DNA of 64,000 bases from an uncultured Rikenella sp. Its GTDB lineage: Bacteria; Bacteroidota; Bacteroidia; Bacteroidales; VadinHA17. This document shows, piece after piece, positions 1 to 64,000 of this stretch (positions are counted from its first letter, which is position 1; each line of letters starts with the position of its first letter). The stretch lies in NCBI GenBank assembly GCA_964621005.1, contig CAZUIF010000004.1, forward strand, positions 69,204 through 133,203, in the 5' to 3' direction. The translations under genes and the position numbers were made by a program. The notes beneath the pieces were generated by a model that saw only the letters and a list, made by a program, of their open reading frames with translations, was not told the DNA's origin and searched no databases.

Positions 1-400
1 TCGTTTGTGCAATTTTGGACATGGTCTTGAACCCGAAGTCACAGTCTTTTTCAATCTCCTCGTTGAGTCTTTTTGAATCGATGGCAATTACCCTGGCAGG
101 AGTCACAGCCATCACCCAGGCTGTGGAGATGTAGGGGTAAAAGACTGCTGACCATGAAAAAAGCTGCCCTTCCTCAATTGATCCCAGGTGTATTCTCTTT
201 TCGTGAGGCAGGCTTATACCCAGTGAGAGCGAACCGGTCAGCAGGATATAGACCTCGGACAATTCGTCATACTGGTCAAAGATTATTTCCTTAACCCTGA
301 ATTCCCTGATGGAAGAGATCATCACGATTCTTGAGAGCTGTTCCTCAGTGTATTTGTCGAAGAATCTGATCTTTTTCAGATCATCAGTATTCAAATTCAT
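1..400 (-). CDS. Cyclic nucleotide-binding (Crp effector-type) domain protein, 5' part only; continues past the left window edge
   Basis: My own translation of the minus strand from the ATG at 398-400 gives 133 codons without a stop (MNLNTDDLKKIRFFDKYTEEQLSRIVMISSIREFRVKEIIFDQYDELSEVYILLTGSLSL...GSIEEGQLFSWSAVF...ARVIAIDSKRLNEEIEKDCDFGFKTM). The pattern is typical of a cNMP-binding beta-barrel. It starts 16 nt downstream of the preceding gene on the same strand. It is absent from the ORF track because it is open-ended. Confidence 0.6.
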   Translation of the reverse strand, partial: MNLNTDDLKKIRFFDKYTEEQLSRIVMISSIREFRVKEIIFDQYDELSEVYILLTGSLSLGISLPHEKRIHLGSIEEGQLFSWSAVFYPYISTAWVMAVTPARVIAIDSKRLNEEIEKDCDFGFKTMSKIAQT

Positions 401-415
401 GACATTACCTTTATA

Positions 416-1252
416 TTATTTCCATATCTCGGGGTTGTGTTTTATCTCATTGTAGGTAAAGACAGGCCCGTCCTTGCATACAAAGAATTCTCCCATCATG
501 CAGTGACCGCATTTGCCGAGACCGCATGACATGTTTTTCTCCATTGAGAGGTATATCCGGTCTTCCGGGTAACCCATCTCAAGCAGCCTGATGGTTCCGA
601 ATTTCATCATGATTGGCGGACCGCACACTACTGCCACCGAGTTGTCAATATTTACCCTGATGCTGTCAAGAAGCTTGGTGGCAACACCTACAGGACCATC
701 CCAGTCATCATCGGTAATATCAACCGTGCGGTAGGCTTCAAACTTACCGATGCTGTTGAGCCTGCTGAACAGAGGCTTGTAGATGCAGTCTGCCGGCGTC
801 TTGGAACCGTAGCAGAGAATAACCTTTTCAAGGTCATCCTTCATATGCTCAAGGGTGAAGAGCAGTGAACGGATCGGGGCAAGGCCGCATCCGCCCCCGA
901 GTATCAGCACCTCCTTGCCCCTGAATTGGGTTACCGGGTATCCTCTTCCGAAAGGACCCCTGATACCCATGACAGCCCCCGGTTTCAGTTCATGCATTAT
1001 ACCGGTGACATACCCTGTTTTCATTACTGTTACTTCCAGCCTCTCCGTCACCAGGGGTGATGACGAAGGTGTAAAGGGTGCCTCTCCTGCACCGTCAACC
1101 GACAGTTCAATGAATTGTCCCGTGCTGAAGACGAACTCCTTCTCGGGAACCAGCACGAAGGTTTTGATCAGGGGAGACTCTTCGATCACCTCGGTGAGAT
1201 TAGCCCTTAAAGGTTTATATATATTATGGTTGTGACCGGTCATAGGAATCAT
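416..1252 (-). CDS. FAD/NAD(P)-binding oxidoreductase with a C-terminal [2Fe-2S] site (sulfhydrogenase gamma / AsrB-like subunit)
   Basis: 278 aa. It has a ferredoxin-reductase-type fold signature (GQFIELSV, RGPFG, LILGGGCGLAPIRS) and a C-terminal CGLGKCGHC...C cluster motif. Its start overlaps the stop of the upstream 4Fe-4S gene at 1252. Confidence 0.8.
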   Translation of the reverse strand: MIPMTGHNHNIYKPLRANLTEVIEESPLIKTFVLVPEKEFVFSTGQFIELSVDGAGEAPFTPSSSPLVTERLEVTVMKTGYVTGIMHELKPGAVMGIRGPFGRGYPVTQFRGKEVLILGGGCGLAPIRSLLFTLEHMKDDLEKVILCYGSKTPADCIYKPLFSRLNSIGKFEAYRTVDITDDDWDGPVGVATKLLDSIRVNIDNSVAVVCGPPIMMKFGTIRLLEMGYPEDRIYLSMEKNMSCGLGKCGHCMMGEFFVCKDGPVFTYNEIKHNPEIWK

Positions 1253-2241
1253 CAGATGAGTTCCATGAAGAGTTCATTCTTGTTTATCTTTCCCAGGCAG
1301 GCCTCGATGCATCTGCCACAGCCCGTGCAGGCAAGTGAACGGAATTTCTGAGGCCGCCATACATACTTGCACATATACCTGTTCCTGAAGCGGTGGTCAA
1401 GTTCAAACAGTGCATCTTCACCCCCGGCAACCCTTTCGAATCCCGGGTACTGACAGGCATCAGCCTGTTTCACCTTTTCAAAGCCAGGCCTGTCGATAAG
1501 GATAAAGCAACTGCATGTGGGACAGATGGTTGTGCAGGCCCCGCATGAAACGCACTTTGAGGCATATTTCTTCCAGGTATCCCGCCCCGCCTTGATTACG
1601 ATCTCCCCGGTGGTTTTGTAGTCAGGCAGATTTTTATTCAGGGCGGCAAGAGCAGTCTCAATTTCCTTATGTTTTTCCTCCGCCAGGACTGTCCCTGCAG
1701 GATCATCTACCCGTTCAGCTGCCGGCAACTCTTTTGCCAGCTCTGCGCCACGGCCGGTGATTACCCTGATGAACATGTTATCACCCGCTGAAAAAACTGC
1801 CATATCCGCGATTTCCTCCGACCATGGCCTGACTCCGTAAGAAGTACAGTGGCAATGCTCGTTAACAGAATGGCAGTCTGCTGCAATTATCAGGGTGTTA
1901 TTCCTCCGTTCCCTGTAGAAAGGATCAGGGAATGCCTCGTCAAGATAAATCTCATCAAGCAGGGCAAGAGCCGTCACATCACAGTTGGGTACCCCGATAA
2001 TTATCCTGGGTCTTCCTTTTTTACCGGTATTCGAGACATTTTCCCTTACAGGCAGGAAAAAATTCTTGAGCGGGGTGGCCGGCTTTGGTATGTTATACGC
2101 GATCTCATCAGCATGACCCGGCCTGAATGGCTCATAATCAAGGCTGAATTCATCCTTCACCGGAACGAATATGTCATGTGAGGAGAGCAGATTTTCCAGT
2201 GAACGATGCCAATCTTCCTTTCTAATGGTTATGTAGTACAT
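1252..2241 (-). CDS. 4Fe-4S dicluster protein (sulfhydrogenase beta / AsrA-like subunit)
   Basis: 329 aa with two ferredoxin-type motifs (CVSCGACTTICPTCSC and CTGCGRCIEAC). It is translationally coupled to the downstream flavoprotein subunit. Confidence 0.75.
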   Translation of the reverse strand: MYYITIRKEDWHRSLENLLSSHDIFVPVKDEFSLDYEPFRPGHADEIAYNIPKPATPLKNFFLPVRENVSNTGKKGRPRIIIGVPNCDVTALALLDEIYLDEAFPDPFYRERRNNTLIIAADCHSVNEHCHCTSYGVRPWSEEIADMAVFSAGDNMFIRVITGRGAELAKELPAAERVDDPAGTVLAEEKHKEIETALAALNKNLPDYKTTGEIVIKAGRDTWKKYASKCVSCGACTTICPTCSCFILIDRPGFEKVKQADACQYPGFERVAGGEDALFELDHRFRNRYMCKYVWRPQKFRSLACTGCGRCIEACLGKINKNELFMELI

Positions 2242-2244
2242 TAT

Positions 2245-2262
2245 ATGTGAGAAGATTCACAT
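2245..2262. promoter_or_regulatory. Candidate Rex operator upstream of the 2241(-) operon
   Basis: ATGTGAG-AAGA-TTCACAT is an 18-nt palindrome with 7-4-7 spacing, matching the known Rex consensus TTGTGAA-N4-TTCACAA. It lies 4 nt upstream of the start codon of the 4Fe-4S gene. Confidence 0.5.
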
Positions 2263-2430
2263 AATAAAGTTAGATGTGCAATCAACTCAAGTCAAATTTT
2301 TTTTATCCCTTATTTGTAAGGCAGATAATTATTAATTGATAACATATTATTAATCAATATTATATTTTAATGCATGCTGTTTGAAGAAGTTAGTTTAAAT
2401 TGCATAACGGATTTGTGTTTCAATGAATTA

Positions 2431-2448
2431 ATGTGAAACAATTCACAA
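2431..2448. promoter_or_regulatory. Candidate Rex operator overlapping the rex start codon (autoregulation)
   Basis: ATGTGAA-ACAA-TTCACAA matches TTGTGAA-N4-TTCACAA at 13 of 14 specified positions. The only possible in-frame start of rex (GTG 2433, just after an in-frame TGA at 2424-2426) lies inside the site. Confidence 0.65.
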
Positions 2449-3086
2449 AACACAACACCAGGAACAGTCTCAGGCGGATTTTTCTTTATCACGGGCTCCT
2501 GGTAAGGCTTAACTCCATGGGGGTAAGCAGGGTCTATTCGTACACTCTTGCCGAGGGGGCAGGGGTGACACCCGAACAGGTCAGGAAGGACTTTTCAGAA
2601 TACGGTATAAGAGGCAACAGGAGGGGAGGCTATATTACCGGCTCGCTTCTGAACGAGATGGAGAATCTCTTCAAGAGGGACCGCATCACCAATGTGATAC
2701 TAGTGGGGATGGGCAACCTCGGGCAGGCACTCTCCAAGTATGCACGTTTCATCCAGCGCGGAATAAACATCGTCGCAACGTTTGACATTGACCCCTTCAA
2801 GCAGAAGACAAGGGATGAACTGCAGGTTTATTCTCCCGGGCGGCTGCAGGAGATAATAGACCGGTTCCATGTCACTGTTGCTATCATCGCCGTACCTGAC
2901 ATCTCGGCACAGGAGGTATGCAATGAACTGGTAAACATGGGTATCAGGGGTATTGTCAATTTTTCGCCTGTGCTGCTCAGGGTGCCTGAATACGTGATTG
3001 TCAACAACGTTAACCTCAGTGATGAGATAGAGAGCGTCATCTGGTCCGTTTACCGGATGAAGGAGAGGCAATCGCTTTACCTTTAG
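2433..3086 (+). CDS. rex: Redox-sensing transcriptional repressor Rex
   Basis: 217 aa. The N-terminal winged helix (RRIFLYHGLL...VSRVYSYTLAEGAGVTPEQVRKDFSEYG..G.RRGGY) plus a Rossmann GMGNLGQAL motif is the classical Rex architecture. It uses a GTG start. Confidence 0.85.
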   Translation: MKQFTKHNTRNSLRRIFLYHGLLVRLNSMGVSRVYSYTLAEGAGVTPEQVRKDFSEYGIRGNRRGGYITGSLLNEMENLFKRDRITNVILVGMGNLGQALSKYARFIQRGINIVATFDIDPFKQKTRDELQVYSPGRLQEIIDRFHVTVAIIAVPDISAQEVCNELVNMGIRGIVNFSPVLLRVPEYVIVNNVNLSDEIESVIWSVYRMKERQSLYL

Positions 3087-3091
3087 CTGCA

Positions 3092-5362
3092 ATGGAAACA
3101 GGTTATGAAATACTTGTCAGGGGGCTTGTTCAGGGTGTCGGATTCAGGCCTTTCATAAGCAGGCTCGCCCTCCGGCATTGCCTTACCGGCGAAGTCGTCA
3201 ACAGGAGTGACGGGGTAAGGATTGTACTGAAGTGTGACCTGGCCTCCCTGAAGCGATTCGTGGATGATATACGGACCCAGGCTCCTCCGGCAGCGAATAT
3301 CAAATCGATAGAGTTCAGCCGGACTGATGCCGGGAATTACAGTGAATTCACAATAAACTCCAGCCTCGATGAGGGGGATGCAATCACGGAAGTCAGTCCT
3401 GATATTGCCGTTTGCCATGAGTGCCTTTCCGATCTTGCAGATGATCCGCGGCGGATTGATTACCCTTTTGTGAACTGTACGAACTGTGGTCCGCGTTTTA
3501 CAATAATCAGGGCTCTGCCCTATGACAGGGCTGCTACCACCATGGCTCCGTTCAGGATGTGCCGGCCATGTGCATCTGAATACAGCGATATCAATGACAG
3601 GAGGTATCATGCCCAGCCCGTGGCATGCAACGACTGCGGTCCGGAATACACCCTCAGATCTCACGGCGGAGAAGGAGAAATAAATGGCATCACAGCCATT
3701 CTGCGAAAAATAGCTGACCGCCTTGCTGCCGGAGAGAGTGTTGCTGTGAAGTCCACCGGAGGATACAACCTCATGTGTGATGCGCTGAACGAAACAGCAG
3801 TATCGGATTTAAGGCTGAGGAAGCAGCGTGACATGAAGCCTTTTGCCGTGATGTTCAGGGATATTGAAGCCCTGAGGCAGTACTGCCTGACGGATGATGA
3901 CGAGGAGGATCTGCTGCTTTCCTGGAGGAGACCTATACTAATCCTGCGGCAGAGGAAGCCGCTGGCACCTTCGGTCAGCAGCGGCCTGAACACCACCGGT
4001 GCGATGCTGCCCCATATGCCCCTGTACCACATGCTTTTCGGGATACTGCGGACTCCTGCTGTGGTGCTCACCTCGGGAAACCTGAGCGAAGAGCCGATAA
4101 TCATTTCAGACACTGCCGCCCTCAGGGATCTGCTACCATTGGCGGGCTGCGTGGTGAGTTACAACAGGGAGATAAACAACAGGGCTGATGATTCAGTCGT
4201 AAGGATGGGTTCAGGAAGGACAATCATGATACGCAGGTCGCGTGGTTATACTCCGCAGCCGGTCGACCTCGCTGAAGGCGCGGAGGGTATATTTGCCGCA
4301 GGCGCGGAGCAGAAAAACTGCTTCTGCATCGGTAAGGGCCGGCGTGCCATTTTGAGTCAGTATATAGGGGATATCAGAAATGTGGCCACGTATGATTATT
4401 ATACTGAAACCTACGGACTCTTCTCATCCCTCTTCAGGTTTGAACCCTCCGATGTTGCCTGCGACATGCATCCTGATTACCTCCCGGGCAGGTTTGCCGA
4501 AGAGCTGGCAGGGGTAAAGGGGCTGCCTCTTGTCAGGATTCAGCACCACCATGCCCATGCAGTCTCAGTCATGGCTGAACATCAGCTTGCCGGAAAAGTC
4601 ATCGGGGTAGTCATGGACGGAACGGGCTTCGGAACAGACGGCAATATATGGGGCAGTGAGTTCATGATTGCCTCGGCAACAGACTTTGAACGGTACTCCC
4701 ATTTTGAGTATTTCATGATGCCAGGAGGTGATATGGCGGTTTACGAACCATGGAGAATGGCTCTCTCATGTCTCTTCAGCTGTTTTGGCAGTCACTATGA
4801 TTTCACCTCGCTCAGGCTTTTCAGGGAAACCGATCCGGTCAGGCTCTCCACTGTCATGGAAATGCTTGTCCACAGGATCAATGCCCCTCTGACCTGTGGC
4901 GCAGGAAGAATATTCGATGCTGTTTCTGCACTGCTGGGGCTGTGTGCAAGGTCTTCGTTTGATTCCGAAGCACCTATGCGCCTGGAATCAGCGGTCAGCG
5001 GCAGTACAGATGATTATTATCCGTTTACGGTGAATGGCATCGTTCGCCTGGGTGATGTTTTCCGTGAACTGACAGTTGATATTATGCGGAGTGAAATATC
5101 GTATGCCGCCACAAAATTCCATAACACAGTTGCACAGGTGATCCTTTCGGTTTGCAAAAGCATGAGGAATGACACGGGGCTTAATGATGTCGTGCTGTCA
5201 GGCGGGGTTTTTCAGAACAGGTACCTGCTTGAAAAATCTTTGTACCTTTTATCCATGAACCGCTTCAGTGTATACACAAATAATCAGGTTCCCCCGAATG
5301 ACGGGGGTATATCCCTGGGCCAGCTGGCAGTTGCAGCGGAAAGGAGGCGATTATGTGTCTGA
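3092..5362 (+). CDS. hypF: [NiFe]-hydrogenase maturation carbamoyltransferase HypF
   Basis: 756 aa. It has an acylphosphatase-like N-terminus (LVRGLVQGVGFRPF) and two zinc-finger pairs (CHECLSDL...CTNCGPRFT; CRPCASEY...CNDCGP), followed by YrdC-like and Kae1-like domains. It starts 5 nt after the rex stop. Confidence 0.95.
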   Translation: METGYEILVRGLVQGVGFRPFISRLALRHCLTGEVVNRSDGVRIVLKCDLASLKRFVDDIRTQAPPAANIKSIEFSRTDAGNYSEFTINSSLDEGDAITEVSPDIAVCHECLSDLADDPRRIDYPFVNCTNCGPRFTIIRALPYDRAATTMAPFRMCRPCASEYSDINDRRYHAQPVACNDCGPEYTLRSHGGEGEINGITAILRKIADRLAAGESVAVKSTGGYNLMCDALNETAVSDLRLRKQRDMKPFAVMFRDIEALRQYCLTDDDEEDLLLSWRRPILILRQRKPLAPSVSSGLNTTGAMLPHMPLYHMLFGILRTPAVVLTSGNLSEEPIIISDTAALRDLLPLAGCVVSYNREINNRADDSVVRMGSGRTIMIRRSRGYTPQPVDLAEGAEGIFAAGAEQKNCFCIGKGRRAILSQYIGDIRNVATYDYYTETYGLFSSLFRFEPSDVACDMHPDYLPGRFAEELAGVKGLPLVRIQHHHAHAVSVMAEHQLAGKVIGVVMDGTGFGTDGNIWGSEFMIASATDFERYSHFEYFMMPGGDMAVYEPWRMALSCLFSCFGSHYDFTSLRLFRETDPVRLSTVMEMLVHRINAPLTCGAGRIFDAVSALLGLCARSSFDSEAPMRLESAVSGSTDDYYPFTVNGIVRLGDVFRELTVDIMRSEISYAATKFHNTVAQVILSVCKSMRNDTGLNDVVLSGGVFQNRYLLEKSLYLLSMNRFSVYTNNQVPPNDGGISLGQLAVAAERRRLCV

Positions 5363-5628
5363 GCCTTCCGGCGAAGGTATTGAAGGTCGAAGGTGACATG
5401 GCTGAGGTCTCCGTCGGCGGAGCTGTTTTCAGGGCGGGTGTGCAGATGGTTGAAGGCGTCAGGCCGGGTGACTATATACTTCTTCATGCCGGTTTTGCCA
5501 TAGGCAGGATGAAGGAGGAAGAGGCACTTGAGACACTGCGCCTCCTGGACGAGGTTGACGGAGCAGGACAGGGAAACGGGTACGGAGGGACTTCGGGTGT
5601 TACCGGGGAGTATCATACCGGCGCATGA
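5353..5628 (+). CDS. hypC: Hydrogenase assembly chaperone HypC/HupF
   Basis: 91 aa with the invariant N-terminal MCL(S/A)xP (MCLSLPAKV). It overlaps the hypF end by 10 nt and the hypD start by ATGA. Confidence 0.9.
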   Translation: MCLSLPAKVLKVEGDMAEVSVGGAVFRAGVQMVEGVRPGDYILLHAGFAIGRMKEEEALETLRLLDEVDGAGQGNGYGGTSGVTGEYHTGA

Positions 5629-6710
5629 AATATGTTGATGAATACAGGAACGGCAGACATATTGCCAGGCTGGCTGAGATGATCAGGCAGGAGGCTGTCT
5701 GTGATTATTCCTTCATGGAGGTCTGCGGCGGTCATACAGCTGCCATACACCGGTTCGGGATACCTTCACTTCTTCCATCCCGAGTCAGACTGCTGTCAGG
5801 ACCCGGATGTCCGGTATGTGTCACACCAGCCGGCTACATAGACACGCTGGTCGCCCTCGCCGCGGGTGAGGATGTGACAGTGGCCCTGTTCGGTGACCTG
5901 ATGAGGGTCCCCGGGACCACATCCTCACCGGCAGAGGCGAAAGCCTCCGGTGCTGACATCAGGGTAGTGCTGTCAGCACATGAAGCGCTCGACCTTGCAA
6001 GATCCAATCCGCAGAGAAGGGTGATCTTCGCTGCAATAGGGTTTGAGACAACTGCTCCCGGCACTGCAGTTACTCTGACGGAGGCTGAAAGAGACGGTGT
6101 GGGTAACTTCCATGTGCTGAATGCACATAAGGTCATGCCCCCTGCCATGGAGATGCTTTTAAGGGAGGGTACCCGGATCGACGGTTTTATCTGCCCGGGG
6201 CATGTTGCTGTGATTACAGGATCTGCGGTCTTTGATTTTATCCCCCGCAGGTACGGCCTGGCCTGTGCTGTTGCCGGGTTTGAGCCGGCCGATATAATGC
6301 TTGCCGTGCTGATGCTCATCAGGCAGGTAAACAGCCGCAAACCGAAGGTCGAAATTGAGTACCGCAGGGCGGTATCTGCAGAAGGCAACCAGATGGCGCA
6401 GCTATACATGCGGGAGGCCTTTGAGCCGGGGGATGCTGAATGGAGGGGGCTAGGCATCATTCCCTCCGGAGGCATGAATTTACAGGAACGGTTCCGCAGG
6501 TTTGATGCCGGCCTTGTCTTCAATGTTGACACACCTGCACCGGTCAGTGAAACGGGCTGCATATGCGGTGACATACTCAGAGGGGTCAGGACACCCGCGG
6601 ACTGTCCTCTTTTTTCCACGTCATGCACCCCTGACAATCCCCAGGGAGCATGCATGGTTTCAGCCGAAGGATCATGCAATACCTTTTTTATATACAACAG
6701 TCATGAGTGA
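5625..6710 (+). CDS. hypD: Hydrogenase formation protein HypD
   Basis: 361 aa with conserved HypD motifs (CGGHT, GPGCPVCV, GFETT, PGHV). Confidence 0.95.
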   Translation: MKYVDEYRNGRHIARLAEMIRQEAVCDYSFMEVCGGHTAAIHRFGIPSLLPSRVRLLSGPGCPVCVTPAGYIDTLVALAAGEDVTVALFGDLMRVPGTTSSPAEAKASGADIRVVLSAHEALDLARSNPQRRVIFAAIGFETTAPGTAVTLTEAERDGVGNFHVLNAHKVMPPAMEMLLREGTRIDGFICPGHVAVITGSAVFDFIPRRYGLACAVAGFEPADIMLAVLMLIRQVNSRKPKVEIEYRRAVSAEGNQMAQLYMREAFEPGDAEWRGLGIIPSGGMNLQERFRRFDAGLVFNVDTPAPVSETGCICGDILRGVRTPADCPLFSTSCTPDNPQGACMVSAEGSCNTFFIYNSHE

Positions 6711-7731
6711 AAAGATCACCCTTGGCCACGGAAGCGGGGGCAGGCAGGCGCAGAAACTGATCCGCGAACATTTTGCGGCCCGTTTCGGCATGTCCGGACC
6801 GATGACCGACTCAGCCATACTGACAGCACCCTCAGGGACCCTCGCCTTCACGACAGACTCATATGTGATTGATCCTCTCTTCTTTCCGGGAGGAAACATC
6901 GGAAAGCTTGCTGTCTGCGGGACAGTGAATGACCTTGCTGTCTCAGGGGCAGAGCCGAAGTTCCTGTCGGCTGCCTTCATCATTGAGGAGGGGTTCGGCA
7001 TGGAACAGCTCGATGAAATCGTGACTACCATGGCTGACGAGGCAGAGAAGGCAGGGGTGCGGATTGTCACAGGCGACACCAAGGTTGTGGATAAGGGCAA
7101 GTGTGACAGGATCTTTATCAACACTGCAGGGGTGGGACTGCTCAGCAGTGACCTGGTGCATGTCAGCACCGCTTCATCAGTAAAGGATGGAGATTTGCTG
7201 ATAATCAACGGGCCACCGGGTAATCACGCGGTGACTATCCTTGCTGCCCGTCAGGGGCTATCGTTCGATATACCGCTGCTATCTGACTGCGCATCCCTGA
7301 ATCACCTGGTACGCAGGATCACGGAGAAACCTGAAGCGGTTCATTTCATGAGAGACCTGACCCGCGGAGGACTGGCTGCCGTGCTCAATGAACTGACTGC
7401 AATGCTCAACGAGCAGCCTGCCATGCACCGGTACTGTATTACGGTTGATGAAGCTTCGGTTCCCTTTCAGGAACAGGTCAGGGGACTCTGTGAGATACTC
7501 GGCTTCGACCCTCTCAGCCTGGCAAGCGAAGGACGGTTGCTGGTGGTGGCTGCGCCAGGGGAGGCCGCGGCAATACTGCAAAGGATGCGCAGTGACCCTG
7601 ATGGTCGTGATGCCTCTGTCATCGGCCGGATTACAACCGGAAGGGAAGGCCGCGTCATACTTAACGGAGCCTCCGGGGGGCAGAGGTTCCTGGATATGCC
7701 TTCAGGCCAGCTGTTGCCGCGTATATGCTGA
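6703..7731 (+). CDS. hypE: Hydrogenase expression/formation protein HypE
   Basis: The ORF-track entry starts at 6502, but the homologous N-terminus (MSEKITLGHGSGG) begins at the ATG at 6703, overlapping the hypD stop (ATGAGTGA). It has an AIR-synthase-like fold and the C-terminal PRIC motif typical of HypE. Confidence 0.93.
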   Translation: MSEKITLGHGSGGRQAQKLIREHFAARFGMSGPMTDSAILTAPSGTLAFTTDSYVIDPLFFPGGNIGKLAVCGTVNDLAVSGAEPKFLSAAFIIEEGFGMEQLDEIVTTMADEAEKAGVRIVTGDTKVVDKGKCDRIFINTAGVGLLSSDLVHVSTASSVKDGDLLIINGPPGNHAVTILAARQGLSFDIPLLSDCASLNHLVRRITEKPEAVHFMRDLTRGGLAAVLNELTAMLNEQPAMHRYCITVDEASVPFQEQVRGLCEILGFDPLSLASEGRLLVVAAPGEAAAILQRMRSDPDGRDASVIGRITTGREGRVILNGASGGQRFLDMPSGQLLPRIC

Positions 7732-7741
7732 AAGGAAGAGG

Positions 7742-8083
7742 ATGCATGAGCTGAGAATAGCAACGGACCTTGTTGAGATGGTTGAAGGATATGCAGCCGA
7801 AGCGGGCCTTCAGGCAGTCACAAGGGTGAATGTGAGCTTCGGGCAGTTTATACAGATCGTGCCTGACCTGTTTGAGACTGCATTCCGTGAAGCAGCAGCA
7901 GATACCGTTGCCACAGGGGCAGAAATCAGTATCGAGATCATCGCCGCAGAAATGCGCTGCCTTGGCTGCGGATCATTATACATACCTTCGGATGACCTGA
8001 ACGGATGCTCCGTCTGCGGCTCGTCTGAGATTGACATTGTACACGGAAAGGAATTATTTATAAAAAGTATTGAAGGAGAATGA
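7742..8083 (+). CDS. hypA: Hydrogenase nickel insertion protein HypA
   Basis: 113 aa starting with the conserved MHE motif (MHELRIATDLV) and carrying a CxxC...CxxC zinc site (CLGCG...CSVCG). The track ORF from 7445 is a 5' extension that overlaps hypE. Confidence 0.9.
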   Translation: MHELRIATDLVEMVEGYAAEAGLQAVTRVNVSFGQFIQIVPDLFETAFREAAADTVATGAEISIEIIAAEMRCLGCGSLYIPSDDLNGCSVCGSSEIDIVHGKELFIKSIEGE

Positions 8084-8745
8084 TCATGGAAATCAGGATT
8101 ATGAAAAACATCCTCGACAGGAACCAGAACAAGGCTGAAGAGGTTCGGACACTGCTGACAGGGAAGAAGGTGATGATGGTCAATATAATCAGTTCCCCCG
8201 GCGCCGGCAAGACGACCCTCCTTGAAAGGACCTGCGAGGCGCTGGCCGGCAGCGTCAGGATAGGAGTAATAGAGGGTGATGTGACCACTGACCGGGATGC
8301 ACAGCGTCTGAAGAAATACAATATACCAATAGTGGCAATCAATACGGAAGGAGGGTGTCATCTTGATTCCCACAGCATCTCGAAAGCCCTTGTTCATTTT
8401 GATCTTGACACCATCGATCTGCTCTTTGTTGAAAATGTAGGCAACCTTATCTGTCCTTCGCAGTTTGACCTGGGAGAAACCTTCAAGCTTGCTGTTGTCA
8501 GCACGGCTGAAGGGGACGACAAGCCGGCCAAGTATCCGATGCTTTTCAGCCAGGCAAGGGCTGTCATCCTGAACAAGACGGACCTTTTACCGTATACCAA
8601 CTTCCGCCTGGACGCCTTTGCTGCCGACATGGCTGCCATAAATCCCCGGATCACAATCTTCAGGACTTCAGCCGTGAAAGGGGAGGGAATGGCAGAGTGG
8701 CTGGAGTGGCTCAGAAACCAGATCAAGGCTTTTTCCACGGTCTGA
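8080..8745 (+). CDS. hypB: Hydrogenase nickel incorporation GTPase HypB
   Basis: 221 aa with a P-loop (SSPGAGKTTLL), a CHLD metal site and ENVGNLICP. It shows an ATGA overlap with hypA. An alternative start is the ATG at 8086. Confidence 0.9.
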   Translation: MIMEIRIMKNILDRNQNKAEEVRTLLTGKKVMMVNIISSPGAGKTTLLERTCEALAGSVRIGVIEGDVTTDRDAQRLKKYNIPIVAINTEGGCHLDSHSISKALVHFDLDTIDLLFVENVGNLICPSQFDLGETFKLAVVSTAEGDDKPAKYPMLFSQARAVILNKTDLLPYTNFRLDAFAADMAAINPRITIFRTSAVKGEGMAEWLEWLRNQIKAFSTV

Positions 8746-8833
8746 CGCGAGGCTTTCGCAATTGCGTATTCGCCCATTAATTCAAGCCTTAAATATTCAT
8801 AAACATGACATAAGTAAGGTTTTGGGAATTCTA

Positions 8834-8851
8834 TTGTTATTAATTTCACAG
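8834..8851. promoter_or_regulatory. Weak Rex-like site upstream of the hydrogenase structural operon
   Basis: TTGTTAT-TAAT-TTCACAG has one good half-site (6/7) and one poorer half-site (5/7). It lies about 60 nt upstream of the 8910 start. Confidence 0.3.
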
Positions 8852-8909
8852 TCGAAAATTTCACCCGGAAGTTTACGTTTTAACACTAAATACTTAAAAA
8901 CCAATAGAA

Positions 8910-9374
8910 ATGTATCACACTGGTAACTTGGTGAAGGAGCTGGCGGATAAGCATGGCCGCAACAGGGAGAGTCTTATGCCCATCCTTCAGGATATTGTGA
9001 AGAAGTACAATTACCTTACTGATGAATCAATGGTGGAGGTTGCCACTGAGCTTGACATCTCAGCTGCAGAGGTATACGGCACTGCATCATTCTACACTTT
9101 TCTTGACACGGAGGAGAGGGGCAGGAATGTGATCAGGGTCTGCAAGACAATTACCTGTTCGATGAAAGGCAAGAATGATATCATCAGCACCATTGAGGAT
9201 ATCCTGAAGATCAGGGTTGGCGAGACTACCCCGGACAAGATGTTCACGCTGCTTGAGACCAACTGTATAGGATGGTGTCACAAGGCTCCCGCAATTCTGA
9301 TCAATGACATGCCTTATACTGATCTTACGCCGGAGACAGTTATTGATGTGATTAAAGGTTATATGCGCAAATAA
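8910..9374 (+). CDS. NuoE-like [2Fe-2S] thioredoxin-fold subunit of an NAD(P)H-linked hydrogenase
   Basis: 154 aa with a NuoE/HydC-type Cys pattern (CKTITC...CIGWC). Confidence 0.85.
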   Translation: MYHTGNLVKELADKHGRNRESLMPILQDIVKKYNYLTDESMVEVATELDISAAEVYGTASFYTFLDTEERGRNVIRVCKTITCSMKGKNDIISTIEDILKIRVGETTPDKMFTLLETNCIGWCHKAPAILINDMPYTDLTPETVIDVIKGYMRK

Positions 9375-9389
9375 GAGGGAGGCACTGAA

Positions 9390-10550
9390 ATGAAAAACAA
9401 AGGACTTACAAAGGTTGACCTTATATTCGAAAGCGTTGATGTCAGGAAAGTAATGACCAAGGCCTTCGAGATGACCAGCGAAGAGATTATCCAGGAGATT
9501 CTTGAATCAGGCCTGAAAGGACGTGGCGGCGCCGGTTTTCCTACCGGTCTGAAATGGAAATACACTGCTGCAGAAAAGGATCCGGAGAAATATATCGTCT
9601 GTAATGCTGACGAGGGTGAACCCGGCACATTCAAGGACCGCGAGATACTTGACAAGGTAGCTTCGAAGGTTTACGCCGGGATGGCAATCGCCGGCAAGGC
9701 GATGGGGTCAAAGAAAGGATACATCTACCTCAGGGGTGAGTACAGGTTCCTTCTGCCGCAGCTCTTTGTGGAGCTCCATAAGTTCCACAAAATGATCAAT
9801 GAGATAGGGTATGATTTCAGTATTGAATACCGGATGGGCAGCGGCGCCTACATCTGCGGAGAGGAGAGCGCACTGTTCGAATCGATTGAGGGTTTCCGCG
9901 GTGAACCGCGAAACAAACCTCCCTATCCGACTGTCAGCGGACTTTTTTCGAAGCCAACCTCGATCAACAATGTGGAGACACTTGTCACTGCAATGATGAT
10001 CATCGAAAAGGGTGCACAGGAATATGTAAAGCTTGGAACCCAGGACTCACGCGGGTCAAAGGTCTTCTCTATCTCGGGTGACACTCCGATTCCGGGAATC
10101 TTCGAGCTTGAGCTCGGGATGACGGTGCAGGAGTTCGTCAATGAATTCGGTGACGGTGACACAAAGGCAGTGCAGGTGGGCGGTGCATCCGGCTTCTGCG
10201 TGCCGCGCAAGAAGTTTGCTGAGACAATCATCGGGTTTGAAGGAGTCCCCACAGGAGGTTCCATGAAGCTGTTCAACAGCTCCCGCTCGATGTACAACGT
10301 CCTTCACAACTACCTTGATTTCTTTACCGAGGAATCATGCGGCCAGTGTACCCCGTGCAGGGTCGGTTGCCAGCAGCTTCTCAAGGGTGTTGAGAAGGTG
10401 AAGAAGGGAGAGGCCAAATCAACCTATCTGAATGAACTGGTTAAGCTTGCCGACACCATGAAGGTGGCATCCAAGTGCGGGCTGGGCCAGTCAGTGGGCA
10501 ATGCCTTCAAATCAATAGTCGAGAATTTCAGGGAAGAGATTATTTACTAA
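9390..10550 (+). CDS. NuoF-like flavoprotein subunit (FMN/NAD(P)H-binding, one [4Fe-4S]) of a hydrogenase
   Basis: 386 aa with GLKGRGGAGFPTGLKW, ICNADEGEPGTFKDR, GAGAYICGEESAL and the N3-cluster motif ESCGQCTPCR...C. It has no extra N- or C-terminal Fe-S domains. Confidence 0.88.
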   Translation: MKNKGLTKVDLIFESVDVRKVMTKAFEMTSEEIIQEILESGLKGRGGAGFPTGLKWKYTAAEKDPEKYIVCNADEGEPGTFKDREILDKVASKVYAGMAIAGKAMGSKKGYIYLRGEYRFLLPQLFVELHKFHKMINEIGYDFSIEYRMGSGAYICGEESALFESIEGFRGEPRNKPPYPTVSGLFSKPTSINNVETLVTAMMIIEKGAQEYVKLGTQDSRGSKVFSISGDTPIPGIFELELGMTVQEFVNEFGDGDTKAVQVGGASGFCVPRKKFAETIIGFEGVPTGGSMKLFNSSRSMYNVLHNYLDFFTEESCGQCTPCRVGCQQLLKGVEKVKKGEAKSTYLNELVKLADTMKVASKCGLGQSVGNAFKSIVENFREEIIY

Positions 10551-10566
10551 AACAGCATAGAACAAA

Positions 10567-12348
10567 ATGGTTACTCTAAAGATAAATGATCAGGAAGTAC
10601 AGGTTGAGGAAGGAACAACAGTCCTCGAAGCCGCAAAAAAGCTGGGTGTAAACATCCCGACTCTCTGCAACCACCCGGATCTTTGCGTGGCCGGTAACTG
10701 CCGCGTATGCGTGGTGGAACAGAAGGGTGCCCGCACCCTGATAGCCGCCTGCGCGATGCCTGCCTCGGAAGGAATGGATATTCACACCAACTCACTCAAG
10801 GTAAGGAACGCACGCAAGCATATCGTCGAACTGCTTCTTTCAGAGCACAGGGCAGACTGCACCAAGTGTTACAAGAACCAGAAGTGCGAGCTTCAGACCC
10901 TTGCAAACGAGTATTCGTTCGGTGAGCATATTTTCCTTGACCTGGTTGAAGGTCACGCATATAATATTGACAGGTCGTCACCCTCATTCCTCAAGGATGA
11001 CAGCAAGTGCATCAGGTGCCAGCGCTGTGTCCGCACATGCGCCCAGTTGCAGCATGTTTCTGCAATTGCAGTTGCGAACAAGGGTGCCCACATGAAGATC
11101 TCCTCATTCCATGACAGGCCGATGAGCCACGTCGTCTGCACCAACTGCGGACAGTGCGTCAACCGCTGTCCGACGGGAGCACTTACCGAGAAAACCTACA
11201 TTGATCAGGTTTGGGATGCAATCTATGATACTGACAAGCACGTGGTTGTGCAGACCGCCCCGGCAGTCAGGGTGGCCCTGGGCGAAGACCTTGGATATGA
11301 TCCGGGTGAGAGGGTTACAGGCAAGATGGTCACTGCACTGCGCCAACTTGGGTTTGATTCTGTACTTGACACTGATTTCACTGCTGACCTTACAATCATC
11401 GAAGAAGGTACCGAGCTGCTTACCAGGCTGAAGAAGGTACTTGTAGAGAATGACAAGAACACGGCGCTGCCGATGTTCACCTCGTGCTCTCCAGGATGGA
11501 TCAAGTTCATCGAGCACAAGTACCCGCACATGCTCCCCAACCTGTCAACATGCAAATCACCCCAGCAGATGTTCGGAGCATTGGCAAAGACATTCTATGC
11601 CCAGAAGAGGAATATAGATCCTGCCAAGGTTGTGTCAGTGTCAATAATGCCCTGCACGGCCAAGAAGTATGAGGCTGACAGGCCGGAGATGAGGTCAAGC
11701 GGTTACAAGGACATAGACTTTGTTCTTACCACGCGCGAACTTGCAGTGATGATCAAGCAGGCAGGTATTGACTTCCGCACTTTGGAACCCTCAAATTATG
11801 ATTCAGTCATGGGTACATCCACAGGTGCCGCAGTCATTTTCGGTGCCACCGGAGGTGTGATGGAGGCAGCACTGCGTACTGCCTATGAGATTGTTACCGG
11901 CAGACCGGTTCCTTTCACAAACCTGAACATAACCCCTGTCCGCGGTATGGAAGGGGTAAAGGAAGCCACGGTAAAGATTGAAGGAACAACAGAGGAATGG
12001 CGTTTCCTTGAAGGTGCCGAGCTGAAGGTTGCAATTGCACACGGTCTTGTCAATGCAAACAAGGTTGCGAAGGCGGTGAGCACAGGCAAGGCTTCATATC
12101 ACTTCATTGAGATCATGGCCTGCCCGGGCGGATGTATCGGCGGCGGCGGACAGCCCATCCCGACCAATGCGGCAGTACGTCAGAAACGTATGGAGGCAAT
12201 ATATTCCGAGGATATGCATATGGACCTGAGGAAATCACACGATAATCCCGAGGTGGTTGCAATCTACCAGGAGTTCCTCGAGAAGCCCAACGGCCATAAG
12301 TCGCATGAACTACTCCATACCCATTACACTGAAAGGGAGTCTTATTAA
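10567..12348 (+). CDS. hydA: [FeFe]-hydrogenase catalytic subunit with a CpI-like M3 domain layout
   Basis: 593 aa. The layout is an N-terminal 2Fe-2S ferredoxin domain, a His-ligated cluster region, two 4Fe-4S motifs (CIRCQRCVRTC, CTNCGQCVNRCP), then the H-cluster domain. The H-domain carries MPCTAKKYE and EIMACPGGCIGGGGQP. The first H-cluster motif reads TSCSPGW instead of TSCCPxW (see findings). Confidence 0.92.
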   Translation: MVTLKINDQEVQVEEGTTVLEAAKKLGVNIPTLCNHPDLCVAGNCRVCVVEQKGARTLIAACAMPASEGMDIHTNSLKVRNARKHIVELLLSEHRADCTKCYKNQKCELQTLANEYSFGEHIFLDLVEGHAYNIDRSSPSFLKDDSKCIRCQRCVRTCAQLQHVSAIAVANKGAHMKISSFHDRPMSHVVCTNCGQCVNRCPTGALTEKTYIDQVWDAIYDTDKHVVVQTAPAVRVALGEDLGYDPGERVTGKMVTALRQLGFDSVLDTDFTADLTIIEEGTELLTRLKKVLVENDKNTALPMFTSCSPGWIKFIEHKYPHMLPNLSTCKSPQQMFGALAKTFYAQKRNIDPAKVVSVSIMPCTAKKYEADRPEMRSSGYKDIDFVLTTRELAVMIKQAGIDFRTLEPSNYDSVMGTSTGAAVIFGATGGVMEAALRTAYEIVTGRPVPFTNLNITPVRGMEGVKEATVKIEGTTEEWRFLEGAELKVAIAHGLVNANKVAKAVSTGKASYHFIEIMACPGGCIGGGGQPIPTNAAVRQKRMEAIYSEDMHMDLRKSHDNPEVVAIYQEFLEKPNGHKSHELLHTHYTERESY

Positions 12349-12370
12349 TTAATTTACAGATAATTGCCTT

Positions 12371-12407
12371 GCGGGGACACTGGATTTCAGGGTCCCCGCT
12401 TTTTTTA
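12371..12407 (+). terminator. Rho-independent terminator after hydA
   Basis: The GCGGGGAC...GTCCCCGC 8-bp GC-rich stem is followed by TTTTTTT, 23 nt after the stop codon. Confidence 0.7.
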
Positions 12408-12549
12408 TCACTGCCTTCATGGCCGGGCCACTCCGCCGGAGTAAATAAAGCAGTTTGTTTTTCTGTTTTTCAACAGAAAAGTTGGCTGCTATGCAGTTTT
12501 TTGCCATTTTTAGAAAATCTGGCAGATCATTGCTGAAAACGGAAAAAAT

Positions 12550-13914
12550 ATGAGTGGTTTTGATTTTTCAAAAAGGGATTCTTTTGGAAGCAGGCTGGGA
12601 GTTATAGCTGCAGCAGCCGGATCGGCCGTAGGCCTGGGAAACATCTGGAGGTTTCCATATATTCTTGGTGAGAACGGGGGAGGTGCTTTCCTGCTTGTAT
12701 ATCTCATCATCGTTTTCGCCATTGGCATTCCGGTGATGATGTCCGAGCTTGTGATAGGAAGAAGGACGGAGCGAAACCCGGTTGGTGCCTTCAGGATGCT
12801 TTCATCGCGCAGGCCATGGTATCTTGTCGGTATGATGGGGATCGTTGCAGCATTCATGATACTTGCCTTTTACACTGCCGTTGCCGGCTGGACCCTGGAG
12901 TACATATACCAGATTCTCATCGGCGGCATAAAAGGGAGGTCATCCGCCGAACTTACTGTTATGTTTGATGCATTCAGGTCTGAGTCACTGAGACCTGCTC
13001 TGTGGTTCTCGGTCTTTCTCCTGGCAACAGCGGGCATAGTGCTTGGGGGAGTGCGGAAAGGAATTGAAAAATCTACGAAGGTGCTGATGCCCCTGCTCTT
13101 AATCCTGCTTCTTTTCATGTGCATCAAGGCTCTTACACTACCCGGTGCAGGAAAGGGTGTTGAGTTTCTCTTCAGGCCTGATTTCTCCAAGATCACAGGC
13201 ACCACGGTGCTTATGGCTCTCGGGCAGGCATTCTTTTCCCTGAGCATAGGTATGGGTACACTTATTACATATGGTTCCTATATTCCGAAGGATAACAAGC
13301 TGGCCAGCACGGCGGTGCAGGTATCCATGATAGATCTTATGATCGCTGTTCTTGCAGGCCTGGCAATATTTCCTGCGGTCTTTGCATTTGGTATCTCCCC
13401 TTCATCAGGAGAGGCACTGACATTCATTGTCCTGCCGGGGATATTCCAGCAGATGACCGGAGGGATGATCTTTGCATTTTCATTCTTTTTCCTGCTGGCT
13501 ATCGCTGCGCTTACCTCCACTATATCAGTGATGGAAGTTATAGTGGCATATTTTTCAGAACAGCTGAACCTGAGCAGGCGAACCGCAGTAATCATTGCAA
13601 CTGCCTCCATGTTCATACTTGGTATATCGGCATCTCTGTCATGGGGTATCATGAGGGATGTGAAGCTTTTCAACCTGAATATCTTTGACCTGTTCAATTA
13701 CACTACCGCAAACATACTTCTGCCTGTTGGCGGGCTTCTGATAGTTGCCTTCCTGGGATGGTTCTTTCCGGGCCACTCAGTCAGGGACGAGCTCTCCAAC
13801 GGCGGCACGCTCCCGGTGAGGTATTACTCACTTTACAGGTTCATCATAAGGTTTATCGCCCCTGTGGCAATAGCCCTTGTCTTTCTGAACGGGCTTGGTT
13901 TTCTTAAATTCTGA
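12550..13914 (+). CDS. Neurotransmitter:sodium symporter (NSS/SNF) family transporter, copy 1
   Basis: 454 aa with the NSS N-terminal signature GSRLG.IAAAAGSAVGLGNIWRFPY and about 11-12 hydrophobic segments. Confidence 0.9.
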   Translation: MSGFDFSKRDSFGSRLGVIAAAAGSAVGLGNIWRFPYILGENGGGAFLLVYLIIVFAIGIPVMMSELVIGRRTERNPVGAFRMLSSRRPWYLVGMMGIVAAFMILAFYTAVAGWTLEYIYQILIGGIKGRSSAELTVMFDAFRSESLRPALWFSVFLLATAGIVLGGVRKGIEKSTKVLMPLLLILLLFMCIKALTLPGAGKGVEFLFRPDFSKITGTTVLMALGQAFFSLSIGMGTLITYGSYIPKDNKLASTAVQVSMIDLMIAVLAGLAIFPAVFAFGISPSSGEALTFIVLPGIFQQMTGGMIFAFSFFFLLAIAALTSTISVMEVIVAYFSEQLNLSRRTAVIIATASMFILGISASLSWGIMRDVKLFNLNIFDLFNYTTANILLPVGGLLIVAFLGWFFPGHSVRDELSNGGTLPVRYYSLYRFIIRFIAPVAIALVFLNGLGFLKF

Positions 13915-13931
13915 ACACAAAAGAGTACGGC

Positions 13932-15674
13932 ATGCACGGATTAAACGATTTTCTTGTAAAGCTTGACGGATACCTTGGAGGTCATCCCTGGTTCATGGTG
14001 CTTCTGATCGGTACCGGTCTCTTCTTTACAATCTATCTTGGCTTTCCCCAGCTGAGGTACTTCCGCCATGCAATAAGGATTACCCGGGGAAAATATGATC
14101 ATTCCCATGACGTCGGTGATACGTCTCATTTTCAATCGCTTGCTACGGCCCTTTCGGGAACGGTGGGAACCGGCAACATAGCCGGTGTGGCTCTTGCAAT
14201 TCACCTGGGCGGCCCGGCCGCCCTGTTCTGGATGCTTGTGACTGCGGCCATAGGGATGTGCACGAAGATGGTTGAGGTTTCAATCTCGCACAAATACAGG
14301 GATATTCTGCCTGACGGTTCGGTCTCGGGCGGGCCGATGTACTACATGAAGAAACGGCTCAACATCAAAACCCGCAGCGGGAAGGTCATCAAAACGGGTG
14401 TTGTGCTGGGTGCTTTTTTTGCCGGGGCTACCATACTGAGCTCCTTCGGTACAGGAAGCCTTCCCCAGATAAACAGCATCTCAAACTCTGTGTTTGCCTC
14501 ATTCGGCCTTAAGCATATCATCACGGGAGCGGTCCTGGCCGTGCTCCTGGCCCTGGTTATAATCGGCGGAATAAAAAGGATTGCAAAGGTCACCTCTGTT
14601 CTTGTGCCGTTCATGGCCATGCTTTACCTTACAGGAGCCCTGCTGGTAATCTTTTCGCATCCCGGAAACATAATACCATCATTCATCTCAATTTTTGCCG
14701 ATGCATTTACCGGGCCTGCTGCCGCAGGCGGCTTCCTTGGCGCCTCATTTGCATTTGCCATGAACAGGGGAGTCAACAGGGGCCTTTTTTCGAATGAGTC
14801 AGGGCAGGGTTCAGCGCCTATAGCCCACTCAGCCGCCCGTGCCCCGGAGCCGGTCTCGGAAGGGATGGTGGCGCTGCTTGAGCCCTTTATTGATACAATC
14901 TGCATCTGCACCCTGACCGGTCTCGTGCTGCTGGCTTCGGGAGCGTGGAATACAAAGACCGAGAACCAGTTCCAGCCAACTGACGTACAGGTGCTTTCCG
15001 GTGTCTATGACGATGCCGTAAGGACGGATGTTGAGAAACTGGGCAGGCACCTGAGCGGCAAGGAATTTCTTGACCTGTTCACCGGAAAGCTCAGGATTGA
15101 GAACGGGGAGATAGCTACGGCAGGAGTGTCAATCATACACGCAAGGTCACTCGCTGATAATGTAAGGTTTATTTCAGGCAGGGACCCGTTCAACGGAGAC
15201 CTGGATGTTGTTGCCGGAAAAATTGCCCCGGTCTCAAACCTGACTGTCCGCGGAGAATCCCTGATACACAGCGCACCCCTCACAACTTTTGCCTTCAGCC
15301 GCAGCATACTAAAGGGTTTCGGATCATATATAGTCACCTTCTCCCTGTTACTCTTTGCATTTTCCACAGCCATTTCATGGTCGTACTACGGTGACAGAGC
15401 GACAACATATCTCTTTGGACAGAAGTATGTTATTGTCTACAGGCTTGTTTATGTCACTGCCTTTTTCGTGGCTTCATTCACGGATACCACTATCATATGG
15501 TCACTTTCATACGTTGCAATTGTACTGATGGCAGTTCCCAACCTTGTTGGCATATTCCTTCTCAGGCGTGAGGTGAAGGATTCGGTCCGTGATTACTGGC
15601 AGACCTTCTCGAAACAATATCCCGGTGAAAAGATCTCAGTGAAGATGGCAAAACGGTTTGGGTTCAATCAATAG
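13932..15674 (+). CDS. Alanine/glycine:cation symporter (AGCS) family transporter, copy 1
   Basis: 580 aa with the AGCS signature FQSLATALSGTVGTGNIAGVA and GLFSNESGQGSAPIAHSAA. It starts 17 nt after the NSS gene. Confidence 0.9.
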   Translation: MHGLNDFLVKLDGYLGGHPWFMVLLIGTGLFFTIYLGFPQLRYFRHAIRITRGKYDHSHDVGDTSHFQSLATALSGTVGTGNIAGVALAIHLGGPAALFWMLVTAAIGMCTKMVEVSISHKYRDILPDGSVSGGPMYYMKKRLNIKTRSGKVIKTGVVLGAFFAGATILSSFGTGSLPQINSISNSVFASFGLKHIITGAVLAVLLALVIIGGIKRIAKVTSVLVPFMAMLYLTGALLVIFSHPGNIIPSFISIFADAFTGPAAAGGFLGASFAFAMNRGVNRGLFSNESGQGSAPIAHSAARAPEPVSEGMVALLEPFIDTICICTLTGLVLLASGAWNTKTENQFQPTDVQVLSGVYDDAVRTDVEKLGRHLSGKEFLDLFTGKLRIENGEIATAGVSIIHARSLADNVRFISGRDPFNGDLDVVAGKIAPVSNLTVRGESLIHSAPLTTFAFSRSILKGFGSYIVTFSLLLFAFSTAISWSYYGDRATTYLFGQKYVIVYRLVYVTAFFVASFTDTTIIWSLSYVAIVLMAVPNLVGIFLLRREVKDSVRDYWQTFSKQYPGEKISVKMAKRFGFNQ

Positions 15675-15788
15675 GCTGGAAATCAGCGAATAAGCCTTCA
15701 TAATATTTTTTTACCGCTCTGATACAAGGGATTGAGTTTTTATTCACCTTTGATTTCCTTTAATTCTTAAGTTATCATTGTCTGAAAG

Positions 15789-17153
15789 ATGAGCGGTTTC
15801 GACTTTTCAAAGAGGGACTCATTCGGCAGCAGGCTGGGGGTAGTTGCTGCGGCGGCCGGTTCGGCCGTAGGTCTCGGTAATATCTGGAGATTTCCTTACA
15901 TACTTGGTGAGAACGGAGGCGGGGCCTTCCTGGTAATTTACCTGGCGATAATGTTCGCCATCGGTATTCCGGTGATGATGTCTGAGCTTGTCATAGGCAG
16001 GCGTTCACAGCGCAATCCGGTAGGAGCCTTCAGGGTACTATCGCCCGGGAAACCATGGTACCTGGTTGGTATGATGGGTATCATTTCCGCCTTCATGATA
16101 CTTGCATTTTACACTGCCGTGTCAGGATGGACCCTTGAATATCTCTACCAGACCGTAATAGGGGGATTCAGGGGAAAGAGTTCCGCGGAGCTGACCGCGA
16201 TGTTTGAATCCTTCAGAAGTGATTCTCTCCGTCCGGCACTCTGGTTCTCAGTCTTCATACTGGCAACATCGGGCATTGTCATGGGTGGTGTAAGAAAAGG
16301 TATAGAGAAGTCAACCAAGATCATGATGCCGCTCCTTTTTGTCCTCCTGATCATAATGTGCGTCAAGTCACTGACACTGCCCGGAGCCGGAAAAGGTATG
16401 GAGTTCCTTTTCAGGCCTGATTTTTCCAAGATAACCGGAACGACTGTGCTGATGGCACTGGGCCAGGTCTTCTTTTCCCTTAGTATTGGAATGGGTACAA
16501 TTATCACGTATGGTTCATATATCCAAAAGGACAATAACCTGGCGGGCACATCGGTACAGGTGTCGCTTATTGACACCATTGTGGCTGTTCTTGCAGGGGT
16601 AGCGATATTTCCGGCTGTATTTGCGTTTGGAATTTCTCCGGAATCAGGTGAATCGCTCACTTTTATTGTACTTCCCGGAATCTTTCAGCAGATGCCGGGA
16701 GGGATGGTATTTGCCTTTATGTTCTTCCTGCTGCTTGCACTTGCTGCCCTCACCTCCACAATCTCGGTGCTTGAGGTCATTGTGGCATATTTCTCCGAGC
16801 AGTTGGGGCTGAATCGCAGGATGGCCATTATCCTTGCGACAATTTCAATGTTCGTTCTTGGCATCACTGCGTCACTTTCCATGGGGCTGACGAGCGGGAT
16901 CAGGCTTTTCGGGCTGAATACATTCGATCTGTTCAATACCACAACTGCCAATATACTTCTGCCTCTTGGCGGACTGCTTATCGTGATCTTCCTAGGATGG
17001 TTCTTCCCGGGTAAGGATGTCAGGGATGAGCTTTCCAACGGAGGAACCCTGAAGGTAAGGTACTATTCGCTCTTCAGGTTCATTATAAGGTTTGTAGCGC
17101 CTATTGCGATCACAATTGTTTTTCTGAACGGAATAGGACTCCTTAAGATATAA
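15789..17153 (+). CDS. NSS/SNF family transporter, copy 2
   Basis: 454 aa, the same length as copy 1 and collinear with it. By eye it is roughly four-fifths identical to copy 1. Confidence 0.9.
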   Translation: MSGFDFSKRDSFGSRLGVVAAAAGSAVGLGNIWRFPYILGENGGGAFLVIYLAIMFAIGIPVMMSELVIGRRSQRNPVGAFRVLSPGKPWYLVGMMGIISAFMILAFYTAVSGWTLEYLYQTVIGGFRGKSSAELTAMFESFRSDSLRPALWFSVFILATSGIVMGGVRKGIEKSTKIMMPLLFVLLIIMCVKSLTLPGAGKGMEFLFRPDFSKITGTTVLMALGQVFFSLSIGMGTIITYGSYIQKDNNLAGTSVQVSLIDTIVAVLAGVAIFPAVFAFGISPESGESLTFIVLPGIFQQMPGGMVFAFMFFLLLALAALTSTISVLEVIVAYFSEQLGLNRRMAIILATISMFVLGITASLSMGLTSGIRLFGLNTFDLFNTTTANILLPLGGLLIVIFLGWFFPGKDVRDELSNGGTLKVRYYSLFRFIIRFVAPIAITIVFLNGIGLLKI

Positions 17154-17172
17154 CCCCGACACCTGACCGAAA

Positions 17173-18909
17173 ATGCATAGGTTAAACGACTTCCTCACGA
17201 CGCTTGACGGCTACCTTGGCGGGCATCCCTGGTTCATGGTGCTCCTTATAGGTACCGGTCTTTTCTTTACAGTTTACCTTGGTTTTCCGCAGATCCGCTA
17301 TTTCAGGCATGCCATCCGGATCACCAAAGGGAAATACGATCACTCGCACGATGTTGGTGATACATCGCACTTCCAGTCACTTGCCACTGCTCTCTCCGGG
17401 ACGGTTGGAACAGGAAACATTGCGGGAGTGGCTCTTGCCATTCACCTCGGCGGACCGGCAGCGCTGTTCTGGATGTTGCTTACAGCCGCAATCGGCATGT
17501 GCACAAAGATGGTAGAGGTTTCAATATCACATAAGTACAGGGATATCCTTCCTGACGGCAGCGTTTCCGGGGGGCCGATGTATTACATGAAAAAGCGGCT
17601 GAACATTACAACCCGGAATGGAAAGGTGCTGAAGACCGGGCTCATCATCGGGAGCTTTTTTGCGGGTGCAACAATACTGAGCTCGTTCGGTACGGGCAGC
17701 CTGCCACAGATTAACAGTATTTCAAATGCCGTTTTTTCCACTTTCGGCATAAAGCATATTATCACCGGGGCCGTTCTATCCGTGCTGCTTGCCATGATCA
17801 TCATAGGCGGAATAAAGCGTATTGCAAAGGTTACCTCGGTGATGGTGCCGTTTATGGCAATACTTTACCTTGTCGGGGCCCTGATCGTAATCTTCTCAAA
17901 TTACCAGAATATCCTGCCCTCGCTTGGAGCCATTTTCAGTGACGCCTTCACAGGATCAGCAGCTGCCGGAGGTTTCCTTGGAGCCACTTTCGCCTTTGCA
18001 ATGAACAGGGGAGTAAACAGGGGACTCTTCTCCAATGAGTCAGGTCAGGGTTCAGCCCCGATAGCCCACTCGGCTGCCCGCGCACCGGAGCCTGTCTCCG
18101 AGGGTATGGTTGCGTTGCTCGAACCGTTCATCGACACTATCTGCATCTGTACATTGACGGGGCTGGTGGTACTTTCGTCGGGAGCATGGAACACAAAAAC
18201 CGAAAACCATTTCCAGACTACTGACATGCAATATATTGCCGGCTCTTATGACGATACCAGGAGCGAGGATGTGGTCAGACTTGGTGATCATGTTCGCGGA
18301 AAGGCGCCGCTGCCACTGTTTAACGGCAAGCTTGAAATTGAGAACGGAGTGCTGAAAACCGGGGGAGTATCCCTTATTCATGCCCGTTCACTCGCTGAAA
18401 ATGTAAGATACTCATCGGGAAATTCGCCCTACACAGGGATAATTGAAGTCAAGGACGGCAAGCTGGTCAATCCGGCAGCCTTCGACATAGTGGGGGAGTC
18501 ACTCATTCACAGTGCCCCGATGACTACATTTGCCTTCAGCAGAAGCATAATGAAGGGCTGGGGAAAATACATCGTTGTCTTCGGACTGCTGCTGTTTGCA
18601 TTCTCCACAGCCATATCATGGTCGTACTACGGCGACAGGGCCGTGACCTTCCTTGCCGGACCCAAATATGTGATCTGGTACCGGCTCATATTCGTTACAG
18701 CGTTCTTTATTGCATCATTCACTGACACAACGATAATATGGTCACTCTCTTACATCGCCATAGTGCTTATGGCAGTGCCGAACCTTATCGGTATTCTTAT
18801 CCTCCGCAAGGAGATGAAGCAGAGTGTAAAGGATTACTGGCTGACTTTTGCCAGGCAATACCCCGAAGAGAAGATCTCCGGGAAAATGCTTAGAAGGTTT
18901 GGCGGTTAG
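17173..18909 (+). CDS. AGCS family transporter, copy 2
   Basis: 578 aa and collinear with copy 1, including the long extra-membrane insert. It starts 19 nt after NSS copy 2. Confidence 0.9.
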   Translation: MHRLNDFLTTLDGYLGGHPWFMVLLIGTGLFFTVYLGFPQIRYFRHAIRITKGKYDHSHDVGDTSHFQSLATALSGTVGTGNIAGVALAIHLGGPAALFWMLLTAAIGMCTKMVEVSISHKYRDILPDGSVSGGPMYYMKKRLNITTRNGKVLKTGLIIGSFFAGATILSSFGTGSLPQINSISNAVFSTFGIKHIITGAVLSVLLAMIIIGGIKRIAKVTSVMVPFMAILYLVGALIVIFSNYQNILPSLGAIFSDAFTGSAAAGGFLGATFAFAMNRGVNRGLFSNESGQGSAPIAHSAARAPEPVSEGMVALLEPFIDTICICTLTGLVVLSSGAWNTKTENHFQTTDMQYIAGSYDDTRSEDVVRLGDHVRGKAPLPLFNGKLEIENGVLKTGGVSLIHARSLAENVRYSSGNSPYTGIIEVKDGKLVNPAAFDIVGESLIHSAPMTTFAFSRSIMKGWGKYIVVFGLLLFAFSTAISWSYYGDRAVTFLAGPKYVIWYRLIFVTAFFIASFTDTTIIWSLSYIAIVLMAVPNLIGILILRKEMKQSVKDYWLTFARQYPEEKISGKMLRRFGG

Positions 18910-18960
18910 CGGGACGCTGCACAGCGCCTGAAGGCCAAAAATTGCTACCTTTGGGTTTTA

Positions 18961-19665
18961 TTGATCAATGTCATGAGAAACCTCAGCATTATTCTGGTGG
19001 TGGCAACAATGCTGCTGCCTGTATTTAGAGTTCATGGTCAGGAGCAGACCGGTTGTGCCGTCCTTATGAAGAACATCAGTGAAAAGTATGTGGGTGAGTG
19101 CAGGAAGGGGCTTGCTCACGGTGACGGAGAAGCATGGGGAATTGACCATTACACCGGGGCATTTAAAAAAGGCCTTCCCAACGGTAAAGGTACATATGTC
19201 TGGGCTGACAGCTCAGTCTATGAAGGTCTGTGGTCTAAAGGTGAGAGGTATGGCACCGGGAAATATACATTCAGCTACAGGGGTGCGGACTCAATACAGG
19301 AAGGGCAATGGGTTGACGACAAATTCATAGGCAAGAAGGAGGATGTTCTGGGTTACAAGTTAATAACCCAGAGAGCTGTAGAACGTTACAAGGTTTACAG
19401 GATTTCTGACGGCAACGAGATACGAGTACACCTCAGGCCAATCGCCTCAGGCACACTGGATGTAACCAATCTCCAGATCACGGGATCATCAGGGATTGAG
19501 ACCGAGTTCCTCAATTCACAGATGGAGTTCAGAAACTGTGAGTATCCATTCAAGCTGAGGGTCACATTCAACAAATGGAGCAAGTTGAAGACGGTCAGGG
19601 TAGACACCTCCCTGGAGCTCGAGATACTACGTCCAGGCATATGGCTTGTTGAGATCGGAGCATGA
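18961..19665 (+). CDS. Secreted MORN-repeat protein
   Basis: It has a signal-like N-terminus (MRNLSIILVVATMLLPVF) and about four MORN-type repeats (YVGECRKGLAHGDG, YTGAFKKGLPNGKGTY, YEGLWSKGERYGTGKY, QEGQWVDDKFIG). The C-terminal ~100 aa has no recognisable motif. Confidence 0.6.
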   Translation: MINVMRNLSIILVVATMLLPVFRVHGQEQTGCAVLMKNISEKYVGECRKGLAHGDGEAWGIDHYTGAFKKGLPNGKGTYVWADSSVYEGLWSKGERYGTGKYTFSYRGADSIQEGQWVDDKFIGKKEDVLGYKLITQRAVERYKVYRISDGNEIRVHLRPIASGTLDVTNLQITGSSGIETEFLNSQMEFRNCEYPFKLRVTFNKWSKLKTVRVDTSLELEILRPGIWLVEIGA

Positions 19666-20556
19666 TTACTCCCGGTCAGGCATCGGTGGATACAAATCCT
19701 CAACCCTTACTGCATTATCGTTCTCCGTTGTTACCTCAATGACAACCTCCTCGGCCCTGTTCCTGAAATAGAGCAGGAAGGCAAGAATGGGCATTACGGG
19801 GGTAACAAGTCCTCCGGTCAGGGCACTAAGGCCTATATAAACCGGGTTACGTGTCATTTCGAGCATGGCCCCGGCTTCCTCAGGGTTGGCAATGGATTTA
19901 ATGAATGATCCCGTGAAGGGAAGCATGACCAGGGCTCCAAGTACCATTGCAACCACAATCATGATTAGGATCACGACAACCACCCAGCCCATGTTTGGCC
20001 ACAGGTTCCTGTGGGCCAGTCTGAATGAACGTGACAGCATCTCAAACGGATTGCGTGTTTCAACCAGGGTAACCGGCATGACAAAAAGGCCCACCGTAAG
20101 CATGTAAAAGACGGCAAAGAGCCCGGGCAAAACCAGGATCACGAGGCCGACGGATACCAGTAACACTGTCAGTATCCCGAAAATTATCATTGCAACGAGA
20201 TACGGTACGATTGCAGCCAGTGCGCTCCTGAGGACTGTTGTGATGAATCCCGGCTCTCCGGCAGGCTTCTCCAGTACCCAGGCATGCAGTAGCACGCCTA
20301 TGACCAGTGAGACGAGGATGGTAAGGGCATATGGCCCGGCAAAACTCTTCATTTTTTCAAGCATCTCGACGGGATCTGTTGTAGCCTGGATTGAAGCAAG
20401 GTCGATGCCTGAAACAAAGAGGGATGAAAGAAGTGAGCCGACCACTGAAATCAGATATAGCCCGACGAAGTATTTCTTGTAGAAGTTCCACAGCTTGTTG
20501 AATGCAGTGTCAAGGTCGACAGCCCCGGCAAGAGGATGGTTCTGATAGGTGTTCAT
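19666..20556 (-). CDS. Polytopic membrane protein of unknown function
   Basis: 296 aa with about 6 long hydrophobic segments and an acidic C-terminal tail. It lies 48 nt downstream of the SNF2 gene on the same strand. Its stop abuts the stop of the convergent MORN gene. Confidence 0.6.
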   Translation of the reverse strand: MNTYQNHPLAGAVDLDTAFNKLWNFYKKYFVGLYLISVVGSLLSSLFVSGIDLASIQATTDPVEMLEKMKSFAGPYALTILVSLVIGVLLHAWVLEKPAGEPGFITTVLRSALAAIVPYLVAMIIFGILTVLLVSVGLVILVLPGLFAVFYMLTVGLFVMPVTLVETRNPFEMLSRSFRLAHRNLWPNMGWVVVVILIMIVVAMVLGALVMLPFTGSFIKSIANPEEAGAMLEMTRNPVYIGLSALTGGLVTPVMPILAFLLYFRNRAEEVVIEVTTENDNAVRVEDLYPPMPDRE

Positions 20557-20604
20557 TGCAGCGTTTTTGAGATTTGTAAATTCTAAGGTAAATCTATGAA
20601 AAAA

Positions 20605-23574
20605 TCAGTTAAGTATCTCAAGCATCTCTTTTATGTCGAGGTCCCCAAGCGGGTTGTTCGTATCGATGAAGGAGTCTGCCAGCCGTGATTTTCTCTCCTG
20701 CAGGCGCTGGATTTTTTCCTCAATCGTATTGCCTGAGATATACCTGTAAACAAATACCCTCTTTTCCTGTCCTATCCTGTGGGCCCTGCTGAGGGCCTGG
20801 ATCTCTGATGCCGGGTTCCACCACGGGTCGAGGATGAAGACATAATCGGCTTCGGTGAGGTTAAGACCGATTCCGCCTGCCTTGAGTGAAATGAGAAATA
20901 CCTTGATGTTTTCGTTGTTCCTGAAGTTTCCGATCACTTTTCCCCGTTCCCTTGTAGAGCCGGTGAGCATTGTATAGCCGATGCCGTTTTTTTCGAGCCA
21001 TCCGGGGAAAAGCTGCAGGTGTTTCACAAATGAGGAGAATATCAGTATCCGGTGCCCTTCCGCCACTACGTTTGCAATGTTGTGGGTAACAGCGTCGAAC
21101 TTGCCTGATCCTCCGCTGTAGTTCTCGTCGGTCATGACAGGATGGTTGGCAAGCTGCCTCAGTCTCATGAGACCCTGGAGCACAATGATTGCCGACTTCT
21201 CGATGCCCACTGACTCAATATTCTCAAGAATGGTATTCCGCACGGCTGATTTTTCCTTCTCATACACGGCGGCCTGTTCCTCTGACATATCGCACTGGAT
21301 GACCTGTTCCGTCACCGGGGGAAGTTCCTTTACGACCATCTCCTTGGTACGTCGCATAATGAACGGCTGGATTATTTTCCTGAGCCTGGCCTCCTTCTCT
21401 TCCTCATAGTTCTTTTCGATAGGCCTTGCAAACTCCCTCCTGAAGAATGCCAGCGAGCCCAGCAGGCCGGGATTGACGAAATTGAGCTGAGTCCAGAGGT
21501 CAGTAAGGGAGTTTTCCACCGGGGTGCCTGTAAGAACCAGCCTGTGTTCGGCCCGGAGTCTCATCACAGATCTGTACAGATGGGAGGATGGATTCTTGAT
21601 ATGCTGGCTTTCATCGAGCACCACGTAGAAAAAGCTGATGCTGGTGAAGAGCTCAATGTCCTGCCGCACCGTATGGTAGCTTGACAGGATAATGTCATAA
21701 CCGGTGAAGTGTGAGGCGGACCTGTGCCTGGCGGCTCCGTAATGTATAAGCGTCTTCATTGATGGGCTGAAGCGCTGTATTTCGTTGTGCCAGTTATGGC
21801 AGAGCGAAGCAGGCACAATTATCAGGGAGGTGGCCGGCGGCGTATCGGCACCGAAAAGGGAAAGCTGCCCTCCACCCGGATTCTCACCGTTTGTCATGTT
21901 ATCCCCGGTGTTGACGGTGAGTGCTTTCATTTTTTCCCTGTTCCACATCAGCAGAGCAATTGTCTGTAGTGTCTTTCCCAGGCCCATGTCATCGGCAAGG
22001 CATCCGCCCAGATTGTTTGACTGCAGGAAATGAAGCCAGCTTATCCCTTCAACCTGGTAAGGCCGTAGTGAGCCGTTAAGCCCTCCCGGTACCTCCAGCA
22101 GGGTCAGTTTGTCAGGCATTACAAGCTTTTCGAGCCTTGCGCATGTGTCACAGTCTTCGCCGGAGACCGCTTCGCTGAAAATGCTGAAATGCTGCTTGTG
22201 CAGAAGCAGGTTATCGTCGTGGTCATTCCCCATCTCGAACAGTCCGCGGTAACGGGTGAACCATTCCTCGGGAAGCAGGGCCACTGTGCCGTCAGGCAGG
22301 GCGTATTCGCGGGTCCCGTCAAGAATGTTTCTCCTGAACCGCGTAAACGGTATTGTGAAAGGTCCTATAGTCACCACTGCCTTCAGGTCGAACCAGTCGT
22401 TTATCACCTGGTGACTTATCTTTATCTCAACACGGTGAAGTGAATACGGCCGGTCAAGGCTTCCGGTACGGATAATCAGTCCCGCGCTCTCCAGTTTTTC
22501 ACGGTTATAGGCGATTGTTTCAAGCAGGTCATACAGAGCCTCCTGCCCGTCTACCCGTGATCCGGGTGTGATGAAGTTGATTCCGTCGTCGCTTGTCAGA
22601 CCAGACTCGTCAAGGGCAGCCATGCACCTCTTCTCCCAGTCAAAGTCACGTTCCTTTCTCAGGAAAAGGAATTCGCCTCCCTGGCTGCTGAAAGAGGTGA
22701 AATGACTTGTCTCGTCAGGGTAATAGACATCCCTGTTGTCATACCGGAATTTCAGGGTGGCTGCCGGGGTACCTGTAATGGTTCGCTCCACCGTAAGGAG
22801 CGCCTTCTTCTCCGGCTCTGCGTGAGTGGTGGAGAACCCCGTGCCGGTGACCCTGTGACTGTTTATCACCTGGAGCACGAAAGTGGAAAAATATTTCTCC
22901 ACAGTTTTTTCGGGAATTATTATCCTGTCACGCGTCAGGAAAGGTTTGAGCTTCGCACCTTCAATGGCGGTGATGAAGTGGACTGAGTGCCCGGTCCTGA
23001 CGATACACGGTTTGTTGCATAGTATCTCCACCTGCTGGCCGCGAAGGCTGACGGGCCGGCCGGCAGCCTCAACCGTAAGGCTGTAGCTCGTCGTTCCCGG
23101 GGTACGGTCGAACCTGAAAACCGGGTCTGCCAGGACGGGATTTATTGTAAGCCTGTCCTCATGGTGCAGGGAGTTGACACCCGTCTTCTGGAGGAACAGA
23201 GGGATCTCCTCATTAAGGGATATCTGGAGGCACTGGGCTATCCTTGACTCCATATATGGCTTTATCAGTTCCCCGAATGTCTTCTCCGATACATTCTCCA
23301 GGAACTCCTTCACGTTCCGGTGCTTCGAGAAGAGTTTGAACAGGTTGCGGTCAGAGTATTCGTTGACAAGCCTGACAGCCTCCTTCTCCTCGTTATCAAG
23401 CCCCGAGAGAGTGATGCTGTTGGGAAAGGGTGAAAGAGCCTCCCCCGGGGAGTAGTATTCGCGACCGGCGACCTTCTCCAGCATATATGGCATCAGCACC
23501 GTACCCCACCTGCGGTGCTGGGTCAGTATCAATGCAAAGAGTCTTTCACGTGTTCCGGAAACAGGGGGCTGCAT
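20605..23574 (-). CDS. SNF2-family helicase/translocase (RapA/HepA-like) with a long N-terminal bacterial SNF2-associated region
   Basis: 989 aa with SNF2 motifs (LRPYQVEGISWL, LADDMGLGKTLQ, VLDESQHIKN, LTGTPVENSL, QALSRAHRIGQ). Confidence 0.88.
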   Translation of the reverse strand: MQPPVSGTRERLFALILTQHRRWGTVLMPYMLEKVAGREYYSPGEALSPFPNSITLSGLDNEEKEAVRLVNEYSDRNLFKLFSKHRNVKEFLENVSEKTFGELIKPYMESRIAQCLQISLNEEIPLFLQKTGVNSLHHEDRLTINPVLADPVFRFDRTPGTTSYSLTVEAAGRPVSLRGQQVEILCNKPCIVRTGHSVHFITAIEGAKLKPFLTRDRIIIPEKTVEKYFSTFVLQVINSHRVTGTGFSTTHAEPEKKALLTVERTITGTPAATLKFRYDNRDVYYPDETSHFTSFSSQGGEFLFLRKERDFDWEKRCMAALDESGLTSDDGINFITPGSRVDGQEALYDLLETIAYNREKLESAGLIIRTGSLDRPYSLHRVEIKISHQVINDWFDLKAVVTIGPFTIPFTRFRRNILDGTREYALPDGTVALLPEEWFTRYRGLFEMGNDHDDNLLLHKQHFSIFSEAVSGEDCDTCARLEKLVMPDKLTLLEVPGGLNGSLRPYQVEGISWLHFLQSNNLGGCLADDMGLGKTLQTIALLMWNREKMKALTVNTGDNMTNGENPGGGQLSLFGADTPPATSLIIVPASLCHNWHNEIQRFSPSMKTLIHYGAARHRSASHFTGYDIILSSYHTVRQDIELFTSISFFYVVLDESQHIKNPSSHLYRSVMRLRAEHRLVLTGTPVENSLTDLWTQLNFVNPGLLGSLAFFRREFARPIEKNYEEEKEARLRKIIQPFIMRRTKEMVVKELPPVTEQVIQCDMSEEQAAVYEKEKSAVRNTILENIESVGIEKSAIIVLQGLMRLRQLANHPVMTDENYSGGSGKFDAVTHNIANVVAEGHRILIFSSFVKHLQLFPGWLEKNGIGYTMLTGSTRERGKVIGNFRNNENIKVFLISLKAGGIGLNLTEADYVFILDPWWNPASEIQALSRAHRIGQEKRVFVYRYISGNTIEEKIQRLQERKSRLADSFIDTNNPLGDLDIKEMLEILN

Positions 23575-23772
23575 CTGTAAAATAAATAAACATGCAATTT
23601 TGAAATTCCCCGGGTAAAATCAAATAGCCGTCAGAAAATATTTTTACCTGCCGGAAATGAGATTTATCCTGCAATACTTTTCCTGCACGCTCCCTAAGGT
23701 GCCGGCAGCTCATTATTGCGTTGCCTGCGGCCGCATGAACGGAATATTTTAATATCTTTCCGTGCTTGATCA

Positions 23773-26397
23773 ATGACGGAGCAGAAGATGAAAAGAGCCA
23801 TAACAATCAGTTTTTTATTGAGTTTGACTCTCCTTGCCGTACCGCAGGAGACCCCGCTTTCAACCGGATGGAGAGCCAGGAAGGCTTCAGAGGTTCCGAT
23901 GGACGGCAGGGAGCTTACTGCGACTGAGCCTGACCTGGCCGGATGGCTTAATGCGACTGTCCCCGGCACCGTGCTTACAACGCTGGTTAATAACGGCCTG
24001 ATGCCTGATCCGTGGTACGGAATGAACAACGAGCGTATACCTGATGTATGGAATGAGGGGCGTGATTTTTACACCTACTGGTTTTTCACCAGGTTCTCCT
24101 CAGAAAGCCTCGATTCCACACGCCAGGTGTGGCTGAACTTCAGGGGCATCAACTACAGGGCTGAGATATGGCTTAACGGAACGCTTCTGACCGACTCTCT
24201 CCATGTGGGAATGTTTCTCCGCAGGAAATTCAATGTCACAACCCTTCTCAACCGCGAGGGGCGCAATCGCCTTGCCGTGAGGGTTGAACCTCCTCTGAAT
24301 CCCGGAAATCCGAACGGTGGCCAGGGTGGAGACGGCACCATAGGACGTGATGTTACGATGCAGTTTACCCCCGGATGGGACTGGATACAGCCTGTCAGAG
24401 ACAGGAACACGGGCATCTGGGATATAGTAACTATCGAGGTAACCGGAGATATAGACATCAGGAACAGTTTTGCCCGGACGAGGGTGCCGGGTGAACGTCT
24501 GCCCGGGGAACTGCAGGATCCTGCTTTCGTCACCTTCTCTGCCGAGCTTGTCAACCCTACCGACAGGCTGGTTGAGGGAGAGCTTGCCGTGGCATACATG
24601 GGAGCCACTGACAGGAAAAGGATGAAGCTGGAGCCGCACAGCACAGTAACCTATACCTTTCCGGAAAAGAAGCAGGTCGATCCGAGGATATGGTGGCCCA
24701 ACGGTATGGGGCAGCCGGCCCTGTACCCGGCGGTCATAACGTTCCATGACAGAAAAGGCAATACTCTTGACAGGGAAGACATGATGTTCGGTTTTCGTGA
24801 ACCGGGAAGCTATTTTGATGATTCCACAGGGGCGCGCATCTTTACAATCAACGGCCAGAAACTGTTTGTCAGGGGTGCCAACTGGATCGCTTCCGACGGC
24901 ATGCTGCGCCTTAGCCAGGCAAGATATGATGCCGAGGTTAAGATGCATGCCGATATGAATATGAATATGATCAGGGTCTGGGGCGGATCGATTGCCGAAA
25001 GGCCTGAGTTCTATGATGCATGTGACAGGAACGGGATTCTTGTGTGGCAGGATCTCTGGATCACGGGAGACTGCAACGGCAGGTGGCCTGATACAGTACG
25101 AAAAGCCGACAGCCAGGAGGTTCGACGCCGGTACCCGGATAATGACTCACTGTTCATCCGTTCAGTGGAGGACCAGATCCTGATGCTGAGGAATCATCCT
25201 TCACTTTATCTTATCTGCGGGGGTAACGAGTTCCCTCCGCCGCCGGAACTTGACACGCTTATCAGGAAAAAGCTGGAGGAAATTGACGGAACCCGTATTT
25301 ACCTGGATGAGTCAACATCCCCGAATCTGTTGCGCAATACAATTGGCGGAACAGCCGACGGTCCTTATAACATAAGGGAACCGCTCTGGTTCTTTACGGA
25401 GAAATGGCATCCCTTCAATCCGGAGATAGGATCAGTGGGCCTTCCAAACACTGAAGGACTGGTGAAGATGATGGACCAGAAGGATCTTGTTGTGCCTGCA
25501 GCCGGGGATGTGAATGAGGTCTGGAGATACCACAAATACATGGGATACGGCGGCATGATTGAGAAGCTTGGCGAGCCACGCGACCTGGCTGATTTCGTCC
25601 GGAAGGCGCAGTTGCTTAACTATGAGCAGTACCGCTCGCTTGCTGAAGGTTACACCTCCCGCATGTGGAACTGGTATACCGGATTTCTTGTCTGGAAGAG
25701 CCAGAACCCATGGCCGGCACTCAAAGGTCAGTTCTATGACTGGTTCCTCGACCAGAACGGCGGATTTTACGGTTTCAGGCATGGCGCAACCCCGGTCCAC
25801 CTGATGTTTAATCCTGTTGATTCCGCTGTTTATGTTATCAATACAACGCCCAAGGAGCGCAAGGGACTCAGGCTCGAAGGAGTGCTCACCGACGAGTACG
25901 GCAATGAGATATGGAAGAAGGCTCAGGAAATGACTGTGGACGGGAATACCGTCACCCCTATCTGGAACATTGATCTGCGCGGCACGCAGGCTTCTGTTCA
26001 ATTCCTTAGACTGCGCATTACATATGTCTCCACCGGCCTGCCGGTTGATGATAATACCTACTGGTTCCCTCTTGACGGAGAAAGGACCAGGCTTACCTCG
26101 CTGCCCGAGGCGAGGATCGTGGGCCAGATGATGAAGAGCAGCAATGGCAAATACACTGTTGATCTTGCCAACAGCGGAACCGTTGCGGCCTTTTTCGTAC
26201 GGATGAAGGTTATCCGTGCCTCTGACGGTGAGATGATCGCCCCCGTATCACTTGATGATAATTACATTGTCCTGCTGCCCGGAGAGAAGAGGAGTGTCCA
26301 GGTTGATGTTACAGGCGTCAGGGAGGAGGAGCGCAATACTCCGCTTTTGCTTCACCTGGAGGGTTTCAACCTGCAGCCTGCACTGGTCAGACTCTGA
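23773..26397 (+). CDS. Glycoside hydrolase family 2 (beta-mannosidase / exo-beta-D-glucosaminidase-like)
   Basis: 874 aa with a signal peptide and a GH2 sugar-binding N-terminus (ATVPGTVLTTL..NGL.PDPWYG.NN, IWLNG). The TIM-barrel region carries NMNMIRVWGG...ILVWQD...GGNE. Confidence 0.8.
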   Translation: MTEQKMKRAITISFLLSLTLLAVPQETPLSTGWRARKASEVPMDGRELTATEPDLAGWLNATVPGTVLTTLVNNGLMPDPWYGMNNERIPDVWNEGRDFYTYWFFTRFSSESLDSTRQVWLNFRGINYRAEIWLNGTLLTDSLHVGMFLRRKFNVTTLLNREGRNRLAVRVEPPLNPGNPNGGQGGDGTIGRDVTMQFTPGWDWIQPVRDRNTGIWDIVTIEVTGDIDIRNSFARTRVPGERLPGELQDPAFVTFSAELVNPTDRLVEGELAVAYMGATDRKRMKLEPHSTVTYTFPEKKQVDPRIWWPNGMGQPALYPAVITFHDRKGNTLDREDMMFGFREPGSYFDDSTGARIFTINGQKLFVRGANWIASDGMLRLSQARYDAEVKMHADMNMNMIRVWGGSIAERPEFYDACDRNGILVWQDLWITGDCNGRWPDTVRKADSQEVRRRYPDNDSLFIRSVEDQILMLRNHPSLYLICGGNEFPPPPELDTLIRKKLEEIDGTRIYLDESTSPNLLRNTIGGTADGPYNIREPLWFFTEKWHPFNPEIGSVGLPNTEGLVKMMDQKDLVVPAAGDVNEVWRYHKYMGYGGMIEKLGEPRDLADFVRKAQLLNYEQYRSLAEGYTSRMWNWYTGFLVWKSQNPWPALKGQFYDWFLDQNGGFYGFRHGATPVHLMFNPVDSAVYVINTTPKERKGLRLEGVLTDEYGNEIWKKAQEMTVDGNTVTPIWNIDLRGTQASVQFLRLRITYVSTGLPVDDNTYWFPLDGERTRLTSLPEARIVGQMMKSSNGKYTVDLANSGTVAAFFVRMKVIRASDGEMIAPVSLDDNYIVLLPGEKRSVQVDVTGVREEERNTPLLLHLEGFNLQPALVRL

Positions 26398-26468
26398 CAG
26401 CTACGTGGTTCAGTTTGAGCCGGTCATGGCTGTGACCCGGCATCTTGTCTGAGGAATCTTCAGGCCGG

Positions 26469-27164
26469 TTATCCCAGCCTGCTGATCTCTTCCAGCCGCG
26501 GACGGTTGAGGATCATAATGCTCTTGTCAGACAGGCTGATCAGCCCGTCCTTCTCGAAGCTCTTCAGCACCTTCACGGCACCTTCGGTGGAGATTCCTGC
26601 AAAATCTGCCAGTTCGCGCCTTGAGAGATGTCTGAAGAGATCCTCACCCCCGAAGTTTTCCGGGTCGAGGCTGAGCAGGACCGTCGCCATCCTGCCGTTG
26701 GTCTGCTGGTGAAGGACGTGGTCAAGTGATGTGTAGAGCCTTCCGTTGTGCTCACAGTAGCGCCTGATGATGCTGAAGGCAAATTCGCCGTTGTGCTTTA
26801 CCAGTCCTGCTATGGCCTCCTTCTCGATGAGGAAGCCGGTTGTTTCTGTAACGGCAACAACCGAGTAACTGAAGGTATTCCGGTTGAAGACAGCGGAAAG
26901 GCCGACCATCTCTCCCGGGGTGATAATCCTCAGATTGTAGTCGCGGCCGTTGCTGCACTCAATGTACTGCCTTGAAAATCCGCCGACAATGAATATGACG
27001 TAGGAAGCAAATGCTCCCTGTTTGGTAAGGTTCTCTCCGCGCCTGAATACAACCTGGACCCTGCTCTCGCGAACCAGCTCGGTCTCTTCGGGGGTGAGTG
27101 CCGAGAAACATGGAAGTGTGATGTCGCATACAAACCCGTTGTCACTGTCTCTAAGTGTCTTCAT
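26469..27164 (-). CDS. Crp/Fnr-family transcriptional regulator
   Basis: 231 aa with a cNMP-like effector domain and a C-terminal HTH (LSRRELADFAGISTEGAVKVLKSFEKDGLI). It has four Cys residues (C13, C19, C70, C137). Confidence 0.85.
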   Translation of the reverse strand: MKTLRDSDNGFVCDITLPCFSALTPEETELVRESRVQVVFRRGENLTKQGAFASYVIFIVGGFSRQYIECSNGRDYNLRIITPGEMVGLSAVFNRNTFSYSVVAVTETTGFLIEKEAIAGLVKHNGEFAFSIIRRYCEHNGRLYTSLDHVLHQQTNGRMATVLLSLDPENFGGEDLFRHLSRRELADFAGISTEGAVKVLKSFEKDGLISLSDKSIMILNRPRLEEISRLG

Positions 27165-27241
27165 TTTTTTTCGTGAGATGCAAATTTAAGAATTAACAGC
27201 TGTAATCATGCATTCCAGCTCCGAAACAGACTGCCACAGGT

Positions 27242-27267
27242 ACACGACAACTTTTTTATTGTCGTGT
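27242..27267. promoter_or_regulatory. Perfect 9-bp inverted repeat in a divergent promoter region (candidate operator)
   Basis: The sequence is ACACGACAA-N8-TTGTCGTGT. It lies about 78 bp upstream of the Crp/Fnr start and about 88 bp upstream of the osmC-like start. Both flanking genes point away from it, so a terminator role is unlikely. Confidence 0.4.
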
Positions 27268-27354
27268 TTCAATCAGTATCATGAAACGGACAGGGGCTTT
27301 GCCTGGCGAAGCAGCCCTTTAATGGTCTAATTTTGCCGCAAATTAAAGGAACCA

Positions 27355-27768
27355 ATGAGACATAAGGTAGAATCTGCATGGAATGGCAGAATGAAGTTTG
27401 ACACAGAAGTTAACGGACACCACTTTTATATGGACCAGGCCGGCGAGAACGGTGACAACAGCGGGCCCCGCCCCAAACCGCTCATGCTGGCAGCGCTGGC
27501 AGGCTGTACGGGAATGGACGTGATTTCACTGCTCCGTAAGATGAGGCAGGAAATTGAGTATTTCAATGTGATTGTTGAGGGTGACACCGAGGAGGAGCAT
27601 CCGAATGCCTTTATTAAGATGCATGTAATTTATGAGTTCAGGGGAAAAGACCTTGACATGGAGAAGATCGAAAAGTCTATAAGCCTCTCTATGGAGCGCT
27701 ATTGCGGTGTGTCAGCAGTATACCGGAAGGCCGGGATAGAAATGACGCACGAAGTAAAAATGGTCTGA
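27355..27768 (+). CDS. OsmC/Ohr-family peroxiredoxin-like protein
   Basis: 137 aa with both conserved Cys contexts (LAGCTGMD and ERYCGVS). Confidence 0.85.
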   Translation: MRHKVESAWNGRMKFDTEVNGHHFYMDQAGENGDNSGPRPKPLMLAALAGCTGMDVISLLRKMRQEIEYFNVIVEGDTEEEHPNAFIKMHVIYEFRGKDLDMEKIEKSISLSMERYCGVSAVYRKAGIEMTHEVKMV

Positions 27769-27818
27769 GGGTCATGCAGTCTTGCGGTCAGAAAGAGTAA
27801 TCAATAAAATACAAGAAT

Positions 27819-28172
27819 ATGCTTTACACAAATTTGAATCATGTTGAGACTGCACAGCAGCTCGAAAAAATTATCAGTGAGAATGAGAATGTAATGGTAT
27901 GCTGCGGCCGGATGGGCCCGATGTGCATACCCGTTTACGGTATCATGGAGGAACTGGAACCCGAGTATACCCATGTAAAATTCTTCGACATGGAGTTTGA
28001 CAACCCTGAGGCACAGGTCATCCGCAACGCTCCGCTCACACGCGGGTTCATGGGACTGCCCTACACCGTATATTACAGGAACGGCAAGATGGTGAAGGCA
28101 ACCACCAGCATCCAGACAATGGCCCAGGTGAAATCAATCCTTGACAGTGAGTTTGGCCAGCCAAAAGCTTGA
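27819..28172 (+). CDS. Thioredoxin-fold protein with a non-canonical Cys arrangement
   Basis: 117 aa of thioredoxin-like size and beta-alpha pattern. The active-site region reads VMVCCGRMGPMCIP (CC-x6-C), with no CxxC. Confidence 0.55.
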   Translation: MLYTNLNHVETAQQLEKIISENENVMVCCGRMGPMCIPVYGIMEELEPEYTHVKFFDMEFDNPEAQVIRNAPLTRGFMGLPYTVYYRNGKMVKATTSIQTMAQVKSILDSEFGQPKA

Positions 28173-28175
28173 GAG

Positions 28176-29114
28176 ATGGATAATTCGAACCATTACAGTG
28201 TGATCATCCTGGGAGGCGGACCGGCCGGACTTACAGCCGCCATATATCTCTCGCGTGCCAGGGTGAGAACACTGCTCCTCACGGAAGGTACTCCCGGGGG
28301 CCAGATGACACTGACGCACGAGATTGCCAATTACCCTGGTATTGAGAAGATCAACGGTTACATGCTTGGCTCGGTGATGAAGAAACAGGCAACAGCCTTT
28401 GGCGCCGTGGTGAAAGGCAACACAGAGGTCAGCTCTTTCAGTCTTGAAGGTCCGCTGAAAAGTGTCACCGCTTCCGCCGGGGAGACATACACCGCTGATG
28501 CTGTAATACTTGCCACCGGCGGCAGATCGCGCACACTGGGTGTTCCCGGTGAGGATACCTTCAGGGGCAAGGGCATTTCATACTGCGCCACATGCGACGG
28601 CGACTTCTTCACAGGGAAGGAGATAGTTGTTGTAGGTGGTGGCAACTCGGCCCTGGAGGAGGCGGTTTCCCTGACAAAATATGCCACGAAGGTGACGGTG
28701 GTGCACCAGTTTGATCACTTCCAGGCATTTCAGTATGCCGTGGATGAGGCAAAAGCCAACCCGAAGATCAGCTTCGTGATGTCATCAACAATTGCTTCGT
28801 TCTACGGTAACGAAAAGCTGGAAGGGGTCAGGATCAGAAACCTTGTCACCGGCGGGGAGACTGACTTCAGGACAGACGGTGTCTTCATATTCATCGGTTA
28901 TGTTCCCAATACAGAGTGGCTGAAGGGAACCGTTGCAATGAACGACAGAGGCGAGATACTCGCCGGAGCGGATATGTCAACATCCATAAACGGCGTTTAT
29001 TCGGCAGGTGATGCGAACGCCAAGCGCTACAGGCAGGTGACTACGGCTGTTGCTGACGGCACCGTTGCTGCGCTTGCAGCAGCAGATTACCTGCATTCAC
29101 AAAAAAGAAACTAA
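28176..29114 (+). CDS. trxB: Thioredoxin-disulfide reductase
   Basis: 312 aa with GGGPAG FAD and GGGNSALEEA NAD(P)H dinucleotide motifs and the redox-active CATCDG. Confidence 0.92.
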   Translation: MDNSNHYSVIILGGGPAGLTAAIYLSRARVRTLLLTEGTPGGQMTLTHEIANYPGIEKINGYMLGSVMKKQATAFGAVVKGNTEVSSFSLEGPLKSVTASAGETYTADAVILATGGRSRTLGVPGEDTFRGKGISYCATCDGDFFTGKEIVVVGGGNSALEEAVSLTKYATKVTVVHQFDHFQAFQYAVDEAKANPKISFVMSSTIASFYGNEKLEGVRIRNLVTGGETDFRTDGVFIFIGYVPNTEWLKGTVAMNDRGEILAGADMSTSINGVYSAGDANAKRYRQVTTAVADGTVAALAAADYLHSQKRN

Positions 29115-29120
29115 AAGGAA

Positions 29121-29543
29121 ATGAAAATGAAAGGACTTATAATAGCAGTTGTGGTGATAGCAGTAGTTGCAATACTGATTATGCGGTCATACAACAAAAT
29201 GAAAAATGCCCCTGCTGTGGCTGAGAGTGAGCTTATTGAGCATCTGACAGCGCAGAATTTTGCCCATAAAACGAAAAGCGGGATCGTGCTGGTTGATTTC
29301 TGGGCTGACTGGTGCATGCCCTGCAAGATGATGGCGCCGATTCTGAACGAAGTGGCCGAGGCCACTGACGGTACCGCCACAATCTACAAGCTCAACGTGG
29401 ATGAACAGCAGCAGGTTGCAGCCAACTATGGCATCCGGAACATTCCGACAATGATTCTTTTCAAGGACGGGAAGGAAGTTGAAAGAATAATAGGAGTGAA
29501 GCCGAAAGATTATATCATTTCAAGCATAAATAAGGCAAAGTAA
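29121..29543 (+). CDS. Thioredoxin with an N-terminal membrane anchor/signal
   Basis: 140 aa with a hydrophobic N-terminus (GLIIAVVVIAVVAILIM) followed by a canonical thioredoxin domain with WCMPCK. Confidence 0.88.
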   Translation: MKMKGLIIAVVVIAVVAILIMRSYNKMKNAPAVAESELIEHLTAQNFAHKTKSGIVLVDFWADWCMPCKMMAPILNEVAEATDGTATIYKLNVDEQQQVAANYGIRNIPTMILFKDGKEVERIIGVKPKDYIISSINKAK

Positions 29544-29642
29544 GGGTTTCAAGGCGGATATTTTTCCCCTGATGTATCTTATATCCGCATTGCCCTTTCC
29601 ATATGTCTGTGTTAATTGGTTCGGAGGGTTTCCGGCAGGGCA

Positions 29643-31712
29643 TCACCTGCCGGAGCCCTCTCTTGCTTTTTCATAATCAGGTGCTTCGAGGAGCCGGGTG
29701 AACTTCGCCGAAGGCCGTACCCTTCCAAAGGAGTCGAAATATGCTTCCCTTGTCATGGAGTCCCAGTGGATCGCCCCGTGATAATACTGGATATTGTAAA
29801 AGAGGCCTGTTGACCACAGCAGGAGGAAGGCAGCCATGACTGAGCGCCTGACCCATTTGCTTCCGGCACCTAAGCCTGAGGAAAGGAGAGATGCCGATGC
29901 CACCGCAGCCAGGGCATAGCTGTCAATGAAGGCCCGCTGCCCGAACCCTCCGCCGTACCACCAGCACCACCAGGAAAAGATAATATAAATGTTCAACGGA
30001 ACGAAAACTGTGACAGCCGGCGCATGGGGAGACTTCTGTCTCCAGAGGGTGATGATGCCTGAAAATGCGAAGATCATCAGGGGGGTATAGATAAATAAAC
30101 CCTTCCGCCAGCTGAACAACCCCTTCAGTATTGCGGGGTCGCCGAAAAAGAACCGTTCATTGCTCCCGTATGAAAAATAGAGCCATTGTCCGGTCATCTC
30201 CTTCCAGTAGATCATCTGTGGTACCCAGACTGCAATTGCTGCGATGGCTGTCAGGACAAGAAACCTGTAATCGCCAACCGTCTGTTTGAATCTCCGGCTC
30301 AGGCTTTCTGCCGAATTAACCCCGTACAGCAGGAAAATCAGGATGATCACTATGTTTGTGGGGCGGATCAGAGTAATCAGGCCGACGAGCAGGCCAAGCT
30401 TTACCGCCGGCCATGTATCCCTGTTTTCAGTATAGTGCCATTTAATTGAATACCAGATAAATATGTTTATCAGTGCGAAGGAGTAAACATGTGACATCGT
30501 CCCCTGGTACAGGGTGTACCAGTACAGGTTTGTACCGGTGACGAATGCTGCAAGGACCATTGCTGTAACGGCATCAGATGAATGCAAGAGGAGGATTCTT
30601 CTCAGGTAAACCAGTCCGACGGCAAGAAAAAAAAGCGCTGATACCAGCAGGAAGAATTTGTAGGGGGGAGAATATCCTCCGGTGTCTGCACCCGTCAACA
30701 GCGCCACGGCATGCCCCGCAAGGAAGAATGGGCTCCAGAGAACAGAGAGGCCCATACTGGTCTTGATCACGTATTTGCCTTCCGGCCCTTTGTCAGGCCA
30801 TACCGTGAATTTGTGCGGACCCTTATAATTGTCGGCGTAGCTCAGTGACAGGTCATTGTAGATGAATGCTGCCGGGAGATAGGCATAGTATGAAATCGCA
30901 TCCCATTCGATTACACGCCTATCATCGTTCCAGTGTTTCTCCTTCAGCATCACACCGGTCATGAACGCAATCAGCAGGATCACGGTCAGAAGGGAAAGCC
31001 AGTTCTTCCCGGCCAGTCCGTACCTGAACAGTTTGCCTGCAATGCCCAGTCCGTCGCCGACATGAATCTTCTTGCCTTCGTTCTTTCTCCTCGGTGAGTA
31101 GGTTACCGGCTCCTCAGCAAATTTTGTATGGCTGTCATGCAGTGCCTTGAACATAAGTTCAGTTTCGAAGCCGAATCTGTTCTCCGTGAGATCAAGTCTA
31201 CTGAAAAGTTCTTTCCTGATCAGTTTGTAGCCGCATGTAAGGTCGGTGATTTTTCTGCCTGTCATCCGTGCGGCTACAGCTGAAAAGATCCTGTTCAGGG
31301 TTATGGCTATCGTGGCATGGCCGGGGTGCCCTTTCGCTGCCGCGAAGCGGGTTCCGCTTACGAGGTCGAGGTCATCGCGGTGCATTCTGTCAAGCAGTGC
31401 GGGGATGTCTGCCGGGTCAAGCTCCAGGTCGGCATCCTGAACGATGACTGTGTCTCCTTGTGCCTCTTTTACCCCGGCAGCAACTGCAGCCCCCTTGCCT
31501 GAGTTGACCGGGAGGCGGATAACCCTTATATCCCTGGCTCCTTCAGCTGCCTTTTCAACCAGGCTTGCTGAACCGTCAGTTGAGCAGTCATCGATGATAA
31601 GCACTTCCACCCGGCTGACAAAACCGGGCATGACGGTCCGGCGGATCCTTTCCAGCGTCACCGTGATGACGCCGGCCTCGTTATACATGGGGATGATTAT
31701 GCTGAGGTACAA
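29643..31712 (-). CDS. Fusion glycosyltransferase: N-terminal GT2 (polyprenyl-phosphate sugar synthase-like) plus C-terminal polytopic GT-C (ArnT/PMT-like) domain
   Basis: 689 aa. Residues 1-~230 are GT2 (IIIPMYNE, DDCSTDGS, QDADLE). The remainder has about 11 TM segments and an early extracytoplasmic EWDAISYYAY motif of the D/E-x-x-Y type seen in GT39/GT83 enzymes. Confidence 0.75.
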   Translation of the reverse strand: MYLSIIIPMYNEAGVITVTLERIRRTVMPGFVSRVEVLIIDDCSTDGSASLVEKAAEGARDIRVIRLPVNSGKGAAVAAGVKEAQGDTVIVQDADLELDPADIPALLDRMHRDDLDLVSGTRFAAAKGHPGHATIAITLNRIFSAVAARMTGRKITDLTCGYKLIRKELFSRLDLTENRFGFETELMFKALHDSHTKFAEEPVTYSPRRKNEGKKIHVGDGLGIAGKLFRYGLAGKNWLSLLTVILLIAFMTGVMLKEKHWNDDRRVIEWDAISYYAYLPAAFIYNDLSLSYADNYKGPHKFTVWPDKGPEGKYVIKTSMGLSVLWSPFFLAGHAVALLTGADTGGYSPPYKFFLLVSALFFLAVGLVYLRRILLLHSSDAVTAMVLAAFVTGTNLYWYTLYQGTMSHVYSFALINIFIWYSIKWHYTENRDTWPAVKLGLLVGLITLIRPTNIVIILIFLLYGVNSAESLSRRFKQTVGDYRFLVLTAIAAIAVWVPQMIYWKEMTGQWLYFSYGSNERFFFGDPAILKGLFSWRKGLFIYTPLMIFAFSGIITLWRQKSPHAPAVTVFVPLNIYIIFSWWCWWYGGGFGQRAFIDSYALAAVASASLLSSGLGAGSKWVRRSVMAAFLLLWSTGLFYNIQYYHGAIHWDSMTREAYFDSFGRVRPSAKFTRLLEAPDYEKAREGSGR

Positions 31713-31910
31713 TGCCTGTTCATGTTATCGGATAAAGGTACTATTTATTCGATAAGGCAAGAGGCAGCAGCCATTTGGCAATAGTGCCGGTACCTATTTA
31801 CTGCCGGCTGCCGTCCCGCATCCGCCAGCTGGCGGATACGGGACTTCGCCTTCGTCGGAGCCTCAAACCGGTACTGCTGCCTGGTACTGCCCCCGGGGGT
31901 ATACGGCAAT

Positions 31911-31942
31911 GAAATAAAAAAGAGACCCGTGTGGATCTCTTT
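31911..31942 (-). terminator. Rho-independent terminator after the Gly/Gln-rich protein gene
   Basis: The minus-strand RNA is AAAGAGAUCC-ACAC-GGGUCUCUUU followed by UUUUAUUU. The single non-Watson-Crick pair is a U.G wobble on the minus strand but a C-A mismatch on the plus strand. Confidence 0.65.
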
Positions 31943-31963
31943 GTGCATTAACCCAGCTGAGGC

Positions 31964-32437
31964 TTATTTCTTTTCAGGGGTGGTTGCCAGGTTGTCGCAG
32001 ACACCGTCCTTGTTGGCATCGACAAATGCCGGACCCTGTCCGTTATGAAGGCCCCTTCCGGGAGCAACTCCCTGTCCGCGTCCGGCACCTCTTCCTGGCA
32101 TCATGCCCTGGCCACGGGGATGGCCGTTCCTCGGACCCTGTGCCAGTCCCTGATGCCGACCCTGGCCGTTCCTCGGACCCTGTGCCAGTCCCTGGCCTTT
32201 ACCGTGGCCGCGATTGACTGCTGCCTGGTTCTCTCCGGCGGAGTAAGCCCGGCGTCCCGGCCTGGTCCCATTCTCAAAATTGTCACATACTCCGTCATTG
32301 TCAGAGTCAATCCATGCATTTCCTGCTGCCTGACCCTGGCCGGGCTGAACCTGCTGTGCAGTCTGTGATTTCTGTCCTGTGGCAATAACCGTCATTGCGG
32401 ATAATACTACCGCTGTAAAGAATAGTTTTGTTTTCAT
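31964..32437 (-). CDS. Secreted low-complexity Gly/Gln/Arg-rich protein with two DxDxDGVCDN motifs
   Basis: 157 aa with a signal peptide (MKTKLFFTAVVLSAMTVIATGQ). A repetitive core (GQGLAQGPRNG x2, plus GRG/GQG runs with His and Met) is flanked by DSDNDGVCDNF and DANKDGVCDNL. Confidence 0.5.
   Translation of the reverse strand: MKTKLFFTAVVLSAMTVIATGQKSQTAQQVQPGQGQAAGNAWIDSDNDGVCDNFENGTRPGRRAYSAGENQAAVNRGHGKGQGLAQGPRNGQGRHQGLAQGPRNGHPRGQGMMPGRGAGRGQGVAPGRGLHNGQGPAFVDANKDGVCDNLATTPEKK
32121..32194. repeat. Perfect 32-bp direct repeat, 2 copies, 42-bp period, inside the CDS
   Basis: TGGCCGTTCCTCGGACCCTGTGCCAGTCCCTG occurs at 32121-32152 and 32163-32194. The period is 14 codons, encoding the GLAQGPRNG(Q/H) repeat. 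Confidence 0.85.
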
Positions 32438-32551
32438 GAGTAATTGTAATTTGTTATTGATTTGAATAATTGTCCCTGTTTACAATTACACAGATGAAAC
32501 GAAGCCGCAAAGGTTTAATCACGGCAGCAGAAAAGTTTTATAAAATATATT

Positions 32552-34768
32552 CTACAGCTTGATATTTCTGAGTCTCAATGCATTCCACACAACTGAGACT
32601 GAGCTGAAGCTCATTGCTGCAGCAGCGAACATAGGATTAAGCAACGGACCGCCGAAGAGGTGCAGGAGGCCCATAGCGACGGGGATGCCAAGGATATTGT
32701 AGAAGAATGCCCAGAAGAGATTCTGTTTGATGTTCCGGATCGTGCTGTGGCTAAGTTTCAGGGTACGCACCACGTCGCCGAGATCGTTTTTAATAAGCAC
32801 CACATCTGCTGCCTCAATGGCCACATCTGTTCCTGAGCCGATTGCAATACCCACATCGGCCGTGGCCAGGGCGGGGGCGTCGTTTATGCCGTCACCCACC
32901 ATGATGACACTCCTGCCGCTGTTCCTGATATTTCTTATCTCCCCGGCCTTGTCGCCTGGCAGTACGCCGGCAATTACCTTTTCAACTCCGGCCTCGGCGG
33001 CAATCCGTTCAGCGGTCTGAATGCTGTCACCGGTTATCATAATAACCTCAAGGCCCATGGCTCTCATTCCGGCGATTGCTGATGCTGAACCGGAACGGAT
33101 TGTGTCAGCCACCGCTATCACCCCGATGCATTCACCGTTGGCAGCCACGTACATCACTGTTTTTCCGCTGGCTGAAAGATCATCCGCAGTTTTGTCAGCA
33201 GCGGATGTCGCGACTTTTCGCTCACTCATCAGCCTCTTGCTTCCGGCAAGAACGTGAATGCCGTTGACGGCCGCCTCAACACCGTAACCGGGAAGGGCAC
33301 TGAATCTTTCGGGTCCCGGGAAGGAGTATTGTTTCTCTTCTGCAAACCTGATTACTGCTTTTGCCACAGGATGCTCAGACCGGCTTTCCGCGCCTGCGGC
33401 CAGTGATGCCAGCGTCTGTTCATCGGTTCCGCCTGCAGTGATGATGTCTGTCACAACCGGGACACCTGTTGTGATGGTGCCGGTTTTGTCAAGCACGATC
33501 ACGTTGGCTTTGCGTGCCGTTTCCAGGGCTTCACCGCCCTTTATAAGTATACCCTGCTGTGCACCTCTTCCTGTTCCCACCATCACCGCCACCGGTGTGG
33601 CAAGTCCCAGCGCGCAGGGACACGCAATTATCAGTACGGAGATCAGGACCCTGAATGCCAGCTGGAAATCGCCAGTGCCGATAAGCCATGCTGCCCCGCC
33701 AAGAAATGCCAGACTCATTACAACCGGAACGAAGATTCCTGATATCTTGTCTGCCAGCCGGGCTATGGGCGCCTTTGACCCCTGTGCCTCCTCCATCAGC
33801 TTGACAATACGGGCGAGGGTTGTTTCGCTGCCTATCCGGGTAGCACGGTATATCACCGACCCGTTAAGGTTGATGCTGCCGCCTGTGACCTCAGATCCTT
33901 CGCTCTTTTCAACCGGGATGCTCTCTCCGGTAAGCATCGACTCATCAGCCGAGGTGAGTCCGCTGGTGACAATCCCGTCAGTCGGGTACCGTTCTCCGGG
34001 CCTGACAACCACAAGCTCATCCACCTTTACCTTTGCAGCCGGAACCGTCTTCTCCCTGCCGTCTCTTAAAACCGTCGCCAGCGGAGGGGCGAGCGAGAGG
34101 AGCCGGCGTATTGCACTGCCGGCTTTTGCCTTTGACCGTGCCTCGAGGAACCGGCCCATTGTTATCAGGGTAATAATTGTTGCGGCAGATTCATAATAAA
34201 GATTATGTACATAGTGGATATCACCGCCGGCGATACGGACCGTAGCGTAAATACCGTAGAGGAATGCGGCGGCAGTTCCCATGGCCACCAGGGTGTCCAT
34301 TCCGGGATTACCCCTAAGCAGTGTTTTTGTACCTGCAATATAGAAGTTTCGTCCGGTGATAATAACAGGTGTTGTCAGCAGCAGTTGCAGAAAGGCGAAG
34401 ACGAGAGGGCTGGTATCCGGTGCGATGAAGGCAGGCAACTTTAATCCGGCCATTGCTGACATTGCAACTGCAAGGAGAGGGATGGTAGATACCAGTGACA
34501 CTACCAGGCGTTTCTTCAGTTTTGCCGATTCAGGAATGGACGCCCTCCTTTCCTTCTCATCATCTATGGCCTTGTAACCTGCCCTGCTGACAGCTTCAAA
34601 TACCTGGTCCACGGATGTTTTTTTGTCGTCATAGGAGATCGTGAGCCGTTCTGTCGCCAGGTTGACGCTGGCAAAGGTTATGCCATCCACTTTGGCCGCG
34701 GCTTTTTCAACGTGTGCTGCGCATGATGCGCAGTTCATCCCCTCTATCGCAAATGATTTTTCGCTCAT
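32552..34768 (-). CDS. copA: Copper-translocating P1B-type ATPase
   Basis: 738 aa with an N-terminal HMA domain (GMNCASCAAHVEK), a CPC transmembrane metal site (IIACPCALGLATP), DKTGTIT, SEHP and GDGINDAPAL. Confidence 0.93.
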   Translation of the reverse strand: MSEKSFAIEGMNCASCAAHVEKAAAKVDGITFASVNLATERLTISYDDKKTSVDQVFEAVSRAGYKAIDDEKERRASIPESAKLKKRLVVSLVSTIPLLAVAMSAMAGLKLPAFIAPDTSPLVFAFLQLLLTTPVIITGRNFYIAGTKTLLRGNPGMDTLVAMGTAAAFLYGIYATVRIAGGDIHYVHNLYYESAATIITLITMGRFLEARSKAKAGSAIRRLLSLAPPLATVLRDGREKTVPAAKVKVDELVVVRPGERYPTDGIVTSGLTSADESMLTGESIPVEKSEGSEVTGGSINLNGSVIYRATRIGSETTLARIVKLMEEAQGSKAPIARLADKISGIFVPVVMSLAFLGGAAWLIGTGDFQLAFRVLISVLIIACPCALGLATPVAVMVGTGRGAQQGILIKGGEALETARKANVIVLDKTGTITTGVPVVTDIITAGGTDEQTLASLAAGAESRSEHPVAKAVIRFAEEKQYSFPGPERFSALPGYGVEAAVNGIHVLAGSKRLMSERKVATSAADKTADDLSASGKTVMYVAANGECIGVIAVADTIRSGSASAIAGMRAMGLEVIMITGDSIQTAERIAAEAGVEKVIAGVLPGDKAGEIRNIRNSGRSVIMVGDGINDAPALATADVGIAIGSGTDVAIEAADVVLIKNDLGDVVRTLKLSHSTIRNIKQNLFWAFFYNILGIPVAMGLLHLFGGPLLNPMFAAAAMSFSSVSVVWNALRLRNIKL

Positions 34769-34838
34769 TGTTTTAACGGTGTAAAGTTAAAACAATGTGC
34801 AAACAATAATGTTGACAGCTTAATATTAAAGGCAGTTG

Positions 34839-35909
34839 TTAACGCACCGCAACTGCGAATGCCTCCCTGGTGACCATGCCGTCACAGGCAAGCTGCAGGA
34901 AGTAGATTCCCGGGGTGAGCCCTTCTGCAGAAAGGGTTGTGAATCCGTCGTCAACCTGTCCCGTCATCACCAGGCATCCGGAGATATCGTATACATATAC
35001 TGTGCTCCCGTTGCACGGATATCCGGAAATGCTGACATTCAGGGAATTGTGTGCGGGATTCGGATACAGGGTAACTGACAGGGTCTGTTCTGCAATTTCC
35101 TCGGCGGTATTGAGAGTACCCCATATCCTTTCAGCAAGGAGAGGCTGGTCAATAAAAGGGTTTCGGTTTTTCTGATACCTGTAAACCTCATCGTTGCGTT
35201 TCTTTTCCTTCAGGCTGACGGTATCGGCCCTGTGCCATGCCAGGAGCATCTGCAATGCCCACTGCTTTGGCTGGGCTCCTGTAGTCATGTCGCTGCCCGG
35301 CCACTGGCTGTCTTCTCCATAGTAACGGGTTGCCATATAAAAAAATGTCCGTGCAAGGTCACCCTTGTATTCATCTATCGGCTCAAAGACTTCCCCTGTA
35401 TAGCCCTGGACAGAGCCGGGACCGACCATGCTCCCGTTTGTGGATGTCCATGATGGGGCAGCAGTTTCACCGTAGGGCAGGTTTCCCCTCTTGTTGTTCA
35501 CCCAACCGTCCGTGGGGTAAATGTGAAAAAGGTCAGTATACATTGGCGGAGCATCATTGAACCAGCTTTTGGGAAATGAGTGCTCCCTGTTGTAGCAGTC
35601 GCCTTCACTGTTGTAATTGCCACACTGGCCGGTGAAGATTGCATACAGGTATGCCGGTGTCCCGCCGGGAACATCAGAATATATATCCCAGACCGAAATT
35701 CCGTCACTCTTTACATCAGTGGCAGAGAAACACTGCCACAGGTCAGCATAGGTGACCTCGGTGTGTCCGTCGATGATATCATGAAGTGCCTGCTGAAGTG
35801 CTTTCCCTGCAAGGCCTTCAGCACTGCTGTAGTACCCTTCCGGAATCTGGCCTGCCAGTCTGCCGGTGAGGCAGGCGAGCAGGATCAGGGCAAGGGCACC
35901 TTTTGTCAT
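34839..35909 (-). CDS. Secreted Endonuclease I family nuclease with a T9SS C-terminal sorting domain
   Basis: 356 aa with a signal peptide and Endonuclease I motifs (NREHSFPKSWF, DLFHIYPTDGWVNNKRGNLPYG, GDLARTFFYMATRY). The tail is T9SS-type (LYPNPAHNSLNV...VYVYDISG...GIYFLQL). It shows an ATGA overlap with the upstream lipoprotein gene. Confidence 0.85.
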   Translation of the reverse strand: MTKGALALILLACLTGRLAGQIPEGYYSSAEGLAGKALQQALHDIIDGHTEVTYADLWQCFSATDVKSDGISVWDIYSDVPGGTPAYLYAIFTGQCGNYNSEGDCYNREHSFPKSWFNDAPPMYTDLFHIYPTDGWVNNKRGNLPYGETAAPSWTSTNGSMVGPGSVQGYTGEVFEPIDEYKGDLARTFFYMATRYYGEDSQWPGSDMTTGAQPKQWALQMLLAWHRADTVSLKEKKRNDEVYRYQKNRNPFIDQPLLAERIWGTLNTAEEIAEQTLSVTLYPNPAHNSLNVSISGYPCNGSTVYVYDISGCLVMTGQVDDGFTTLSAEGLTPGIYFLQLACDGMVTREAFAVAVR

Positions 35910-37126
35910 TTTTCTGCAACAATGACATTGTCCACTTCCCAGGTGGTAGTGCGGTTTGTATCGCCGTTATAGACCCATGCAATCCATACCTGGCTGCCCT
36001 TCCAGGGAGTAAGATCAACCTGCCCTGAGCTCACAAACTGGCTGTACCCCGAAGCCGTTAATGCCGGGAGGGTGAAGCTCCTCTCAGTCCATGTGAAATT
36101 CCATGGTGTGGCCGAGCCGTCGTAATTGGTTGAAACATAGAGCTTCATTGTTGCTCCGTTGTCATAACCGTCAGCGCTTTCGAACAGCAGGTAAGGTTGT
36201 GTGGCCAGTGTAAGGTCGATAACAGGTGCTATCATCCATGTGATCACAGACGGCTGACCTGAATTGTAAGCCGTGGCCTGTACCCATTTGCGTCCGGAGA
36301 CCTCATTGCCGTACCATGTCTTGGTTCCGGCCTGGGGATATGTTATCCACCCGGCAAGGGTGCTTACATCGGCATACTTTACAAGTGCCGTGAAGTCCTG
36401 CGTCAGGTAAACGGTGCCTGCCCCTCCGCATCTTTCACCGGTCATCCCGTTTTCAGTCTCGTCCCTTAACAGGAACTGTATGCCGTTGAATTCGGACACG
36501 ACTCCCTTGATGAACCCGTTACCTGTGGGCACTGGCACAGAGGAGAATGTGGCGTCAGAACGGGTATAAACCTCAAGCTCGTTGTCGCAGTCGGTAATAA
36601 GCTTTTCACCGGAGTAGGTTCCTGGCTCGGAGAACTGCACGTTGTCAATCCTGACATACTCTGCCTGGTGTTTGCCGGCAAGAATATCTTCTATCGTCAC
36701 TGTTTTTGGTTCCGTTGCGGGAGGAGTCAGGTTCACCACGGTTGTCTGGTCAGCAATACTTATGTCACCAAACTGCAGCAATCCGTTGTATTCAGTGAAG
36801 GAGGCCCCGCGGCACAGTATTTTTACCTCTGAATCGCGTGAGAATGTGTTGTTCCCGGTGACAGTCAGGCAGATCCCGGCAGTGGAATCCTGCAGGTATG
36901 CCACAAAGGATGGGATGTTCCCCAGCTCAGGGGTGAGGGTAATAATGCCCTGGATATAAACGTTAGTATCGATTTTCGTGATGCCGTCTTCGAACATTTC
37001 ACGAAGCTGTTTTACGGTAATGTGGTCAATCACCGGTTCGGGCGGTGGTACGGGTTCCCTGCTGCACGAAGCGGCAATTAAAATTGATGCTGCAATCCAG
37101 AGTCTGGTTATAGATTTGATAGTCAT
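35906..37126 (-). CDS. Surface lipoprotein with two OB-like modules and a C-terminal beta-sandwich module (DUF5689 / choice-of-anchor-J-like)
   Basis: 406 aa with a lipobox (LIAASC). It is a paralogue of the next gene. Module 1 carries YLQDSTAGICL, and module 2 ends GFIKGVVSEFNGIQFLLRD. The family names are from memory and were not searched. Confidence 0.6.
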   Translation of the reverse strand: MTIKSITRLWIAASILIAASCSREPVPPPEPVIDHITVKQLREMFEDGITKIDTNVYIQGIITLTPELGNIPSFVAYLQDSTAGICLTVTGNNTFSRDSEVKILCRGASFTEYNGLLQFGDISIADQTTVVNLTPPATEPKTVTIEDILAGKHQAEYVRIDNVQFSEPGTYSGEKLITDCDNELEVYTRSDATFSSVPVPTGNGFIKGVVSEFNGIQFLLRDETENGMTGERCGGAGTVYLTQDFTALVKYADVSTLAGWITYPQAGTKTWYGNEVSGRKWVQATAYNSGQPSVITWMIAPVIDLTLATQPYLLFESADGYDNGATMKLYVSTNYDGSATPWNFTWTERSFTLPALTASGYSQFVSSGQVDLTPWKGSQVWIAWVYNGDTNRTTTWEVDNVIVAEK

Positions 37127-37140
37127 TTTATTGTATGGTA

Positions 37141-38520
37141 TTATCGGGCTGCCGAGACAGCTATATTGTCAATGCGGTACGTCGTACTCTCAGTATTGCT
37201 TCCTGTGTATCTGAAGGCAATCACTGCAGATTTGCCTGCGGCAACAGGAAGGTTCACATTACCGGAGTTGATGAAGGTATGGTCCGGATCACTCTGTTTT
37301 GCCAGCACGGCGTCAACGGGAGTCCAGGTGGCTGATGAAATATTATTGCCGTTATAGTCAGTGGAGATCAGTACCTCCATCGGGAAGTTTGTCCCGGTGT
37401 GCGCCCAGTATGCCTTGGCGGTCTGGAAGGAAAGGATCTTCTGGGTCGAGATGTTCACCGGCCTGGTGATCAGCCAGGTTACCATGGACGTAAGGTTAGA
37501 GTTGTATCCTGTAGCCTGGGCATAGCTGTTGCCGCTGAAGACCTTGGCGAGCCATATGCGGCCGCCGGCAGTGGCAATATTCTGCCACCCGGTAATGTAG
37601 ATATCGTCATTGTCGCCGAAGCTGTCGAAATTCTCGCTGAGCGTTTCAACAGGAGTACCCAGTGGCTGATCGACAACGCCGCAACGGGTGCCTGTCATGT
37701 TCACCTCGTCAAAATCACGAACCAGGAACTGGTATGTGCCGTTGAAGATTGTAACGATGCCTGTAATTGAACCGTTGCCTGAAGGCAGAACCTTTCCTGC
37801 AGCTGACGAGTAACCGCTAGTCCGGACTATCAGTGTTTTGTCGTTGCAGTCTTCGAGCGTTCTGTTTTCGGTTACCATTTCCTCTGCATTTGCCCAGGTC
37901 AGACCTGTCATGGCATCCGTGAACTGGACTCCGTCAAGCTTCACAAGGCGCCCCAGGTAAGCACTGCTTTTTGCCTGGGTGACTGTCAGTACTGAGGGAT
38001 AAGTGGGGTTGCCGATTGAGAGTTTCAGGCATTGCCTGTCCATATTCATTCCTCCGACGCGTACTGTTCCGTCTTCCTGGAAGTACGGTGTTCCTCCCAG
38101 CTGCCAGAAATTTCCGTAGTCGCCCAGCCAGAGACCTTTAAGGTTGACAATGACTGAATCACCGATATAAAGCCCGCTGTTGGCTTCAAAAAGGAGTCTG
38201 AGGCCCCCTGTGGCATCCTCGATAAAGGCTTCCTTGTAGAAATTGCCGTCTTTCTTGTCACTGGCCGTAATTATTCCCCGAAGGGACCAGTCGTTCTCAA
38301 TTTCAACCGGATTCCGTTTTGTATAGTCTGAGATTGCAAGCTGGTCAGCATACAGTGCCTTTACCTGCTGCACAGTCACTGTTTCCCCTGGTACGAACTC
38401 TTCAACAGGAGGCGGTGTTTCATTATTGTCGGTGCATGATACTGAGAAAAGAAGTGCTGCCGAAACTGCTGCAAGTATGAATATATTTCTGATTTTCTTC
38501 ATGATCTGTTCCTCCTTCAT
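37141..38520 (-). CDS. Surface lipoprotein, paralogue of 35906..37126 (same three modules)
   Basis: 459 aa with a lipobox (LLFSVSC). The likely true start is MKKIRN at 38502. Motifs are FIEDATGGLRLL and GSITGIVTIFNGTYQFLVRD. It begins 1-19 nt after the TonB-dependent receptor stop. Confidence 0.6.
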   Translation of the reverse strand: MKEEQIMKKIRNIFILAAVSAALLFSVSCTDNNETPPPVEEFVPGETVTVQQVKALYADQLAISDYTKRNPVEIENDWSLRGIITASDKKDGNFYKEAFIEDATGGLRLLFEANSGLYIGDSVIVNLKGLWLGDYGNFWQLGGTPYFQEDGTVRVGGMNMDRQCLKLSIGNPTYPSVLTVTQAKSSAYLGRLVKLDGVQFTDAMTGLTWANAEEMVTENRTLEDCNDKTLIVRTSGYSSAAGKVLPSGNGSITGIVTIFNGTYQFLVRDFDEVNMTGTRCGVVDQPLGTPVETLSENFDSFGDNDDIYITGWQNIATAGGRIWLAKVFSGNSYAQATGYNSNLTSMVTWLITRPVNISTQKILSFQTAKAYWAHTGTNFPMEVLISTDYNGNNISSATWTPVDAVLAKQSDPDHTFINSGNVNLPVAAGKSAVIAFRYTGSNTESTTYRIDNIAVSAAR

Positions 38521-38521
38521 T

Positions 38522-41239
38522 TTAAAACCTGATGCTTAGATTGATGAAGTAGTTGAAGCCGTTGGCGTAGTATACGCGCGGCTGGAACAGCTCAGGTCTT
38601 CCGGGATCATAGCGGTACTGTTCATATCCGCCGGTTATCATTGACCTGTTATTGAGAATGTTGCTGAGATTTGCACTCAGGTTTATGTAAACATCGTCAA
38701 TCCTCCATGATTTTCCGGCGAAGATGTCAATCAGGAATCCCGGGGCAGCCTTCTGCTGGTAATCCCAGTAAGGGTAATAACCGCTGTCATCCCTGGTGCG
38801 GGTCACCGGGTTGAAGTCGAGGTATATATCATCATACCAGCTCCCGGTTATTCCGGCCCACCAGAACCTGGAGGAGTTATATTCCGCACCAAGTGCAAGT
38901 GCAGTCTGCGGGGTGCCGCTCTGCCTGAAATACTGTATCCACACCTCCTCATTGCTCAGGACCTGACTGTTGTTGTCCTGGGTGATAGTAATCCTCGGAT
39001 TGGATATCCACAGGAACTGTCCGACCGATGCCACGGCATTGACCGTGAGTTCAGAGGTGATGCCTATTTCAGCACCGGCTTCAATGCCGTAGTTCTCCTT
39101 GTCAATGCCTGTCATGGCATAGTTGACCAGTGTTTTCCACTCATCATGATAGAAGCTTGTAACCTCGGTCTGGTTCATGAAACGGGTATAGTAGGCGGTA
39201 ATTCTTCCTGTCAGAACCGGAGAGCGCAGCACATAGCTCAGGTCACCCGAGAATATCGTCTCTTCCCTCAGTTCAGGAGTCACAGTGTTCCTGGTACGCG
39301 GTGAAAGGAAGCTGTTCCTGAAGAGGGGAGGATTCGTGGTGAAAAGGGCATTGAAGAGTATCATATGACGGCCGGTGAAACGGTAATCGCCTCCTGCCTT
39401 TACTCCCCACGTGGGAAAGTCGAGCTTTTCCGAGTTCCCGAAGGAGTTGTCCGGAAAAAGGCCCTTGCGCATGAGACCCTCGCGCCACATCGAGGTATAC
39501 CGTGTGTGTGCGCTGAGGTACAGCCTGTAGCGGTTCCCGGTATAGGTTCCGGTGCCCCACAGCGTAGCTCCCCTCTGGAAAGCATAATAGCTGTTGCCGA
39601 ATGTTTCGCCCTCGGTTACCGCGTTATCCGGATTGTTGAGGTCATTCTGGTAGGCTTCAGGATTATCGGGATAATCCCTTTCGGCAAACTGGTCGACGTC
39701 AAGCCAGTAGTCGCCCCCAAGCAGGTCACTGACAACGCTGAAGTTATGTCCGCGGTATATGTCTATCAGTAGGCCCCCGGTAATATTAAGGTTGCCCGTG
39801 AGGTTCCACGAAGCCCTGCTGTTTAGCTGGAACTGTGAAAGGTCATTGCGACGGTCTTCAACGATATATTTTGAACGGTTCCCGGAAAAATTATTTCCTT
39901 CGATCCCGCCTTCGTTATACACTGTATATATATTCTTCCTGTTGGCAAAATAAAAATGGTCCCAGTCTATCTGGCTTACGGAAGGGTCCGACTTCCATGC
40001 CTGGATGATCGCTTCACGGTCTGTTACATCATAGTAATAACTGGGAAGCTTACGGTAATAGTCAGGTCTGGGATCGAGAACATCATACCAGTTCAGAGCC
40101 GTATAGCCGCTTTTGCCGAACCAGTAACCGGCAGTGGTCTGGACATCCAGTTTTTCCGAAGGTTTCCAGGTATGTGCAAGTGTCACAAGGGGCTTGTTGT
40201 TGCTTCTGACCCGGGCGCTGCGCACCTCACCGTCCTGGTAGCCCCAGTATGGATTATAATAGTTGCTTCCGGCAAGGTCATAGGCTTCCTGGGTTGATCC
40301 TCCTCCGACACCTCTTTCATAAAGCGCGTCAAGGGCTGTAAGGTTAAGGCTGTGCCGGCTGTTGAACTTTTTCTCCACGGCAAGAAAGAACGAGTTGGCG
40401 TTATAGAATGTTCCCTCTTCATAGCCGCGGATGCCCCAGCGCCTGGAGTAGCTGCCGGTAAATGCCCAGTTATTCTTAAGGAGTCCTGTACTGTAAGTGA
40501 GCATAGCCCTGTTGGGGTATGTACGGTTGGAGCGCGAATAGATGGCCCGGATGCCTGACCGGTATTCGGAAGCCCTGGTGTTGATCCGGGTGGCACCTCC
40601 CACCGGTTCAAAGAGAAAACCGATCGGTTCGGGACCGGAGCTGACCATGGAGCTGCGCATCACATCATTCAGTCCGCCCCAGTTTGACCAGTATGGAGCG
40701 CCTGACTCAATATCGTTAAGGACGAAGCCGTTCAGGCTGACATTCTGGTAGTTGTTGTCATATCCCCTTGACCTGAACATTGCCTGTCCGAAAGTATAGG
40801 CTGCCGTGCTCATGTAGATATCTGCAGAGGAACTAAGCACACCCTGGATGGACTGCGTCTCGAAACCGTCCTCCGAGAAGCCTTCCATCGTTGCAACAGA
40901 CCCAAGGTCCATCATGAATGCAGCCATCTCGGGAAGCAGGACCGGACCAATATCGGTTGTTTCTCCTTCAGACACAGTGACGCTTACGATTGCCTGTTCA
41001 TGGTCAGTCATATTGATAAACAGCATCTGCCTGCCTTCATTTACCGTGACTGTGAAAGTGCCGTCCTCACCTGACCGACCGAGTTCCTTCCCGGAAGCGT
41101 CTGTTATGGTTGCCCCTGAAAGCGGAGTGCCGCTGCTCTTTCCGGATATGGATCCCCTTACGGTACCCTGCTGCGCAAATATGCCGGTACACGAGAGGAT
41201 AAAAACTAAAACCAAGATAATCTGTTTGTTATGTCTCAT
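38522..41239 (-). CDS. TonB-dependent outer-membrane receptor with an N-terminal CarboxypepD_reg-like domain (non-SusC/SusD type)
   Basis: 905 aa with a signal peptide and a carboxypeptidase-regulatory-like domain (GTVRGSISG...GATITD...DGTFTV). It has a plug region (FRSRGYD...VSLNGFVLND), a long beta-barrel with aromatic-rich strands and a terminal ...NLSIRF. No SusD-like gene is adjacent. Confidence 0.88.
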   Translation of the reverse strand: MRHNKQIILVLVFILSCTGIFAQQGTVRGSISGKSSGTPLSGATITDASGKELGRSGEDGTFTVTVNEGRQMLFINMTDHEQAIVSVTVSEGETTDIGPVLLPEMAAFMMDLGSVATMEGFSEDGFETQSIQGVLSSSADIYMSTAAYTFGQAMFRSRGYDNNYQNVSLNGFVLNDIESGAPYWSNWGGLNDVMRSSMVSSGPEPIGFLFEPVGGATRINTRASEYRSGIRAIYSRSNRTYPNRAMLTYSTGLLKNNWAFTGSYSRRWGIRGYEEGTFYNANSFFLAVEKKFNSRHSLNLTALDALYERGVGGGSTQEAYDLAGSNYYNPYWGYQDGEVRSARVRSNNKPLVTLAHTWKPSEKLDVQTTAGYWFGKSGYTALNWYDVLDPRPDYYRKLPSYYYDVTDREAIIQAWKSDPSVSQIDWDHFYFANRKNIYTVYNEGGIEGNNFSGNRSKYIVEDRRNDLSQFQLNSRASWNLTGNLNITGGLLIDIYRGHNFSVVSDLLGGDYWLDVDQFAERDYPDNPEAYQNDLNNPDNAVTEGETFGNSYYAFQRGATLWGTGTYTGNRYRLYLSAHTRYTSMWREGLMRKGLFPDNSFGNSEKLDFPTWGVKAGGDYRFTGRHMILFNALFTTNPPLFRNSFLSPRTRNTVTPELREETIFSGDLSYVLRSPVLTGRITAYYTRFMNQTEVTSFYHDEWKTLVNYAMTGIDKENYGIEAGAEIGITSELTVNAVASVGQFLWISNPRITITQDNNSQVLSNEEVWIQYFRQSGTPQTALALGAEYNSSRFWWAGITGSWYDDIYLDFNPVTRTRDDSGYYPYWDYQQKAAPGFLIDIFAGKSWRIDDVYINLSANLSNILNNRSMITGGYEQYRYDPGRPELFQPRVYYANGFNYFINLSIRF

Positions 41240-41343
41240 AAGATTTTTAAAAGAAAGGGTTGAAAGATAAGGTTTTTATAAGAAATGACAAAAGACAAAC
41301 GAAGAAGACTAAATATATTACCTTTGCCGTCACAGATCGGAAA

Positions 41344-42384
41344 ATGATGCGGAAGATCACATTTATTGCACTGCTTCTCTCTTTAGTAGTCACAGCGGAA
41401 GCACAGCAGCAGGTAAGGGCAGGGCTCATTGCCTTCTATAACCTGGAGAACCTGTTTGATACAATTGACACGCCTGGTGTACTGGATGAGGAGTTCACTC
41501 CCGGAGGGCCGAATAAATGGACCGGGAGCAGGTATCTTGAAAAGCTTGACAATATGGCCCTGGCTATCTCCAGGATAGGGGAAGATGACGGCTGGAGCGG
41601 AGGCCCTGCGGTGCTTGGTGTCTCGGAGATCGAGAACCGGCAGGTGCTCGAGGATCTTGCGGCCCATCCGTTACTGAAGGAGTCAAACTACCAGATAGTT
41701 CATTATGATTCTCCTGACCTTCGCGGAGTGGATGTGGCACTTATGTACCGTCCCAGGTTCTTCAGGGTGACTGGATCTGCCAGTCCTTCACTGGCGCTGA
41801 CTGACGAGTCAGGGGAGCCTGTCTTTACGCGCGATCAGCTTGTTGTCTCAGGAGTTTTTGACGGTGAACCCATGCACTTCATCGTTTGCCACTGGCCTTC
41901 CCGTTCAGGAGGAGAGGTGACATCACGTCCGCGCCGCAATGCTGCGGCAGCCCTCTCCCGCAGGCTTGTTGACAGCCTCATGGCCGAAGACAGCAATGCA
42001 AAGGTGTTTGTAATGGGCGACCTTAACGATGATCCGGTGGATGAGAGCCTTCAGAAATACCTGAGAGCTTCCGGCAAGCCGGACAGACTTCGCAACGGAG
42101 AGCTTTACAATGCAATGTTCCCTCTCTTCCGGAAAGGTGTGGGATCACTGTACTACCGCGACGGAATGAACCTGTTTGACCAGATAATAATGACCCCTTC
42201 ACTTCTTGGTAACGATTACTCGTCATATAAACTGGCTCAAGCACGGGTATTCAATTCAACCTTCCTTGTACAGAAGGACGGACAATACAAGGGTTATCCC
42301 TTAAGGTCATTCGTCGGAACAGTCTGGCAGGGAGGATACAGTGACCACTTCCCGGTCTACGTTATAATCGTTCGTAAGGTTTAA
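41344..42384 (+). CDS. Secreted endonuclease/exonuclease/phosphatase (EEP) family nuclease, ExeM/NucH-type
   Basis: The ORF track starts at 41260, but the signal peptide MMRKITFIALLLSLVVTAEAQ begins at 41344. EEP motifs are FYNLENLFD, VLGVSEIEN, MGDLNDDP and the C-terminal YSDHFPV. Confidence 0.8.
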   Translation: MMRKITFIALLLSLVVTAEAQQQVRAGLIAFYNLENLFDTIDTPGVLDEEFTPGGPNKWTGSRYLEKLDNMALAISRIGEDDGWSGGPAVLGVSEIENRQVLEDLAAHPLLKESNYQIVHYDSPDLRGVDVALMYRPRFFRVTGSASPSLALTDESGEPVFTRDQLVVSGVFDGEPMHFIVCHWPSRSGGEVTSRPRRNAAAALSRRLVDSLMAEDSNAKVFVMGDLNDDPVDESLQKYLRASGKPDRLRNGELYNAMFPLFRKGVGSLYYRDGMNLFDQIIMTPSLLGNDYSSYKLAQARVFNSTFLVQKDGQYKGYPLRSFVGTVWQGGYSDHFPVYVIIVRKV

Positions 42385-42392
42385 CCGTCAGT

Positions 42393-43343
42393 TTAACGGC
42401 TGATTCCTTCTGGTCTTATTTTTATTTCCACCGGCCGGTGGTCTGACAGGACTTCATTATATTCAGGATAGCAGGGGCTTACCTTCAATACAACCGTGGT
42501 GTCAATTGCAGGAAATAGTTCGTCTGTCACAAGTATGTGGTCCAAATGGCTCGGCCAGGAAGGGTATGACCACCACAGCTGGCTACCCTTTGCAATTTCC
42601 ATATCGGCAAATCTGTAGCCTGATGCATCCTGGATGAAATTGATGAACGGATTTTCCTCAGCGTATGATGATGATATCTCGTCATTATAATCACCCAGCA
42701 TCACAACCGCCTCATCCGGATGCTCTGCGTCAAGGTAATCCTTGAGCTGCTGCGATGCGGACCGCCGGCTGCTCTCGTTTTCTGCTCCCCCGCAGCATTT
42801 CAGGTGCAGGTTGATAAGCAGGATCTCCTTCCCGGATCCCCTGTGTTTTACCTTTATTTCAAACGGAGGCCGAGGGAAGGCACGGCTGTCATCCTCAAAA
42901 AGAGTCACGGCCGTACCGGGAAGAATTTCAACTTCGCTCTCCTTAACGAGGTAAGCCAGGTTCCATTCGTCATTACTGACCGGGTAGAAAACGCCGGTCC
43001 AGCCGGGCATCAGCTTTACGAGCCGGTTGAAATCAGCCTGGGATGCCACTTCCTGCAAGGCGACAATATCCGGGCTTATGGTCTTTATAAGCGCCGAAAG
43101 CGCCGTCACACTTGTATATCCTGCCTTGGGAAATCCCTCAACATTGAAGCTGACTATATCTAGGGAGGAGGATGTGCCCGGGGTAACGCATGCCGCGAAT
43201 ATCCCTGTATCATCCGGTGACGGAGGATCAGGAACACGCCGGCAAGAGGGACCGGCCAATGTGGCTGCTGCGGCGAGCAACCAGACTGATCTGTGCAGGA
43301 ACCAACGAAACATAGCCTGCAAATTTGGCAATTTTAAATTCAA
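42393..43343 (-). CDS. Secreted (possibly lipoprotein) EEP-family nuclease/phosphatase
   Basis: 316 aa with a hydrophobic N-terminus ending LAGPSC. EEP motifs are SFNVEGF, ALQEV, LGDYNDE and LSDHRPVE. The start is uncertain (43343 or the internal Met at 43313). Confidence 0.8.
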   Translation of the reverse strand: MNLKLPNLQAMFRWFLHRSVWLLAAAATLAGPSCRRVPDPPSPDDTGIFAACVTPGTSSSLDIVSFNVEGFPKAGYTSVTALSALIKTISPDIVALQEVASQADFNRLVKLMPGWTGVFYPVSNDEWNLAYLVKESEVEILPGTAVTLFEDDSRAFPRPPFEIKVKHRGSGKEILLINLHLKCCGGAENESSRRSASQQLKDYLDAEHPDEAVVMLGDYNDEISSSYAEENPFINFIQDASGYRFADMEIAKGSQLWWSYPSWPSHLDHILVTDELFPAIDTTVVLKVSPCYPEYNEVLSDHRPVEIKIRPEGISR

Positions 43344-43483
43344 AATTCAATACCTGCCCGCGGATGTTGCCGGAATGTGATTTACATAATCCGGATCTGT
43401 GATTAAAGGGGAGTGATATGCAAACAGAAAGCCGCCCCGGAATTCCGGGACGGCTTTCTCAATGTAAGGTGAGAATCAGTAAG

Positions 43484-46483
43484 CTATTCCTTTACAAATC
43501 TTTTCATCACGGCACCATTCTCTGTGGTAAGCCTGACGAAGTAAATACCCCTTGGCAGGTGTCCGACAGGAATATTAACGAGGCTGTCACCCTCGCATCT
43601 GATGGCAGACACCTTGTCGCCGGTCACGTCAAAGACTTCTATCATTGTTACCCCGGAGAGACCGGAAGCGGTAAGCTCCTCACGGGCCGGCACCGGATAA
43701 ATCCTGTAGGCAGCACCGGTATTATCCTCGATACCTGTTGCAACCGAAAAGACCACGGTGTAGTTTTTAACCACCGACTGGTCATGAGAGGTGACCTTGA
43801 CTGTTGTAGTCCTGGCAGCAGCATCTCCTGTCAGGGCGCTGGCCGGGGTTATTACAACCGTTGCGTTGGCCTCGGCCGGTGTGGCGGTTACAGCCGGGAC
43901 GGCAGTAGTCCCCGAGGGGAGTGAGACGTTATATGTCATTGTTCCTGAAGCAAATCCCGTGACAGTGGTTCCGCTTACCTTCAGATCACTCAGCGTTGCA
44001 TCTGATGAATAGACAACAAAGTCAGCGTAGTTGCGCGGTGTGAGCTGTGCATCCGCTGCGTATACGGTAGCGATTCCGGTTACGTCAGCCATGTAGGGAA
44101 TCACCTTCCCGTTCAGGTCAGTACCCAGGAATATTGTCCTGAGTATTGTCGCATCAGAGCCGACGCTAATGCTGTAGTTTTTCTTTTCCTGGAAGACGGC
44201 GGTACCATTGGCGTCAGTAAACTTAACACCCATAATTTTCACCAGTTCAGATTCATAGGTTTCCTGGTTGCCGGTAAACTCTGCGACTGTGATCACCTGG
44301 GGAGTAAGTGTGTTTCCGGTCGAGGAGGCTGCACCCGGGTCACGGTAAGGTATAAACTCCAGCAGCTTATTGTACTCTAAAAGGGTGCCGGTGAGTCCCT
44401 TGATTCCGTCCCCGACGCTGTATGTGGTTGTGATTTTTGCGTCCGCATCGTCAATAAGTATTCCGGCAGAAGCGTCCTGGATATACTTCTGATGTCTCTG
44501 CGAGTCATTGATACCTGACACCACAACCTCGCCTGTCACCTGGTAAATCCTTGTATAATTCTCTGCAGCAACTGCACGCAGTGCGGCAAGGTCTGCAACA
44601 GCGATTATCGGGTTAAAGATGATTGAATAGGTCTGGGTTGTAACACCGTCGGCGGCAGTGACTATCACAGTGGTTGTCCGGGCCTCAGCATCACCGGAAA
44701 GGTTTGTTGCATTGGTGAGTACAGCTGATGCTGCCGGGTCTGTTGGGGTATATGTCACTACCGGTACCGCAGTCACAGAAGGTTCCAGGATCATCTCATA
44801 AGTGAGGGTTGCCGGGTCAAATGATGGTATGGTGACCCCGTCTGCCTTCAGGTCCGAGAGAGTTGCGTCAGAGCCCGCGAGCAGGTAGCCGGTAATTCTG
44901 ACGTCATCTACTTCCCATGTGGCAGCTCCATCAGCAGTTGATTCATACAGGAATGCAACATATACGGTTCCTGTAAAGGCTGACAGATTGAATTCGCCGG
45001 AATTCACTGATTCCCAGTTGCCTGTCGAGAAGCTGAAGTTTGATGTAATATCTGTCCATGTTGCCGCATTGACATCAGTAACAGTATAGTTGCCGTTGAA
45101 GTTGGATGAGACGAGCACCTTCAGCGCAGGGCCGGAATAATTCAACATGGTCCGGAAACCAAGCATATTTGTTTCTGATGCATCGAGGTTGATTGCCGGG
45201 GAAATGAGGTAGTCAAGGTTGGGATTACTGGTCCCTGATACATATCCGGATATCTTCGCATAACCTGTTGTCTGTGCCCAGACCTGGTCTCCCGTTATGC
45301 TCACAGCCGTGAACGGTGCCAGGGAGCCGGAGGTCTGAAAATCGGCGTTAAAGATCACATCCGGCGGACGGACTGTATACAGGTCCACTTTGACAGTCTC
45401 AGTCTGGCGGTTTGGAGTAGGCTCGTCGTCTTCAGCCACGACGTAGATGTCATAATTGGTTTTGTCGGTCAGGCCGGTCAGAGATGCGCTGTAGGTGCTG
45501 CCGCCTGCGGTGACATCTATGATACCATTTGTCAGCAGTGTCACCATTCCGTAGTTTGTTCCTGCGACAACCTCGGCCACTGTGGGTGCGGTTGAACCGT
45601 CAGGAACTACAACGTAGTAAGCTTTCCCGGGCTCATCCATACTTACCTGCAGGTCAGCCTGGGTTGTATTTATGTTTACAACTTTCGGGAATCCATAGGA
45701 GAAAACAGGAGGAGTGAGATCAGCTGATATAGATGCGTTTACGGCATCGTTCCATGTGTTTGCAACTCTTATTGCATCAATGGTTACGGAAGGGGCAGAA
45801 CTTGATCCTCCCTGCCTCAATGCGACCAATGTAATTTGTGTGGCATCGGTTGTAGAGTTATCTGCTGCTATGATGGTGGGGGTTGCCGGTTCATCCGATC
45901 CGACAACAGGGTCTACAAAAATACTTGCCTCATCATCAGTGTTTGTCGCGCTATTGAACAGATACTTCAGCACAATCAGGTTTGTTGTCCCTGTTGTATA
46001 CTCAGCAGTTGTAAACTGTACAGCAGGACTGGTACCTGATTTGGCAATGCCGATAAGGTATTTGTCTGCTGCAGAACCCTGTTTAAGCCAGAGTCTGCCT
46101 TTAAAAATTGTTCCACCCTGAGTAAAGTGGAAGAAATAATCTCCCGTTGTGGTGGTGGCGGAGACCTTCAGCAGGAATGCTGCATATACAGCTCCGGAAG
46201 TGATTGTGCCTACAGAAGTACTATAGTCCAAACCATCCTTCATTGTGATACTCCTGCCACTTCCTGACAGAGTATAATCTGTATATGAAAGAGATTCATC
46301 TATAACTTTTGCTGCAGTACCAGAGTTTGCTGAATTCCATATGGAGGCTGGGTTAACAGGCAGGTCTCCTACTTCATACTGGAAGTTTTCAACCAGGAGC
46401 GGCTGTGAGTAAACCTGCTGCACCGAAAATGCAGTTAACAGTATTACAGGCAGCAATGTAATGAGGGGTAGAGATCTTTTCAT
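43484..46483 (-). CDS. Large multidomain T9SS-secreted protein
   Basis: About 1000 aa. The domains are LamG-like, Fn3-like, a choice-of-anchor-J-like module, two cadherin-like beta-sandwich repeats, two OB-like modules and a T9SS CTD. I take the start at MKRSLPLITLLPVILL (46483) because it gives a signal peptide; the track ORF extends to 46561. The two internal repeats begin SDATLSDLK(A/V).G.T. The OB-like module carries YIQDASAGILI, as in the two lipoproteins. The tail is IYPVPAREEL...VTMIEVFDVTG...GIYFVRL...MKRFVKE. Confidence 0.75.
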   Translation of the reverse strand: MKRSLPLITLLPVILLTAFSVQQVYSQPLLVENFQYEVGDLPVNPASIWNSANSGTAAKVIDESLSYTDYTLSGSGRSITMKDGLDYSTSVGTITSGAVYAAFLLKVSATTTTGDYFFHFTQGGTIFKGRLWLKQGSAADKYLIGIAKSGTSPAVQFTTAEYTTGTTNLIVLKYLFNSATNTDDEASIFVDPVVGSDEPATPTIIAADNSTTDATQITLVALRQGGSSSAPSVTIDAIRVANTWNDAVNASISADLTPPVFSYGFPKVVNINTTQADLQVSMDEPGKAYYVVVPDGSTAPTVAEVVAGTNYGMVTLLTNGIIDVTAGGSTYSASLTGLTDKTNYDIYVVAEDDEPTPNRQTETVKVDLYTVRPPDVIFNADFQTSGSLAPFTAVSITGDQVWAQTTGYAKISGYVSGTSNPNLDYLISPAINLDASETNMLGFRTMLNYSGPALKVLVSSNFNGNYTVTDVNAATWTDITSNFSFSTGNWESVNSGEFNLSAFTGTVYVAFLYESTADGAATWEVDDVRITGYLLAGSDATLSDLKADGVTIPSFDPATLTYEMILEPSVTAVPVVTYTPTDPAASAVLTNATNLSGDAEARTTTVIVTAADGVTTQTYSIIFNPIIAVADLAALRAVAAENYTRIYQVTGEVVVSGINDSQRHQKYIQDASAGILIDDADAKITTTYSVGDGIKGLTGTLLEYNKLLEFIPYRDPGAASSTGNTLTPQVITVAEFTGNQETYESELVKIMGVKFTDANGTAVFQEKKNYSISVGSDATILRTIFLGTDLNGKVIPYMADVTGIATVYAADAQLTPRNYADFVVYSSDATLSDLKVSGTTVTGFASGTMTYNVSLPSGTTAVPAVTATPAEANATVVITPASALTGDAAARTTTVKVTSHDQSVVKNYTVVFSVATGIEDNTGAAYRIYPVPAREELTASGLSGVTMIEVFDVTGDKVSAIRCEGDSLVNIPVGHLPRGIYFVRLTTENGAVMKRFVKE

Positions 46484-46784
46484 AAGCAGATATTCTTTAT
46501 TTGATTTTCTGTTTTCATAGTGCTGACTAAAGTTACAATTTGTGTTTAAAACTGGCGGCAAAATGATCCGCTTTTTGCTCTTTTTTAATCGGGATCATTT
46601 AGGAAAATTCACTAAATAATTATAAATGTGGAATTAAGGAGCAACGAGGGATTACTCTCCGCCGGCTGGCGGATCGTGATCCCCAGGAGGGGAACCTGCA
46701 ACTTACAATACAGGGATGCGCGGGGCGCATGCACTTCTGTTTTCATTGTTTCACCTCATGAACAAGCTCATTCGGTGAACCTCT

Positions 46785-46821
46785 GAAAAACAGAAGCCGT
46801 ACTGCCTTGCAGCAGTACGGC
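46785..46821 (-). terminator. Rho-independent terminator downstream of tRNA-Ser
   Basis: The perfect 10-bp stem GCCGTACTGC/GCAGTACGGC with a 6-nt loop is followed on the minus strand by TTCTGTTTTTC. It begins 16 nt after the tRNA 3' end. Confidence 0.7.
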
Positions 46822-46836
46822 CTGTATTGTCAGTTG

Positions 46837-46923
46837 CGGAGAGAGAGGGATTCGAACCCTCGGTCCAGTTGCCCGGACAACGGTTTTCGAGACCGCCCCA
46901 ATCGACCACTCTGGCATCTCTCC
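46837..46923 (-). tRNA. tRNA-Ser (anticodon CGA)
   Basis: I folded the 87-nt minus-strand sequence by hand: GGAGAGATGCCAGAGTGGTCGATTGGGGCGGTCTCGAAAACCGTTGTCCGGGCAACTGGACCGAGGGTTCGAATCCCTCTCTCTCCG. It has a 7-bp acceptor stem (GGAGAGA/TCTCTCC) and an anticodon stem-loop GCGGT-CTCGAAA-ACCGT. It also has a long class-II variable arm (GTCC...GGAC), a T arm GAGGG-TTCGAAT-CCCTC and discriminator G. No CCA is encoded. Confidence 0.9.
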
Positions 46924-47046
46924 GGACTCGCCATGACCAACCGGCATAGCGGCTGCAAATATAATTGAATTTCCAAAAGTAATTTTGCTGCAGAAAACTT
47001 ATGAGGTGAATATTTGTTTAATCATCAGACACCGTAAAAAGACTGT

Positions 47047-47505
47047 ATGAAAAGAACCATCGCCGCTTCGTTGCTACTCATGCTGGCAATAACCGCAGGG
47101 GCTCAGATAAATACCCCGGAATATGATTCGACCCTGGCAGCAAAACTGGGTGCTGATGACCTGGGCATGAAAACATATGTACTTGTGATCCTTAAAACAG
47201 GTCTGTCGAAGATAACAGATAAGGAATTAAGAGACAGCCTGTTTGCGGGACATTTCTCAAACATGGACAGGCTTGCTGAAGAGGGTAAGCTTGTGGCAGC
47301 CGGCCCGTTTGAAAGCAATGATAACCAGTACCGCGGACTGTTTCTGTTCGATGTCAGGACTGTCGACGAAGCAAAAGAACTGGTCAGGGGAGACCCTACA
47401 GTCACCAGCGGAATATTCGATGCAGAGATGTACCAGTGGTACGGTTCAGCCGCCCTGCCGCTCCTGCTGGAGTTACATCCCAAACTGCAGAAAAGAAAAC
47501 CGTGA
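47047..47505 (+). CDS. YciI-family protein with an N-terminal signal peptide
   Basis: 152 aa with a signal peptide (MKRTIAASLLLMLAITAGAQ) followed by a YCII-like domain (YVLVILKTG...HFSNMDRLAEEGKLVAAGPF...GLFLFDV..VDEAKELVRGDP). Confidence 0.7.
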   Translation: MKRTIAASLLLMLAITAGAQINTPEYDSTLAAKLGADDLGMKTYVLVILKTGLSKITDKELRDSLFAGHFSNMDRLAEEGKLVAAGPFESNDNQYRGLFLFDVRTVDEAKELVRGDPTVTSGIFDAEMYQWYGSAALPLLLELHPKLQKRKP

Positions 47506-47757
47506 CAGGTGATCTCTAAGGCTGTCAGGGTATTAAGAAGACCGGTCCGGTGACGGGAAAAATATTTTCCTGTAAATTGTAAACTTTAATGCAATTCGGT
47601 CGTCTTTATGTAAAGAGATAATGAAAAATCTCCTTTGGTTGGTTTCAGGTAAACATTCAGGGGCTGTCTCATCAGAGGCAGCCTCTCTTTATTTGCCATT
47701 ATAAAGCCGCATCCAATGAGGCTTTTTTGTAATTTGGCCTGCGAATCCGCGACTGCA

Positions 47758-48510
47758 ATGAAAAAGTCCCTTCTGTTTGTAATCATTATGCTTGCCTGCC
47801 AGGCTGCCAGGTCACAGGATACAATATTTATATCCGAAGACCTGAAACTCATAAGAATATCTGAAAATGCACTCATCCATGTTTCGTCAGCAGTGTTGCC
47901 CGGTTACGGCAGGGTATCAGCAAACGGACTGGTATACACAGACAGGCATAAGGCGTATCTTTTTGACACTCCCTGGAACACCGCCCAGACAGAATTACTT
48001 GTAGACTTCCTGGAAAAGAAAATGGGACTTAAGATAAAGGGGTTTGTCCCCAATCACTGGCATGAAGACTGCATGGGCGGACTGGGTTACCTGAAAAGCA
48101 GGAAGATAAAGTCATACGCCGCCAGCCTGACATGTGACATCGCACGGGATAAAGGACTTCCTGTGCCGGACCAGGGATTCATCGATTCCCTTATCCTGAA
48201 TCCCGGGAAAAAAGAGATACTCTGTTACTTCCCGGGGGCCGCACACTCCATGGACAATATAGTAATATGGATAGCTTCTGAAAATATCCTCTTCCCCGGC
48301 TGCATCTGCAAAAGCATTGATAGCCCCAATCTCGGGAACACTGCTGACGGCGATACGGCTTCCTATGCCAGAACAGTGGAACGGATTATCCGGAGGTTTC
48401 CGGAGGCCAGAACAGTCATTCCGGGTCACGGTTCCTGCGGCGGGCCTGAACTTTTGATGCATACAAGACACCTGGCAGCCGGCATCTTGCATACGGAAAT
48501 GAAACAGTAA
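47758..48510 (+). CDS. Subclass B1 metallo-beta-lactamase
   Basis: About 250 aa from MKKSLLFVIIMLACQAARSQ. All B1 zinc ligands are in context: NHWHEDCMGG (H116/H118/D120), AAHSMDNIVIW (H196), FPGCICK (C221), IPGHGS (H263). Local similarity to Bacteroides CfiA/CcrA is recalled from memory (HWHGDCIGGLGYL...KGLPVP...DNIVVW). The track ORF starts at 47716. Confidence 0.85.
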   Translation: MKKSLLFVIIMLACQAARSQDTIFISEDLKLIRISENALIHVSSAVLPGYGRVSANGLVYTDRHKAYLFDTPWNTAQTELLVDFLEKKMGLKIKGFVPNHWHEDCMGGLGYLKSRKIKSYAASLTCDIARDKGLPVPDQGFIDSLILNPGKKEILCYFPGAAHSMDNIVIWIASENILFPGCICKSIDSPNLGNTADGDTASYARTVERIIRRFPEARTVIPGHGSCGGPELLMHTRHLAAGILHTEMKQ

Positions 48511-48512
48511 AT

Positions 48513-49598
48513 ATGGGATCACATAAGTCTGACCTGGATGAGCTCGGAATTACACCGGAGATCAGAAGTTTTACAAAAAACAACCTGCCGGATGGCACCC
48601 ATATCGCCAGGATCATCCGGGAACACCGCGAAAGATACGCAGTTTCAGACGGGGTGAATGATTATGATGCTGAGATAACCGGCAACATGAGGTATTCTGC
48701 AGCATCGAGGAAGGATTTTCCTGCAGTGGGCGACTGGGTGACCATAACTCCGTACGGTCCTGACCAGGCAATAATCAATTCAATCCTCCCCAGGAAATCA
48801 CTGCTTGCCCGCCAGGCAGTGGGCAAACCCGGTGAGATACAGATCATCTCGGCCAACATCGACTGTGCATTCATAATTCAGGCAGTCAGCAACAACTTCA
48901 ACATAAACAGGCTTGAGAGATACCTCACAATATGCTACTCGGCAGGTATCGAGCCGATCCTCATCCTCAGCAAGACAGACCTCGTCAGCCGGGATGAGAT
49001 CAGCGAAGCCGTCAGGATCCTCGGAAAGCGTGACAGACAGGTGAAGTATGTTCTGCTCAGCAATGTCACGGGAGAAGGTTCTGACCAGTTAATGGGACTG
49101 ATTCAGAGCGGCAGGACATATTGCGTTATCGGTTCGTCAGGCGTTGGCAAATCCACACTCATTAACTCTCTTCTTAGAAGGGAAGCCCTGAGGACAGGAG
49201 AAATAAGCAGCTGCACAAACAAGGGGAAGCATGTCACCGAGCACCGGGAACTCTTTGTCCTCGATAACGGGGCAATCATCATCGACACTCCCGGAATGAA
49301 GGAACTTGGCCTTACGGACGATGCCGAAGGGCTGAACGTCACCTTCGGCGATATCAGCCAGTTGGGCGGGAAATGCAGGTTCCCGGACTGTCTCCACATA
49401 AACGAGCAGGGTTGCGCTGTCATTGAAGCAGTGGAGAAAGGCTCGATCAACAGGGAGTCATATGAAAATTACCTGAAAATGATTAAGGAACAGGAGAGGT
49501 TTTCCACCACTGTAGCCGAGAAACGGCGAAGAGACAAGCAGTTCGGTAAAATGGTTAAGAATTACTACAGGTTGAAGATGAAGAACAGGGAGGAATAG
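48513..49598 (+). CDS. rsgA: Ribosome small-subunit-dependent GTPase A
   Basis: 361 aa with a circularly permuted GTPase (LSKTDL ... GSSGVGKSTLIN) and a C-terminal zinc motif (CRFPDCLHINEQGCAV). It starts 2 nt after the MBL stop. Confidence 0.9.
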   Translation: MGSHKSDLDELGITPEIRSFTKNNLPDGTHIARIIREHRERYAVSDGVNDYDAEITGNMRYSAASRKDFPAVGDWVTITPYGPDQAIINSILPRKSLLARQAVGKPGEIQIISANIDCAFIIQAVSNNFNINRLERYLTICYSAGIEPILILSKTDLVSRDEISEAVRILGKRDRQVKYVLLSNVTGEGSDQLMGLIQSGRTYCVIGSSGVGKSTLINSLLRREALRTGEISSCTNKGKHVTEHRELFVLDNGAIIIDTPGMKELGLTDDAEGLNVTFGDISQLGGKCRFPDCLHINEQGCAVIEAVEKGSINRESYENYLKMIKEQERFSTTVAEKRRRDKQFGKMVKNYYRLKMKNREE

Positions 49599-49665
49599 TC
49601 TGGAGCATAATCCCCCCTGCCGGGAAGAGACAATTTTCAGATGAGATATATTTTTCAGAAGTGCC

Positions 49666-50877
49666 ATGAAAGAGAATCTTTACAGTAAAAGCCTTTCCAG
49701 TCTTGATGTCCTGTGCAACAGGATCGGGGAAAGGTCTGTGGGCAGCGAAGGAAACCGGCAGGCAACTGCATTCCTTGAAAAGGAGCTGTCGGTCCTGGGA
49801 TGGAGAACCACCGCAGCCGAATTTGATGCCATCGACTGGCATGACGGCGGCGCCAGCCTTGAGTGCAAAGGGGTGACTTTTGAGGTGTTCACCGGGCCGT
49901 ACTCTCTCCCTTTCAAGGGCAGTGCCCAATTGCTGACAGCCTCAACAACAGCGGAGCTTGAGCAGGCAGATATGCAGGAAAAAATAATCCTGCTTCACGG
50001 TGAGATAGCAAGGGAACAGCTTATGCCAAAGAACTTCGTCTTCTATAATCCCGAAGGGCATCAGAAGATTATATCGCTTCTTGAAAAGGGGAAGCCGGCA
50101 GCCGTGATAAGTGCAACCGGGAGGAATTCAGCCCTCGCAGGTGGCGTCTACCCGTTCCCTCTCATCGAGGACGGGGATTTCGACATACCTTCGGTCTATA
50201 TGACAGAAGAGGAGGGGATGAGGCTCCTTCCCCTGGCCAGCAACACTGTTTCACTCACATCAGTGTCAAAACGGATACCCGGCAAGGGATACAACATCAT
50301 CGCGGTAAGGGGACCTGAAGATGCAGGCAGGATAGTTGTTTCGGCACATATTGACGCGAAAAAGGGTACCCCCGGTGCCATCGACAATGCCACGGGAGTG
50401 GTGACTCTCCTTCTGCTGGCGGAACTGCTGAGGGATTATGACGGACCGAGGCAGGTAGAACTGGTAGCATTCAACGGTGAGGATTATTATGCAGTCCCCG
50501 GCCAGATGAATTACATAGCGGCAAACCAGGGGAAATTCAGATCGATGATCCTTGACATCAATATCGACGGTGCCGGCTACCGGGAGGGGATGTCTGCCTT
50601 TTCAGAGTTCGGTCTTCCCGATAACCTTTCAGCAAGGATAAAGAGAGCAATATCACGTTACCCGGGAATAACCACAGGTCCTCAGTGGCCGCAGGGTGAC
50701 CACAGTATCTTCGTCCAGTCCGGGGTGCCGGCGGTGGCAGTTACTTCAATGTGGTTCATTGAAAACATGGAGAGCCAGGATGTAACCCATACCCCGAAGG
50801 ACAGGCCTGAAATAACTGACTGCCGCAAGATTGTCGAGATAGCACATGCCCTGAATGATTTTATCCGGATGATTTAG
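49666..50877 (+). CDS. M28-family metallopeptidase (aminopeptidase-like, with a PA-like insert)
   Basis: 403 aa with metal-ligand contexts SAHIDAKKGTPGAIDNATGV, FNGEDYY and GDHSIF. Confidence 0.78.
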   Translation: MKENLYSKSLSSLDVLCNRIGERSVGSEGNRQATAFLEKELSVLGWRTTAAEFDAIDWHDGGASLECKGVTFEVFTGPYSLPFKGSAQLLTASTTAELEQADMQEKIILLHGEIAREQLMPKNFVFYNPEGHQKIISLLEKGKPAAVISATGRNSALAGGVYPFPLIEDGDFDIPSVYMTEEEGMRLLPLASNTVSLTSVSKRIPGKGYNIIAVRGPEDAGRIVVSAHIDAKKGTPGAIDNATGVVTLLLLAELLRDYDGPRQVELVAFNGEDYYAVPGQMNYIAANQGKFRSMILDINIDGAGYREGMSAFSEFGLPDNLSARIKRAISRYPGITTGPQWPQGDHSIFVQSGVPAVAVTSMWFIENMESQDVTHTPKDRPEITDCRKIVEIAHALNDFIRMI

Positions 50878-50965
50878 CCGGTCACATATCACCATCCATG
50901 TAATAACTATTTGATAACTTGGATAAAGTTTTCAGGTATTTAATCCTATACTAATCCGTTAACAA

Positions 50966-51556
50966 ATGAAAGCAAAGATTATTTCTTTCCTGGTGATGAT
51001 TTTGCTGGGTGCCGCAACACTGACCTCAGAGGGGCAGACACCTGCAAATACTGTCAAGCCGGCGCTGCTGGTAATAGATATTCAGAACGCCTTTCTTCCA
51101 ATGATCCCTGACGCTGAAAGGGAAAGTGCGATGGCCAACATCAACTACTACATCTCCCAGTTCAGGGCTCACGGGTATCCTGTGATTCTTATTTACCATC
51201 ACGGGGAGGAATACGGTGTGAAGCCGGGGACCGAAATTTTCGAATTCCCCGAATCGGTGCTGATCAGGCCTGATGATCCCAGGGTGATCAAGACATACCC
51301 TGACGGATTCAACAAGACAGATCTTGACAAGGTGCTGAAGGAGCAAGGTTGCAATACGCTGTTCCTCACCGGCCTGAGTGCAGTGGGGTGCGTTCTTGCA
51401 ACCTGCATCGGAGCGATGAATCATGATTACAGGGCGTTCCTTGTCAAGGACGCCATCATGAGTCACAATTCGGAATACACAGAGAACATTGAAATAATGT
51501 TTGATGCCGTCGGTAACGATGTGATCAGAATGGTTCTCGAAACTGCCGGGAAATGA
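50966..51556 (+). CDS. Isochorismatase-family cysteine hydrolase with a signal peptide
   Basis: 196 aa with a signal peptide (MKAKIISFLVMILLGAATLTSEGQ). Catalytic contexts are LLVIDIQN (Asp) and LTGLSAVGCVLATC (Cys). Confidence 0.8.
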   Translation: MKAKIISFLVMILLGAATLTSEGQTPANTVKPALLVIDIQNAFLPMIPDAERESAMANINYYISQFRAHGYPVILIYHHGEEYGVKPGTEIFEFPESVLIRPDDPRVIKTYPDGFNKTDLDKVLKEQGCNTLFLTGLSAVGCVLATCIGAMNHDYRAFLVKDAIMSHNSEYTENIEIMFDAVGNDVIRMVLETAGK

Positions 51557-51597
51557 CCGGCCCACAAGGGTGCAGGTCTCCCCGGAAACCGGCAGGC

Positions 51598-51630
51598 ATA
51601 AAAAAAACCGCCCGGAAGATCCAGGGCGGT
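51598..51630 (-). terminator. Rho-independent terminator after the small T9SS-tail gene
   Basis: On the minus strand, ACCGCCC-tggatcttcc-GGGCGGT is followed by TTTTTTTT, 27 nt after the stop. Confidence 0.6.
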
Positions 51631-51656
51631 AAGTGTATAAAAAAAGAACGTGCCGG

Positions 51657-52037
51657 TTATTCCTTTATAAACCTTTTCATTATCGTTGCGCGGGGCGAAA
51701 TGAACTTTATAAAATAAATGCCCTTGCGCAACTGTGATACCTCTATGATAACCTGGTTGTGGTTGTCGCAAACCTCATTAAGGCACTTGTTCCCGGTTAC
51801 ATCAAAGATCTCGATCATCGTGACACCGTCAATATTGTCAGCAATCAGCTCACTCTTTACGGGAATGGGATAGATTTTTATCTTTTCTGCAAGATTACGC
51901 GCAACTGAATCGGAAACGGCAGACTTTCCCTGTTCGGGCTGGATGGCCCCTGTCTGTCCCGATACACTGCTCAGTGAAATGATCAGCAGGCAAAAAGTGA
52001 TTGATGACAAGACTATTCCGGGTAAATGTTTTTTCAT
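51657..52037 (-). CDS. Mini-protein consisting of a signal peptide, a short linker and a T9SS C-terminal sorting domain
   Basis: I take the start at MKKHLPGIVLSSITFCLLIISLSSVSGQ (52037); the track ORF extends to 52217. The tail is IYPIPVKSELIA...VTMIEIFDVTGNK...GIYFIKF...MKRFIKE. This closely parallels the tail of the 1000-aa protein at 43484. Confidence 0.6.
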   Translation of the reverse strand: MKKHLPGIVLSSITFCLLIISLSSVSGQTGAIQPEQGKSAVSDSVARNLAEKIKIYPIPVKSELIADNIDGVTMIEIFDVTGNKCLNEVCDNHNQVIIEVSQLRKGIYFIKFISPRATIMKRFIKE

Positions 52038-52293
52038 AGGCGCCTGTAAAATTGTTTGCGAGGTTACTGGTGGCCGCATCAAATTTAACCGATGCAACTG
52101 CACTTTATACTCCGCGAAAGGGGTAAATGTTTCAAACTTTAACAAGTTATCAACAAAATTTTTTGCCGGACTTTCCGTTGGGGCCGCGGATTCGTGATCG
52201 GGAAATAATTTCAGCATGGCTTGTCATTGAATGAATTGCTTAAAAAAATTAACTTTGGAGCCTTAAAATTCATATCAAACAAAATAACTTAAA

Positions 52294-54387
52294 GTGAAAA
52301 GAGTATTTTTCCTCATGATGACAGTCGCCGTTGTGGCTGTGTCGTGCAACACTGAAAAGAAGGAGCAGGGCAACCCCTTCTTCGCTGAATGGAAAACCCC
52401 GTTCGGTGTTCCCCCCTTTGATCAGATAACCAACGGTGATTACCTTCCTGCCATCGACTCGGGCATTGTCCTTGCAAGGCTGAACATCGCGGAGATCACA
52501 TCCTCAGAGGAGGCTCCCACCTTTGGGAATACCATTGCTAAATTTGACCGCGCTGATGAACTGCTTACAAAAGTTGCCAGTGTATTTTATTCGCAGACAA
52601 GCGCCAACACCAATGACACTCTTGAGGCGCTGCAAATGGAGATTGCTCCGAAGGTTGCGGCATTCAGCGACGAGGTCCTCCTCAATGCTGACCTTTTCGG
52701 CCGTATAAAGACAGTATGGGAAGCAAGGGATTCCTCACTGATGAGCGCTGAGGAGCTTTTCCTGCTTGACAACCTTTACAGGAGCTTTGTGCGCAACGGT
52801 GCCCTTCTCAATCCGGAAGACCAGGAGAAACTGAAGAAGATGAACCAGGAGCTCTCGGTGCTTACGGTCAAATTCAGCCAGAATGTGCTGGCAGAGACAA
52901 ACGGCTTCAGGCTTGTAATTGACAATGAGGCTGACCTGAAAGGGCTGCCCGAAAGCGTGATAACCACCGCTGCCGAGATAGCCAAAGGGGAAGGCATGGA
53001 GGGCAAGTGGATATTCACCACCCAGAAGCCGAGCATGATTCCCTTCCTGCAGTATGCAGAGACTCGTGACCTGCGCAAAAAGCTCTATGACGCCTACCTG
53101 AACCGCGGCAACCACGGTGATCAGTATGACAACAATAAAATACTTGCCGATATAGTAAGACTCAGGGCAGACAGGGCCAGACTCCTGGGATACAAAACCC
53201 ACGCTGATATCGTCCTTGAGACCCGCATGGCAAAGACACCCGGCAATGTACTCAACCTGCTGAATGACCTTCTGGAAAGGTCGCTGGTTGTGGCTAAACG
53301 TGAGCGCGATGAGATGCAGAAGCTGGTTGATGCCGAAGGGGGCGACTTCAAGATCGAACCGCAGGACTGGTGGTATTATGCCGAGAAACTCCGCAAGGAA
53401 AAGTATGACCTGGACGAAAACGAGCTGAGGCCTTATTTCAGCCTTGACAATGCCCGTGACGGAGCCTTTGCAGTGGCCAACAAGCTTTACGGGATCACCT
53501 TTACCCGTATAAATGATATCCCTCTTCCTCATCCCGATGCTCAGGCATTCGAGGTGAAGGAGGCTGACGGCAGCCATGTGGGTGTGCTGTACATGGACTT
53601 CTTCCCGCGTGAGAGCAAGCGTCAGGGTGCATGGTGCGGCAGCTACCGTGATCACCAGGTTGTTGACGGAAAGGAGATCACACCGGTCGTTACAATCGTG
53701 GGCAACTTCACCCCGCCGGCAGGTGACAAACCCGCCCTTCTGAGCATGGATGACGTGCTGACACTCTTCCATGAGTTCGGACACGGTCTTCAGGGGCTCT
53801 TCTCGGAGAACACCTATTCAACCACTACCGTCGCATGGGATATAGTTGAGCTGCCGTCGCAGATAATGGAACACTGGGCTACCCAGCCTGAAGTGCTTGC
53901 GATGTACGCGAAGAACTGGGAGACAGGCGAGGTAATCCCGCAGGCACTGGTTGATAAAATCAGGAACAGCAGCTATTTCAACACGGGATTTGACAATGTG
54001 GAAGTCATGGCTGCCTCGCTGCTTGACATGGCGTACTATTCTCTTGAGGCACCTGTTCAGATTGAAACGCAGCAGTTCGAGAAGGAGACTATGAAGAAGA
54101 TAGGGCTGATCCCTGAGATTGAACCAAGGTACAGGTCCACTTACTTCCTTCATATGATTGACGGTTATGATGCAGGCTACTATGTCTACACATGGGCAGC
54201 AGTCCTTGACAATGATGCTTTCGAGGCATTCAGCGAGAAGGGTATCTTTGACCAGGCAACCGCCACTTCATTCAGGAAGAACGTACTGGAGAAGATGGGA
54301 ACCATGGATGCCGAGCAGATGTGGTTAAACTTCCGCGGCCGCAAGCCGGATATTGAGCCTCTTCTCAGGAACAGGGGACTCAACTGA
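52294..54387 (+). CDS. dcp: M3-family peptidyl-dipeptidase / oligopeptidase (Dcp-like), lipoprotein
   Basis: 697 aa with a GTG start, a lipobox (VAVSC) and the HEFGH zinc motif in an M3 context (LFHEFGHGLQGL...E). Confidence 0.88.
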   Translation: MKRVFFLMMTVAVVAVSCNTEKKEQGNPFFAEWKTPFGVPPFDQITNGDYLPAIDSGIVLARLNIAEITSSEEAPTFGNTIAKFDRADELLTKVASVFYSQTSANTNDTLEALQMEIAPKVAAFSDEVLLNADLFGRIKTVWEARDSSLMSAEELFLLDNLYRSFVRNGALLNPEDQEKLKKMNQELSVLTVKFSQNVLAETNGFRLVIDNEADLKGLPESVITTAAEIAKGEGMEGKWIFTTQKPSMIPFLQYAETRDLRKKLYDAYLNRGNHGDQYDNNKILADIVRLRADRARLLGYKTHADIVLETRMAKTPGNVLNLLNDLLERSLVVAKRERDEMQKLVDAEGGDFKIEPQDWWYYAEKLRKEKYDLDENELRPYFSLDNARDGAFAVANKLYGITFTRINDIPLPHPDAQAFEVKEADGSHVGVLYMDFFPRESKRQGAWCGSYRDHQVVDGKEITPVVTIVGNFTPPAGDKPALLSMDDVLTLFHEFGHGLQGLFSENTYSTTTVAWDIVELPSQIMEHWATQPEVLAMYAKNWETGEVIPQALVDKIRNSSYFNTGFDNVEVMAASLLDMAYYSLEAPVQIETQQFEKETMKKIGLIPEIEPRYRSTYFLHMIDGYDAGYYVYTWAAVLDNDAFEAFSEKGIFDQATATSFRKNVLEKMGTMDAEQMWLNFRGRKPDIEPLLRNRGLN

Positions 54388-54410
54388 TAACCCTGCAAAA
54401 CAGATAATAA

Positions 54411-54444
54411 CAGAGGCTGCCTTCCCGTACGGGGGCGGCCTCTG
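54411..54444. terminator. Bidirectional terminator hairpin between convergent genes
   Basis: CAGAGGCTGCC-ttcccgtacggg-GGCGGCCTCTG is an 11-bp stem with one G.U pair. It sits between the dcp stop (54387) and the transporter stop (54451). Confidence 0.6.
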
Positions 54445-54450
54445 TTGCTT

Positions 54451-56676
54451 CTATACTATCTCCTTCTGATACTGTGAATTCACGAAGAGAATTGTTCCTG
54501 CCCCGTCATATCCGCCAAGGATTGTTTCGCCGTTGTGCTTCAGCATCTCCGGCGTGAACCCGGTCATGACCAGCGCCGCAGTGGCTGACCGCTCATTTAT
54601 CAGGCTCTTAACCGAACTGCCGTGTGAAACCTCAATTATCCCGATATTATTTTCCGTGATAGGGAGGCGTCCGGAAGATATAAGCTGCGACAATTCAACC
54701 TGTGTATCATGTGACTGGCCCGGCTTGCAGGTACTGAAAACCTTGATGTAAGATTTCTTCCAGTCAGGGTGACCTGCGATTATGAAACTCAGAAGAATAA
54801 GAAGGCTTGCATTTTCAGGCTCGCTGAAGTCGATCCATACATGTATCCCCTTGCTGAAGTTCATCTCCTTGGTGGCGGAGGCGAGCAGGCATATGTCAAA
54901 ATCGCCTGCCTTTATCAGCCTGATGTTTTCGATGATCTCCCCCAGGTTCTCCGGGTTCTCCTTGTCATATTCAAAAACCACCATGTTGTTCTCCATTCCG
55001 GATATTCCCGGTACCTGTATTGCCTGAACGATGGCAGATGTGTAAGAAGGTGATATGATTGTGTCAACGTAAACATGGTTATGCGATGTCTCATACAGTT
55101 CAATCAGCTTCTCCAGTTCCTCTTTCGCCTGCTGGCTGGTCACCCTCGAGTAATAGCCTTCAATCCGGTGCAGGTAGGTGCCGAATCCGTAGCTGTATGA
55201 CAGCCAGTTAAGAAGCCTGAATGCCCTTTCACGCTTGAAGGAGTCCTTCGAGATGCAGATAACCCCGGGCCTCCATTCCCTGATCTTTCGTCTGCTCTCT
55301 GACTTCTGAAGGAAAACCTGAAGGTTACGGTTGATCTGGAAGAGGACGTTGGCAAAGAGGGACTCAAGGCCGGTTCTGCTCTTATGGTAGTGATTTATAT
55401 ACGAATACAGTATGACAATAAGTACCGTTGCGGTGAGTGCATAGAGGGTGTTTATCCGGAACATTACCAGGACTGCCACCGCAAATCCCGTGAGCGAAAG
55501 GTACCATTTTGACCTGAATGATGGCCGGTAAGAGGGAGAGGATCCGAAGTGGTTCAGGAATGAGATCAGGCAGAGGGACCCATAGGTTACAAGGAAGAAC
55601 ATTGAGATTATTTCTGCAACGGCGTTGACATTGCCAAGGGCGACGAAGACAAACGCGATCGTCAGGGTGACAAGAGTTGCGTTCACCGGCTCCCCGTCAC
55701 TGTTCCTTGATGCCGAAAGCCACCTGTTCATCCTCGCTGAGGGGAAGGAGGTGTCTTTCGCCAGGGCCTGAAGTGTCCGCGGGGCGACAAGCATGGAACC
55801 TAGTGCCGAGGAGAGGGTTGATGCTGCCAGTCCAAGCGGAACAATGACAGCGCCACCTATCGCAATTCTGCCCATTATCAGCTGATTTTCAAGCATCTCC
55901 TCCGGCGATGCGGAAACAGCAAGTTTCCAGATGACAAAAATATATACAACTATACCGGTCAGGGTGGCCAGTATTGTTCCCCGGGGAATGGCCCTGGCCG
56001 GATTGCGCAGGTCGCCTGACAGGCCCACCCCGGCCGTCATGCCTGTAAACGCCGGGAAACAGATTGCAAAGACAATGAAGAAATCACCCAGGTTGCGTAT
56101 ATCCCCGACAGGAAGTTGTCCTGGTGCCAGGCTGCCTTCAGCAGGCCTGCCCAGTAAAAACAGCAGCAGGGTTATGAAAAGCACCGCAACCACAATATAA
56201 AGCATCCTTACGCCGGTACCGGATCCCTTACGGAGGATCATCAGTCCAAGAATAAAAGTCACAGGCAGGCTTATAACCTGCCTCGGCACCACCACAGACA
56301 GACGCGTAACCATAAAATCGAAGAAAAATTCAAATGCCTCGGTAAAGGCAATGATATAAAAGGCGAAGCTTATAGCCTGTGAAAGAAACAGGGCTATGCC
56401 TATGGTGGCCCCGATATTAAGCCCGAATGACCTGGAAATGAGGAAGTATTCGCCGCCGCCTTCAACCCTCTTATTGGTGGCAAGTTCTGAAATTGCCAGT
56501 GCCGTTGGAATTGTAACAGCGTGCCCCATCAGGATAAGCAACAGGGTGCCCCAGAATCCGAGCGTGCCTACCGCAAACCCGAATCGGAGGAATAAAATGG
56601 CCCCCAGGATGGTTGAAACAGCAGTAAAGTAGACAGGGGCCGTTCCGAATTTCCTTATTGCTTCAGCTTTTTCCAT
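54451..56676 (-). CDS. APC-superfamily transporter with a large cytoplasmic C-terminal domain (SLC12 cation-chloride cotransporter-like)
   Basis: 741 aa. The N-terminal ~470 aa has about 12 TM segments of amino-acid-permease type. The C-terminal ~270 aa is soluble, as in bacterial CCC homologues. Confidence 0.78.
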   Translation of the reverse strand: MEKAEAIRKFGTAPVYFTAVSTILGAILFLRFGFAVGTLGFWGTLLLILMGHAVTIPTALAISELATNKRVEGGGEYFLISRSFGLNIGATIGIALFLSQAISFAFYIIAFTEAFEFFFDFMVTRLSVVVPRQVISLPVTFILGLMILRKGSGTGVRMLYIVVAVLFITLLLFLLGRPAEGSLAPGQLPVGDIRNLGDFFIVFAICFPAFTGMTAGVGLSGDLRNPARAIPRGTILATLTGIVVYIFVIWKLAVSASPEEMLENQLIMGRIAIGGAVIVPLGLAASTLSSALGSMLVAPRTLQALAKDTSFPSARMNRWLSASRNSDGEPVNATLVTLTIAFVFVALGNVNAVAEIISMFFLVTYGSLCLISFLNHFGSSPSYRPSFRSKWYLSLTGFAVAVLVMFRINTLYALTATVLIVILYSYINHYHKSRTGLESLFANVLFQINRNLQVFLQKSESRRKIREWRPGVICISKDSFKRERAFRLLNWLSYSYGFGTYLHRIEGYYSRVTSQQAKEELEKLIELYETSHNHVYVDTIISPSYTSAIVQAIQVPGISGMENNMVVFEYDKENPENLGEIIENIRLIKAGDFDICLLASATKEMNFSKGIHVWIDFSEPENASLLILLSFIIAGHPDWKKSYIKVFSTCKPGQSHDTQVELSQLISSGRLPITENNIGIIEVSHGSSVKSLINERSATAALVMTGFTPEMLKHNGETILGGYDGAGTILFVNSQYQKEIV

Positions 56677-56783
56677 CCTGACAGGTGATTTGCGCTGTTT
56701 TTTGTAATATTTAAAGATAAAGATGTGAAAAAAAATCCATGATACCCGGAATTTGATATCTTTATAGGGGTACAGGAACTTAT

Positions 56784-57830
56784 ATGAACCAGAAGAGGGT
56801 AGCGGGGTCGGATCCGTCGGAGATTGAGGAGTTCCTCGGCAGTCTGGGAATTGATGAGCGTTATTCCCTCAGACTGCTCTACTGGATTTACAGGAGAGGT
56901 ATACACTCCTTCGAAGAAATCAACGATATCCCGTTAAAAATCCTTCATATTTTATCGGAAAGGGCGGTTACGGGGCTCTCCGACCCAATTGCCTCGGAGT
57001 CATCTTCGGACGGTTCGGTCAAGTATCTTTTCACTACTCCCGGCAGCCTTACCCATGAAACAGTATATCTGCCGGATGGCAGGCGTCATACAGTGTGTGT
57101 GTCCGTTCAGTCGGGTTGCCGCATGGGCTGCCGGTTCTGTGCCACAGGAAGAAACGGATGGGGAGGAGACCTGACGGCAGGCGAGATAGTAAACCAGGTA
57201 ATCAGTTTACCCCATAAGGTAACTCATATAGTATTGATGGGTATGGGCGAACCGGGTGACAATATCAATGAGGTTATACGCGCCTGCCGGATACTCACTG
57301 CAGGGTGGGGCCTGGCTGCGGGAAGAAGCAGGGTGACTGTTTCTACGGTAGGGGTGACCCCTTCTGTGATGAGACTGCTTGAGGAGACGGAATGCAACAT
57401 CACCCTGAGTCTCCATTCTCCCTTTCCCGAAGAAAGGCGTGAAGTGATACCTGCCGAGGCACGCTGGCCCTTTTCTGAAACCCTGAGCCTCCTGAAGCAA
57501 TATGACAACCGCCGGAAGAGAAGATTTACGGTAGCTTATGTAATGATAAGCGGTAAAAATGATTCTGACAGACACCTCGGGGAACTGAAGCGACTGCTTG
57601 CAGGAACCGGCATCAGGGTGAATCTTCTTCCTTACCATCCGCTGCCAGGGGACGAGGCACACAGTTCGGGGACGGATTTGATGATGCGGTTCAAGCATGA
57701 GCTTGTAACTTCAGGTATCGGGGCTTCAGTCAGGAAATCAAGAGGATCAGATATTGATGCCGCGTGCGGAATGCTTGCGGCAAAGAGAAGGGAGCGTAAC
57801 GTGAAAAATGATAAAATCAACGATATATGA
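56784..57830 (+). CDS. rlmN: Radical-SAM 23S rRNA/tRNA adenine-C2 methyltransferase (RlmN/Cfr family; most likely RlmN)
   Basis: 348 aa with the radical-SAM motif CVSVQSGCRMGCRFCATG, GMGEP, and a C-terminal catalytic Cys context (DIDAACG). Confidence 0.85.
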   Translation: MNQKRVAGSDPSEIEEFLGSLGIDERYSLRLLYWIYRRGIHSFEEINDIPLKILHILSERAVTGLSDPIASESSSDGSVKYLFTTPGSLTHETVYLPDGRRHTVCVSVQSGCRMGCRFCATGRNGWGGDLTAGEIVNQVISLPHKVTHIVLMGMGEPGDNINEVIRACRILTAGWGLAAGRSRVTVSTVGVTPSVMRLLEETECNITLSLHSPFPEERREVIPAEARWPFSETLSLLKQYDNRRKRRFTVAYVMISGKNDSDRHLGELKRLLAGTGIRVNLLPYHPLPGDEAHSSGTDLMMRFKHELVTSGIGASVRKSRGSDIDAACGMLAAKRRERNVKNDKINDI

Positions 57831-59488
57831 CAAGATTGACGATGGCAGCGCTGATGGTTATAATGACGGTAACCGGCTGCAGCAAAAAGGAGGTGAATAT
57901 GCCTGAAAAATATTCAATTATCCCGAAACCGGCTGAACTGGTCATGGCCAAGGGGAGCTTTATCATTGACGGGAAGACTGAGCTGACAGTCTCTCCACTC
58001 AGTGACGGGACAAACCTTGCCGCAGGTTTCCTTTCAGAAATGCTTCGAAAGAGCGCCTCAGTGCCACTGCCGGTGGTAGAGGGGTCAGGTGAAGGAAGGA
58101 ACAGGATAGTCATGGTTATTGACACGACCGCTTCTGACAATACTGAGGGATATACACTGTGGGTGACTCCTAAGAATATCGTCCTGAAATCGCCTTCAGC
58201 AGCGGGGCTGTTCCGTGGTGTGCAGACGCTGAGACAGTTGCTTCCGCCGCAGGTTGAGGTTGAGGGAGGACTGGCCGGCGAGGATGCCGCTTCAGTGCCT
58301 GCCTGCCATATAACAGATGCACCCCGTTTCAGCTACCGCGGGATGCACCTCGATGTCTGCCGTCACTTTTTTACTGTGGATGAGGTGAAGAGGTACCTTG
58401 ATATCATGGCACTCCATAAATTCAATGTCTTTCACTGGCATCTGACAGATGACCAGGGCTGGAGGATAGAAATAAAGAAGTACCCTGAACTTGCGAAGGT
58501 GGGTTCGCAGAGGAAGGAGACACTGGTCGGCCATGGCGGACGGCCGCCATTCACCTATGACGGAATACCCCACGGGGGATTTTACACCCAGGAGCAGGCA
58601 AGGGAGATAGTGAAATATGCAGCTGACAGATTCATTACAGTCATACCGGAGATTGAGATGCCCGGTCACGCTGTGGCAGCAATTGCGTCATATCCCTGGC
58701 TGTCGTGCACTGGGAACAAGCTTGACGTACAGACCCGGTGGGGTGTCTTTGACGATGTCTTTTGCGCCGGTAAAGACACAGTATTTGCATTCCTGGAAGG
58801 TGTACTTGATGAGGTGGCTGAGATATTCCCCTCAGAGTACATACATATTGGCGGTGACGAGTGTCCGAAGGTGAGATGGGAGAACTGCCCCGCATGCCAG
58901 AAGAGGATAAAGGAGGAGGGGCTGAAGGATGAGCATGAGCTTCAGAGCTGGTTTGTCACCCGGATGGAAAAGTATCTGAGTGCAAAGGGAAAAAAGATAA
59001 TAGGTTGGGATGAGATCCTTGAGGGTGGCCTGGCACCGGGGGCGACAGTGATGTCATGGCGCGGCATCAAGGGCGGCATCGAGGCTGCTAAGATGAAGCA
59101 TGACGTGATAATGACACCCACATCCCATATGTATCTTGATTACTACCAGAGCGAACCCCAGGGAGAACCGCTGGGTATTGGAGGTTACCTGCCACTTGAG
59201 CGGGTATATTCATTTGAACCTTTACCCGAAGACCTCACTCCTGAGGAGCAGAAATATATACTGGGACTGCAGGGTAATGTATGGACCGAGTACATATCCA
59301 CCATGTCTCATCTTGAATACATGGCTTTCCCGCGCGCTTTTGCAGTGGCCGAGACGGGATGGACACCCGCAATGAAGAAGGATTTTGAGGAGTTCCTTGC
59401 CAGGTTTGAAGTGCAGAAGCAGCGGTATGACCTCATGAAAATAAATTATTTCAGGGGCGAATACCGGAACATGAGGGATAATAAATAA
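57827..59488 (+). CDS. Beta-N-acetylhexosaminidase (GH20), lipoprotein
   Basis: 553 aa with a lipobox (VTGCS) and the GH20 catalytic region (RGMHLDVCRHF, FHWHLTDDQGWR, HIGGDE). It shows an ATGA overlap with rlmN. Confidence 0.9.
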   Translation: MTRLTMAALMVIMTVTGCSKKEVNMPEKYSIIPKPAELVMAKGSFIIDGKTELTVSPLSDGTNLAAGFLSEMLRKSASVPLPVVEGSGEGRNRIVMVIDTTASDNTEGYTLWVTPKNIVLKSPSAAGLFRGVQTLRQLLPPQVEVEGGLAGEDAASVPACHITDAPRFSYRGMHLDVCRHFFTVDEVKRYLDIMALHKFNVFHWHLTDDQGWRIEIKKYPELAKVGSQRKETLVGHGGRPPFTYDGIPHGGFYTQEQAREIVKYAADRFITVIPEIEMPGHAVAAIASYPWLSCTGNKLDVQTRWGVFDDVFCAGKDTVFAFLEGVLDEVAEIFPSEYIHIGGDECPKVRWENCPACQKRIKEEGLKDEHELQSWFVTRMEKYLSAKGKKIIGWDEILEGGLAPGATVMSWRGIKGGIEAAKMKHDVIMTPTSHMYLDYYQSEPQGEPLGIGGYLPLERVYSFEPLPEDLTPEEQKYILGLQGNVWTEYISTMSHLEYMAFPRAFAVAETGWTPAMKKDFEEFLARFEVQKQRYDLMKINYFRGEYRNMRDNK

Positions 59489-59531
59489 GCCGGAATATTG
59501 AGTTTTATGGAAACAGGAAAATCAGATTGAC

Positions 59532-60299
59532 ATGAAAGATTCTGAATACCAGGATAACTATCCATCCGCTGCCGTTCCATGGGTGAACCTGCTGAGGAAT
59601 AGTTTCGGGAGTTCATCAAGGCCGCCGTTCACGGGAGAGATTACCCCAGATGAACAGACCCTGGAGCTTATGGATAACTCCAACCAGTTTTTTGCATTTG
59701 CGGACTTTTCAACCCAGAGAATATTGTACATGAGTCCCAATGTAAAGAATGTGCTTGGATATGATCCCGAAGAGTTTGACCTGAACAAGATCTATGAGAT
59801 AATCCATCCGGATGACAGAAAGGCAGTCTTTGAGATAGGAAAGACGGTGCTTAACAGGGAGATGAATTATATTGCGGGGGAATCACACAGTCACTTTACC
59901 TATTACCTTACTTACAGGGCAAAGATGAAGAACGGGCGGCATACACGGATTTCGAGGACGATATCCAGGCATATTCATCCGGTTGGCGGAATATATGAAC
60001 TTGTTGTGATACGGGATATATCCCATGTCCACTGTGGAACAAAGGTGACATTTTCGCTGCTTGGATTAAGACCTTTCAGGGAAATGCCGGGAGTTGCAGG
60101 CGGCAGTCCTGTAATTTCCAAAAGGGAACAGGAGATTATCTATCATATTTCGAGGGGGTTGACAAGCAGAAGAATTGCTTATGAGTTAAATATCAGTGAG
60201 TTTACGGTCAATACCCACCGGAAGAACATTATGAGGAAGACCGGTACCAACAACCTGGTGGATATGCTGATATTTGCTGCTTCAAATGGGATCATATAA
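59532..60299 (+). CDS. PAS-domain / LuxR-type HTH transcriptional regulator
   Basis: 255 aa. The central PAS-like region (RILYMSPNVKNVLGYDPEEF...IHPDD) is followed by a C-terminal LuxR HTH (SKREQEIIYHISRGLTSRRIAYELNISEFTVNTHRKNIMRKTG). Confidence 0.8.
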   Translation: MKDSEYQDNYPSAAVPWVNLLRNSFGSSSRPPFTGEITPDEQTLELMDNSNQFFAFADFSTQRILYMSPNVKNVLGYDPEEFDLNKIYEIIHPDDRKAVFEIGKTVLNREMNYIAGESHSHFTYYLTYRAKMKNGRHTRISRTISRHIHPVGGIYELVVIRDISHVHCGTKVTFSLLGLRPFREMPGVAGGSPVISKREQEIIYHISRGLTSRRIAYELNISEFTVNTHRKNIMRKTGTNNLVDMLIFAASNGII

Positions 60300-60484
60300 A
60301 AATACCCATTAAAGGGTATTGCACAAAAAGCGGGGTCAGGATAGTTTTGTATCGCAAGCGGAACAACAGAGGAGTTTAAGGATTAGTGTTTTTTAGATTC
60401 CCCGTTTCCTCTCTCCGGCTGACAATGGTACTTCTTTCTTAAGCCGGCGAGAAAAATAATACTGCCCAACCCCCTGGGCAGTAT

Positions 60485-61015
60485 TTATTTTTTGCGGTTG
60501 ATAAGCTGGAGGAGGTGTTCGGTTTCATAGCCGCCGCTCATCCTGACCCATTCCTTGCGGCTGCCGCAGATTACAAAACCGTGGTTTGTGAACAGCTTAA
60601 AGCTTTCCGGGTTGTTTTCCAGGATGTTGCACCACAGCTGATGAAGACCTATGGTTTCAAAGGCGTAGCTGACAAGACATTCAAGGGCGGCAGAAGCGTA
60701 TCCCTTTTTCCTGTCGGCCGGATCGGCGATAAGGATACCGACGCCCGCCCGGTTATGATAGTGGTCGAACTCGTAAAGGTCTATGGTCCCGACGGTCCGT
60801 TCATCAGGCAGAACGTCAACCATCAGCCTGAGCTGGCCTGTCTCATAGATGCTTTTGCGTGATCCTGCAATATATTTTTTAAGGATGTACCTGGAATAGG
60901 GAACAAGGGTATTGCTCTGTTTCCAGTTGGTTTCGTCATTTTCCCAGCGGTAAAGCAGTTCCAGGTCTTCGGGCTCAACTGCCCGGAGCCTGATACCGTC
61001 ATTTTCCAGAATCAT
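60485..61015 (-). CDS. GNAT-family N-acetyltransferase (RimJ/RimL-like)
   Basis: 176 aa with an acetyl-CoA binding region (RKKGYASAAL) and the typical LR.VEPEDLELLY.W N-terminus. It overlaps the upstream gene end by 17 nt. Confidence 0.85.
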   Translation of the reverse strand: MILENDGIRLRAVEPEDLELLYRWENDETNWKQSNTLVPYSRYILKKYIAGSRKSIYETGQLRLMVDVLPDERTVGTIDLYEFDHYHNRAGVGILIADPADRKKGYASAALECLVSYAFETIGLHQLWCNILENNPESFKLFTNHGFVICGSRKEWVRMSGGYETEHLLQLINRKK

Positions 61016-62648
61016 TCCTGTAGACTTTCTTCACGAAAATGTCATCGGGATACCCGAGTCTCAGCAGCCTCTCCTTTTCTTCGTAGGCGCTGGCTTTGGT
61101 ATTGAATTTACCTGTTGTGTACCGGTAGAAGCGGTCATCCGGGTTGTAGAATACCGAGATCTCCGCATATTCAAAATATGCAGGGTCAACCGGGTTGTAG
61201 AGCGCCATCACCTGTACAGTATAATAAAGCACGTCAGGGTCAATCTCCTGGTCAGTGTCCCTTACATCCCTGATGACCAGGTCGGTAATGAGTGTCGACG
61301 AGTCAATCTCAGTCAGATAGGGCAGGTCGGCAGGGTTGAAGCTGATTGTGACAGTATCTCTCTTCTCTTCCGGCTGCGGCGGATTGAATGTCACGAGTGC
61401 AATTTCCTTCTTCTTGTACTCTGTCATTATTGAGTACAGGCCTGAATTGCCCTGGTTGAACGGTTGAAAGGCAATGTTGTCATCGGTGGTGCTTACAGGA
61501 TACCCTATATTGACTGGACTGCTCCATTGACCGTTTGCAAGTTTCGAAGTGAAAATATCGTAACCGCCCATTGAACCGTGGCCTTCTGAGCTGAATGTGA
61601 GCGTATTTCCGTCAGCTGATATGAAGGGAGTCTCCTCGTTGTACGGTGTGTTGACAGCATTCCCGAGGTTGACCGGCAATCCCCAGTCGCCGGTTGCGTC
61701 CTTTTCCGAGACCCACAGGTCAAGCTCACCAAACCCCCCTTCACGGTTGGAGGTGAAGTAGAGCTTCTTCCCGTCTGAAGAGACAGCGGCATGTGATTCA
61801 TAGTACCGGGTATTTATGTTCCTGTTTAGTTTCTCAACGGGTGACCACCTGCCGTCTGCGAATCTTGTTACATATATATTACCGTCGTAATTGTCATTCT
61901 TGAAAAGATACAGTTCAGTTCCGTCGCTGTTGAGCGAGGTTGTATGGCAGTCTGTTCCCATTGATGCTTCAAGGGTTATGTCAACAGGGATGCCCCAGGA
62001 GGTTCCCTCTTTCCGGGTGACATAGACCACGCTTTCAAGTCCTCTTCTTTCGGTGTAAGCCATGGTGTTTCCGTCATAGCTTACCACCGGCCTGTCATTG
62101 ACCGAGCCCTGGTTGATATATTCCTTGAGAGGCTGTATGAGCACATTTACCGGTTTTTTCATCTGGTCGGCGGCGAGATTACAGGCCTGTATCTGCTGGT
62201 TGACGAACGTTTCGTTCTGCATGGCAGATGATTCGGCAATAAGCTGATGGAAGAACCTGTATGTACTGAGGGCGCTGTCAAGACTGTTTGTGATCCGGTA
62301 GGCATTTGCGAGTGAGAAGTAGGCGTCCAGCGGGGCACGCATCTCCGTTAGTTTGCCTGTTTTGGCGTTGTAACTGGTACTTCTTACTGCCTCCTCAAGG
62401 AAGGGAATGGCTTTCGGTTTCTCATCAAATATGTTGAGGTAGCAGTTGCCAATCTTGTATTTTATGTTGTAGTTGCCGGGTTTGAGTTCATTCAGCATGA
62501 GATACAGGGGGTTGGCAAGTTCGTACTCACCGTAGAGGTAATGAGATTCAGCCTCCATCCAGATCTCCTTCAGCTCACTCTTTTTCTGACCGTTAAGCGG
62601 CAGAAACAGGAGCAATAATGTTAAAAAGACTATACCCCTTATTCCCAT
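60999..62648 (-). CDS. Exported TPR + PD40/TolB-like beta-propeller protein with a C-terminal SPOR-like domain
   Basis: 549 aa with a signal peptide and N-terminal TPR-like helices. PD40-like blades repeat (SYDGNTMAYT, NSDGTELYLF, SSDGKKLYFTSNR.GG.G..DLW, SADGNTLTFSS). The C-terminal YYTVQVMAL...YRYTTGKF..KASAYEEKERLLRLGYPDDIFV resembles SPOR. Confidence 0.65.
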   Translation of the reverse strand: MGIRGIVFLTLLLLFLPLNGQKKSELKEIWMEAESHYLYGEYELANPLYLMLNELKPGNYNIKYKIGNCYLNIFDEKPKAIPFLEEAVRSTSYNAKTGKLTEMRAPLDAYFSLANAYRITNSLDSALSTYRFFHQLIAESSAMQNETFVNQQIQACNLAADQMKKPVNVLIQPLKEYINQGSVNDRPVVSYDGNTMAYTERRGLESVVYVTRKEGTSWGIPVDITLEASMGTDCHTTSLNSDGTELYLFKNDNYDGNIYVTRFADGRWSPVEKLNRNINTRYYESHAAVSSDGKKLYFTSNREGGFGELDLWVSEKDATGDWGLPVNLGNAVNTPYNEETPFISADGNTLTFSSEGHGSMGGYDIFTSKLANGQWSSPVNIGYPVSTTDDNIAFQPFNQGNSGLYSIMTEYKKKEIALVTFNPPQPEEKRDTVTISFNPADLPYLTEIDSSTLITDLVIRDVRDTDQEIDPDVLYYTVQVMALYNPVDPAYFEYAEISVFYNPDDRFYRYTTGKFNTKASAYEEKERLLRLGYPDDIFVKKVYRNDSGK

Positions 62649-62706
62649 GATTCAGTTTGACTGTAAAATTAATCCTTTTGCAGCATACTCCCCCTGTTGC
62701 AAGGCA

Positions 62707-63990
62707 TTATTTGAACCTTATGCGGTAAATGTCAGCGCGGCCGGCCCCGCCGTCCCTGCCGGTAAGTGAAATATAGCCCGTCTTTCCGTTGTCTGCCGGA
62801 CAAAAGAAGATGTTGTCATCAGGGGTGTTCAGCGGATAACCTATATTTCCAGGCGTGCTCCAGAGGTCATTGTACTGAATGTCACTGCGGAAGATATCGT
62901 AGCCTCCCATATTGCGGTGCCCCTGGGATGCGAAGAACAGGGTTTTCCCTCCATTGATCAGGAAAGGCCTGTCTTCATTGAACGGAGTGTTTATTTCGGG
63001 ACCCATATTTACGGGCAGGCCCCATTCGCCGTCAGGTCCAAGTTTTGATAAATACAGATCGAGCCCTCCGAATCCGCCTGGTCTGTCGCTTGCAAAGACA
63101 AGTGTTGATCCGTCTTCAGTTATGAATCCGTGAGCCTCCCAGTATTTGGTATTGATTTCCTTTTTCATCTTTCTGGCAGGTTCCCAGCGTGTGCCGTCAT
63201 ATTTGCTGATCCAGATGTCGCTGTTGATGTTGTCATCCTTGGAGAGCAGCATGACTGTGTTGCCTGAAGCAAGGCATGAGACATAATGATCACCGTCTGA
63301 CTGCAGTTCCGGGGTGATATTGACCGGTACCGTCCATTCGTTCCTTACGAAGCGTGAGAACATTATAGCATCATAGAATTTCATTGAAGTCATGTAGGCA
63401 ATTGCCTTACCGTCGGGAGCCATTACCGGGAAGAAATTGTCATTCACGTCGTTGATTATGTCATCCACATCCTCCACCGTAAACCTGACCGGAGTTGCCA
63501 TAAGGGAAGGAGCATTATTGCATGCGGCGATCTGCTGATCGATGAACATCAGGTTTTCAACATCCGACGGCAGCAGTGTCTGGCGATAACGGGTGTAGGC
63601 ATCCTTTGCCTTCTCAAACATGTAATTGATCCGGTATGCATCACCCAGGAAGAAGAGCGCTTCATAGGGAGCCTCATTCTGTCGGAGGGAGCCCTCGCGG
63701 TATTTACCGGTGAGGTTCTGTGATGCCTTTTCAAGGTATTCTATTGCAAGGTTTTTGCTGCCCTCGATGTTCAGATAACAGAGTCCGATACGGAATGCAA
63801 TGCTGGCATTTTCAGGCATTGCAGCATGAATACCCTGATAATACGGCAGCGCATCCGCATAGTCTCCCCTCATCAGGAAATACTCAGCGTCGTAGAAAGC
63901 TTCCTGCAGCCTTATATTGTCCTGCGATCTGCAAACGAGCGCTGCAGAAAGAATGATCAGTAAAAGGGCAAGTCTTTTCATTGTCATCAT
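62707..63990 (-). CDS. Exported TPR + PD40/TolB-like beta-propeller protein (paralogue of the downstream gene, no SPOR-like tail)
   Basis: 427 aa with the same TPR + PD40 layout (APDGKAIAYMT, TEDGSTLVFASDRPGGFGGLDLY, INGGKTLFFAS.GH.NMGGYDIF). Confidence 0.65.
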   Translation of the reverse strand: MMTMKRLALLLIILSAALVCRSQDNIRLQEAFYDAEYFLMRGDYADALPYYQGIHAAMPENASIAFRIGLCYLNIEGSKNLAIEYLEKASQNLTGKYREGSLRQNEAPYEALFFLGDAYRINYMFEKAKDAYTRYRQTLLPSDVENLMFIDQQIAACNNAPSLMATPVRFTVEDVDDIINDVNDNFFPVMAPDGKAIAYMTSMKFYDAIMFSRFVRNEWTVPVNITPELQSDGDHYVSCLASGNTVMLLSKDDNINSDIWISKYDGTRWEPARKMKKEINTKYWEAHGFITEDGSTLVFASDRPGGFGGLDLYLSKLGPDGEWGLPVNMGPEINTPFNEDRPFLINGGKTLFFASQGHRNMGGYDIFRSDIQYNDLWSTPGNIGYPLNTPDDNIFFCPADNGKTGYISLTGRDGGAGRADIYRIRFK

Positions 63991-64000
63991 GTTATTGTTC

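Follow-up and report, generated by a model that had tools for sequence, protein, structure and literature searches.

Rex and hydrogenase genes in described systems

In Streptomyces coelicolor, from which Rex was first described, rex is reportedly the first gene of a rex-hemACD operon that is autoregulated through an operator of the TTGTGAA-N4-TTCACAA type (ROP), with binding relieved by NADH, as Brekasis and Paget are said to have found in 2003. The locus described here, which lies in a 64-kb stretch of DNA from an uncultured member of the Bacteroidota (the whole of this stretch is referred to below as the window), resembles that system in that rex heads an operon with a Rex-type operator, but in Streptomyces the co-transcribed genes are those of haem biosynthesis, and the operator is located upstream of rex and not in its start codon. 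In Thermotoga maritima, Rex (TM0169) is said to control hydrogen production genes, a result credited to Ravcheev et al. in 2012. The consensus motif is the same as here and hydrogenases are derepressed at high NADH; the phylum, however, is a different one, and we know of no rex-hyp fusion described for this organism.

In Caldithrix abyssi, a predicted operon for an NADH-linked [FeFe] hydrogenase of the NuoE/NuoF/HydA type (Cabys_3675-3679) begins with rex, and a candidate autoregulatory Rex site, cTGTGAATCAATTCACAt, is located 38 bp upstream (Kublanov et al. 2017, PMC5317091). This organism, a member of the same FCB superphylum, shares with the present locus the placement of rex at the head of a hydrogenase operon; one relative included in our comparison (L025) displays the Caldithrix layout exactly, with rex followed immediately by NuoE-like, NuoF-like and HydA genes. 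In the window, in contrast, hypFCDEAB separate rex from the [FeFe] hydrogenase genes, the candidate operator lies on the start codon and not 38 bp upstream, and both a divergent [NiFe] hydrogenase operon and the [FeFe] genes have a further candidate operator of their own.

The 19-gene Ech cluster of the Firmicute Caldicellulosiruptor bescii is one that we take to include hyp genes. In EMSA experiments, the Rex protein of this species binds the regions in front of the [NiFe] ech cluster, the [FeFe] hyd operon, the maturase gene hydG and rex itself (Sander et al. 2018/2019, PMC6391272), so that a link of Rex to hydrogenase structural genes and to maturation genes, together with autoregulation, is already established. 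Unlike here, rex is monocistronic in C. bescii, 41 bp separating its site from the ATG (PMC6391272), and no fusion joins it to the maturation genes. An earlier note on this DNA had presented the transcriptional fusion of rex to hyp genes, with an operator on the start codon, as something that its author had not seen described; the layout does differ from its precedents, but the novelty is narrower than had been supposed, given the Caldithrix (PMC5317091) and Caldicellulosiruptor (PMC6391272) systems.

A literature search found no described Rex regulon for Bacteroidota, and the locus could represent the first well-supported comparative-genomics case for such a regulon, and for its operator motif, in this phylum. 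We propose, with a probability of roughly 0.8, that three palindromes within the locus are operators of the Rex encoded at 2433-3086, which would repress all three of the adjoining transcription units at low NADH/NAD+.

The rex-hypFCDEAB operon

The rex gene (2433-3086, plus strand, GTG start) encodes a redox-sensing repressor of 217 aa that is identified by Pfam, NCBIfam and PDB matches. It scores 200 bits against the NCBIfam Rex equivalog NF003996 (cut-off 138) and 176 bits against NF003995 (cut-off 126), carries the winged-helix domain PF06971 (Put_DNA-bind_N) on residues 12-55 (E = 6.8e-11) and the C-terminal Rossmann NAD(H)-binding domain PF02629 (CoA_binding) on residues 84-180, and matches the Rex structures 3wg9, 3keo, 2vt2 and 1xcb with E values of 1e-33 to 1e-25. 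The stretch VRKDFSEYG, which aligns to the recognition helix region of 3wg9 and 3keo, is unvarying in 16 homologues, leaving the RKDFS recognition helix intact, and GMGNLG (residues 92-97) and FDID (117-120) are likewise invariant in homologues. Judged by its sequence, the rex product is a bona fide Rex.

Downstream of the rex stop codon (TAG, 3084-3086), and after only 5 nt, as had been noted before, the hyp genes follow on the plus strand: hypF, a carbamoyltransferase gene, from its ATG at 3092 to 5362 (Pfam Acylphosphatase, zf-HYPF, Sua5, HypF_C); hypC at 5353-5628 (HupF_HypC), with a 10-nt overlap with hypF; hypD at 5625-6710 (HypD, E = 1e-136), joined to hypC by a 4-nt ATGA overlap; hypE at 6703-7731 (AIRS, AIRS_C), whose start at 6703, taken from gene calls and sequence, gives an 8-nt overlap; hypA at 7742-8083 (HypA, 113 aa), after a 10-nt gap; and hypB at 8080-8745 (cobW/HypB/UreG), again with a 4-nt ATGA overlap. 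A scan for terminators yielded none between rex and hypF or in the gap between hypB and the NuoE-like gene, with a window total that was not above that of shuffled sequences; a sigma-70 promoter scan was set aside, the model not being applicable to Bacteroidota.

The comparison set consists of 80 species-level Bacteroidales genomes, the best 80 of 276 matches, whose Rex proteins are 60-92% identical; many of these genomes are mutually related, and counts of conserved sites among them are thus not independent. The position of rex at the head of hypFCDEAB holds in this set, rex and hypF being adjacent in 79 of the 80 species, and the full layout, including the divergent beta and gamma subunit genes described below, is found wherever the contigs of these best 80 of 276 extend that far, L086 excepted. 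In many relatives rex overlaps the hypF reading frame, and in most relatives the hypF start position offers only an ATT, ATA or ATC codon. A Rex-HypF fusion produced by -1 frameshifting was considered for those relatives that are devoid of a canonical hypF start and was rejected, L040 having no slippery heptamer.

Hydrogenase genes on both sides of the locus

Divergent from rex, on the minus strand, the first gene (1252-2241) encodes an Fe-S beta subunit (Pfam Fer4_22) resembling ShyB, HydB and AsrA, the NCBIfam matches to which are all under their cut-offs; the second (416-1252) encodes an FAD/NAD(P)-binding gamma subunit resembling AsrB, ShyC and HydG (Pfam FAD_binding_6, NAD_binding_1 and DHODB_Fe-S_bind; NCBIfam); and the third (1-400, cut by the window edge) encodes a protein of 151 aa whose translation displays a cNMP-binding domain only. 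The operon, which has at least 14 genes, continues beyond the window with genes for a group 4 [NiFe] hydrogenase and for membrane subunits of the Mrp type, and its full extent was taken from loci L001-L006 of the same organism. In L001, the large subunit (14620-15825) carries intact Ni-Fe ligand motifs (ERICGICSTSH for the N-terminal RxCGxCxxxH and DPCYCCTER for the C-terminal DPCxxCxxR/H), and is accompanied by NuoB-like small, NuoC-like, NuoH-like and Mrp/antiporter-like membrane subunits, as identified by Pfam and NCBIfam. The divergent genes had earlier been described as an Fe-S/flavoprotein operon: they are indeed present, but what they head, as its first two genes, is an operon for a membrane-bound [NiFe] hydrogenase of group 4. 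This hydrogenase is most likely the client of the hyp genes.

Downstream of hypB, on the plus strand, family matches in Pfam and NCBIfam identify a NuoE-like gene (8910-9374) and a NuoF-like gene (9390-10550), which are followed by a gene for a group A6 NADH-dependent [FeFe] hydrogenase (10567-12348; NCBIfam NF040763, FeFe_hydrog_A6, 882 bits vs a cut-off of 765). The weaker third palindrome had been placed in front of hydrogenase structural genes; this location is correct, but the genes are those of an [FeFe] hydrogenase and not of the enzyme served by hyp. [FeFe] hydrogenases are matured by HydEFG and not by Hyp proteins.

Three Rex-type palindromes

The divergent intergenic region between rex and the beta subunit gene is AT-rich, as the earlier note had observed, and spans 191 bp (2242-2432; 23.6% GC vs 50.6% for the whole window). 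The 18-nt palindromes reported there, and a weaker one further downstream, were verified on the sequence. Site 1 (ATGTGAGAAGATTCACAT, 2245-2262, 23.7 bits with a Rex position weight matrix, or PWM) is separated by 3 nt from the start of the minus-strand gene (ATG, 2241-2239); site 2 (ATGTGAAACAATTCACAA, 2431-2448, 25.3 bits) coincides with the start of rex; and site 3 (TTGTTATTAATTTCACAG, 8834-8851, 20.0 bits), which is degenerate, ends 59 nt before the NuoE-like start at 8910. All three are strandless candidates for Rex-type operators, sites 1 and 2 having an exact TGTGA-N6-TCACA core. With respect to TTGTGAA-N4-TTCACAA, site 2 has one mismatch and sites 1 and 3 have three each, and one perfect TGTGAA half-site, position 7 included, is kept in every one of them.

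A loose search of the 64-kb window with the 14-base Rex consensus, allowing up to 3 mismatches, gives 6 matches vs 3.6 expected, which is not significant; a result this near expectation is uninformative by itself. The remaining three matches with 3 mismatches, at 34937, 41535 and 48913, were discarded, being located inside open reading frames and scoring at most 8.0 bits, and the best PWM score anywhere in the window outside the three sites is 8.7 bits. The exact core is found twice in 64 kb vs 0.09 times expected, with two or more occurrences in 0 of 100 shuffles, and both occurrences fall in the intergenic region between rex and the divergent gene, flanking rex.

That the operator-like sites go beyond chance is settled by their conservation in the 80 species. 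Among these best 80 of 276 matches, the exact core is present at the equivalent position in 72 loci for site 1 and in 77 for site 2. The 887 kb of DNA from the 80 species hold 152 exact cores, of which these two positions account for all except 2 that are mid-intergenic and 1 that is located elsewhere, in L086, in front of another [NiFe] hydrogenase operon, of the Mvh type, that adjoins rex; away from these positions, the exact core was not found in the window or in the other loci. Ten relatives from the best 80 of 276 have no mismatch at all to TTGTGAA-N4-TTCACAA at site 2, and at site 1, position 7 of the plus-strand half-site is never A across the loci. The half-sites are unvarying in this set while the spacers differ (GAAGAT, TAAGAT, TTGAAT, CAGAAT and others), as would be expected of a site bound by protein, and half-site columns are 100% conserved vs 40-60% for neighbouring intergenic columns in the same genomes. 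The spacing between sites 1 and 2 ranges from 174 to 187 bp with no phase lock, and looping between the two thus gains no support. For site 3, 33 of 34 loci keep TTGTTA-N6-T(C/A)ACA at a distance of 69-80 nt before the NuoE-like gene, and in three relatives it takes the symmetric form TTGTTA...TAACA, a form of the half-site that is known from clostridial Rex.

Crp/Fnr-family regulators share the consensus core TGTGA-N6-TCACA, and a member of this family could be the protein that recognizes the palindromes, with rex as a mere neighbour, although we consider this unlikely. Site 1, read as ATGTGA-N6-TCACAT, does resemble a CRP-type core with its A/T flanks more closely than the Rex consensus; in addition, a gene of the family (cNMP_binding, HTH_Crp_2) is present 24 kb away, at 26469-27164, and the protein with only a cNMP-binding domain is encoded within the hydrogenase operon. 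However, there is no linkage between the Crp-like gene and the locus, and the PWM identifies no such site near that gene in the window, while the 151-aa protein has no detectable DNA-binding domain. The sites, in turn, accompany rex in 80 species (best 80 of 276), one of them lying within its start; the perfect half-site retained by each extends to position 7 as in Rex operators, site 2 reaches 14/14 of the Rex consensus in the ten relatives mentioned above, and the TTGTTA/TAACA variant of site 3 is known for Rex but not for CRP. These features point to Rex as the predicted binding protein.

A candidate operator at the rex start codon

Site 2 contains the GTG start (2433) and codons 2-6 of rex. 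The suggestion that this GTG is the sole possible start is borne out by an in-frame TAA (2430-2432) immediately before it and by a GTG start in 80 of the 80 relatives (best 80 of 276); the next canonical start, ATG 2517, would cost residues 1-28 and thereby truncate the DNA-binding domain, in which the Put_DNA-bind_N match begins at residue 12 and the alignments to solved Rex structures begin at residues 11-13. Among these relatives, codons 1-6 have a synonymous entropy near zero, and codons 7-36 vary freely (mostly about 1-2 bits). Codon 4 is always NTC (ATC in 44, TTC in 35 and GTC in 1 of the best 80 of 276), ACA stands at codon 5 in 79/80 and AAA at codon 6 in 80/80; in the remainder of rex, the Ile and Phe codons favour ATA/ATT and TTT. 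A coding sequence that is nearly without synonymous change in its first six codons and that drifts thereafter indicates that the operator constrains rex, and the comparison thus shows a constraint at the DNA level on the first 18 nt of the gene. In at least 80 species the first five codons, together with the GTG start, are fixed by this candidate operator, which provides an example of dual coding.

A further proposal, which we regard as doubtful, is that these 18 nt serve a triple role, as Rex operator, as the coding sequence for GTG and V-K-Q-(F/I)-T-K, and, in the mRNA, as an AUG-UGA start-stop or weak hairpin that overlaps the GUG. Rex would then limit its own synthesis both transcriptionally and translationally, and the output of Hyp maturases would be set by the ribosomes that finish rex; if true, the capacity for hydrogenase maturation would be in stoichiometric proportion to how much of the redox sensor is made.

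A reading in which the palindromes work in the mRNA instead, through hairpins that hide the rex GUG or precede the beta-subunit AUG, or through AUG-UGA start-stop throttling of translation, is highly improbable. Bacteroidota translation initiation is affected by local RNA structure and nearby AUGs (PMC6847099), a 6-bp stem that includes the GUG could form at site 2 and a similar one at site 1 in minus-strand RNA, and an ATG TGA overlaps the GTG within site 2. Nevertheless, the folds at the rex GUG (2410-2470; z = -0.55) and at site 3 (z = -0.59) do not exceed the stability of shuffled sequences, the site 1 leader surpasses them by only a small margin (z = -2.1), and the hairpin model was rejected, its folding energies not being distinct from those of shuffled sequence. 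Moreover, 43 of 77 relatives have an A at position 12 of site 2 (ATCACA), which reduces the stem to 5 bp; compensatory changes are absent from the stems, whose sequence never varies and coincides with that of a known transcription-factor motif; and the motif repeats before unrelated genes at differing distances from their start codons. Scarcely tenable is the notion that the palindromes are core promoter or structural elements, or reflect slow divergence, with no dedicated regulator, for although sites 1 and 3 lie beside or inside promoter-like sequence and many of the 80 genomes are related, so that site counts are not independent, the palindrome is unlike the Bacteroidota promoter consensus (TAnnTTTG, TTTG), the half-sites are fully conserved amid intergenic columns that are not, and site 2 lies within coding sequence, where it suppresses synonymous change.

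Proposed regulation by Rex

Reading the three palindromes as Rex operators, the position of each with respect to candidate promoters suggests how repression could occur. The Bacteroidota promoter consensus has TAnnTTTG as its -7 element (PMC7366714), and a candidate -7 box for the divergent operon, TAACTTTA (2264-2271, minus strand), abuts site 1; TAnnTTT(A/T) is present 2-4 nt from the site 1 core in 71 of 75 loci. A putative -33 TTTG element of the same promoter (2293-2296, minus strand) is located 21 nt upstream of this box, at a conserved column block, 'tcAA', in the alignment of relatives; in 67 of 71 loci, a TTG precedes the -7 box by 15-27 nt. Transcription of the divergent operon would start inside site 1, near 2256-2259 on the minus strand, and site 1 directly adjoins the -7 box, so that the predicted transcription start and short leader are covered; Rex bound there would block RNA polymerase at the [NiFe] hydrogenase operon.

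For rex itself, a conserved block, GTTTAAATTGCAT (consensus tTTAacTTgCat; 2393-2405, plus strand), located 28-40 nt upstream of the GTG, is the sole strongly conserved block between the intergenic centre and site 2, and is tentatively considered a -7-like box of the rex promoter. Neither a promoter box abutting site 2 nor a leaderless arrangement is conserved among the best 80 of 276 loci. The rex transcript would begin 20-60 nt before the GTG and read through into hypF. Site 2 is probably at about +20 to +40 with respect to the rex promoter, so that Rex would act there as a roadblock, or perhaps by occlusion, providing autoregulation of rex and of the co-transcribed hypFCDEAB. Site 3 would control the NADH-dependent [FeFe] hydrogenase genes that lie downstream of it; of the possible promoter elements there, a TTTG (8821-8824) and TAATTTCA (8841-8848) are separated by only 16 nt, and a promoter was not assigned to them.

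The genes beside the sites are those of NAD(P)H-linked, H2-producing [NiFe] and [FeFe] hydrogenases, and rex, and NAD(P)H-linked H2-producing enzymes are a classic type of Rex target (PMC6391272, PMC5317091). The sign of regulation and the response to NADH are taken from established Rex biology (PMC6391272), by analogy with which a build-up of NADH would cause Rex to leave the DNA, leading to the production of both hydrogenases, of the [NiFe] maturases and of more Rex; once NADH had been reoxidised via H2 production, the additional Rex would re-establish repression. The lineage, known from sediment, fen and anaerobic-digester metagenomes, thereby appears to place two hydrogenases and [NiFe] maturation under a single NADH/NAD+ sensor, an arrangement that bears on the control of fermentative H2 release in such communities.

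Rex-type palindromes in the window

Three 18-mers that are predicted to be Rex operators are present in the window, namely ATGTGAGAAGATTCACAT (site 1, 2245-2262), ATGTGAAACAATTCACAA (site 2, 2431-2448) and TTGTTATTAATTTCACAG (site 3, 8834-8851), all lying precisely where the earlier note had described two palindromes in a divergent intergenic region and a weaker site further downstream. The intergenic region (2242-2432, 191 bp) has a GC content of 23.6%, versus 50.6% for the window, and harbors both of the window's exact copies of the core TGTGA-N6-TCACA; 0.09 copies were expected in the window, and two or more were seen in 0 of 100 shuffles. The occurrence of the palindromes is thus strongly non-random. 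A loose search of the window with the 14-base Rex consensus, allowing up to 3 mismatches, was uninformative (6 matches, 3.6 expected). With a position weight matrix derived from orthologous sites, site 2 reaches 25.3 bits, site 1 23.7 and site 3 20.0, values that are partly circular because its training set consists of orthologues of the same sites; the informative outcome is that nothing else in the window matches, the next best position in the 64 kb reaching 8.7 bits. The probability that the three palindromes serve as operators for Rex, the NADH/NAD+ redox-sensing repressor, is estimated at roughly 80%.

The rex gene and its start

The product of rex (2433-3086, plus strand) qualifies as Rex by all sequence tests: it carries the Pfam domains Put_DNA-bind_N and CoA_binding, scores 200 bits against the NCBIfam Rex equivalog (cut-off 138), matches the solved Rex structures 3wg9, 3keo, 2vt2 and 1xcb with E values of 1e-33 to 1e-25, and displays the GMGNLG and FDID motifs, which are invariant. 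The gene starts with GTG, with an in-frame TAA directly before it. Starting instead at the next canonical codon, ATG 2517, would remove 28 residues, including the beginning of the winged-helix domain, for which the Pfam match starts at residue 12 and the alignments to solved Rex structures at residues 11-13; this, together with the use of GTG in 80/80 related species (the best 80 of 276, see below), supports the earlier choice of GTG 2433. Automatic callers place the start at ATG 2517 (189 aa) on five contigs of the same organism and at GTG 2433 (217 aa) on one, and this Rex probably lacks its N-terminus in many database entries.

Conservation in related species

A scan with one genome per species yielded 276 Rex relatives, of which the best 80 (60-92% identity), all from uncultured Bacteroidales, Rikenellaceae-like MAGs, were analysed. 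The rex-hypF adjacency holds up in this comparison within Bacteroidota, hypF directly following rex in 79 of the best 80 of 276 loci. The full order, in which gamma and beta (FAD/NAD(P) and Fe-S subunit genes; 416-1252 and 1252-2241, minus strand) diverge from rex-hypF-hypC-hypD, is found at every locus with sufficient contig, L086 excepted, and the intergenic region measures 178-192 bp wherever its length can be determined. The motif is also enriched upstream of orthologous genes, as the earlier reading would have it: the 887 kb of these best 80 of 276 loci contain 152 copies of the exact core, with 77 at site 2, 72 at site 1, two in mid-intergenic position (L066 and L084), one upstream of the Mvh operon of L086, and none anywhere else. 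Half-sites are invariant and spacers variable, and flanking intergenic columns are conserved at merely 40-60%. Site 3 is kept in 33/34 loci, 69-80 nt upstream of a NuoE-like gene, and in 3 species takes the symmetric form TTGTTA...TAACA, a match to the half-site variant of clostridial Rex.

In L086, the divergent neighbor of rex-hyp is a HycI-type maturation protease gene in place of the group 4 hydrogenase, and an Mvh-type [NiFe] hydrogenase operon comes after it. The features of this locus (4905-4922 and 5816-5833) include an extra perfect-core site, ATGTGAACCCATTCACAA, about 107 nt upstream of the MvhD/small/large-subunit operon; the motif therefore accompanies hydrogenase genes in another gene context. 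An additional mid-intergenic Rex-like palindrome (e.g. ATGTGAAAAAAATCACAA, or the symmetric TTGTTATTTTATTAACAA) is present in L066 and L084, at approximately -116 from the rex start, and also in L054, L060 and L070; the window has none at the equivalent position.

A predicted operator within the rex coding sequence

The universal GTG finds an explanation in site 2, because an ATG start would ruin the G at half-site position 3; in 60/76 resolvable loci no other in-frame start lies upstream. Among the best 80 of 276 species, codon 2 is AAA in 77/80, codon 3 is CAA wherever Gln is encoded (64/64), codon 4 is ATC for all 44 Ile, TTC for all 35 Phe and GTC once, never ending in T or A, codon 5 is ACA in 79/80, and codon 6 is AAA in 80/80. 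From codon 7 on, synonymous entropy is mostly 1-2 bits, and in the rest of rex ATA/ATT and TTT are the preferred Ile and Phe codons. Residues 3 (Q/R/K/E) and 4 (I/F/V) vary, with TCACA retained in each case. The predicted operator thus constrains the rex coding sequence, and it sits in a dispensable N-terminal tail, given that Rex structures align from residue 11 or later. Site 2 also creates an out-of-frame ATG-TGA 'start-stop' (2431-2436) that overlaps the rex GTG, and ATGTGA recurs in the leader predicted for the [NiFe] hydrogenase operon; Bacteroidota normally avoid AUG trinucleotides around their start codons (PMC6847099).

Could the palindromes belong to a Crp/Fnr-family regulator? TGTGA-N6-TCACA is the CRP core too, site 1 (ATGTGA...TCACAT) is CRP-like, and the window encodes one such protein (26469-27164, minus strand; cNMP_binding and HTH_Crp_2). 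However, that gene is not linked to the sites and none of the kind lies near it, the sites accompany rex in all 80 species (best 80 of 276), each retains a perfect TGTGAA half-site, site 2 is a perfect Rex consensus in 10 species and site 3 is a Rex-type variant, all of which makes this reading unlikely. A thioredoxin-reductase-like gene (28176-29114) is located about 1 kb away from the Crp-like gene. A role as RNA hairpins is more improbable still: folds at the rex GUG and at site 3 are not more stable than shuffles (z = -0.55 and -0.59), with only a weak excess of stability in the site 1 leader (z = -2.1), and the site 2 stem is limited to 5 bp in 43/77 relatives (best 80 of 276). Any further explanation is given very little weight.

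Promoter context

The Bacteroidota primary sigma factor recognizes TAnnTTTG near -7 and TTTG near -33, and the commonest 5' UTR length in the phylum is 23 nt (PMC7366714). On the minus strand, a candidate -7 box, TAACTTTA (2271-2264), is separated from site 1 by 2 nt, with a candidate TTTG (2296-2293) 21 nt upstream of it; a TAnnTTT(A/T) box is found 2-4 nt from the site 1 core in 71/75 loci, preceded by TTG in 67/71. This placement sets the predicted start within site 1, which would thereby occupy the classic repressor position. The sole conserved block upstream of rex, tTTAacTTgCat (2393-2405), is tentatively a -7 box, in which case the leader would span some 22-25 nt and site 2 would fall at roughly +20 to +40, where it would form a roadblock. 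A search at site 3 gave no confident promoter. A conserved central intergenic block (2341-2365; consensus TAA.atac....aatCAat...aTA, in the window TTGAT-N12-ATCAA) could be the site of a second regulator or a promoter element.

Two types of hydrogenase

Downstream of rex, on the plus strand, hypF (3092-5362) begins 5 nt past the rex stop and is followed by hypC (5353-5628), hypD (5625-6710), hypE (6703-7731), hypA (7742-8083) and hypB (8080-8745), with overlaps of 10, 4, 8 and 4 nt and a sole gap of 10 nt between hypE and hypA. After a further 164 nt come genes for NuoE-like and NuoF-like proteins and a group A6 NADH-dependent [FeFe] hydrogenase (882 bits against NF040763, cut-off 765). Maturation of [FeFe] hydrogenases depends on HydEFG, not on Hyp proteins.

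The divergent operon, starting at ATG 2241 (minus strand), encodes a ShyB/AsrA-like Fe-S protein and then an AsrB/ShyC-like FAD/NAD(P) flavoprotein. It leaves the window after these first genes, and the remainder was read on same-organism contigs L001-L006: a cNMP-binding-only protein, a ferredoxin, NuoH-, NuoB- and NuoC-like subunits, a 401-aa [NiFe] large subunit and Mrp-type membrane subunits. Owing to this subunit set and to both Ni-Fe ligand motifs of the large subunit (RICGICSTSH and DPCYCCTER), the operon is identified as encoding a membrane-bound [NiFe] hydrogenase of group 4 that has an input module of NAD(P)H type. As the sole [NiFe] enzyme seen at the locus, it is most likely the client of the hyp genes, which the earlier note had assigned to the hydrogenase after site 3, an [FeFe] enzyme. 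In layout (window 1-2241, minus; L001 10001-20990) the operon combines sulfhydrogenase/AsrAB-like beta and gamma genes of an NAD(P)H module, that for the 151-aa cNMP-binding-only protein and an Mrp-Mbh-type group 4 [NiFe] hydrogenase, and its product may be a hydrogenase that is linked to NAD(P)H and translocates ions.

It is of note that hypF has no ATG, GTG or TTG ahead of its conserved N-terminus (I-I-Q-G-Y-E-I-L...) in 58/79 related species (best 80 of 276); the codon aligned to window ATG 3092 among L007-L086 is ATT in about 49, ATA in 9 and ATC in 7 (e.g. L040, 6657-6693), and in a clade with a 227-aa Rex, rex runs about 25 nt into the hypF frame. The missing canonical start and the frame overlap suggest that hypF of these relatives uses a near-cognate start, with translation tightly coupled to rex. 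In L040, a search for a slippery site that could yield a Rex-HypF fusion by -1 frameshift found none. Directly 3' of the [FeFe] hydrogenase, four tandem transporter genes (12550-18909, plus strand), two sodium-dependent (SNF-type) and two for alanine/amino-acid:cation symporters, suggest an amino-acid-fermenting lifestyle tied to H2 production.

Relation to known systems

The founding Streptomyces Rex is likewise first in its own operon, rex-hemACD, and Rex control of hydrogenases and of rex is reported to be established in Thermotoga as well (Ravcheev 2012). The earlier interpretation was right in outline, its shortcomings being the choice of an [FeFe] rather than a [NiFe] client for hyp and a novelty overstated in view of precedents in Caldithrix and Caldicellulosiruptor bescii. 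In the latter, Rex control of hydrogenases and of rex itself is established: by EMSA, Rex binds upstream of a 19-gene ech cluster, hyd, hydG and rex, the rex site lying 41 bp from the ATG (PMC6391272). A literature search found no description of a Rex regulon in Bacteroidota, nor of a rex-hyp fusion. What is new is the fusion of rex to [NiFe] maturation genes, the phylum, a predicted operator within the start codon and first codons, and three predicted operators that would serve two hydrogenase types.

In Caldithrix abyssi, of the same superphylum, an [FeFe] hydrogenase operon led by rex has been predicted, its site lying 38 bp upstream (PMC5317091). One relative, L025 (3446-7080), has this layout, with no hyp genes at the locus and rex followed by site 3 and by genes for NuoE-like and NuoF-like proteins and an [FeFe] hydrogenase (HydA), which suggests that an ancestral rex-hydrogenase operon acquired hypFCDEAB by insertion; the L025 layout may represent the ancestral arrangement.

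Follow-up and report, generated by a model that had tools for sequence, protein, structure and literature searches.

Genes of the cluster

The window, that is, the whole stretch of 64,000 nucleotides, contains a cluster of seven genes, encoding a T9SS-sorted surface protein, an EEP-family nuclease, a divergently oriented Exo_endo_phos_3 nuclease, a TonB-dependent transporter, two lipoproteins (here D1 and D2) and an endonuclease I. Matches are to Pfam unless otherwise stated.

34839..35909, minus strand: endonuclease I, 356 aa (Endonuclease_1, E 6e-74; Por_Secre_tail, E 1.7e-8), with a signal peptide and a T9SS type-A C-terminal sorting domain.
35906..37126, minus strand: D2, lipoprotein of 406 aa (DUF5689, E 4.5e-32; NCBIfam choice_anch_J, E 5e-10), with lipobox ...IAASC and a Pro-rich tether; DUF5689 tandem OB at ~36458-37021, choice-of-anchor J at ~35918-36406.
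37141..38520, minus strand: D1, lipoprotein of 459 aa (DUF5689, E 8e-52; DUF5017, E 1.4e-8), with lipobox ...FSVSC followed by TDNNETPPP; DUF5689 tandem OB at ~37702-38385, choice-of-anchor J/DUF5017 at ~37156-37641.
38522..41239, minus strand: divergent TonB-dependent transporter, 905 aa (CarbopepD_reg_2, E 4.5e-6), with an N-terminal CarboxypepD_reg-like domain, the plug-like 'FRSRGYDNNYQNVSLNGFVLND' and a barrel ending in ...SIRF.
41260..42384, plus strand: Exo_endo_phos_3 nuclease (PF19580, E 1.5e-123), with an SPI-type signal peptide; probable start ATG at ~41341.
42393..43343, minus strand: EEP-family nuclease, 316 aa (Exo_endo_phos, E 7.6e-13), with a signal peptide and a possible lipobox (...LAGPSC).
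43484..46483, minus strand: T9SS-sorted surface protein, 999 aa (DUF5017, E 5e-17; Cadherin-like, E 0.002; DUF5689, E 1.4e-10; Por_Secre_tail, E 6.6e-11), composed of a signal peptide, an unassigned N-terminal beta-rich region, an Ig-like unit, choice-of-anchor J (~44846-45349), a cadherin-like repeat (~44621-44845), DUF5689 tandem OB (~44021-44605), a second cadherin-like repeat and a T9SS CTD (~43487-43702).

The gene coordinates give an operon-like spacing: the transporter and D1 genes are separated by 1 nt and those of D1 and D2 by 14 nt, and the ATG of the endonuclease I gene overlaps the stop codon of D2 (ATGA). Three of the genes encode nucleases, and T9SS CTDs are found on the endonuclease I and on the 999-aa protein. 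The true start of the latter is the ATG at 46483, which is supported by an orthologue of 999 aa (P0212) aligning from residues 1-998 to 1-998. The organising element, absent from the preliminary description of this DNA, is the transporter gene placed directly upstream of both lipoprotein genes. Among the orthologues of this transporter, a Plug match was obtained for 5 of 13 and a TonB_dep_Rec_b-barrel match for 1 of 13.

Domain architecture of the three DUF5689 proteins

It had been proposed that D1, D2 and the large T9SS protein share three modules in permuted order. The sharing was confirmed by pairwise BLASTP and by family models, with DUF5689 scores of 112, 177 and 42 bits across the three proteins (Pfam cut-off 28.6) and choice_anch_J scores of 39.7, 69.7 and 47.5 bits (NCBIfam cut-off 30). 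D1 and D2 are full-length paralogues, colinear from end to end with 27% identity (E 1e-43). Residues 48-270 of D1 align to residues 640-845 of the large protein (E 1e-8) and residues 315-456 to residues 420-557 (E 3e-7); since the two segments map in reverse order, the order of the units is swapped in the 999-aa protein. D2 matches that protein in module 3 (E 6e-10) and in module 1 (E 0.002).

The different order therefore stands, although the units are two and not three. Modules 1 and 2 make up a single domain, DUF5689, of which each is one OB half, and always occur together; module 3 is the jelly-roll beta-sandwich choice-of-anchor J/DUF5017. The swap is a case of domain shuffling, with a cadherin-like spacer between the units, and not of circular permutation. 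Every motif quoted in the preliminary description was found in place, and their conservation holds in a MAFFT alignment of 23 sequences, in which three residues are invariant: the glycine in 'LRGIITA', the aspartate in '(I/L)(E/Q)D' and the arginine in 'L(V/L)RD'.

Predicted folds and charge

The suggestion that module 1 is OB-like was borne out. The AF2 model of DUF5689 is a tandem OB fold (pLDDT 90.9; the D1 models have pLDDT 90-91) and its top Foldseek matches in the PDB are all tandem-OB nucleic-acid binders: Teb1 AB (3u58), P. abyssi RPA (8aaj), the HIN domain of IFI16 (2oq0/4qgu), p204 (5z7d), p202 (4jbm/4l5r), RPA70 (1jmc) and TEBP (1jb7), with E 2e-4 to 1e-2, low TM-scores of 0.3-0.4 and 8-15% sequence identity. 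Like the HIN-200 proteins (p202, AIM2, IFI16) and RPA/Teb1/TEBP, DUF5689 would place two successive OB folds in one compact unit, whereas here the domain is acidic, extracellular and bacterial; judging from the models, the likeness is an analogy at the level of the fold and carries no family membership. The low TM-scores, and the fact that OB folds also bind oligosaccharides and proteins, speak against DNA capture; DNA binding by DUF5689 in this locus is presumed.

Every DUF5689 domain in the window is acidic (pI 4.3-4.6, net charge -8 to -16), as DNA-binding OB or HIN domains usually are not; this counts against a role in DNA capture. The best-conserved motif, (I/L)(Q/E)D..GG, falls within the beta2-beta3 hairpin of the first OB fold (OB1), and its role there may be structural and not that of a contact site.

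The structure search agreed with a nucleic-acid-binding type of fold for modules 1 and 2 and not for module 3, a beta-sandwich of cleaved-adhesin/MAM type without a nucleic-acid-binding fold. Its closest fold matches are the gingipain cleaved-adhesin domains, Eph/MAM domains and CBM6/22, and this likeness to adhesin and carbohydrate-binding modules also speaks against DNA capture.

Relation to ExeM/NucH nucleases

The motif [FY][IL][QE]D..[AG]G had been likened to the OB-like stretch in front of the EEP domain of ExeM/NucH (NCBIfam NF033681; Shewanella ExeM, Vibrio Xds type). In hhalign comparisons with this region, the alignment of all DUF5689 domains gave a probability of 91.9% (P 7e-7), the T9SS-type subset 97.7% (P 2.3e-12) and the D1 subset 88.9%, while the best P among 30 column-shuffled control alignments was 0.084. 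The likeness thus holds for OB1, although with the D2 domains alone hhalign detected no similarity to ExeM/NucH. On these sequence profiles OB1, with the linker into the next strand, is remotely homologous to the pre-EEP region, the common pattern being V.G.V...(F/Y)(I/L)QD...GI.(I/V)...GD.(I/V).(L/V).G....Y....Q. Unlike ExeM/NucH, DUF5689 is not fused to an EEP domain; it comprises a second OB fold and is paired with a choice-of-anchor J domain. No protein in the window exceeds the cut-off of the NCBIfam ExeM/NucH model.

The locus had also been described as a NucH-like enzyme split into binding proteins and catalytic EEP proteins. Separate binding-type and catalytic proteins are indeed encoded, but D2 is translationally coupled to endonuclease I and not to an EEP protein, and a literal fission of NucH was not borne out: DUF5689 is found in many different combinations, a fusion to endonuclease I among them. 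Genes that form a seven-gene cluster with a TonB-dependent transporter are better described otherwise than as a split NucH enzyme.

Conservation in related loci

The gene order of the cluster recurs in related loci, where every component is conserved along with the others (median identities 57-75%). The transporter gene is immediately upstream of D1 wherever the locus includes that flank, and the endonuclease I gene is downstream of D2. A second DUF5689 gene directly follows the first in 54 of the 60 evaluable genomes, a figure that describes this clade and not all Bacteroidota because the loci were retrieved with D1-derived patterns; in 46 of these 54 tandem loci it is an orthologue of the 406-aa type. 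The Exo_endo_phos_3 gene, divergent from the transporter operon, keeps its position and orientation across related loci, including those of Flavobacteriales, which have in common a core of transporter, D1 and this nuclease. Most Flavobacteriales loci keep D1 without the EEP gene.

On the Flammeovirga plasmid p1, DUF5689 is fused to Endonuclease_1, and a protein with DUF5689, two DUF6359, choice_anch_J and LTD adjoins the same transporter. Among 21 large T9SS proteins related to the 999-aa protein, DUF5689 is present in 17, LTD in seven and a 5'-nucleotidase domain in one; CBM_4_9, Big_5 and other adhesin-type modules also occur.

A probable DNA-utilisation locus

Our own analysis shows the homology of the proteins, the folds of their domains, a conserved gene order, the sorting signals and the distant relationship of OB1 with the OB-like region of ExeM/NucH. 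The explanation that we favour, with a probability of roughly 70%, is that this locus of an uncultured anaerobic Bacteroidales serves for extracellular DNA capture and import of the ddb type, the three DUF5689 proteins being its non-catalytic surface receptors. In favour of it we count the domain assignments, the tandem OB fold, the OB1 homology, the spacing of the genes, the three nucleases and the T9SS signals, the recurrence of the gene order, the fusions of DUF5689 and the Riemerella deletions described below. The 999-aa protein would hold its OB domain off the cell on Ig/cadherin-like spacers and, together with the neighbouring T9SS-sorted endonuclease I, capture and fragment extracellular DNA. 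The lipid-anchored D1 and D2 would bind the fragments at the outer membrane. D1, whose gene directly follows that of the transporter and which is kept even in distant Flavobacteriales loci, may be the substrate-binding partner (lid) of the transporter, and D2 a SusE/F-like accessory binder. Oligonucleotides would then be brought by the transporter into the periplasm and degraded there by the signal-peptide-bearing Exo_endo_phos_3 nuclease; the 316-aa EEP nuclease could act at the surface or in the periplasm. We infer this division of labour among the three DUF5689 copies, and likewise the identity and size of the imported substrate.

A role in natural transformation, as in Riemerella, is the strongest alternative and in our view an unlikely one: D1 and D2 would capture dsDNA, and the transporter would pass long DNA to the periplasm for ComEC-dependent uptake and recombination and not for nutrition. 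Deletion of either member of the homologous pair RA0C_RS04915/RA0C_RS04920 abolishes transformation in Riemerella (Huang et al. 2021, PMC8459023), and RA0C_RS04920 has the DUF5689 + DUF5017 architecture of D1 (PMC8459023). Moreover, D1 aligns over its full length to the Riemerella-based NCBIfam model NF052645 (lipo_M949_1556, 'M949_1556 family lipoprotein'), although 200 bits for D1 and 97 for D2 against a cut-off of 475 place both outside that subfamily. The core shared with Flavobacteriales loci is in keeping with the same role. In this clade, however, the core is joined by an endonuclease I that is secreted and non-specific and by a second EEP nuclease, so that transforming DNA would be destroyed; the additions parallel the nutritional ddb loci of gut Bacteroidales, for which no transformation could be demonstrated (PMC12478041). 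The annotated part of the window showed no competence genes.

It is considerably less probable that the DUF5689/choice-of-anchor J proteins act as adhesins or bind glycans at the surface, with nucleases serving another purpose such as remodelling of biofilm eDNA. The fold matches of module 3, the acidity of DUF5689, sugars as possible OB-fold ligands and the adhesin-type modules of the large T9SS relatives would fit such a role, and a ddbF variant has been linked to biofilm formation in work cited in PMC12478041. Against it stand the strict co-conservation of transporter, DUF5689 and nuclease genes, the direct fusion of DUF5689 to Endonuclease_1 and its association with LTD, the homology of OB1 to a region of extracellular nucleases, and the genetics of two homologous systems, which points to DNA (PMC12478041, PMC8459023).

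The least probable reading is that an ancestral ExeM/NucH (OB + EEP) was split into OB binders and EEP enzymes that still form one non-covalent, transporter-independent nuclease: beyond the OB1 homology, the EEP part of ExeM_NucH is the best NCBIfam match of the 316-aa EEP protein (E 4e-8), which in tblastn also finds plasmid LTD-EEP and ExeM/NucH genes, but this match reaches 32.6 bits against a cut-off of 300 with exonuclease III nearly equal (29.6 bits), the lipoprotein genes are coupled to those of the transporter and endonuclease I and not to EEP genes, the EEP gene is missing from most Flavobacteriales loci that keep D1, no match to the second OB fold or to the beta-sandwich partner was seen in ExeM, and the nuclease found fused to DUF5689 is Endonuclease_1.

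Comparison with known systems

As a DNA-utilisation locus the cluster would be a variant of a type of system that was described in 2021 and 2025. The ddbABCDEF loci of gut Bacteroidales (Sharan et al., PNAS 2025, PMC12478041), needed for DNA depletion in B. thetaiotaomicron, have the same PUL-like layout, in which a divergent TonB-dependent transporter is encoded ahead of a DUF5689 lipoprotein, with genes for secreted and periplasmic nucleases around them. Their DUF5689 protein has a HIN/p202-like tandem OB fold, as in the window, and in loci of this type it has been proposed to bind DNA as the partner of the transporter (PMC12478041, PMC8459023); a DdbC-DdbD interface was predicted by AlphaFold3, and DdbE, an SPII protein, is a proposed accessory binder (PMC12478041). 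By analogy with the published description, the transporter may be regarded as DdbC-like and D1 as its DdbD-like partner. In contrast to ddb, the endonuclease I and the third DUF5689 protein are T9SS cargo and not lipoproteins, and the two tandem DUF5689 + choice-of-anchor J paralogues fall into two orthologous groups; PMC12478041 mentions neither T9SS nor paralogues.

The Riemerella anatipestifer pair likewise combines a CarboxypepD_reg-domain outer-membrane barrel with a DUF5689 + DUF5017/choice-of-anchor J lipoprotein, a likeness drawn from the model NF052645 and the published description. Homologues of the two genes are adjacent in most Flavobacteriaceae (PMC8459023), and a ddbB-like nuclease gene adjoins the Riemerella pair (PMC12478041). 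The window adds D2, endonuclease I, the EEP nuclease and the T9SS protein, and while the Riemerella pair functions in transformation, this locus more probably serves nutrition.

The same logic is found in SusC/SusD/SusE/SusF, where a TonB-dependent transporter, with an N-terminal CarboxypepD_reg-like extension as here, works with an adjoining surface lipoprotein lid, accessory surface binders and surface and periplasmic hydrolases. The putative lid in the window differs in being an OB + beta-sandwich protein and not a TPR-like SusD, the hydrolases are nucleases, and the surface machinery is delivered partly by T9SS.

Organization of the locus

The genes encoding the two lipoproteins D1 and D2 are part of a run of four head-to-tail genes, in which a DdbC-like transporter gene is directly followed by a gene encoding a DUF5689 (DdbD-like) lipoprotein. 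This arrangement, which is kept in related loci, is also that of the ddbABCDEF loci for DNA utilisation (PMC12478041). The link to ddb rests on membership of the same Pfam family and on how the locus is laid out. We consider it probable (roughly 0.7) that the locus encodes a ddb-type system for the capture of extracellular DNA and its import. Its genes are the following:

46483-43484, minus strand: large T9SS protein, 999 aa, adjoining the EEP gene
43343-42393, minus strand: EEP nuclease, 316 aa, beyond the Exo_endo_phos_3 gene
41260-42384, plus strand: Exo_endo_phos_3 nuclease, divergent from the transporter gene
41239-38522, minus strand: transporter (outer-membrane barrel protein), 905 aa, first of the four head-to-tail genes
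38520-37141, minus strand: D1 lipoprotein, 459 aa, starting 1 nt past the transporter stop
37126-35906, minus strand: D2 lipoprotein, 406 aa, after a 14-nt gap from D1
35909-34839, minus strand: endonuclease I, 356 aa, its ATG overlapping the D2 stop (ATGA)

The nucleases, which as in ddb loci are secreted and/or periplasmic, comprise an Endonuclease_1 protein with a T9SS CTD and two proteins with a signal peptide, of the Exo_endo_phos_3 and Exo_endo_phos types. Endonuclease I (Por_Secre_tail 35.1 bits, TIGR04183 34.5 bits) and the large protein (42.8 and 43.1 bits) are type-A cargo of the T9SS, both having an N-terminal signal peptide and scoring past the cut-offs of 27 bits (Por_Secre_tail) and 23 bits (TIGR04183). 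The secreted proteins of the locus are acidic (pI 4.3-5.3), with the exception of Exo_endo_phos_3. A scan for sigma-70 promoters and terminators gave the same result as shuffled sequences and is uninformative for Bacteroidota.

Elsewhere in the window, positions 12550-18909 (+) hold a tandem-duplicated two-gene unit of an SNF-family Na+ symporter (454 aa) and a Na+/alanine symporter (580 and 578 aa). NuoF-like and FeFe-hydrogenase genes lie upstream of this unit, whose second copy was recognised solely by matching ORF lengths. At 31964-32437 (-) a 157-aa secreted protein is encoded, rich in Gly, Gln and Pro, containing 'GLAQGPRNG' repeats and, close to either end, a D-x-D-G-V-C-D-N motif, and adjoining a putative heavy-metal P-type ATPase (32552-34768; translation judged by eye).

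Shared domains and their order

The preliminary description held that D1, D2 and the large protein share three modules in permuted order. Searches against Pfam and NCBIfam gave these architectures:

D2: DUF5689, residues 36-223; choice-of-anchor J/DUF5017, residues 241-403
D1: DUF5689, residues 46-273; choice-of-anchor J/DUF5017, residues 294-455
Large protein (numbering of the 1025-residue ORF): choice-of-anchor J/DUF5017, 405-572; cadherin-like, 573-647; DUF5689, 653-847; T9SS sorting domain, 954-1025

DUF5689 (PF18942, 217 positions, gathering threshold 28.6 bits) was matched over model positions 2-217, with 176.7 bits for D1, 112.1 for D2 and 41.9 for the large protein. The scores on the choice-of-anchor J model (NF038128, 162 positions) were 69.7, 39.7 and 47.5 bits in the same order, all past the cut-off of 30, and DUF5017 (PF16409) was matched by D1 (34.9 bits) and the large protein (62.4 bits). 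In pairwise comparison D1 and D2 are colinear (27% identity, E 1e-43). Two separate segments of D1 align with the large protein, where they stand in the opposite order (E 1e-8 and E 3e-7); for D2 and the large protein the E-values are 6e-10 and 0.002. An alignment of 23 sequences, which takes in homologues from elsewhere besides the window proteins, has three invariant residues: the G of 'LRGIITA', the D of (I/L)(Q/E)D and the R of 'L(V/L)RD'. These E-values and invariant residues place the sharing of modules far beyond chance. The difference in order also stands; the number of modules does not, since modules 1 and 2 never separate and form one domain, the tandem OB halves (OB1 and OB2) of DUF5689. 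The "permutation" thus amounts to two domains changing places, and in the large protein a cadherin-like spacer lies between them. Circular permutation was rejected because this spacer parts the two units and because both orders occur in separate genes elsewhere.

In the large protein two internal cadherin-like repeats ('SDATLSDLK(A/V)(D/S)G(V/T)T...'; residues 573-647 and about 851-940 of the 1025-residue ORF) flank DUF5689, and its nearest small homologue, P0121, has a weak cadherin-like unit ahead of its own DUF5689. The N-terminal beta-rich region of about 350 residues had no Pfam match and 0 PDB sequence matches (353 aa queried); many T9SS proteins nevertheless have it at their N-terminus, and a 617-aa Prolixibacteraceae counterpart has it too.

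Relationship with ExeM/NucH nucleases

One of the shared motifs had been likened to the OB-like domain that precedes the EEP domain in ExeM/NucH, a likeness borne out by profile-profile comparison. The ExeM/NucH protein of Deinococcus sp. QL22 (WP_249395660.1; 595 bits on NF033681), found by tblastn with the window EEP protein, served as reference; 75 homologues of its pre-EEP region were gathered, and the pre-EEP alignment used for comparison had 79 sequences. With hhalign this region matched the profile of all DUF5689 proteins (probability 91.9%, P 7e-7, 100 aligned columns), that of the T9SS type, large protein included (97.7%, P 2.3e-12, 102 columns), and that of the D1 type (88.9%, P 2.4e-6, 99 columns). 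The D2 type alone gave a probability of 0.6% (P 0.098, 26 columns). The aligned stretch covers OB1 plus the entry into the first OB2 strand. Controls (30 column-shuffled and one reversed) scored at most 18.2, with P of at least 0.08, against 51-86 for the real comparisons.

The homology is plain only in comparisons between profiles, once the ExeM homologues have been gathered. A direct HMM scan was nearly blind, with one of 14 T9SS-type DUF5689 proteins (P0121) matching NF033681 (E 0.0055), and DUF5689 profiles against a single ExeM sequence gave probabilities of 20.8% and 0.2%.

On the NF033681 model itself (cut-off 300) only the 316-aa EEP protein of the window has a match, of 32.6 bits on its EEP part, and the window DUF5689 proteins have none. 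Judged by these scores, no window protein is a member of the ExeM/NucH family, in which the OB-like region and the EEP catalytic domain lie in one polypeptide, unlike in the window. The earlier interpretation is supported in part, as its OB link holds. The link is a useful result at the level of annotation.

On plasmid p1 of Flammeovirga kamogawensis (locus L006, NZ_CP076130.1, 14688-20121) a homologous transporter gene has two DUF5689 proteins downstream. One, of 1041 aa, combines DUF5689 with two DUF6359, choice-of-anchor J and LTD; in the other, of 731 aa, DUF5689 (42-265) is fused to Endonuclease_1 (475-723), whereas in the window D2 and endonuclease I are separate and translationally coupled. 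This fusion and the homology to ExeM are the strongest sequence-based argument we have, and they suggest that DUF5689 works on DNA.

Predicted folds

For DUF5689 of D1, AlphaFold2 predicts two consecutive OB barrels (pLDDT 90.9, pTM 0.86). In this model the beta2-beta3 hairpin of OB1 is made up by the FIEDATGG motif and the last hairpin of OB2 by the GSITGIVTIFNGTYQFLVRD motif. All 10 PDB structures matched at E <= 0.001 are tandem-OB DNA binders, with TM-scores of only 0.3-0.4. Two consecutive five-stranded OB barrels, as predicted for DUF5689, are found in HIN-200, RPA DBD-A/B and Teb1 AB. A PDB sequence search with the DUF5689 profile gave 0 matches, and in Pfam the DUF5689 segments matched no classical OB family even at a relaxed limit (E up to 10). 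All three DUF5689 domains of the window (35906-38520 and 44021-44605) are acidic overall (pI 4.3-4.6), with about ten conserved K/R positions. Such acidity, unexpected in modules that bind DNA, may point to binding bridged by cations or to another ligand.

D1-type proteins carry a conserved insertion of 20-25 residues in OB1 (GDYGNFWQLGGTPYFQEDGTVRVGGMNMDRQCLKLS; D1 residues about 130-165). In an alignment of DUF5689 proteins, D2 and the T9SS type lack this insertion, which is a candidate for the element that docks on the transporter.

In the model of full-length D1 (pLDDT 90.1) module 3 is a jelly-roll beta-sandwich. It is most like the Lys-gingipain cleaved-adhesin domains (4itc, E 9e-6, TM 0.60 on target), and next to these it matches Eph ligand-binding, MAM and CBM6/22 domains. 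The predicted fold of module 3 is therefore of a generic kind, seen in ligand binding or adhesins, and not a nucleic-acid fold.

The transporter

The 905-aa barrel protein has an N-terminal CarboxypepD_reg-like domain and, by direct reading, a plug-like 'RGYDNNYQNVSLNGFVLND' segment. Among 13 orthologues, five match Plug and one matches TonB_dep_Rec_b-barrel. PDB searches gave 0 matches for the single sequence and only a marginal one for the profile, to the SusC N-terminal domain (E 0.023). It is a divergent TonB-dependent transporter.

The gene is intact (907 aa) in metagenome contig L001 (7249-9972) and split into 612 and 293 aa in the near-identical contig L002 (7249-9972). This could be due to a frameshift or to faulty assembly, or mark a pseudogene variant. 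The transporter gene is split in a similar way in loci L016, L026, L033, L043 and L072.

Conservation in related loci

A scan with one genome per species found 72 related loci, in Bacteroidales, Prolixibacteraceae, Marinilabiliaceae and Carboxylicivirga (45-89% identity to D1) and in Flavobacteriales, Crocinitomicaceae and Cryomorphaceae (about 30%). The core of transporter, D1 and a second DUF5689 gene is also carried by the cultivable Carboxylicivirga linearis and C. caseinilyticus (loci L051 and L052). By ORF and HMM annotation, the order across the Bacteroidales clade is T9SS surface protein, EEP, Exo_endo_phos_3 (opposite strand), transporter, D1, D2 and endonuclease I. All components are co-conserved, with median identities to the window of 75% for Exo_endo_phos_3, 73% for the transporter, 64% for D2, 62% for D1, 60% for EEP and 57% for endonuclease I.

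A second DUF5689 gene directly follows the first in 54 of the 60 loci with enough flanking sequence. In 46 of these 54 it is an orthologue of the 406-aa D2, which argues that the duplication is old and that both copies are maintained. In seven Flavobacteriales-type loci the second gene has choice-of-anchor J before DUF5689, the same swap as in the large protein. These second genes (L058, L062-L064, L066, L073 and L075) encode about 460-550 aa, apparently a separate surface protein. In other loci a lipoprotein of about 783 aa (P0082 and its relatives P0081, P0083, P0105 and P0119; L003 9992-12352, L004 5374-7734) has one DUF5689 and then three choice-of-anchor J-like units; these loci have just one DUF5689 gene, placed after that of an 834-aa transporter in which a Plug domain can be recognised.

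Of the components, the T9SS protein is the one that varies. In the closest relatives it has the N-domain, choice-of-anchor J and DUF5689 (about 1000 aa), and elsewhere it lacks DUF5689 (about 617 aa) or has just DUF5689 and the sorting domain (190-720 aa). Large T9SS proteins that share its modules number in the thousands (8205 representatives at E <= 1e-3); of 21 such proteins sampled, seven have LTD and one a 5'-nucleotidase domain.

Proposed function

In the proposed system D1 would be the substrate-binding partner of the transporter and D2 an accessory surface binder, the T9SS protein would act as a distal binder together with the T9SS-sorted endonuclease I, and Exo_endo_phos_3 would complete degradation in the periplasm. 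Points of caution are the acidity of the DUF5689 domains, the low TM-scores of the structural matches and the likeness of module 3 to adhesins or CBMs. Neither D1 (CTDNNE) nor D2 (CSREP) strictly fits the lipoprotein export rule C(x/xx)(D/E)(D/E) quoted in PMC12478041, and we infer their surface exposure from context.

The main rival reading is natural transformation instead of nutrition. In Riemerella a pair of proteins, RA0C_RS04915 (a CarboxypepD_reg barrel) and RA0C_RS04920 (DUF5689 and DUF5017, choice-of-anchor J), is essential for this process (Huang et al. 2021, PMC8459023). Since the nuclease-rich composition of the window locus favours nutrition, we consider transformation improbable here.

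A more speculative and less probable reading is that the three DUF5689 proteins form a tiered relay. The OB domain anchored by the T9SS and extended by spacers, which is nearest to that of ExeM/NucH, might fish DNA at a distance; D2 might concentrate it at the membrane; and D1, docked through its OB1 insertion, might feed a DNA end into the TonB-dependent transporter for uptake of polymeric or oligomeric DNA. If so, DUF5689 would be an acidic, possibly metal-bridged family of extracellular DNA-binding OB domains across Bacteroidota, common to nucleases (ExeM/NucH, endonuclease I fusions) and transporters. The tie to ExeM/NucH gives a DNA-binding hypothesis that can be tested on three natural versions of the domain. 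The practical value lies mostly in annotation, as thousands of proteins in Bacteroidota genomes and metagenomes are labelled "DUF5689 / choice-of-anchor J / hypothetical".

Comparison with known systems

Understanding of how DNA or oligonucleotides pass the outer membrane in Bacteroidota in the absence of a competence pilus is at an early stage. In B. thetaiotaomicron the PUL-like locus ddbABCDEF is needed for DNA depletion and nucleobase release, and its DUF5689 protein DdbD (WP_048698952.1) has an AlphaFold3-predicted interface with the transporter DdbC (WP_008762511.1) (Sharan et al. 2025, PMC12478041). Neither this study nor that on Riemerella (PMC8459023) reports DUF5689 DNA-binding data, T9SS-sorted components or D1/D2 paralogy, or mentions homology of DUF5689 to ExeM/NucH; a preprint on the lids of TonB-dependent transporters in Bacteroides says nothing of DUF5689 or of DNA. 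The locus proteins had no match to the SusD family in Pfam or NCBIfam. SusD-like lids have the SusD/RagB TPR-like fold, whereas the DUF5689 lipoproteins combine OB and beta-sandwich folds, so that the two are alike in role only. On NF052645, the model of the Riemerella-type 'M949_1556 family lipoprotein' (cut-off 475), D1 scored 200.2 bits (model positions 4-456) and D2 96.8, scores that indicate homologues outside that subfamily.

The system is of a recently described kind, which outside gut Bacteroides takes the form of a conserved seven-gene unit, with parts delivered by the T9SS and with two DUF5689 lipoproteins that are distinct from each other. The variant of this clade is characterised by the tandem D1 and D2 and by delivery of both the nuclease and a third OB protein through the T9SS.
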